From positions 1 through 24,688 of IMG/VR virus record IMGVR_UViG_3300048839_000498: 24,688 bases of DNA; one strand, given 5' to 3'. Shown in pieces: positions 1-24,688 of this stretch; position 1 is the first letter of the stretch; each line of letters opens with the position of its first letter. The notes beneath the pieces are model-generated. The model saw only the letters and a program-made list of their open reading frames with translations, ran no database searches and was not told where the DNA came from. The position numbers and the translations under genes are program-made. The stretch is from a virus. Taxonomy: Duplodnaviria > Caudoviricetes.

Positions 1-1
1 G

Positions 2-307
2 CCGGATATTCCCCGCCGCAAGCGCAGTCTGTCCCGGCAAAAAAAACCTGTCATACAACGCTCGAAAAATCGCCCGCGCATCGCTGTCATTTTTCGTGCC
101 GCCGTAGCAGCGCGCCATTACGATGTCACGGTGTTCATCGCCGGACACGTGCGCGGTGCCCGTCTCTGGCGTCACAACAACAAGTGGGTGCGTGTTCTTA
201 AATCCGGCGGGCACGCGGTTAATCACCACGTAATCGCCACCCAGTGCGGTGCGGAACGTGCTCGCTGCAAGCAGAAACTGCTGTATGATTTGCAGTTTAT
301 CAATCAC
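2..307 (-). CDS. Putative tail completion/terminator protein, 3'-truncated by the window edge (not in ORF track)
   Basis: GTG at 305-307 overlaps the upstream TGA; open frame MIDKLQIIQQFLLAASTFRTALGGDYVVINRVPAG...MARCYGGTKNDSDARAIFRALYDRF; position after the gp10-like gene. Confidence 0.6.
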   Translation of the reverse strand, partial: MIDKLQIIQQFLLAASTFRTALGGDYVVINRVPAGFKNTHPLVVVTPETGTAHVSGDEHRDIVMARCYGGTKNDSDARAIFRALYDRFFLPGQTALAAGNIR

Positions 308-642
308 AGTTTGTAATCCTTGCGCGCGTTCAAGATGCGTTCAAACTGGACTCGCGCCATTTCACAAGCCCACGCAAAAAACGGCCGCGCTACCATGCGC
401 TTAGTACCGAAATGGACATACGCACCGTAGCCCGTCCGCGACTTCAACAGCAACGAGCGCGGGCGGTCGCTAACCATAATGTGGTTACGCGCAAGGTTGC
501 CGGTGGCCCTGGGCGTCACGCCTTGCTCGCGCGATGCCTCAATAGCGAGGTTGCCGAACATCAACACATCGTCGTGCGTCACCTGCTCAAGTATTTGCTT
601 GAGCCGTGGATTCGGACGAATATCGACGCGCGACTTAGCCAA
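304..642 (-). CDS. HK97 gp10-like neck/tail component
   Basis: Motifs TPRATGNLARN and YGAYVHFGTKRMVARPFF are typical of the family; start uncertain (TTG at 640-642 chosen). Confidence 0.75.
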   Translation of the reverse strand: MAKSRVDIRPNPRLKQILEQVTHDDVLMFGNLAIEASREQGVTPRATGNLARNHIMVSDRPRSLLLKSRTGYGAYVHFGTKRMVARPFFAWACEMARVQFERILNARKDYKL

Positions 643-1105
643 GGATAAAGCCCGCTTCGAAGGTCTGCGAAGATGTGCCAGCGATATCAATAGTCTTCAC
701 GGTGCCGGAGATATCCGCGCTGGCGTCGTTGTGGAAAATTGCCAGCGAACCGCCGGGCTGTACAACCACGCTGCCGGACGTGCCGAAAATCAGGTACGGA
801 TTCGACGCGCCCTGTGTAATCGTCATCGCGTTCGCACCAAGGTTTTTGAAATAGAAACCCTGAACCTTCAGGCCGTTGCCGTCGCCTACCGCGCCACCCA
901 CAGTGTAGAGCGCGCGCAAATCGATAGTGGCCGCGCCCGCTGTCAGCGCGTAAACGTCACCGCTAAAAATCGTCGCGGGCGAGGGCGTGATAGTTTCGTC
1001 AAACTGCGTGTGCTGTACCGATTTTGCGCTGGCGGATAGCGTGTCATCCGCCAGTACTTCGGTCGCGGTAATACCGATCTTGATTGTCGGGCTGGTAAGA
1101 CTCAT
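635..1105 (-). CDS. Putative virion structural protein (beta-rich, T/G/S/A-rich)
   Basis: 156 aa, ATG overlapping the upstream stop, GGAG RBS, lies within the neck module. Confidence 0.55.
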   Translation of the reverse strand: MSLTSPTIKIGITATEVLADDTLSASAKSVQHTQFDETITPSPATIFSGDVYALTAGAATIDLRALYTVGGAVGDGNGLKVQGFYFKNLGANAMTITQGASNPYLIFGTSGSVVVQPGGSLAIFHNDASADISGTVKTIDIAGTSSQTFEAGFILG

Positions 1106-1488
1106 TTTATGGATTCTCCGGTGATGAGCTTCAGGGTTAAAACATTCGCACTCGGACCGAGCTCGGGCGCGCCGACAACCGCATAGATCTGCGGAGATGC
1201 AAGCGCCGTGCCGTGTCGGTGCGTGAGTTCTACGCGGTCAATACTCGCCACGCTTGCCGTTACCGGCAGCCGCAGAATGGCATCGTAAATCGGCGCCTGT
1301 GATCCGTCTTCGACTTCGCCGCGCCTGCCCGGCTCGAAGCCGCAGGGCTGGCCGTCGCTGTATAGCGGGTCTTCCGGCACGCTGTCCAAGCTTCCATATT
1401 CAAATTCAGGCACCGCGCCCAAGCGGCACGTATCGAAAAACGTGAGTGCCGCGGTCTCGCGCATGTAGTCAAAATCTATCGCGTTCAT
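1102..1488 (-). CDS. Putative head-closure (head-tail joining) protein
   Basis: 128 aa; synteny after the adaptor gene; ILRLPV...IDRVEL...IYAVVG beta-strand pattern. Confidence 0.6.
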   Translation of the reverse strand: MNAIDFDYMRETAALTFFDTCRLGAVPEFEYGSLDSVPEDPLYSDGQPCGFEPGRRGEVEDGSQAPIYDAILRLPVTASVASIDRVELTHRHGTALASPQIYAVVGAPELGPSANVLTLKLITGESIK

Positions 1489-1955
1489 ACGTCCACCGGT
1501 TCAAGCGGCGGCGTGTATCGCGGCAGGTCCTGTTCTACTTCAACGATGCGGCCATAGTTATCAATCTCGCGCTGGCTCGATACAAGACGCGCCGAACCGA
1601 AACCAGCACGGCCACGGAACCGTTTCGCCATTTTTGTGTATTGCTCGAAAACTTTGGCCCGGTCGTAGCTCGCGCCGTCCGCGCTGAAATCGAAATCACA
1701 CGCGACAGCCGCCGCCTTCTCATCCCAGATATCAGCCGCCGCCGCATACAACGAATAGGTTGGTGTCCAGTAGGTATTCGCAATCTGCGTGGCTGGTGTC
1801 GTGAGGTAGCTCCAGACAAGCGGGTCTTGCCCGGCGGCATCGCGCACAGGGCGCGCTTCGATAGCCTGTACGATCATCGCGTCGGTATACGTCGCGTCGG
1901 TCGGCTCAGCTATAAGCCTGCGCATCTGGGCGATCTGTTCTGCCGTTGCGGACAT
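1485..1955 (-). CDS. Putative head-tail adaptor/connector protein
   Basis: MRRLIAEPTDATYTDAMI...YAAAADIWDEKAA...FSADGASY pattern; synteny after the capsid genes. Confidence 0.65.
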   Translation of the reverse strand: MSATAEQIAQMRRLIAEPTDATYTDAMIVQAIEARPVRDAAGQDPLVWSYLTTPATQIANTYWTPTYSLYAAAADIWDEKAAAVACDFDFSADGASYDRAKVFEQYTKMAKRFRGRAGFGSARLVSSQREIDNYGRIVEVEQDLPRYTPPLEPVDV

Positions 1956-1973
1956 TCACGTTTCCCTGTGGTC

Positions 1974-2005
1974 AACCGGGCCGCCACCGTAGCAGCGGCC
2001 CAGTC
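1974..2005 (-). terminator. Stable RNA hairpin with C(UACG)G tetraloop after the capsid/decoration genes (weak terminator or mRNA stabiliser)
   Basis: Minus strand GACTGGGCCGCTGC-TACG-GTGGCGGCCCGGTT forms a 14 bp stem including G-U pairs; no long U tract. Confidence 0.55.
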
Positions 2006-2015
2006 ATCGCGTAGA

Positions 2016-2423
2016 TTAAGCGGCGCGCGCGTATTCGACAAACAGGCGCGCGCGCAGTCCGACGGTCGAGGCGGAGCCGTTGACATTCAGAAACTTGTCC
2101 GTGGTCCAGAGCGCCGGAACAGTAATCTCGGTTTTCGTGGTGCCTTGGATGGTCGCGCCGTTGTACATTTTGCCGGCAGCCGCTGCCATCGCAAGCGCGT
2201 TGATGATGTCAGTGCCCGCCGTGGTAGCATCCGCCGCTATACCAGCGCTGAGGTTTGCCGCGTCGGTGCTGTTCGCGGATACGTACAGGGTCGTGCGCAG
2301 GATGATCAGCGGCACGCCTTCGGGATTCGCCATGGAAAAGATCGCGCCGCCAGTCGTGGCGGCAACGCCTTCAAGGTCGATAACAAGGCCCTTGTTACCT
2401 TCGGTGGAAATTGCAGATGCCAT
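2016..2423 (-). CDS. Putative capsid decoration/structural protein
   Basis: ATG at 2421-2423 with AAGGAG RBS; 135 aa, A/T/G-rich, downstream of the major capsid gene. Confidence 0.55.
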   Translation of the reverse strand: MASAISTEGNKGLVIDLEGVAATTGGAIFSMANPEGVPLIILRTTLYVSANSTDAANLSAGIAADATTAGTDIINALAMAAAAGKMYNGATIQGTTKTEITVPALWTTDKFLNVNGSASTVGLRARLFVEYARAA

Positions 2424-2436
2424 GTTACGGCGCTCC

Positions 2437-3042
2437 TTAGATGAGGTAATCAACCATGACGGCGGTGCCGTCCATGGCCGAATTGAGGTCAACGGTATTC
2501 AGTGACAGTACCGTGCTCGATACGGTCACCGTCGGTGCGGTGCCTTCACGTACACCAGTCCGGTACGCAGCAACAACGCTATTCACAGGCAGCTTGTCCG
2601 GCAATCCGAGCTTGTCGGATACGCCCACGGTGTAGGTTGCGTTCGCGCCGTCCTGCACCGGAAATACGATACTGGTCACGGTCTTGAACGCTTTTGCGGT
2701 GCTCTGAATCGTGCTGGCGTTCACGGCAAACGTAATCACGTCGGTAATCACCGCGTCGGCAATATCGGTGCCGGTCACCGTGATATCGCCTGCCGGTACG
2801 TCGCCCGTAGTACCGCCCGGCGTCGCGCTGATACTGCGCGGCACGTCGGGCTGCGCGAGGAACGTGGTAACCGTAGTAACCACGCTATCGCTGGTTGCCG
2901 TCGCGGTAAGCAGCCGGTCAACATCGGCTACAACGGGCGAACCGAGTGAGGCGCGCACCGGAGAAAGCAACGTGTTAAACGTGCCTTGCAGGTCGGTGCT
3001 GGCCCGGCGTGCTACGTTCGTATTGAAAGGGTACAGACTCAT
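2437..3042 (-). CDS. Putative head decoration/structural protein
   Basis: 201 aa, T/V/S-rich beta protein directly after the major capsid gene. Confidence 0.6.
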   Translation of the reverse strand: MSLYPFNTNVARRASTDLQGTFNTLLSPVRASLGSPVVADVDRLLTATATSDSVVTTVTTFLAQPDVPRSISATPGGTTGDVPAGDITVTGTDIADAVITDVITFAVNASTIQSTAKAFKTVTSIVFPVQDGANATYTVGVSDKLGLPDKLPVNSVVAAYRTGVREGTAPTVTVSSTVLSLNTVDLNSAMDGTAVMVDYLI

Positions 3043-3052
3043 AGTCGCCCCC

Positions 3053-4033
3053 TTACGCTACAAGCGTGGCAAACGGGAACCGAGTCGCTTCGGTCTCGTT
3101 CATGCGGTTAATCGGATTCGGAAGCGCGAAGCCGAGGCGCATCACGGCGCGCAACGCAACCATGTCCTGCTGCGCGAGGTTGTAAATGATGTTGCCGCTT
3201 CCGTCCTGAATCACGGCCTGATCCAAGACCTTGTATGTCATGTCCTGGCGCATCGCGTAAACGAGGTGCCGCCACATGCCCGCGATAAGCAGGCTAGAAG
3301 CCGCAACGATGCTACCATTCAGCGGGTACAGAATCGGCGCACCGTCAAGCGTGCCGGTCGCAAACGAGTTGCCTACCTGCTGGCCGGGATGAAAAATCGG
3401 CTGACCGTCCGCAGTGCGCGTGTTGCGCAGCTTGCCACGCATCGAAGTGTGCGCAATGTGGCCGCTAGCGATGAAGCCGTCGGCTTCGAGCGCCATCAAC
3501 ACGCCTGCGGTGCCGCCGGTGGTCTCGCCCAGGAGGGCTTCGTACATGTCGGAATAGTTGGCAAGCGAAAGGTTCTGGCTGGCCGCCGTGGTACCGGCAA
3601 CGAGCCCAGCCGCACCGAGGTTGGTAGTCCAACTTGTCGGAATGTTGGTGCCGTACAGCACCGCCGCGTCGATGGCCTTACCGAACGCCTCGGAAAGCAA
3701 CGGCTTTACCATGCCCCACACGTCAAACGACGTATCGTCAAGCACTGCCTCGGGAATCGGCACGATAACGGCCAGTTCCTCGGCATCGATGTACTTGTTC
3801 GACCAATTGACTTCGGTGGTCTGTTTCTGCGCGATGTCACCGCTCAGGAAATAAGCGGTCGGCAGCGCGGAAACGATGGGGAGCCGCGTCTGCTTCGTGC
3901 TCATGTTCGGCAAGCGCTGGGCGAGCCGCATGACAGCGGACATTTCCGGCGTTGTCTCAATGACCGTCTTCGCCGCATCCTCGGGGATGAGGGCTTGCGC
4001 ATCGCTGCGCGAAATCACGTTATTATATGCCAT
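3053..4033 (-). CDS. Major capsid protein (HK97 fold)
   Basis: 326 aa; ALIPE, AEELAVIVPIPEAVLDD and NLAQQDMVALRAVMRLGF motifs; follows the scaffold gene. Confidence 0.93.
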   Translation of the reverse strand: MAYNNVISRSDAQALIPEDAAKTVIETTPEMSAVMRLAQRLPNMSTKQTRLPIVSALPTAYFLSGDIAQKQTTEVNWSNKYIDAEELAVIVPIPEAVLDDTSFDVWGMVKPLLSEAFGKAIDAAVLYGTNIPTSWTTNLGAAGLVAGTTAASQNLSLANYSDMYEALLGETTGGTAGVLMALEADGFIASGHIAHTSMRGKLRNTRTADGQPIFHPGQQVGNSFATGTLDGAPILYPLNGSIVAASSLLIAGMWRHLVYAMRQDMTYKVLDQAVIQDGSGNIIYNLAQQDMVALRAVMRLGFALPNPINRMNETEATRFPFATLVA

Positions 4034-4038
4034 GCTAG

Positions 4039-4521
4039 TTATCCTCTACCGGCGGCGGCGCGGATAAACGCATTCATGTCGCCGGTCGTGTTTGCGGCCC
4101 CCGCGCCAGCGCCAGCATTGGCGGTGGCCGTAGTGCCGAAAAATTCAGGGTTTTCCTTGCGAAACTTGTCGATATCCAACCGGCCCTTGTTGTCGATGTA
4201 CCCGCCGCCCGTGGCGACAAGGTATGCAGCCCGCGCGTTGCGGATACCGGCGGTGCTGGCTTGCTCCAAGAAATCGGCTTTGCGCTCAGCCTCAGCCGCA
4301 CGCGTTGCCGCGTCGGCCAGCTTCGTTTCGGCGTCCTTGGTTTTGTCCGCGATAGCCGCGTCAAGATCGGCCTTCCACGCTTTCTGCGCGGCGCTCACGC
4401 GGCGGTCGGCCTCGCGTTGCAGGTCGGCTTCGGTGAAAGTCTTTGGGGTCGCGCCCGCGTCCGCCCCGGATTTATCCGTTGCTTCGGCGTTCGTTTCGCC
4501 CTTGTCCTGTTCGTCTGCCAT
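4039..4521 (-). CDS. Capsid scaffolding protein (DUF4355/SPP1 gp11-like)
   Basis: Acidic N-terminus, KTFTEADLQREADRRV, coiled coil, C-terminal DMNAFIRAAAG. Confidence 0.85.
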   Translation of the reverse strand: MADEQDKGETNAEATDKSGADAGATPKTFTEADLQREADRRVSAAQKAWKADLDAAIADKTKDAETKLADAATRAAEAERKADFLEQASTAGIRNARAAYLVATGGGYIDNKGRLDIDKFRKENPEFFGTTATANAGAGAGAANTTGDMNAFIRAAAGRG

Positions 4522-4529
4522 AAAAGAAA

Positions 4530-4585
4530 AATCTCCGTAGGCATTAACCCCGGCGTCGTGCCGAGCGGTGTAGCCTACGGAGATT
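4530..4585 (-). promoter_or_regulatory. 13 bp inverted repeat sequestering the scaffold RBS
   Basis: aatctccgtaggc (4530-4542) and gcctacggagatt (4573-4585) are perfect reverse complements; the GGAG SD lies in the 3' arm of the mRNA stem. Confidence 0.75.
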
Positions 4586-4611
4586 CTATAGCGGTTTTTG
4601 GTAGCTTGCTA
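4583..4611 (-). promoter_or_regulatory. Putative internal promoter for scaffold/capsid genes
   Basis: TAGCAA (4606-4611), 17 bp spacer, TAGAAT (4583-4588) on the minus strand; weak -35. Confidence 0.45.
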
Positions 4612-4622
4612 TATCTGGAGTT

Positions 4623-4913
4623 TTACGCGTGCAAATTGCTAGATATAGCTTTTTCGAGTAGCTTCATTGCATCCCTAACGACGGGGATGTGCCGCGCCGG
4701 AGGCTGGAGCCACCCAATAGCCTTGCCTACCGTCTGGCGGAGGTCCGCATTCTCGAACGGCGCTTCGCAGTCCGCGCGCTCGTATGATTCGTAGGAGGCA
4801 AACTTAGCAGCGCATTTCTTGCACTGCCTGTACCGGCGCGTGGTTTCGCCGTCCGGTTCGTGAACCGTATTCGTTACGCGCGTGTGTTCGTTTCCGCACT
4901 CTGGGCACTTCAT
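4623..4913 (-). CDS. C4 zinc-ribbon protein (NrdR N-terminal / Ogr-Delta-like), putative transcriptional regulator
   Basis: MKCPECG...TRVTNT...RRYRQCKKCAAKFASYE; no recognisable ATP-cone. Confidence 0.75.
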   Translation of the reverse strand: MKCPECGNEHTRVTNTVHEPDGETTRRYRQCKKCAAKFASYESYERADCEAPFENADLRQTVGKAIGWLQPPARHIPVVRDAMKLLEKAISSNLHA

Positions 4914-5692
4914 CCGTCGATAGCCTCCGTTAGTTCCTTCGCCGCAGCCGTGGCCGCAGCACGTTTCTCCGCGCGTTCCCGCGCACCGGCCAGTACTTCT
5001 TCGTGGTAGATATACGACACGCTACACCGGCAGCGCGGATGCTGAGGCGGCTCGCTGGCACCGCTGGTAAACGACTGCTTTACTGGTATCGGTCCCTGCG
5101 CCTCGTTGGCCTGACACTCATCGCTTACGCGGTTGTCGCCGGTCGTCTGCCAGATCTTCCACTTCGCGCCCGCCGCTTTTGCCGCCTCGGCATCGCCTTG
5201 GCTAACGGCTTTCGCCGTCTCCGTGCGCGCGATTACTTCGCGCCGCTCCTTCAGTAGTTGCTCGCGTAGCTTGTCTATTTCGGCCTGCGACGGTGGCGGG
5301 TCGCTGTCTATGAATTTCTGTAACTGTTTCGCGCGCACGCTGTCGAGGTTGTTCACGGCCTTCAGGTCGCGCGCGATAGCCGTTGGGTGCTTGCCGTCCT
5401 TCAGTCCCTGCGCGATGGTCTCGCCGATGTTTTTCAGTTCGGACTCGATAAACGAATTTTGTAACGATGTCGCCGCCGTCTCCGCAAGCGCGCGCGCGTT
5501 GTCGAGAATTTCTTGACTCACTTCGCCGCGAAACTGAGCCACCAACGTATCATAATACGTTTCAACCAGCGCACGCCGTACCACCTCGGATTCAGCAAAC
5601 AGGTAAGCCGCGAGTTCAGCCGCCTCGCGACTCGGCAGGCCTTGTTCAACCATGAGCTCCAGTAGCTGTTCCTCTGTCAGCGGCGCATTCAT
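4910..5692 (-). CDS. Minor head morphogenesis protein (SPP1 gp7 / Mu gpF family)
   Basis: IARTETAKA, KIWQTTGDNRVSDEC and PPQHPRCRCS motifs. Confidence 0.9.
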   Translation of the reverse strand: MNAPLTEEQLLELMVEQGLPSREAAELAAYLFAESEVVRRALVETYYDTLVAQFRGEVSQEILDNARALAETAATSLQNSFIESELKNIGETIAQGLKDGKHPTAIARDLKAVNNLDSVRAKQLQKFIDSDPPPSQAEIDKLREQLLKERREVIARTETAKAVSQGDAEAAKAAGAKWKIWQTTGDNRVSDECQANEAQGPIPVKQSFTSGASEPPQHPRCRCSVSYIYHEEVLAGARERAEKRAAATAAAKELTEAIDG

Positions 5693-7152
5693 GTCACGCT
5701 GGCCCGCATCCGGTCCAGCGCACCGCTGGCAACGAGCCGGTTGACGAGTTCGACGTTGGCCGCCTCAAGCGCGGTCAATAGCGCGGCCTGTATCGCGTTG
5801 CTTTGCCGTTCCACCGTCGCCCGTTGTACCGCCGCTTGTTCGTCTACGCTACCCTGCGGCCCCGGCGTCGCGGGCTGTGCCTGTCCGGCTGTCGGCTTCG
5901 GTGCAACAGCCATCATCGCGCGCGCGTCTTCCATAAGCTGGTTTAGTTGGTCTTCCGTCCAGCCTTCATCGCGGAGGATATTCAAGATCGGGATACCGGC
6001 CTGCGTGTTGGTGAGGCGCGTGGTAGCTTGGCTCTGTGGCTGTACGGTGTGCGGTTCCTGCCAAATACACTCAATGTCTTCCGGGTCCACCGTCTGGCCC
6101 TGAATCATGAGGCAAAACGCCATGGCCCGCTGCCACTCTTCGCCCAATATACCTTGGTATAGTTCGATCTTCGCGATCAGCGGCGCCTCCATCGCCTGCA
6201 ACGCTTCGCCGCTCGCGTTCGCACCTTGCCCGGTGAAGTAGTGCTTGGGCGTTGCGCTCAACACCGCCATCGCGTCCGCCATGGAATCTATCGGCTCCAG
6301 ATAATTGCCGGGGTCACCAACGGGGAACGCGCCCACACCGCTAGGCTGATCGCCCGCTTCCGCTGCGGGAATCTTCAACAACGTACCCGGCCCCACGGGT
6401 AGCCCGCCTGCCTGTTCGTCCCAATGGCCGATGCCCCAGCGCTGCGGGAAACTGGTGAATTCGGACGATACCATCATATCGTTGAGCAGCTTATTCATCG
6501 CGTCTTGCAGGGACAAAACGCCCGCTGTGAGTTCGCCGGTACAGACGCGGCGGCCCGTGCGGAAATGAAATACCGGAATCACGCCGTAGGGGTTTAGCTC
6601 AGACGATTGCAGCGTGTACGCGCTCGCGTTCATCGGCTCGTTTTTCGATTCGTAATGTTCGATGGTGCCGGGGTAGTACAGGTTCAGGTAGTAGGTTTTA
6701 TTCGACACCCAGCGCTTACAGGCCACGCGCGGCACGTCGGGATATTCATCTTCGTAGATGACGTGCGCCTGTCGCGGGTCGTGGTAGTACGCGACGGGCT
6801 TCCCTGTCGGCCCCTGCCACGCGACAAGGTACGATTCGCCCGTGGATAGCGCGGCGGTGTGCAGGTCGTTGGCCGCCCGGTGCAATACGCGCTTCCATAT
6901 ATCTTCCATCGTTTCGATAGTCGCGTCATCGTCCGCGTTCCACGCCTGCACCTTGAGTCGGTTTCGGCTGGCGTCAACGATAACCTGGCACCAGTTCTTC
7001 TTAAACACAACGCCGTTCGGCACAACCTGATTCATCTTCGGGTTGATAAACGCAATCGGGTGCTGCCCGTCGTAATAGCGCCAGCGCAGCGAGTGCGCTA
7101 TCTGCTTCGCGGCCATCGCGTCGTAGCACAGTTTCAGGTCGTTTTCTATCAT
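5689..7152 (-). CDS. Portal protein (SPP1 gp6-like)
   Basis: RYYDGQHP, KNWCQVIVDA, NPYGVIPVFHF, SFPQRW and ASGEAL motifs; ATG at 7150-7152 overlaps the terL stop. Confidence 0.92.
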   Translation of the reverse strand: MIENDLKLCYDAMAAKQIAHSLRWRYYDGQHPIAFINPKMNQVVPNGVVFKKNWCQVIVDASRNRLKVQAWNADDDATIETMEDIWKRVLHRAANDLHTAALSTGESYLVAWQGPTGKPVAYYHDPRQAHVIYEDEYPDVPRVACKRWVSNKTYYLNLYYPGTIEHYESKNEPMNASAYTLQSSELNPYGVIPVFHFRTGRRVCTGELTAGVLSLQDAMNKLLNDMMVSSEFTSFPQRWGIGHWDEQAGGLPVGPGTLLKIPAAEAGDQPSGVGAFPVGDPGNYLEPIDSMADAMAVLSATPKHYFTGQGANASGEALQAMEAPLIAKIELYQGILGEEWQRAMAFCLMIQGQTVDPEDIECIWQEPHTVQPQSQATTRLTNTQAGIPILNILRDEGWTEDQLNQLMEDARAMMAVAPKPTAGQAQPATPGPQGSVDEQAAVQRATVERQSNAIQAALLTALEAANVELVNRLVASGALDRMRASVT

Positions 7153-8429
7153 GAAGCCGTCGCCTCTTTGTTTCCGCGCCGTAGTAGCGACGCGCCAAGC
7201 CATACGAACGCGTCAAGCCGGTTCGGCGATTCGCCGCGCTCCGGCGTCCAGCCGCATAGTTCGTCTTCAAGTTTTACAAACTCACCGACGAACTTGATTT
7301 TGTTCTGTTCCGTCAACGCGGCGATGGGTTGCGCGCGCGGCACCTTGCCCCGCGAAGCCCATACTTTTTGCATAGGCACGTTAGCATCAACCGTGCGCAA
7401 GACGTGCCGCACCATTTCGCCGCCTTGATTGGCCTCATAAATAATTTTGTCCGCCTTGTGCCGGTGATACGCCCGCACGGTCGCGCGACCCCACGCGTCT
7501 GGGCTTCCCTGTAGCGTGTCATCGGCAATCACGTACATAAGTCCGTTGCTTCCCTTGCCGCCCGTCACGATTCCCGCCTCATCGCCGCCGGGCGTGGCTG
7601 AGGGGTCGAGCGCTACGTGCATCCGCACGATTTCGACGCCTTCCGGCACACGTAGAACGCGGTTCCTATCTATCCACTCGCGCCGCCAGAGCGCGCCAGG
7701 GTCATCAACCTGCCAGAGTCCCTCGCGTAGCTGTTTCCGTGTTGCGGGGTCGAGCTTAGATAGCGCTTCCTCATATTCCGCCTGCCCGATGTGCGGATTG
7801 TCTTCAAGCCGGGCCGAAATGAATGCCGCCGTCGCGGTCGCGGGGTCGATAAACCTGCGATGCACCCAAGCGTGCCCGATGCCGCCGGGATTCGTCGCGG
7901 CCCGCATCCGCACCGGCACCGTAGCGGCCACCAAGCGCCGCAGGCGGCTGAAGAGGTAGGTATATTGCTGTTCGGTGAACTGCGTAAGTTCGTCGAAGCC
8001 TACGAACTGGAATTCTGAACCCTGATAGCGGTATTTGTCGTTGTCGCTATCGAGGTAGCCGAACGTGAGGCTAGCGCCGCTGGGGAATACGAACGACTTT
8101 TCCGAAGCCACCCATCGGGCATCGGTCCCCATGAGCCACTGCTTTGCACGGTCCATGATGGCGCCCGGCATCGCGAGGTCGGGGAACGTCCGGCGTAACA
8201 GCAGGGCGCGGTAGTCCGGCACATGGACGAACTGGAGCGCGGCCATAATCATAGCGTCGGATTTGCCGCCGCCCGCCGCACCGCCGTAGAGTAGTTCGGC
8301 CTCATCAATGTGCGCGAGGAATTCAGCCTGCTTCGTGGTCGGCAAGTGCGGGATGTAGCGGTTGCTCAGGACGGTGTGTCCGAACGTCGCGAATGTCGAG
8401 GCAAGGCTAGCCACGAGTAGAAACAGCAC
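7149..8429 (-). CDS. terL: Terminase large subunit
   Basis: Walker A GGAAGGGKS, Walker B FVGFDE, ATNPGG, nuclease motifs ALDPS/DEAGIV/SPNRLDA; start uncertain. Confidence 0.95.
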   Translation of the reverse strand: MLFLLVASLASTFATFGHTVLSNRYIPHLPTTKQAEFLAHIDEAELLYGGAAGGGKSDAMIMAALQFVHVPDYRALLLRRTFPDLAMPGAIMDRAKQWLMGTDARWVASEKSFVFPSGASLTFGYLDSDNDKYRYQGSEFQFVGFDELTQFTEQQYTYLFSRLRRLVAATVPVRMRAATNPGGIGHAWVHRRFIDPATATAAFISARLEDNPHIGQAEYEEALSKLDPATRKQLREGLWQVDDPGALWRREWIDRNRVLRVPEGVEIVRMHVALDPSATPGGDEAGIVTGGKGSNGLMYVIADDTLQGSPDAWGRATVRAYHRHKADKIIYEANQGGEMVRHVLRTVDANVPMQKVWASRGKVPRAQPIAALTEQNKIKFVGEFVKLEDELCGWTPERGESPNRLDAFVWLGASLLRRGNKEATAS

Positions 8430-8826
8430 GCTGTATAGCCTCCATGTAGGTGGCTACGGCTTCGTCGGCTGAGATAGCGGGCTGGTACGGCTGTGTGCCG
8501 TCCGGGGTAGTGGGAGCGATCTTCGTCGCGCCGTCCCAGCCTTTGAGCTTGGCGAGCCTATCAGCGGCCTTGATGGAGTCCGCATCCGAACCGCCCAGCA
8601 TAATTTGCGTCATACGCTCGCACGTCTGTTCGTAAGTCGCGATGCTCGCGGACTGGACAGACGCGCGGAGTCTGGATAGCTCATCTATGATGTTAACGTT
8701 CGCTAACAACCGGGAAGCTTGCTCATTCGCTGTTCGTGGGGAGTAACCCGCCCGCGTGGCTGCTTGTGTCCCGTTCGAGTCCTTGAGGTACTCGCGGACG
8801 AACGCGGCCTGTTTCGGTGTGAGCAT
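8407..8826 (-). CDS. terS: Terminase small subunit
   Basis: LTPKQAAFVREYLKDSNGTQAATRAGYSPRTANEQASRLL signature. Confidence 0.95.
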   Translation of the reverse strand: MLTPKQAAFVREYLKDSNGTQAATRAGYSPRTANEQASRLLANVNIIDELSRLRASVQSASIATYEQTCERMTQIMLGGSDADSIKAADRLAKLKGWDGATKIAPTTPDGTQPYQPAISADEAVATYMEAIQRAVSTRG

Positions 8827-8954
8827 TAGACGGTGGCCAGTGCTGCGGCGGCCACGAGGGCGAGCGCGCCGAACACGGTTATCAGGCAGCCTGCGCCCAT
8901 GACGCCGCAGCCGACGGCGGTGATAGCGTGGCCGGGGTTCTGGTTGTTGTTCAT
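8826..8954 (-). CDS. Small 42 aa membrane peptide (not in ORF track)
   Basis: MNNNQNPGHAITAVGCGVMGAGCLITVFGALALVAAAALATV; GAGG RBS; TAA overlaps the terS ATG. Confidence 0.65.
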   Translation of the reverse strand: MNNNQNPGHAITAVGCGVMGAGCLITVFGALALVAAAALATV

Positions 8955-8984
8955 GATTGAAACCTCACACGTTTTGTACTTCTT

Positions 8985-9012
8985 AGTATAGCACATCTGG
9001 CGGCTGAGGCAA
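8985..9012 (-). promoter_or_regulatory. Putative sigma70-type promoter of the packaging/head operon
   Basis: TTGCCT (9007-9012), 16 bp spacer, TATACT (8985-8990) with TGn extended -10. Confidence 0.55.
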
Positions 9013-9020
9013 GGGCGCGG

Positions 9021-9455
9021 TTAGGCGTCCAGGAATTGGATGCCCGTGTAATAACGTTTACGGACTCCGTTTTTGCTTTCTCTGTAGTCGTATAATTCTG
9101 GAAAATAGTTTCTGATGGCCATACCAAATACCGCAATTGTTACAGGCCGGACACCTTTGTCCTTCGCCCATTCGGTGTAGGCTTTGTAAAGTTCGCTGCG
9201 CAAAATCATACCTTCGGAATCGATAGTGCATCGTTCTTTAAAAAAGTCGAAGGTGTCGATTTTTGTAACAACTCGATTCTGTGCCAAATATTTGTCGATA
9301 TCTTCAATAGCATATCGGATGCTTTTTTCCCCGATGATAAGGTATGGAAGATTCTGAATTGTTCCTGAGCTTTTCGATTTTCGCCGCCTTGATGCGAGGG
9401 TTTGTTTCGACAATCCCAAGATGTTTGCGGCCTCTTCTTCGGTTACTAACTGCAT
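9021..9455 (-). CDS. Excisionase/AlpA-like HTH fused to a primase C-terminal (D5/P4-type) winged-helix domain
   Basis: N-terminal LVTEEEAANILGLSKQTLASRR...IRYAIEDIDKYL; C-terminal half aligns by eye with the last ~73 aa of the neighbouring primase; AAGGAGG RBS; AT-rich. Confidence 0.8.
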   Translation of the reverse strand: MQLVTEEEAANILGLSKQTLASRRRKSKSSGTIQNLPYLIIGEKSIRYAIEDIDKYLAQNRVVTKIDTFDFFKERCTIDSEGMILRSELYKAYTEWAKDKGVRPVTIAVFGMAIRNYFPELYDYRESKNGVRKRYYTGIQFLDA

Positions 9456-9481
9456 AAAAAAAACCTCCTTTAGTTGAGGTA

Positions 9482-9511
9482 ATTATACATGGACTATGTG
9501 GACGTTGTCAA
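9482..9511 (-). promoter_or_regulatory. Consensus sigma70 promoter of the HTH-wHTH gene
   Basis: TTGACA (9506-9511), 18 bp spacer, TATAAT (9482-9487). Confidence 0.85.
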
Positions 9512-9757
9512 AAACAAAAGGGTCCACGTTGTCCATGCTATCCCTATATCTATCTTATATAGCGTATTACGCTTTTTATAAGTTATAGAAAAAGGTCTGT
9601 ACGAACATGGACCCTTGGACACAGCCTTTATTTATAGGGGTTTTCTGCATGTTCGGGGTCCAAGCAAAACTGGCGTTAGCGCAGACGCCGAAAACCGAAC
9701 TACGAAAAATAAGAAACCCGCCGCGCGGTTGCGGCGGGGGTCCAAGTAGGGGGTCCA
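9489..9757. repeat. Putative replication origin: GTCCA/TGGAC iteron-like repeats around an AT-rich core
   Basis: TGGAC at 9490, 9499, 9608, 9616; GTCCA at 9522, 9531, 9658, 9740, 9753; AT-rich 9541-9595 with palindrome agcgta-t-tacgct (9561-9573); directly downstream of the primase-helicase gene. Confidence 0.65.
9705..9738 (-). terminator. Intrinsic terminator after the primase gene
   Basis: Minus strand CCCGCCGC-AACCGC-GCGGCGGG followed by TTTCTTATTTTT. Confidence 0.7.
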
Positions 9758-9770
9758 TGCTGATAACCGG

Positions 9771-12053
9771 CTACTCCAGCTTGATCCCGGTGTAATACCG
9801 CGTCCGCGCGCCGTAGTTTTTGGCCCGGTAATCGTCAATTTCGGCGCAGGCCGCGCGCAGTTGCTGGCCGAATTTTGCCTTTCCGTATGGGCGTGTGAGC
9901 CCCTCGTCGGTGGCCCATTCGAGATAAGCGGCATAGAGCGCGTCGCGCGCCACGGTGGCCTGCGGGTCGAGCGTGCAGCGGTCTTCAATAAACGCGGTAA
10001 TCGGTGCCGACACTGCGCGGAACCCGGCAAGGATAGCGCGTGACTCGGCTGGTTCAGTAAACCGCCCTTGGGTGGTGAGCCGTTGCAGGCCGTCCAGCGC
10101 CCAGTTAAGGATGCCGGGTAGTTCCCGCCGTATTTTGGACTCCAGGAAGCGGTCCTCGCGCCCGAGGTGTGATTGGGTGGTTTGCAGCATGAGCAGGCGG
10201 CCCAAAAGCGCGCCCGAGGCGTCTGTGAGGTTCGGCAGTTCGTTCGATACCATCTGAATTTTGAGGGGGATGTGGCCCGTCCAGTCCGGCTTATAGAGCC
10301 GCCGGACGGTTTGTTTATCGCCGCCCGACAGGGATAGCAGGCGTTCCACGATGGAGGCTTGATCGTTCCTCCGTCCCAGCCGCGCGTCGGCGATTATGGC
10401 GAGGCGCATGTCTATGAGCACTTGCCCGCCGCGCGCGTCCCCGAGGCTGCCGAGGGTGGGGTTGCAGGTGCTGTCCGGCCCCATGAGTGCTTCGAGGGTG
10501 CGCGATATGACACCTTTGCCTGAGCGCTGCGGTCCTATTATCCAGAGCATTTTGTGGTGTGACATATCGCGTGACAGGCAATAGCCGAACCACTCGCCTA
10601 GAAGGAGGGCGCAGTCTGCGCCGCTGTCACCCGGCCACGTGCGGGTGAGGAAGTCCACCCACGTTTCCGGGCTGTCCGCGTCCGGCGAATAGGCGAACGG
10701 CAGTGTTGAGGTTACGAAGAGCGCCGGGGTGTGCGGGATAAACTCGCGGCTGCTGTCGAGCCGTAGCAGGCCGTTGCGCACGGAGATCCATTCCGAGGCG
10801 GAGGGGCGCGGTGTGCCGTCCATCCAGAACGGTGCTTCCTGCCGGGCGGGTAGCATGCAGAGGCCGCGTAGCTGTGACATAACGTCGCGTAGTAGGCCGT
10901 CCTTCAGGATGCAGCGGACTGTTTTAAGTTTATCCGAGTCGTTGTAGTAGTGCCAGCGTGACAGGGTTTCCGAGAGTTGCCGGTGTAGGGCTTCCACGTC
11001 CAGCACGCGGTAGTGTGTGCGGTCGTAGATGTACCAGTCGCCGCGCCAGTAGCGGAGGGTCCTCCCAGGGTGCGTTTCTGAATTGAATTTTTCTGCGAGG
11101 TCGCGGGGCGACGGCGTCACCACGTAGTTCGGCTGGTCCGGGTCACCCGTTGAGTTGCTTGCCCCGCGCGGCGGCACGTCCGTCGGTATCTGCGGTGGTC
11201 CCGCGGTGCCGGTGCGCGGCGCGTCACGCCCGGCGCGTGGCGGTGGCACCGGCACCGGTTTCTGTCGCCCTGCGGTAATACCGGATTTCAGGGTAGCATG
11301 TGACTCGCGTTCCGGCAGGCCAGCGGCCACGGCGGCGGGTAGCAGCGCGTTAATGATTTCGCCGTCCGTGAGTTCGGTTAGGCGTGCGAGGGAGTAGGCT
11401 TCGCGGTTCAGCGTGGCGTTGCGTTCGCCTTCGGGCGCGGTGGTAACGGTTGCAGCCGCCCGTTGCAAGGCGGCGGCTACGTAGCCAGAACCCGGCGTGG
11501 TTGCAGGTAGCGGTAGCTGTGGCGCGGCGGTGTTGAGTTTGGCGGGCGGCGTGTTGATGGCGTCGATCACCCACTGCGGGAGGTCGGCCAGTTCGATTTC
11601 ATCTGGGGCGCGTCCCGGCATCCACTCATAGAGTGCGCCGGTATCAGCGTGAACGCTGCCCGGCGCCACGACTTGCCCGCCCTCGCCCCGCGTGTCGGTA
11701 GAGGCGTGGATATGCCGCGCGGTGTTGCCTACTCTCATCTTGGGCGTGCCCGGCGGCACGCGGTAGTACAGATGCACCCCGCCTCCGCCGGTTTGTGCCG
11801 TGATGGTAGGCGGCAGTCCCGGTGGCGCATCGCCGTCGCAGTCTACTACGAGCAGGCCGTTGCCGGTGCGGATGCCGATGTTCCCGTCGGCGTCGAGCCA
11901 TGCTTGGGCTTCATCGGCGGTGATGCCGGGCCGTTTTTGCCAGTCGCGCGCGATGGGCCGCTTGCCGGGTGATGGTCCTTTGTCTGCCGGGCCGGACAGT
12001 TTAATAAGCGGCCACCCGAACCGGATGGCCGCCTGAATCGCGTCGGTGGTCAT
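9771..12053 (-). CDS. Bifunctional primase-polymerase fused to a D5/P4-family SF3 helicase
   Basis: Prim-pol motifs NIGIRTG, LVVDCD, TGGGGVHLYY and DTRGEGGQVVAPGSVH; PriCT-like GERNATLN; Walker A GPQRSGKG; MVSNELP; C-terminal wHTH. Confidence 0.92.
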   Translation of the reverse strand: MTTDAIQAAIRFGWPLIKLSGPADKGPSPGKRPIARDWQKRPGITADEAQAWLDADGNIGIRTGNGLLVVDCDGDAPPGLPPTITAQTGGGGVHLYYRVPPGTPKMRVGNTARHIHASTDTRGEGGQVVAPGSVHADTGALYEWMPGRAPDEIELADLPQWVIDAINTPPAKLNTAAPQLPLPATTPGSGYVAAALQRAAATVTTAPEGERNATLNREAYSLARLTELTDGEIINALLPAAVAAGLPERESHATLKSGITAGRQKPVPVPPPRAGRDAPRTGTAGPPQIPTDVPPRGASNSTGDPDQPNYVVTPSPRDLAEKFNSETHPGRTLRYWRGDWYIYDRTHYRVLDVEALHRQLSETLSRWHYYNDSDKLKTVRCILKDGLLRDVMSQLRGLCMLPARQEAPFWMDGTPRPSASEWISVRNGLLRLDSSREFIPHTPALFVTSTLPFAYSPDADSPETWVDFLTRTWPGDSGADCALLLGEWFGYCLSRDMSHHKMLWIIGPQRSGKGVISRTLEALMGPDSTCNPTLGSLGDARGGQVLIDMRLAIIADARLGRRNDQASIVERLLSLSGGDKQTVRRLYKPDWTGHIPLKIQMVSNELPNLTDASGALLGRLLMLQTTQSHLGREDRFLESKIRRELPGILNWALDGLQRLTTQGRFTEPAESRAILAGFRAVSAPITAFIEDRCTLDPQATVARDALYAAYLEWATDEGLTRPYGKAKFGQQLRAACAEIDDYRAKNYGARTRYYTGIKLE

Positions 12054-13198
12054 GCAAAGAGTTCCTGTTGTGCTGGTGCGTTGATACGGTGTGTAGCGAT
12101 CTCGAAATAGCCGGGGTCGCGCTCAATGCCGATAAATGAAAGGTCAAGGATCTGGCACGCCCTGCCGGTTGAGCCTGAACCCATAAATGGGTCCAGTACT
12201 GTTCCGCCGGGCGGCGTCACGAGTCGGCACAGATACACCATAAGGTCGGTCGGCTTCACGGTCGGGTGGTGGTTGCGATTGTTGGCTAGATCTTGATTTG
12301 GCTGTCCGCCTATACCGTTTCCCATTGTTTGGCGCGCTTTTTCCTCTAACCCGTGGCATCCTGTGTCCCTGTCCAGCTTGCTCGCTTTTGGCGTGTAGAA
12401 GTAGCGCGCTGCGTCGCCCATGCCTTGGGTGGCTTCGTCGCTGCCGTCGTGTATCAGGTTCGCGGGCCAGCGGCTAGATAATGAGTTCGGGCCATGAAAA
12501 GTTTCGCCTGATGTACTTCGGCCTGCGTTTTTATGACCAAGACATTTTCCATTTTCGTCGCGATTATTACACTGTGTTCCACCTCCAGAACTTCCAACCC
12601 TGCTCGCGTCGATATTCAGCGCGCCGGTACAGTGCTGAAGTACGTTGGTCGCGACGGTGCCGGGAAACGGCTTGCGTGCCAACGTTATCGGCTCCACGGC
12701 GGGCTTCAGCGCGGTTCCCCAGCCTTGCCATTGCTGCGCTGCTGGGGTGGCTGGAGTGGTGAGTGCACCATTCCCAAAGCTGTTAGGCCCACGATTATTA
12801 AAGGTTCCGCTTTTGAAATTGACGGGTGGCAGAGTGGCTTCCTGTAACACTTCCCGCTCCGCTCCCGCCGCCTTGTCAATCGCTTTCGACACGTCTAGCG
12901 ACTTCGGGAAGCCAGAACCATACACCCACATAATCATGTCGCGGATCTCGAAGCCCGCGTCTTCAATCCGGCACGCCATGCGGTGCTGCGTCCGCGTGCC
13001 AGCGAAGGCCAGCAAGTGCCCGCCCGGCTTCAACACGCGCAGGCACTCAGCCCACACTTCTACGCTGGGCACGTCGTAATCCCATTTCTTCCCCATGAAC
13101 GCGAGGCCATACGGCGGGTCTGTTACTACGGCGTCAACACTTGAATTTGGAAAAGTCTTCAGAACATCGAGGCAGTCCCCGAGTCGCAGATCTATCAC
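12050..13198 (-). CDS. DNA N6-adenine/N4-cytosine methyltransferase (beta class)
   Basis: VTDPPY near the N-terminus; HPTVKP and VLDPFMGSGST near the C-terminus; GTG start at 13196-13198 overlapping the upstream stop. Confidence 0.93.
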   Translation of the reverse strand: MIDLRLGDCLDVLKTFPNSSVDAVVTDPPYGLAFMGKKWDYDVPSVEVWAECLRVLKPGGHLLAFAGTRTQHRMACRIEDAGFEIRDMIMWVYGSGFPKSLDVSKAIDKAAGAEREVLQEATLPPVNFKSGTFNNRGPNSFGNGALTTPATPAAQQWQGWGTALKPAVEPITLARKPFPGTVATNVLQHCTGALNIDASRVGSSGGGTQCNNRDENGKCLGHKNAGRSTSGETFHGPNSLSSRWPANLIHDGSDEATQGMGDAARYFYTPKASKLDRDTGCHGLEEKARQTMGNGIGGQPNQDLANNRNHHPTVKPTDLMVYLCRLVTPPGGTVLDPFMGSGSTGRACQILDLSFIGIERDPGYFEIATHRINAPAQQELFA

Positions 13199-13458
13199 TG
13201 CCCGCCTCCGTTCGCGCGGCGCTGCGCTTCGGCGGCGTCGATAGCCAGCACGCCGCGCAGCGCGACGTTGGCGGTGTCCATGAGTTCTTGCCGGACGCGC
13301 CACGACTCGTTGCGCCGGATGGCCTCGATAACTTCATAGTACTCTTCGGTGAGCGCGCCCAGCACGGCCATGCTGTTGTCGAGCGCGCCGTGCTTGGTGT
13401 GCGCGCGGTTGATGAGGAAATTGAGATCGTCGATGATGCGCGGGGTGAGGGCGTTCAT
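13195..13458 (-). CDS. MazG-like nucleotide pyrophosphohydrolase domain protein
   Basis: LTEEYYEVIEAI...VRQELMDTANVAL matches the ExxE...ExxD all-alpha NTP-PPase pattern. Confidence 0.65.
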   Translation of the reverse strand: MNALTPRIIDDLNFLINRAHTKHGALDNSMAVLGALTEEYYEVIEAIRRNESWRVRQELMDTANVALRGVLAIDAAEAQRRANGGGQ

Positions 13459-13799
13459 TCCGACACCCCCACACTACGGCTGTACGTGGCGCAGCGCGCG
13501 CCGTGCGAGCCGGTTAGTGCTTCGTCACGTATCGGCACATAGACGGCGTCCCCGGCCTCCGCAAGGCTCGCGGCCCGGCGCGTTACACTGGGCGTTGGTG
13601 TGCCGAGATACTGGCGCAGTTCTCTGGGTGTCTTGAAATATAGCGGGCCTAGCTGTTCCTCGCGCCAGCCGCTGCCACGTTCTTGACGGCGAGCGCGTGC
13701 TTTGACGTTTGCGGATGCGGCGGCGCAGTCGCGGGAACAATACCGTTGCCGGCCACACGCGGGCTGAAACGGGTTGTTGCAGTGCTTGCAGAGTTTCAT
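13455..13799 (-). CDS. Hypothetical protein with N-terminal zinc finger
   Basis: CKHCNNPFQP...QRYCSRDC; ATGA overlaps at both ends. Confidence 0.65.
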   Translation of the reverse strand: MKLCKHCNNPFQPACGRQRYCSRDCAAASANVKARARRQERGSGWREEQLGPLYFKTPRELRQYLGTPTPSVTRRAASLAEAGDAVYVPIRDEALTGSHGARCATYSRSVGVSE

Positions 13800-14032
13800 G
13801 ATTCAAACGCCCTCATGAGTTTAGGTATCGCTTCTAAGCATGCCTTCCGCGTCTTGCGGTGCGCGCAGATAGTCGCATCATCGTGGAAAATGTCGAGCAT
13901 CCAGCCGGTGACAGCGCCGTCGTACGTGCGGTGCTTGTAGACTTCGATATAGACGCCGTCGCGGTCCAGCGAGTATGAATCCGTGATGTATTCGTCGCGC
14001 GCGAAGTCGCGGATGGTTAGGTCCCAGTTCAT
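13796..14032 (-). CDS. Hypothetical protein (78 aa)
   Basis: MNWDLTIRDFARDEY...; ATG at 14030-14032 overlapping the upstream stop, GGAG RBS. Confidence 0.6.
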   Translation of the reverse strand: MNWDLTIRDFARDEYITDSYSLDRDGVYIEVYKHRTYDGAVTGWMLDIFHDDATICAHRKTRKACLEAIPKLMRAFES

Positions 14033-14244
14033 GGCTTCTCCTCCGCGTGCCGGTGCGCGGCCCGCTTGGCGTCGGCGAGGCGGCGCGGCTCTGTGTATTT
14101 TGGCGTGACGAGTATGTTGCCGACACAAACAACCCAGCCGCCAGGAAAGAATCCAGCGGTACGTTTGTATATAGTACAGGTGTGCCCGTTTATCACTTTG
14201 AAGTATTCGCCATCTTCGCGCTTCCATCCCGTCGTGTCGCTCAT
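14029..14244 (-). CDS. Hypothetical protein (71 aa)
   Basis: ATGA overlaps at both ends; purine-rich RBS. Confidence 0.6.
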   Translation of the reverse strand: MSDTTGWKREDGEYFKVINGHTCTIYKRTAGFFPGGWVVCVGNILVTPKYTEPRRLADAKRAAHRHAEEKP

Positions 14245-15062
14245 GTCTTCCCCTCCGTGATGGCCTTAGCGCGGGTGTGGAGGCACTTTAATACACTCCA
14301 CTTTTCGAGTTCTTCGGACCACTCATTGAAATCGGCGAGCTTGTCCCTCATGGGTTTTTCATCCGGCTCCAGCAGCGCGAGCACTTCGTCCAGCCTGCGG
14401 CGGAGGTCGGCGGCCTCATCCATCAAGTCATCCCGCTCGCTGGTTACTTCATCAAGCTCGGAGCACAGCGCGGAAATATCAACCGGCGCGCCGTCCATGT
14501 TCATATACCGAGCCATGGCATTATGCGCCTCGGTGACGTTCGCGGCTTTAACCCGGTTCTCTTCGGCTGTGTGCCTCGCGTTATCCCGCTGCCTGATCGC
14601 CTCTGTGATGGCACGCTCGCGGGCTTCCAGGACAGCCTTCACGCGGGCGAGTTCTTCATCGCTGCGATCAAGGTCCGCAAGCACCTGCTCGTAAGCCGTC
14701 GCGACATCGGCGTGCGCGGCGTTGGCGGCGGCGAGTTCAACCTCTAGCACATTCACGCGCTTTTCAGCCTCCGCGCGGCCTTCGGACACTATTTCGTCGC
14801 GCCTGTTGGCCTTGGCGAGTTCGGCGCGGAGGTCCTCTATATCCATTGCTTGTTGCGCCAGCTCGGGAACTTCCGCCATTATTCGTGATCTTTCGTTAGC
14901 GAGCTTACCTTCCAGTTCCGCGATGCGCGCCTCGTAGGCGTCGCAGTCGGCGTTGAGTTTGCGCCGAAGCGAGTCCGCCTCTTTGTGGCTTTGTAGCCGG
15001 TATTCATCGCCATCGGAGTTGCACAGGATGGCGGAGTACGTGTCTTTCAATCCCCAGTTCAT
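14241..15062 (-). CDS. Coiled-coil hypothetical protein
   Basis: 273 aa with heptad repeats (EARIAELEGKLA, LRAELAKA). Confidence 0.7.
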   Translation of the reverse strand: MNWGLKDTYSAILCNSDGDEYRLQSHKEADSLRRKLNADCDAYEARIAELEGKLANERSRIMAEVPELAQQAMDIEDLRAELAKANRRDEIVSEGRAEAEKRVNVLEVELAAANAAHADVATAYEQVLADLDRSDEELARVKAVLEARERAITEAIRQRDNARHTAEENRVKAANVTEAHNAMARYMNMDGAPVDISALCSELDEVTSERDDLMDEAADLRRRLDEVLALLEPDEKPMRDKLADFNEWSEELEKWSVLKCLHTRAKAITEGKT

Positions 15063-15063
15063 A

Positions 15064-15183
15064 TCATCGTCCTCTCTTCGGTTTGCGCACAGCGGCGCGG
15101 CTGAGTCTGTTGGTTCGCTGGTGCCTGTTGTTGTCCTGGATGGCGTGCCACAGGCGGCGCAGGAAGGCGGCGAGGCAGGTCAT
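15064..15183 (-). CDS. Small basic hypothetical protein (39 aa, not in ORF track)
   Basis: MTCLAAFLRRLWHAIQDNNRHQRTNRLSRAAVRKPKRGR; fills the gap with an ATGA overlap. Confidence 0.45.
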   Translation of the reverse strand: MTCLAAFLRRLWHAIQDNNRHQRTNRLSRAAVRKPKRGR

Positions 15184-15383
15184 GGGCGGGTAATTTCACA
15201 GAGTTCGTCGAGTGACACGTAAAGCGCACGCGCAATTTTGATTAAGTTCTTCACAGATGGCACACGCCTTCCACGCTCGAAATGGTTGATAGCGGCAGGT
15301 TGAAGCCCACAGGCTTTTGCAAGATCGCTCTGCGTCATCCCTTGCCGCTCCCGCTCTTCTCGAATATTATTGGCGATGCTCAT
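15180..15383 (-). CDS. XRE-family helix-turn-helix regulator
   Basis: MSIANNIREERERQGMTQSDLAKACGLQPAAINHFERGRRVPSVKNLIKIARALYVSLDEL; GGAGGT RBS before the ATG at 15381-15383. Confidence 0.9.
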   Translation of the reverse strand: MSIANNIREERERQGMTQSDLAKACGLQPAAINHFERGRRVPSVKNLIKIARALYVSLDELCEITRP

Positions 15384-15825
15384 AGATCCACACCTCCACG
15401 TCGCAGTCCAGCCCGCCCAAGTGCTTCTCGTACAGCGGCCAGACGTCGGTCCAGTCCAGCCCGCCGCAGCCGCAGCCGAGTTGTGGGATGGCGATGGATG
15501 TAATATCGCGGACGGCAAATTCTGAGGCTAATTCAAACAGGCAAGAATTCACCCATTCAACTTTTGACGGATCGCGCCAATGTTTTTTGGTAGCGGCCAA
15601 AATAACGTACCTCTCATGGGCGCACCAGTGGCGTGTTTCGCCCGGATCTATTTTGCTCACGCCTACTGATCGGCATAAGCTCGCGTACCACTCGAACATT
15701 CCCGGCCATCGCCGCTTAAACTCCAGCGCTAGCCCCTTGCCCATGACGCCGACGCAGTTCACGGGGCAGACGAGGACCTGGGCGGTGCTGTCGAAGATGC
15801 TGCCGTGTTTAAGAGTGATGGGCAT
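15367..15825 (-). CDS. Macrodomain protein, DarG/TARG1-like ADP-ribosyl glycohydrolase
   Basis: VNCVGVMGKGLALEFK, ATKKHWRDPS and SIAIPQLGCGCGGLDW motifs. Confidence 0.88.
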   Translation of the reverse strand: MPITLKHGSIFDSTAQVLVCPVNCVGVMGKGLALEFKRRWPGMFEWYASLCRSVGVSKIDPGETRHWCAHERYVILAATKKHWRDPSKVEWVNSCLFELASEFAVRDITSIAIPQLGCGCGGLDWTDVWPLYEKHLGGLDCDVEVWIYEHRQ

Positions 15826-16030
15826 CGGTAACTTCCTTCATAGTTATGTGCCATTTCTTTCCGGTTTCGCGGCATGTTATTGTCTGCTCGTATCCTCCCC
15901 ACATATCAATGGCGGCACGGTAGAATTCTTGGGTTTTATCCTCCCAATCCAGAAACGAAGTTCCAGCTTTATTGACTCGGCCTACTTGAATGCGCTCAGT
16001 GAGTGACGACATCTGAAGTCCGTATTTCAT
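15809..16030 (-). CDS. Hypothetical protein (73 aa)
   Basis: Overlap-coupled ORF in the accessory gene run. Confidence 0.6.
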   Translation of the reverse strand: MKYGLQMSSLTERIQVGRVNKAGTSFLDWEDKTQEFYRAAIDMWGGYEQTITCRETGKKWHITMKEVTDAHHS

Positions 16031-16395
16031 CCCTCACCCCTCCATAGCGCCGCCGTAGCGTGCGCGAGTTTCTGGCACTCCGCGAGCGTCGGGCGGGTGG
16101 CGCAGTAGAGTGCGCCGAACGTTCTAAGTTCGTAGCACTCTTCACACTCACGACACTCAAATTGGTGTTTGCCTATGACCTTCGAGTGGCATTTATAGTC
16201 CCTTACCCACCCCTCCAACTCCGGGTCCGCTTCCGGCTCCAGCGCGGCCAGCGCGGCGCGCAGTATTTCTATGCGGCGGTTCTGGCAGGCAACACCCTCC
16301 ATCTCCCACCGGCACCTGTATTGGTCCGGCGGATACTCTAGGTTGTAGTACGCGCGCGCGGCACGCTCGATCTGTTCGTCGGTGTAGGTGGTCAT
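16027..16395 (-). CDS. Hypothetical protein (122 aa)
   Basis: MTTYTDEQIERAARAYY...; ATGA overlaps. Confidence 0.65.
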   Translation of the reverse strand: MTTYTDEQIERAARAYYNLEYPPDQYRCRWEMEGVACQNRRIEILRAALAALEPEADPELEGWVRDYKCHSKVIGKHQFECRECEECYELRTFGALYCATRPTLAECQKLAHATAALWRGEG

Positions 16396-16733
16396 AACGT
16401 GGCCTCCGCCAGCGGCACGAGGCGGACAGGCTGGATAAGGGTTTCGTCATTGATGTGGTTGTAAAAACGATCTGGTCCAAGTGAAAGAATGGTATCCATG
16501 TCCTTTATGTGCAGTGAACCATTGGTAATGAATAGCAGGTCGTTCCCGTCCATCTGGAATGCCTGCACCTTGCCCCCGTCCGGCACGGCCACCAGCACGG
16601 TAGCGGCGGCGAGGCGGTCGGCCCAGGTTCTGATTTTTTGAGCCGCATCCGGTCCTTCGTACATCGGCCCGTAGGTCAAGTTATCTTCTAAAAAGTCTGC
16701 TGTTTCTCGCATCTCTTCGATGATGTTGCTCAT
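16392..16733 (-). CDS. Hypothetical protein (113 aa)
   Basis: Overlap-coupled ORF. Confidence 0.6.
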   Translation of the reverse strand: MSNIIEEMRETADFLEDNLTYGPMYEGPDAAQKIRTWADRLAAATVLVAVPDGGKVQAFQMDGNDLLFITNGSLHIKDMDTILSLGPDRFYNHINDETLIQPVRLVPLAEATL

Positions 16734-17200
16734 TCTTCCGGTGCTCCTGTCTCTGGTTCATCAAACGGGCTGCGGTCTAGGGCGTCAAGTATCTGCGCCG
16801 TGGTGTAGCGCAGCTTGAGGCTGTCGATGCCATACTGTAGCGACTTCGGCACCGTCGTCGGCGTGCTCGGCGGAGGGTCTGCGGGTGCGGTGCCTGGGTA
16901 GTAGATCCAGCGACGCGGGCGCTGTCGGTTTGGCTTACCTACTGTATCTCCAGCCATCAGAGACCAGGTCCCATTAGGCTCCAGCCGGAACGTGCGGTAC
17001 TGGTCTATGTTGATCTCCGCGATTACTGGGCGGCCTACTTCGGGCAGGTCTGTTCGCCAGTCAGTGCCCACAGCCGCGCGGGCACGGGCGAGCGCGTGAA
17101 CGTGCTGTTCCCAGAGGCAAAAGTGGCCCTCTGGGTGCGGCTGTGCGCCGAACGTGAGTCGGTCTGGCGTGTCGGGCATGTATGGGGTTGCGTCGGTCAT
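16730..17200 (-). CDS. Hypothetical protein with DUF551-like segment
   Basis: WRTDLPEVGRPVIAEI...RRWIYYP pattern. Confidence 0.55.
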   Translation of the reverse strand: MTDATPYMPDTPDRLTFGAQPHPEGHFCLWEQHVHALARARAAVGTDWRTDLPEVGRPVIAEINIDQYRTFRLEPNGTWSLMAGDTVGKPNRQRPRRWIYYPGTAPADPPPSTPTTVPKSLQYGIDSLKLRYTTAQILDALDRSPFDEPETGAPEE

Positions 17201-17523
17201 GGCGTGGGCTCCTGGTAGGGGTTGAGTTCGGCAAAGGCGATAGGAGGATCGTGCTCACAGCAATCAGGATTACCACAGGTCCATTGCCCATCTTTCAGCC
17301 GGGTTAGTACGATGAGGTTATACGCGCAGCCTGTTGGTGTCCATTGCCAGCATAGTAGAGGTACTCCCTTCGGCGCATTCTCCACGTCCGTGCGCCACGG
17401 CCCGGCGGCGCAGGCGGCGAGTTGGGACTCAAGATCGTCTATCATATCTATGACATCCGAAATTGTGGCATAGGGCAAGTCTGCCGCACGGCTATTAAGA
17501 TCTGTTATGTCGTCGAAGATCAT
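17197..17523 (-). CDS. Hypothetical protein with DUF551-like segment
   Basis: WRTDVENAPKGVPLLCW...PIAFAEL pattern. Confidence 0.55.
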   Translation of the reverse strand: MIFDDITDLNSRAADLPYATISDVIDMIDDLESQLAACAAGPWRTDVENAPKGVPLLCWQWTPTGCAYNLIVLTRLKDGQWTCGNPDCCEHDPPIAFAELNPYQEPTP

Positions 17524-17798
17524 CCCAACAGCTCATCTATCGCCGCGTCCCGCTCCGCGAGCGCGGCGTTACGGTTGCGCAGGCTGGCAATGGCGACCCC
17601 ATGCGCACCAACAGACACGCTCTGCATGGTTTCTCCATCTAATGAACTCAGCCCCGTCACCGCCGCGAGGTACACGGCGTCGTAGTGCGCGCGGAGATCC
17701 TGCACCACAGCCTTACGGCACTCATGGCAGTACTTTATGTTCCACGACGCCGCACTGTGCTCGCGGCCACACATCTTGCATCGGACATCGAATCCCAT
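17520..17798 (-). CDS. Hypothetical zinc-finger protein
   Basis: MGFDVRCKMCG...KYCHECR; AAGGAG RBS. Confidence 0.6.
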   Translation of the reverse strand: MGFDVRCKMCGREHSAASWNIKYCHECRKAVVQDLRAHYDAVYLAAVTGLSSLDGETMQSVSVGAHGVAIASLRNRNAALAERDAAIDELLG

Positions 17799-18067
17799 CA
17801 CTTCTCTCCTTTCGGCACGAAGGCCGGGCAGGCGGGCCATGAGGTATATATCGGAATCCAGTCGTCTTTCGACACAACCCGCCTACACGCAGCCCAGTTG
17901 CATTTATCATGGATGACCGGGCCCCACGCGCACTCGCCACAGGTCTTGCCGTGAAAGGCTGACTCGCGCGCAGACATCGCTGCTACGCTTCGACAGTCCC
18001 AACACAGACCCGTACTGGCATCTACGCCACGATGACCGGCTGGCAACTTGCATCCTGAGCAGATCAT
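17798..18067 (-). CDS. Cys-rich hypothetical protein
   Basis: MICSGC...CWDC...CGECAW...WPACPAF. Confidence 0.55.
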   Translation of the reverse strand: MICSGCKLPAGHRGVDASTGLCWDCRSVAAMSARESAFHGKTCGECAWGPVIHDKCNWAACRRVVSKDDWIPIYTSWPACPAFVPKGEK

Positions 18068-19236
18068 CACACACCGCCTTTCGCGGCCTGCGCCTTGTCC
18101 CACAGCGCGTGGGCGAGGGTGATTGCGGCGTTCGGGGTGAAGGTGAGGCAGGTATGCGGTGGCAGCAAGAGAATGATGCCTCCATAATCATTGGTGTCCG
18201 CCACCACTTTCAGATACTTGCCTTCTGCCTTCACCTCCACCGGCCCGGCGTCCGGCATGCGCACGTGCCAGCGAATGTGCCCACCACTATAAGTTACTTT
18301 TCCAACCTCGCACCTCGGCTCCAGCGCCATGAGCACGGCGCGGATGGCGGCAAGCCAAGAAAAGCGGATAATTTCCTTTCGCGATATATGTGGAAACTCT
18401 GCGCCGTTCGGGTGGCAACATTCATAATGCTCTGCGTTGTATGCTTTCTGTGCTATCTGTGCTATCTCCGCCAGCCGCTCCAGCTTCGGTGCGTCGGCGG
18501 GTTCGGAAAACTCAGCTTCATCCGGGACGCCCACGTATTTCTGCGTCCATTCCGCTGCTGCGATGTGCGCGAAGGCCGCGCGGGCCTCGATACGAAATGT
18601 CTCTTTATCTAGCTGGTTCGCGTCTAACTTGCAGTAGTCCGCATAGACTTGTCGCAGATGCACTGCCAGCGCCTCCACCTGGGCGTCAGTTGGCTGCGCG
18701 GGGTCCACCGGCGCGGCAAGGTACGGCGCGAGGTAAGACAGCACTGAACGACCAGCATCCACAGGGGTTCGATTGCCCTCGATTACGCCCGCCAACTCCT
18801 CCGCGCTCGGCACGCCCGGCGGCACGTCGATAACGGCGCGGGCGGCGAGGTAGTCCATGAGTACGCGTAAGCATTTCAACCCATCACCGCCAAGATCTGC
18901 GCCATTGAAGACGTTTGCCGCCTCTTTTTCCGTGCAGTCAAACCGCACCTTCACCGGCGCGGTGCGGGTGGCGGCAAGCTCCGCCCGCGCGGCGTCGCGT
19001 TCGGCCTTCAACCCCCGCACGGCATCCGCGAGGCTCGCGGTGCCGTCGATACCAAGCAGCACGCGCGCTTGGTGGATATCGTTATCCACCTCCGGCTGCG
19101 GCAGTTCAAACTCCGCCGCGCGCCGCCAGCGGTCACGGACTACCTGTTTAAGCTCCGCCCAGGGGATGCACTCACCGGCCTCCGTGCCGAGGTATTCGAG
19201 GCGCAACTGCTGCGCGCGTTCGTCGATCCTATCCAT
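18067..19236 (-). CDS. Modular hypothetical protein (389 aa)
   Basis: Long ORF with AAGGA RBS; repeated helical modules. Confidence 0.7.
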   Translation of the reverse strand: MDRIDERAQQLRLEYLGTEAGECIPWAELKQVVRDRWRRAAEFELPQPEVDNDIHQARVLLGIDGTASLADAVRGLKAERDAARAELAATRTAPVKVRFDCTEKEAANVFNGADLGGDGLKCLRVLMDYLAARAVIDVPPGVPSAEELAGVIEGNRTPVDAGRSVLSYLAPYLAAPVDPAQPTDAQVEALAVHLRQVYADYCKLDANQLDKETFRIEARAAFAHIAAAEWTQKYVGVPDEAEFSEPADAPKLERLAEIAQIAQKAYNAEHYECCHPNGAEFPHISRKEIIRFSWLAAIRAVLMALEPRCEVGKVTYSGGHIRWHVRMPDAGPVEVKAEGKYLKVVADTNDYGGIILLLPPHTCLTFTPNAAITLAHALWDKAQAAKGGV

Positions 19237-19594
19237 GTTCGATGTCCTTTCTGAATGCGGCGACTGCCGCGCTTACGTTAGGCTGTTCGCGCAGCACGCC
19301 GGCGAATCCGCCGTGCCGTTTAACAGCGTCAATAAAGTTTTGTTGCACCGCTGATACGCGTCCCCGCGCGGCCTTCGTCTCGCAGGCTGTAAACACGCCC
19401 AAGGTACGGCCCACGTCGCCGGGCTGTACCACGTATTCAGTGATACCGATGAGATCGCTACTGCCGGGCGCGAGGCCGAACCGGATGAACCGCCCGTCCA
19501 TCGTAGTCGCGGTGCCGACGTTGTTCCGCAGCAGCCACAGGCCGTGCCGGTGCGCCTCCAGCATGGCGCGTTTCATGAAGGCGGTTTCGGTCAT
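19229..19594 (-). CDS. VRR-NUC domain nuclease
   Basis: LLRNNVG, GSSDLIG, ACETK and QQNFIDAV...GGFAGV (PD-(D/E)xK fold); ATG at 19592-19594 overlaps the MTase stop. Confidence 0.88.
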   Translation of the reverse strand: MTETAFMKRAMLEAHRHGLWLLRNNVGTATTMDGRFIRFGLAPGSSDLIGITEYVVQPGDVGRTLGVFTACETKAARGRVSAVQQNFIDAVKRHGGFAGVLREQPNVSAAVAAFRKDIEHG

Positions 19595-20355
19595 GCTAAA
19601 AGTTCCCATGCGAGTCTTGCCACTCCCGGAACCTGGCCATTACCAATGGCTGCGTTACGTTTGTCCAGTTCAGTGGCCAACCCATCAACCATTCTCGGAA
19701 TATTGTGGACTTGCTCAGGTCTTGACGGCCAAGCTGAATCAGAAATTGCTTTAGGTCTGTATTTCTTTTTACTCCGTTCACGTACGGCGCCGCCCCATTC
19801 CAAATTGCCCCGTTTAATTTTCCGTACGCTTCTATTTTCGTCGGCGTCGGCCACAATCCAGATACGGTCCCGTTTGTGCGGGGCACCAACGTCGCAAGCG
19901 CCGATAACGCCCCATCGCGCATCATACCCCAGCGCGGCAAGGTCGGCGAGGACAACATCGAGTCCTCGGGAAACAAGCAGGGGTGAATTCTCCACGAAGA
20001 CGTAGCGCGGTCGAACCTCGCTGATAACGCGGGCCATGTGAGACCATAGCCCGCTTCGGGCGCCGGTGATTCCGGCGCCTTTTCCGGCTGAGGAAATATC
20101 CTGGCAGGGGAAGCCGCCACTGATAACGTCAACCCTTCCGCGCCATGGTGTTCCGTCGAATGTGGTGATGTCGTCCCATATGGGGAACCTGGGCAGTATG
20201 CCGTCTCGCTGTCTGGCAAGCAATACCCGCCGAGGGTAGTCTTCGATTTCGACGGCGCAAACACAGCGCCATCCCAATAGATGTCCGCCGAGGATACCGC
20301 CTCCTGCCCCTGCAAATAGTGCCAGCTCACGTAGTGATTCTCCTTGGTCGGTCAT
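19591..20355 (-). CDS. DNA cytosine-C5 methyltransferase, catalytic (alpha-like) chain lacking motif IX
   Basis: Motif I LFAGAGG, IV GFPCQ, VI ENS, VIII HKRDRIWIVA, X IGNGQV. Confidence 0.92.
   Translation of the reverse strand: MTDQGESLRELALFAGAGGGILGGHLLGWRCVCAVEIEDYPRRVLLARQRDGILPRFPIWDDITTFDGTPWRGRVDVISGGFPCQDISSAGKGAGITGARSGLWSHMARVISEVRPRYVFVENSPLLVSRGLDVVLADLAALGYDARWGVIGACDVGAPHKRDRIWIVADADENRSVRKIKRGNLEWGGAVRERSKKKYRPKAISDSAWPSRPEQVHNIPRMVDGLATELDKRNAAIGNGQVPGVARLAWELLA
19596..20330 (-). CDS. Nested alternative-frame ORF, putative MTase beta chain carrying motif IX
   Basis: 244 aa open frame; own AAGGAG SD upstream of the GTG; contains LWPTP and FREWLMGWPLNWT. Confidence 0.65.
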   Translation of the reverse strand: MSWHYLQGQEAVSSADIYWDGAVFAPSKSKTTLGGYCLPDSETAYCPGSPYGTTSPHSTEHHGAEGLTLSVAASPARIFPQPEKAPESPAPEAGYGLTWPALSARFDRATSSWRIHPCLFPEDSMLSSPTLPRWGMMRDGALSALATLVPRTNGTVSGLWPTPTKIEAYGKLNGAIWNGAAPYVNGVKRNTDLKQFLIQLGRQDLSKSTIFREWLMGWPLNWTNVTQPLVMARFREWQDSHGNF

Positions 20356-20528
20356 GCCGTTACTCCCAGCGCGGCGTTATGCGCGGCGGTTATCTGTGCC
20401 GCGACGTGCTCGCGGAACGGCCCGGCGATGATGTTATTCTCCGCGTCCCGCACGAAATACCACTCCATGGGCGGCGCGGTGTCGAGGTGAATATCAGCGC
20501 GCACGATGTGCCAGAGGTGAGGGGTCAT
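20352..20528 (-). CDS. Hypothetical protein (58 aa, not in ORF track)
   Basis: MTPHLWHIVRADIHLDTAPPMEWYFVRDAENNIIAGPF...; ATGA overlaps at both ends. Confidence 0.6.
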   Translation of the reverse strand: MTPHLWHIVRADIHLDTAPPMEWYFVRDAENNIIAGPFREHVAAQITAAHNAALGVTA

Positions 20529-20716
20529 GCTTCAATCTCCACGCAAAATGCGGTACCGCCCCAAATATCGACACGTTCACCGGTATCACAATATTTAAAT
20601 CTTACTTCGCCGCGCCTGCTTCGGTAACAAAATACTATTCGTCCGTCTACTACATATAACCCAATAGGTGGTGTTTCGCACAGGCTGGTACTGTCTTCGC
20701 TCACCCTGATATTCAT
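20525..20716 (-). CDS. Hypothetical protein (63 aa, AT-richer)
   Basis: ATGA overlaps; AGGAG RBS. Confidence 0.55.
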   Translation of the reverse strand: MNIRVSEDSTSLCETPPIGLYVVDGRIVFCYRSRRGEVRFKYCDTGERVDIWGGTAFCVEIEA

Positions 20717-22092
20717 GCCGTCGCTCCTGTTACTCGTTTCTGTTTAGCCTGCCAGCGGTGCCAAGCCCAGCCGGGCTTATACCCGCGCGCCTCCGCTATG
20801 GCCTGAAAATCTTCAAGCGAATTTGCTTTCCATTCGTCTACCTGCGCCGCGCGGTGTACGGGCTTCACCGCGCCCCACTGGGCGTCCAGCAGCGTTAGCT
20901 GCCCATCCATCTCTTCGATCTCGCGCTGCCGAATCGGGTACACATACCCGCAGAACGGGCACACCGGGAGCGGGACGTGTACGCCGCAGCACTGGGCGCA
21001 CACGCGCACGCTCACCACGTCGACCTCGGCTTCCTTCTTCGTGCGCTTCGCGGATACCAGACTCCATTCACGCGGCGTCTCCGGCACCCCGTGTTTCAGC
21101 GCGTTTCCTACGTGGTCCAAGAGCACCGCGTGCTGCTTGCCCGGCGCCGCGCGCAGGATACGCCCCATCTGTTGCATCCATAGGCCCATGGACTGCGTTG
21201 GCCGCAGGAATATTCCGCACTCCACCACGGGCACGTCAACGCCCTCGGATATCAGGTCGCACGTCGTTAGTACCTGTAACGCGCCATTGCCGAGCGCCGA
21301 TATGAGCGCGCGGCGTTCCGCGTTCGTTTTAGTGCCGTCGATCTGCGCCGCGCGGTATCCGGCGGTGTTGAACCGTTCGGCCCACGCATCGGCGTCCGCC
21401 CGTGAGATACAGAAACAGATCGCGGGCTTGCCATCCGCGTGTTGCCGGTAGTGGGCGATAACGTCACCGACGCGGACGGATTTTTCGCGGCGTTCCAGCG
21501 CCTCGGCTGCGATGAAGTCGCCCGCCTGAACGTGCAGCCCCGCGCGGTTGAACCCGGCAAAACTATACGTGCGCGCCGGGGCGAGGAACCCGCGCGCGGT
21601 GAGATCTGTTACCGACGGCCCTAGTATCAGGTCATCAAATCCGGCCTCGGCAAGCCCGGTGCCGTCGGTGCGGCAAGGTGTCGCGGTCACGCCCAGGCGG
21701 TACGCGTCCGGGTAGGCGGCGGTAATTTTGCGCCACGTCGTAGCCGTCGTATGGTGTGCCTCGTCAATGATGAGTAGATCGAACTGATATCGGTCCATCC
21801 GGTTTACCAGGGTCTGCACGCTGCACACCTGTACCCGCGCGTGCCGGTTCGGCGTCTGGCCCGATAACACGACGCCGTGCGGCGTGTCACCGAGGGCGCG
21901 GCACGTCTGGTCTATGAGTTCGCGCCGGTGCATCAGGATACCGACGCGGAGCGGGGTATGCGCCGCGATGTGGCAAAACAAAACCGTCTTGCCGCCGCCG
22001 GTTGGCAGGACGTAAAGCGGTGCTCTACGCCCTGCCGCCCAAGCGCGGTTAATTCCGGCGATGCCAGCGATCTGGTAGTCGCGCAGTGGCAT
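20713..22092 (-). CDS. SF2 DEAD/DEAH-box helicase with C-terminal zinc finger
   Basis: LRDYQ, PTGGGKT, IIDEAHH, TATP, SEGVDVP, QQMGRILR, CAQC...CPFCG. Confidence 0.95.
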   Translation of the reverse strand: MPLRDYQIAGIAGINRAWAAGRRAPLYVLPTGGGKTVLFCHIAAHTPLRVGILMHRRELIDQTCRALGDTPHGVVLSGQTPNRHARVQVCSVQTLVNRMDRYQFDLLIIDEAHHTTATTWRKITAAYPDAYRLGVTATPCRTDGTGLAEAGFDDLILGPSVTDLTARGFLAPARTYSFAGFNRAGLHVQAGDFIAAEALERREKSVRVGDVIAHYRQHADGKPAICFCISRADADAWAERFNTAGYRAAQIDGTKTNAERRALISALGNGALQVLTTCDLISEGVDVPVVECGIFLRPTQSMGLWMQQMGRILRAAPGKQHAVLLDHVGNALKHGVPETPREWSLVSAKRTKKEAEVDVVSVRVCAQCCGVHVPLPVCPFCGYVYPIRQREIEEMDGQLTLLDAQWGAVKPVHRAAQVDEWKANSLEDFQAIAEARGYKPGWAWHRWQAKQKRVTGATA

Positions 22093-22093
22093 G

Positions 22094-22570
22094 CTAGAAC
22101 GGTATCGCCGGTGCGGCGGTCGTGCCGGATATCGTGGCCTGTGCTGGCGTGGTGGCGGGTGCTGGCGCGCTGTCCGGCACGCCGTTCAGGAACGTGTAAC
22201 TGCGGTCGTTGTACGTGCTCACTGCGATGTTCACCGCGCGTCCCGCGAGTTCAGGAAGGCGCCGCACGCAGCCACTGAAGTTCGGCTCGATGATGCCCAT
22301 GAGTTCGAGGTGTCCCTTCGTCTTTCCGAGCTTCTTCGGGTCGAGGCCGTCGTTCATCCAAGTCTTGCGCCCGTCGCAGTCGCCGCCGATGACGCGGAAT
22401 TCCCACTCCATCCTGGGCGAGCCGTCCTTCCACGCGCCCATTTTCACGCTCACGATTTCGGCGGCATATTTGCCGTCCGGCACGGGCTCGCTGGAGGTAG
22501 GCGCCTCACTGGGCGTCGTGCCCCACATCGCGTCGAAGTCATCGTAGTCAGTGTAATCTGTTTCAGCCAT
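22094..22570 (-). CDS. DUF669-like phage single-stranded DNA-binding protein
   Basis: EPVPDGKYAAEIVSV...MEWEFRVIGG..GRKTW, C-terminal IPF; ATG at 22568-22570 with GGAG RBS. Confidence 0.75.
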   Translation of the reverse strand: MAETDYTDYDDFDAMWGTTPSEAPTSSEPVPDGKYAAEIVSVKMGAWKDGSPRMEWEFRVIGGDCDGRKTWMNDGLDPKKLGKTKGHLELMGIIEPNFSGCVRRLPELAGRAVNIAVSTYNDRSYTFLNGVPDSAPAPATTPAQATISGTTAAPAIPF

Positions 22571-22718
22571 TGGTAGTCTCCGTGTTTGTTTCAAGTGTTT
22601 CGAGTTCGCGTGTGCTTACTCGTATCTGAGCATCATCGGCGGCGCGCTCGCGGCCCTGCGGCCAAATCGCGCCGTAGTAGTAGGTCCGGCCCGCGCGGGT
22701 GAAGGTATCGAATATCAT
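22563..22718 (-). CDS. Hypothetical protein (51 aa, not in ORF track)
   Basis: MIFDTFTRAGRTYYYGAIWPQGRERAA...; ATGA overlap with the ATPase stop. Confidence 0.45.
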   Translation of the reverse strand: MIFDTFTRAGRTYYYGAIWPQGRERAADDAQIRVSTRELETLETNTETTNG

Positions 22719-24516
22719 CCCTGTATCTCCCGATACGTCCCGGCGTCCACCAGCACCACGCGCATCGGCGTGAGCGCCTGTGCCATCGCGCGGTAGTATT
22801 CCGGCCCTATGTTGTTGGGTGTCCCCGCGAGGATAACCGTACCCGTCGCGGCCTCGCGCAGGCGGAGGCAGAGCGCGCCGCGCTGTATCGGGTCCAGTTC
22901 GTTGGTTTCGTCGAGTAGTACCGGCGCGCCGCAGTCCGCGAACGCGGTGGCAAACGCGAACGCGACGCGCGCCCGCTCCCCGGCGGAGGCGAGGTCCAAC
23001 CGCCTACCACGGTAGAGTAGCTGAAATATCTTGCCGTCCGGCTTAATATCCAAGCCGCCGCCGCAGTACTGGTTCACCCGCGCGACTATAGGCGCGGCGG
23101 CCTCGGCTAGTAGTTCGCGGTAGGCTACGCCGTCGTGGAATTCACGGACGCCGAACGCGACGTGTGAAAGTTCCTCCGTGAGCGCGGCGACCATCGTTTT
23201 ACATTCCGCCAGCTCGCGGTGCTGTTCCAGTATCGAAAGCTGCGTGTTAATGAACTGAATATCAACTAGCAGCTTATCTAGTTGCTGTTCCACCTCAGCC
23301 AGCGGCGGGCCATCGTAGGGCGGCGGCATCCGGCGCGCGGCTTCCAGTTCGGCGGTGGCCGCTGTGAGCCGTTCCGCCGTGCCGGGTGGCGGCGGCGTGA
23401 GTTCGCGCAACGCCGCACGTGCCGCGTTCGCCTCGGCAAGCGCGGCCTCCTGTAACGCCTCTGCTGCTGTAACGGCTTCGGCACACGCGGCCACACGTTC
23501 AGCCACGTATTCCTCGCGTTTCGCTTTCGTGAATTTGCCGCCGCACGTCGGGCACGTTTTTGGCGCATCGGCCCGCGCCGCGTCCATCCCGTCCGCCGCC
23601 GCGCGCGCGGCCTCGTTCGCCGCGTTCATTTTCTCTTCAGTTTCGGCCACCGCGCGCTGTGCCGCCGCGTAGGCTTCGGCTTCCGCATGTGCTAGCTGCG
23701 CCGCTTTATGCTCGGCTTCCAGTTCTGAGAGCGGCAGTACGTTCACCGGCGCGGCCTCGGCCCGGCCTTTCTGCACGTAGAGTTCCCGCTGCGTATCGAG
23801 TAGCGCGGTCACCTGCTGCCGCAGGCGCGGCATATCGTCAACTGTAACGCCGGGGACGGGTTTCAGAAATCCGTACTCCGCGATCTTCGCGTTGGCGAAT
23901 TTCAGATCGCGGTTGATTTCCGTGCGCCGGTCGTAGCAGACGCGGCCTAGGCTCTCGAAGCCTACCACGTCGCCCAGTGCGATATGCCGCCGTCCCGCGA
24001 GCGTCACGAGGTACTGCCGGTGCTCCGGTGTTATCCGGTCATCCAGCGCCCGCGCCGTGAGCGCGCCGCCCAAGTAGCTGGACAGGATATCCGAAAATTC
24101 TTTGCCGGCAACAATGCGGGCGGGGAACATGCACACCAGCGCGTGCCGCTGGTTGATGCCGAACGCGGCCCACAGCGCCGACGGTGACGCGATATCCTCG
24201 CGCACTTCGCCGGTGTCGATTTCGGTTAATAGCCACTCGCGTTTTTTGCCCAGCGTAAGGCTGATACGGTAGGCCGTGCCGCCGTGGCTGAATTCGAGTT
24301 CCACTACGGCCTGCGCCGCGCCGTCGCGTATCAGGTCGGCATAGCCCGCGCCGCGCGCGTCGGTGTGTTGGCACCAGCCCATGAGCGCAAGCTGGATGGC
24401 TTCGTGGATAGTTGATTTGCCCGCGCCGTTGAGCCCGATGAAGAACATAGAGTCGTGCAAGCAGAGTTCGGCGTACTCAACGTCTTTTAAATTCTGGAGG
24501 GTGAGGCGGTGGAGTT

Positions 24517-24520
<4 letters not shown>
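22715..24520 (-). CDS. Rad50/SbcC-like SMC-family ATPase
   Basis: Start MKLHRLTLQN (AAAGGAG RBS), Walker A GLNGAGKS, coiled coil with CPTCG zinc hook, signature ASAGE, Walker B VLLDE. Confidence 0.88.

Positions 24521-24688
<168 letters not shown>

Follow-up and report, generated by a model that had tools for sequence, protein, structure and literature searches.

The 144-residue protein encoded by P0001 (positions 9021–9455, minus strand, of the 24,688-nt stretch analysed here, which we call the window) appears to be an enzyme-free, two-domain DNA-binder that likely reads the sequence GTCCA, represses its own promoter and competes with the helicase at the distal predicted origin, a reading to which we assign a probability of about 0.52. 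Its sequence suggests an iteron-binding autorepressor that would also be able to compete at the origin, and its likely role is that of a self-limiting regulator coupling origin occupancy to transcription. Outside P4, little is established, to our knowledge, about how phages with P4/D5-type self-loading primase-helicases limit initiation and time their late genes. If the proposal is true, both questions would find a simple and general answer in a recurring free origin-reading domain whose operator lies within its own promoter. New here are the SaPI-origin anatomy of a 315-bp gap and the placement of four of its repeats at P0001's perfect sigma70 promoter.

The P0001 reading frame is intact and has its own promoter and ribosome-binding site. 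Homology, Pfam and a structure model agree that its C-terminal half (residues 68–141; 9033–9254, minus strand) is a winged helix paralogous to the tail of the primase-helicase. Both checks that the first-pass annotation had named for this domain, profile search and structure prediction, recover it: residues 68–140 match RFX_DNA_binding (PF02257) at 40.6 bits (cut-off 27), residues 69–141 match Pox_D5 (PF03288) at 29.4 bits (cut-off 21.4), and the predicted fold has three helices (68–75, 86–99 and 107–117) followed by a C-terminal beta-hairpin wing (strands 122–128 and 131–137; pLDDT 71–84). The top PDB match of this domain is RFX1 (1dp7; E 2.6e-3, TM 0.72 by target). The fold search also matched Pas1 of phiAsp2, and the model is poor at residues 30–66. 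The N-terminal domain (residues 4–61; 9273–9446, minus strand) resembles stand-alone proteins of 64–85 residues and is HTH_17-like, of the excisionase type; its match to PF12728 (E 8e-6, 26.5 bits) falls just below the cut-off of 27. The earlier wording, "excisionase/AlpA-like HTH", thus holds weakly in its first part and not in its second, AlpA (PF05930) being absent among the four Pfam families with E ≤ 1 for P0001; the NCBIfam excisionase model TIGR01764 gave no match. Scans against Pfam and PHROGs found no nuclease family in P0001 and no Bro-N, KilA-N, AntA or pRha N-terminal domain. Catalytic primase and ATPase domains are likewise missing and only the tail matches the primase-helicase (TIGR01613, 18.1 bits), in agreement with the original description of a stand-alone, catalytically empty tail copy.

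The neighbouring gene, P0002 (9771–12053, minus strand), encodes a 760-residue primase-helicase with Prim-Pol, D5_N, SF3 helicase and winged-helix domains (PF09250, PF08706, PF19263 and PF03288), the last placed by Pfam at about 9777–9998 on the minus strand. Its TIGR01613 score in NCBIfam (150.7 vs a cut-off of 108.7) and its combination of a primase domain, an SF3 helicase and a C-terminal winged helix place it among the P4-family/D5-like proteins. BLASTP aligns residues 71–141 of P0001 with residues 688–759 of P0002 with 33 identities in 72 positions (46%; E 5e-20), and over 70 aligned codons the identical residues number 33, just as had been counted by eye. The nucleotide identity of the two is 0.55 and the same codon is used at 11 of the 33 identical residues, which rules out a recent tandem duplication; judged by its sequence, the P0001 winged helix diverged long ago from its paralogue, the P0002 tail. 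The first-pass annotation was correct that a tail duplicate adjoins the primase, but the duplicate is not a recent one, and the two genes lie in tandem on the same strand.

Among 120 related primases, the best match of the P0001 winged helix is its own primase at 68.6 bits, a small margin over the runners-up at 67.4 and 64.3 bits; the expectation that the copy would be closest to its own primase is thus borne out for P0001, narrowly. The wing is identical to that of its own primase at 11 of 19 positions (rank 1 of 120; median 6) and helix 2 at 10 of 16 (rank 1 of 120; median 7), and a wing tyrosine of the copy and its own primase is common to 5 of the 120 primases. Helix 3 matches the own primase at 5 of 16 positions, no better than 63 of the 120, and the basic residues that open it (GKAK in the primase) have become TIAV in the copy. 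The earlier suggestion that the copy may compete for origin repeats gains in part from the wing, the ranking of which points to a likely shared DNA specificity. Counting against such specificity, the isolated winged helix of pRN1 has no sequence preference (PMC2777425); in P0001 the HTH would add affinity or cooperativity missing from a lone winged helix. The first rank of helix 2 could also fit a very improbable alternative in which the free winged helix, in the manner of P4 Cnr, pairs with the helicase tail or takes its docking place and blocks origin recognition without DNA. Yeo et al. (2002) reportedly treat homo- and heterodimerisation of winged-helix proteins as regulation, which the title of that paper names. 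P4 Cnr does control copy number (PMC8628076), but the conserved part of P0001 takes in the DNA-reading wing, the protein bears a second DNA-binding domain, and repeats lie within its promoter.

The gap between the two genes (9456–9770, 315 bp) holds nine copies of GTCCA vs 0.75 expected; none of 1000 dinucleotide shuffles of the gap gave any 5-mer nine times, and the count is at most three in every other 315-nt segment of the window. Four copies form an inverted pair of doublets at 9488–9537 (inverted repeat I6, arms 9488–9503 and 9522–9537), a candidate operator and distal iteron set, and a repeat scan places the other five, in both orientations, at 9608–9612, 9616–9620, 9658–9662, 9740–9744 and 9753–9757. 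Doublets at 9608–9620 and 9522–9535 converge around the AT-rich core of the likely origin, at 9538–9607 (70–72% AT in the 40-nt windows from 9541 and 9561). The gap fits the SaPI-type layout of 6–12 short repeats directly downstream of rep, with opposed pairs flanking an AT-rich region, and by this likeness it is likely a replication origin, as the first-pass annotation had supposed. The gap does not stand out in cumulative GC skew. An intrinsic-terminator-like hairpin (9717–9738, minus strand; eight G-C pairs and a T run, -20.4 kcal/mol) stands 3′ of the primase gene. At least six GTCCA copies occur at 8 of 131 primase loci, our own included, after several unrelated primases; the other GTCCA-rich loci carry dissimilar wings, and no code from wing sequence to repeat motif is visible across the 131. 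Such recurrence of GTCCA/GGACC-type repeats, together with the strong consensus promoter of P0001, would suit an early, strongly expressed exclusion or anti-satellite factor that occupies similar iterons of co-infecting phages or satellites and blocks helicase loading, like ICP1 Odn without the nuclease. We consider this improbable, since P0001 would bind its own origin too and has no effector domain.

The repeats may also bear on transcription. The sigma70 promoter of P0001 (TTGACA-18-TATAAT; 9482–9511, minus strand) matches the consensus at 12 of 12 positions; among seven sites in 2000–21900 it is the sole one to do so, and with the regex used it is the only site of at least 10/12 in the window and in L194. 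Four of the nine GTCCA repeats flank it or sit within it, two in the -35/-10 spacer and two immediately upstream of the -35. The first-pass annotation had proposed an origin role for the repeats and missed this overlap. Because the four repeats overlap P0001's own promoter, transcriptional autorepression is the most directly implied activity; the copy-number limiter, packaging switch and incompatibility factor put forward in the first-pass annotation would be further candidate roles. The ribosome-binding site, AAAGGAGG (9471–9464), lies inside a small hairpin (9463–9480, minus strand) predicted on read-through transcripts only (-11.0 kcal/mol for a transcript beginning at 9500, -1.0 for one with an assumed start at 9475/9476). 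The promoter points into the terminase-head genes: terS (8407–8826) and terL, which start the packaging/head cluster (7149–8826, minus strand), lie downstream across gaps of 66, -1 and 61 nt, no terminator-like site was found downstream of P0001 until 7023, and by this layout transcription can read on into terS/terL. A weaker promoter-like site (8985–9012, minus strand; 9/12, with TG before the -10) precedes a 42-residue ORF and terS, and alone it is no better than chance.

In the mechanism we propose, the P0002 tail would bind GTCCA via its wing and the winged-helix copy would keep that specificity. The strong promoter would fire early, so that P0001 builds up, binds the inverted doublets at 9488–9537 and closes its own promoter, which would hold the competitor at a fixed level; growing numbers of origins would then titrate P0001. 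The promoter, which can read into terS/terL, would in this way act as a gauge of replication. Sequence does not distinguish between damping of initiation and control of transcription as the main output. A point against the proposal is that the primase alone may read the promoter repeats, as plain origin iterons. No integrase was found among the ORFs scanned in this record, which is about half complete.

Three other fusions of an HTH with a winged helix, P0134, P0169 and P0206, are known as proteins without genomic context. The N-terminal domain is HTH_3 in P0134 and P0169 and HTH_17 in P0001 and P0206, and the P0169 wing matches that of P0001 at 10 of 19 positions. In the best tree the P0001 copy, on a long branch, clusters with the other HTH fusions (85/95) and not with its own primase; the fusions cluster together in both trees, though a topology that joins the copy to its own primase is statistically acceptable as well (p-AU 0.32 and 0.25). 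Searches with the whole fusion found P0001 alone among 13 candidates, nothing in 50,697 phage records and, in viral contigs, the own genome and three primase tails only. P0169 matched viral contigs and phages through its HTH only, a profile search for relatives added only primase fragments, and atlas matches were all below 0.9, that is, leads only. Two DNA sequencing runs contained short pieces only, none of them across the P0001 gene, which weighs neither for nor against it. The clade-built profile scores distant Vibrio winged-helix genes weakly, so that distant copies may be under-counted, and a per-locus self-search of the primase loci was therefore run. It found a second winged-helix copy at 0 of 169 other primase loci; L006, the sole close-clade locus with DNA, has none. 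The fusion thus has no syntenic relative among these 169 loci. Four double hits proved to be primase tails split over two frames, and six weak hits (E ≥ 4e-4) in five loci were also rejected, the best of them, at L054, falling in an unrelated ORF.

These comparisons bear on whether P0001 is instead an imported, domain-shuffled transcription regulator (a moron) with its own promoter, sitting in a variable slot between the origin and terS; its winged helix, from the primase clade, would now read other sites and its specificity may rest on the HTH. The clustering of the fusions, their differing N-terminal domains, the missing gene in L006 and the self-contained promoter and ribosome-binding site behind a terminator are all in line with this. 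P0001 also has the lowest total GC among 39 scored ORFs, and is, as had been noted at the outset, far more AT-rich than the primase-helicase (GC 0.43 vs 0.647; GC3 0.47 vs 0.75), a composition compatible with import. We nevertheless regard this explanation as unlikely, given that wing and helix 2 rank first of 120 against the resident primase, that GTCCA repeats lie within P0001's own promoter and that wings co-vary in the Vibrio clade described below. Decay is very improbable too: a functionless remnant, left by a second primase gene or by recombination, could account for P0001 being a singleton in protein collections with a long branch and AT drift, but not readily for an intact ORF, a clean fusion, a perfect promoter, a strong ribosome-binding site and a conserved core and wing, and analogous fusions exist.

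A free primase-tail copy is present in 44 Vibrio phage records of one clade, unrelated to that of P0001, where it is annotated only as hypothetical (for example NVP1089O_90, AUR86828.1, and VpaJT1_23, QAY01952.1). Like P0001, these genes carry the tail of their own primase behind a terminator, a promoter-like site and a ribosome-binding site, downstream of the primase. Unlike P0001, they lack the HTH and stand about 0.8–4.5 kb from the primase, upstream of the presumed origin, with promoters located away from it. In VpaJT_1 the wings of copy and primase are both altered, and the match of the copy reaches 63.2 bits with its own primase vs 43.1–48.1 with the nine others. Of seven same-wing Vibrio loci, three have GTNAC four times in the 70 nt that precede the copy (about 0.5 expected), a number reached in 1 of 87 control windows, and the other four have only one or two motifs at the promoter; GTNNAC occurs three times before the VpaJT_1 copy and in 0 of 87 controls. 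Copy wing, primase wing and repeat motif have changed together in VpaJT_1, a single event with motifs picked post hoc after inspection. This co-variation suggests a self target and tells against an exclusion factor. Of the linkage and co-variation with the primase named in the first-pass annotation, co-variation is seen for a free copy in the Vibrio clade, and no linkage of the HTH fusion to a primase turned up at the 169 other loci. Two natural Vibrio phages, 13VV501A and 141O35-1, are without a close copy. Cultured Vibrio phages allow direct testing, with host, phage, variants without a close copy and the natural wing/motif switch of VpaJT_1 at hand, and wing-repeat pairs would help to decode DNA reading by the RFX/Pox_D5 family. 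Tentatively, and with some doubt, we suggest that tailed phages with self-loading primase-helicases may repeatedly have released the origin-reading winged helix as a self-repressing "origin counter" that co-evolves with helicase and iterons, and that here iteron occupancy might directly gate the switch from replication to packaging genes. A literature search found no published account of this theme.

The closest known parallels to the origin are those of the SaPIs. SaPI5 PriRep5 reads the iteron in the major groove with its wing strands, which binding requires (bioRxiv 10.64898/2026.10.17.759575). SaPI origins lie downstream of rep and consist of 5–6-nt iterons in opposite orientations around an AT-rich core, and 15–17 AT-rich bp separate inverted iterons (bioRxiv 10.64898/2026.10.17.759575; PMC9371898). 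P0002 resembles PriRep5 and Rep1 in its SF3 core, its RFX-like tail and an origin directly downstream with opposed iterons around an AT-rich core, and the element that reads the SaPI repeat, the wing, is where the match of P0001 to its own primase stands out. In contrast, P0001 is a second, free tail copy fused to an HTH, with its promoter in the distal repeats, and no such gene appears in the accessible portions of the SaPI descriptions. ICP1 Odn (Gp88) is likewise an origin-binding-domain mimic outside the initiator; it is a nuclease joined to a domain mimicking the origin binding of PLE RepA, and is iteron-dependent (PMC8263062). Odn targets the foreign PLE origin with its nuclease, whereas P0001 is nuclease-free and resembles its own initiator. 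P4 alpha, like P0002, terminates in a PF03288/PF02257 domain, but its primase is DnaG-type and not Prim-Pol. As a small separate protein that limits copy number, P4 Cnr is a precedent in concept for P0001. Cnr acts through protein contact and sits upstream of alpha in its operon, whereas P0001 is a recognisable tail paralogue with a second DNA-binding domain and a separate promoter, beyond the origin; scans against Pfam, PHROGs and NCBIfam found no Cnr-type family. The iteron-plasmid initiators P1 RepA and F RepE are autoregulated, with iteron-like sites over the promoter providing negative feedback. In those plasmids self-repression falls to the initiator, a task that in this phage would pass to a non-catalytic paralogue.

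The window comes from the genome of an uncultured tailed phage whose minus strand carries nearly all genes, and the window sequence recurs in G001, a record of 35 kb (completeness estimated at 49%) that adds tail genes. An upstream arm encoding an SbcC-like ATPase, SSB, a helicase and methylases leads to the primase-helicase P0002 (9771-12053, minus strand, 760 aa), which is followed by a 315-bp gap, the gene of the 144-aa protein P0001 (9021-9455, minus strand), a 42-aa ORF, terS, terL and the head genes. Elsewhere lie an NrdR/Ogr-like zinc-ribbon protein between head-morphogenesis and scaffold-like genes (4623-4913; candidate late regulator), a small lower-GC cluster in the replication arm (15180-16030; XRE HTH, macro-domain-like protein of PHROG 335, 73-aa ORF at 46% GC), and overlapping same-strand ORFs of 254 and 244 aa in different frames, one cytosine methylase-like (19591-20355). 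The end (about 24560-24688) is rich in G runs and overshoots that of G001 by about 20 bases, likely an assembly-end artefact.

The first-pass annotation had aligned the C-terminal half of P0001 with the primase C-terminus and noted that its gene is much more AT-rich. Both observations hold: BLASTP aligns P0001 residues 71-141 with P0002 688-759 at 33/72 identities (E 5e-20), and the GC content of the gene is 0.43, the lowest of 39 ORFs scored, against 0.65 for the primase. The winged helix was recovered by Pfam (RFX_DNA_binding and Pox_D5, both above cut-off) and by a predicted structure of three helices and a hairpin whose best match is RFX1 (1dp7, E 2.6e-3), the model being built from a four-sequence alignment with a mean pLDDT of 62, 71-84 in the winged helix and below 50 at residues 30-66. 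The proposed excisionase/AlpA-like HTH fared less well, with an HTH_17 match to the N-terminus of 26.5 bits, just short of the cut-off (27), and no AlpA among the Pfam matches. Because copy and primase tail are only 0.55 identical in nucleotides and a common codon is used at 11 of the 33 identical residues, the winged helix is, judged from sequence, an old paralogue of that tail.

A search of 1.84 billion representatives returned 91 proteins, three of them other HTH-winged-helix fusions, all singletons; in these a primase-type winged helix carries a swapped N-terminal HTH (HTH_3 in P0134 and P0169, HTH_17 in P0206). In trees of 80 columns, which include long branches and fusions found through their likeness to P0001, the fusions cluster together beside a 17-member primase clade (support 91/83 in one tree, 85/95 in the other), and a sister position of P0001 to its own primase is not rejected (p-AU 0.32). 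An origin of the winged helix in or near this clade is thus supported. Whether the copy is closest to its own primase received a divided answer: that primase gives the top score among the best 120 of 3413 primase matches by a small margin (68.6 bits, then 67.4 and 64.3), but the trees place P0001 with the other fusions. Identity to its own primase ranks first of the best 120 in the wing (11/19) and helix 2 (10/16) and is unremarkable among them in helix 1 (5/15) and helix 3 (5/16). P0001 could instead be an imported regulator with other targets; the low GC content and the place among the fusions speak for this, the first ranks of the wing and helix 2 against it, and we consider it unlikely if worth keeping in mind.

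The gap (9456-9770) holds nine copies of GTCCA against 0.75 expected, a count that no 5-mer reached in 1000 shuffles (0/1000), while other 315-nt windows hold at most three each. The copies occur in both orientations, with converging doublets flanking a core of 70-72% AT. This layout agrees with the putative origin that the first-pass annotation placed here, and the gap is probably a replication origin; the transcription signals within it had been missed. A strong terminator-like hairpin lies just after the primase gene (9738-9717, minus strand), and a perfect TTGACA-18-TATAAT promoter (9511-9482, minus strand), the sole 12/12 site among seven found in 2000-21900, lies ahead of the P0001 gene, which given this promoter we think very unlikely to be a relic. 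Two GTCCA repeats lie in the promoter spacer and two just upstream of the -35, together forming a 16-nt inverted repeat. Folding predictions pair the ribosome site, AAAGGAGG, in read-through RNA (-11.0 kcal/mol) and leave it free in RNA from its own promoter (-1.0 kcal/mol, start site assumed), so that a hairpin (9463-9480) would hide it solely on transcripts begun upstream of that promoter. Downstream of the gene no terminator-like site turned up before position 7023, so transcription from the promoter could continue into terS and terL. SaPI origins also hold inverted iterons separated by 15-17 AT-rich bp (bioRxiv 10.64898/2026.10.17.759575), and the four promoter repeats may therefore be ordinary origin parts read by the primase alone.

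We favor, at slightly better than even odds (about 0.52), P0001 as an iteron-binding regulator that would shut its own promoter and vie with the helicase ring over the distal repeats. For pRN1, the winged helix in isolation is reported to bind DNA with no detectable preference, which its authors blame on missing cooperativity (PMC2777425); the added HTH could provide what a lone winged helix lacks, BldC-type cooperative binding (PMC5859096) being a possible model.

The strongest indication of a specificity common to free copies and primase, and of operators lying within the promoters of the copies themselves, comes from Vibrio phages, because there the promoters sit away from the presumed origin. 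Among annotated phages reached through fold matches, one of the five checked (Vibrio phage 1.089.O) encodes its primase tail a second time as a free copy (L184:8290-8634; 38%, E 5e-9). This protein has matches in 63 Vibrio phage records, covering most of its length in 44; VpaJT_1 (L201:3620-4216) and relatives have such a copy likewise. Eight of the ten Vibrio loci examined carry a close copy, each with a promoter-like site and ribosome site ahead and a terminator-like T run just upstream. At seven loci primase and copy share the wing K.VVSI.G.K.QG, and GTNAC-based repeats are abundant in the presumed origin, a long AT-rich intergenic region. Within 70 nt ahead of the copy, GTNAC is found four times at three of these seven loci, twice at one and once at three (about 0.5 expected; four reached in 1/87 control windows); it is absent from that promoter at the two loci without a close copy. 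In VpaJT_1, where both wings read KGPTMI.G.QLQG and the match of the copy to its own primase reaches 63.2 bits and those to the nine others 43.1-48.1, GTNAC is absent from those 70 nt and GTNNAC occurs there three times (0/87 controls) and five times in the intergenic region. Copy wing and promoter motif thus switch along with the primase wing, a single event among related loci with motifs picked after inspection. The VpaJT_1 gene seems to carry two winged-helix-like stretches; in these Vibrio phages the first copy is adjoined by another, more remote RFX/Pox_D5 winged-helix gene (L184:8948-9433, 161 aa), which immediately precedes the long AT-rich intergenic region, and the 100-aa Pas1 of Actinoplanes phage phiAsp2 (fold match Q6J830) resembles a free RFX-type winged helix.

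The linkage of HTH-winged-helix genes to primases that the first-pass annotation proposed to look for in related phages did not emerge. When each primase tail was searched against its own locus at 170 loci, mostly distant relatives (30-47%; 153 distinct tails, 119 with at least 1 kb downstream), a clear second copy appeared in our genome only. At L006, the only close-clade locus represented by DNA, the origin-like gap carries a different repeat and no winged-helix copy lies within the 0.9 kb available; about ten CTGCAC repeats surround an AT-rich core (L006:2177-2680), followed by an ORF resembling a homologue of window 13195-13458. As these loci have no clear second copy, the P0001 gene is accessory. 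P0001 could also exclude competing replicons, as with ICP1 Odn (PMC8263062), which we rate as improbable.

The arrangement is real, and we found no description of a free, HTH-fused paralogue of a primase tail in the full texts searched, which take in only some subscription papers. The operator-in-promoter layout, with its candidate operator, and the cultured Vibrio examples make P0001 worth an experiment. Already known are the winged-helix domain, this type of origin and small regulators of copy number such as P4 Cnr (PMC8628076); a Cnr-like protein contact, on a protein that retains a DNA-binding fold, seems a slim prospect. The gap has the layout of SaPI origins, in which six to twelve iterons, opposed round an AT-rich region directly downstream of rep, form the target of the winged helix at the C-terminus (PMC9371898; bioRxiv 10.64898/2026.10.17.759575). 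In PriRep5 both wing strands are reported as essential for binding and helix 4 merely contributes (bioRxiv 10.64898/2026.10.17.759575); in the P0001 copy the wing is retained, but the lysines that open the helix matching helix 4 are gone.
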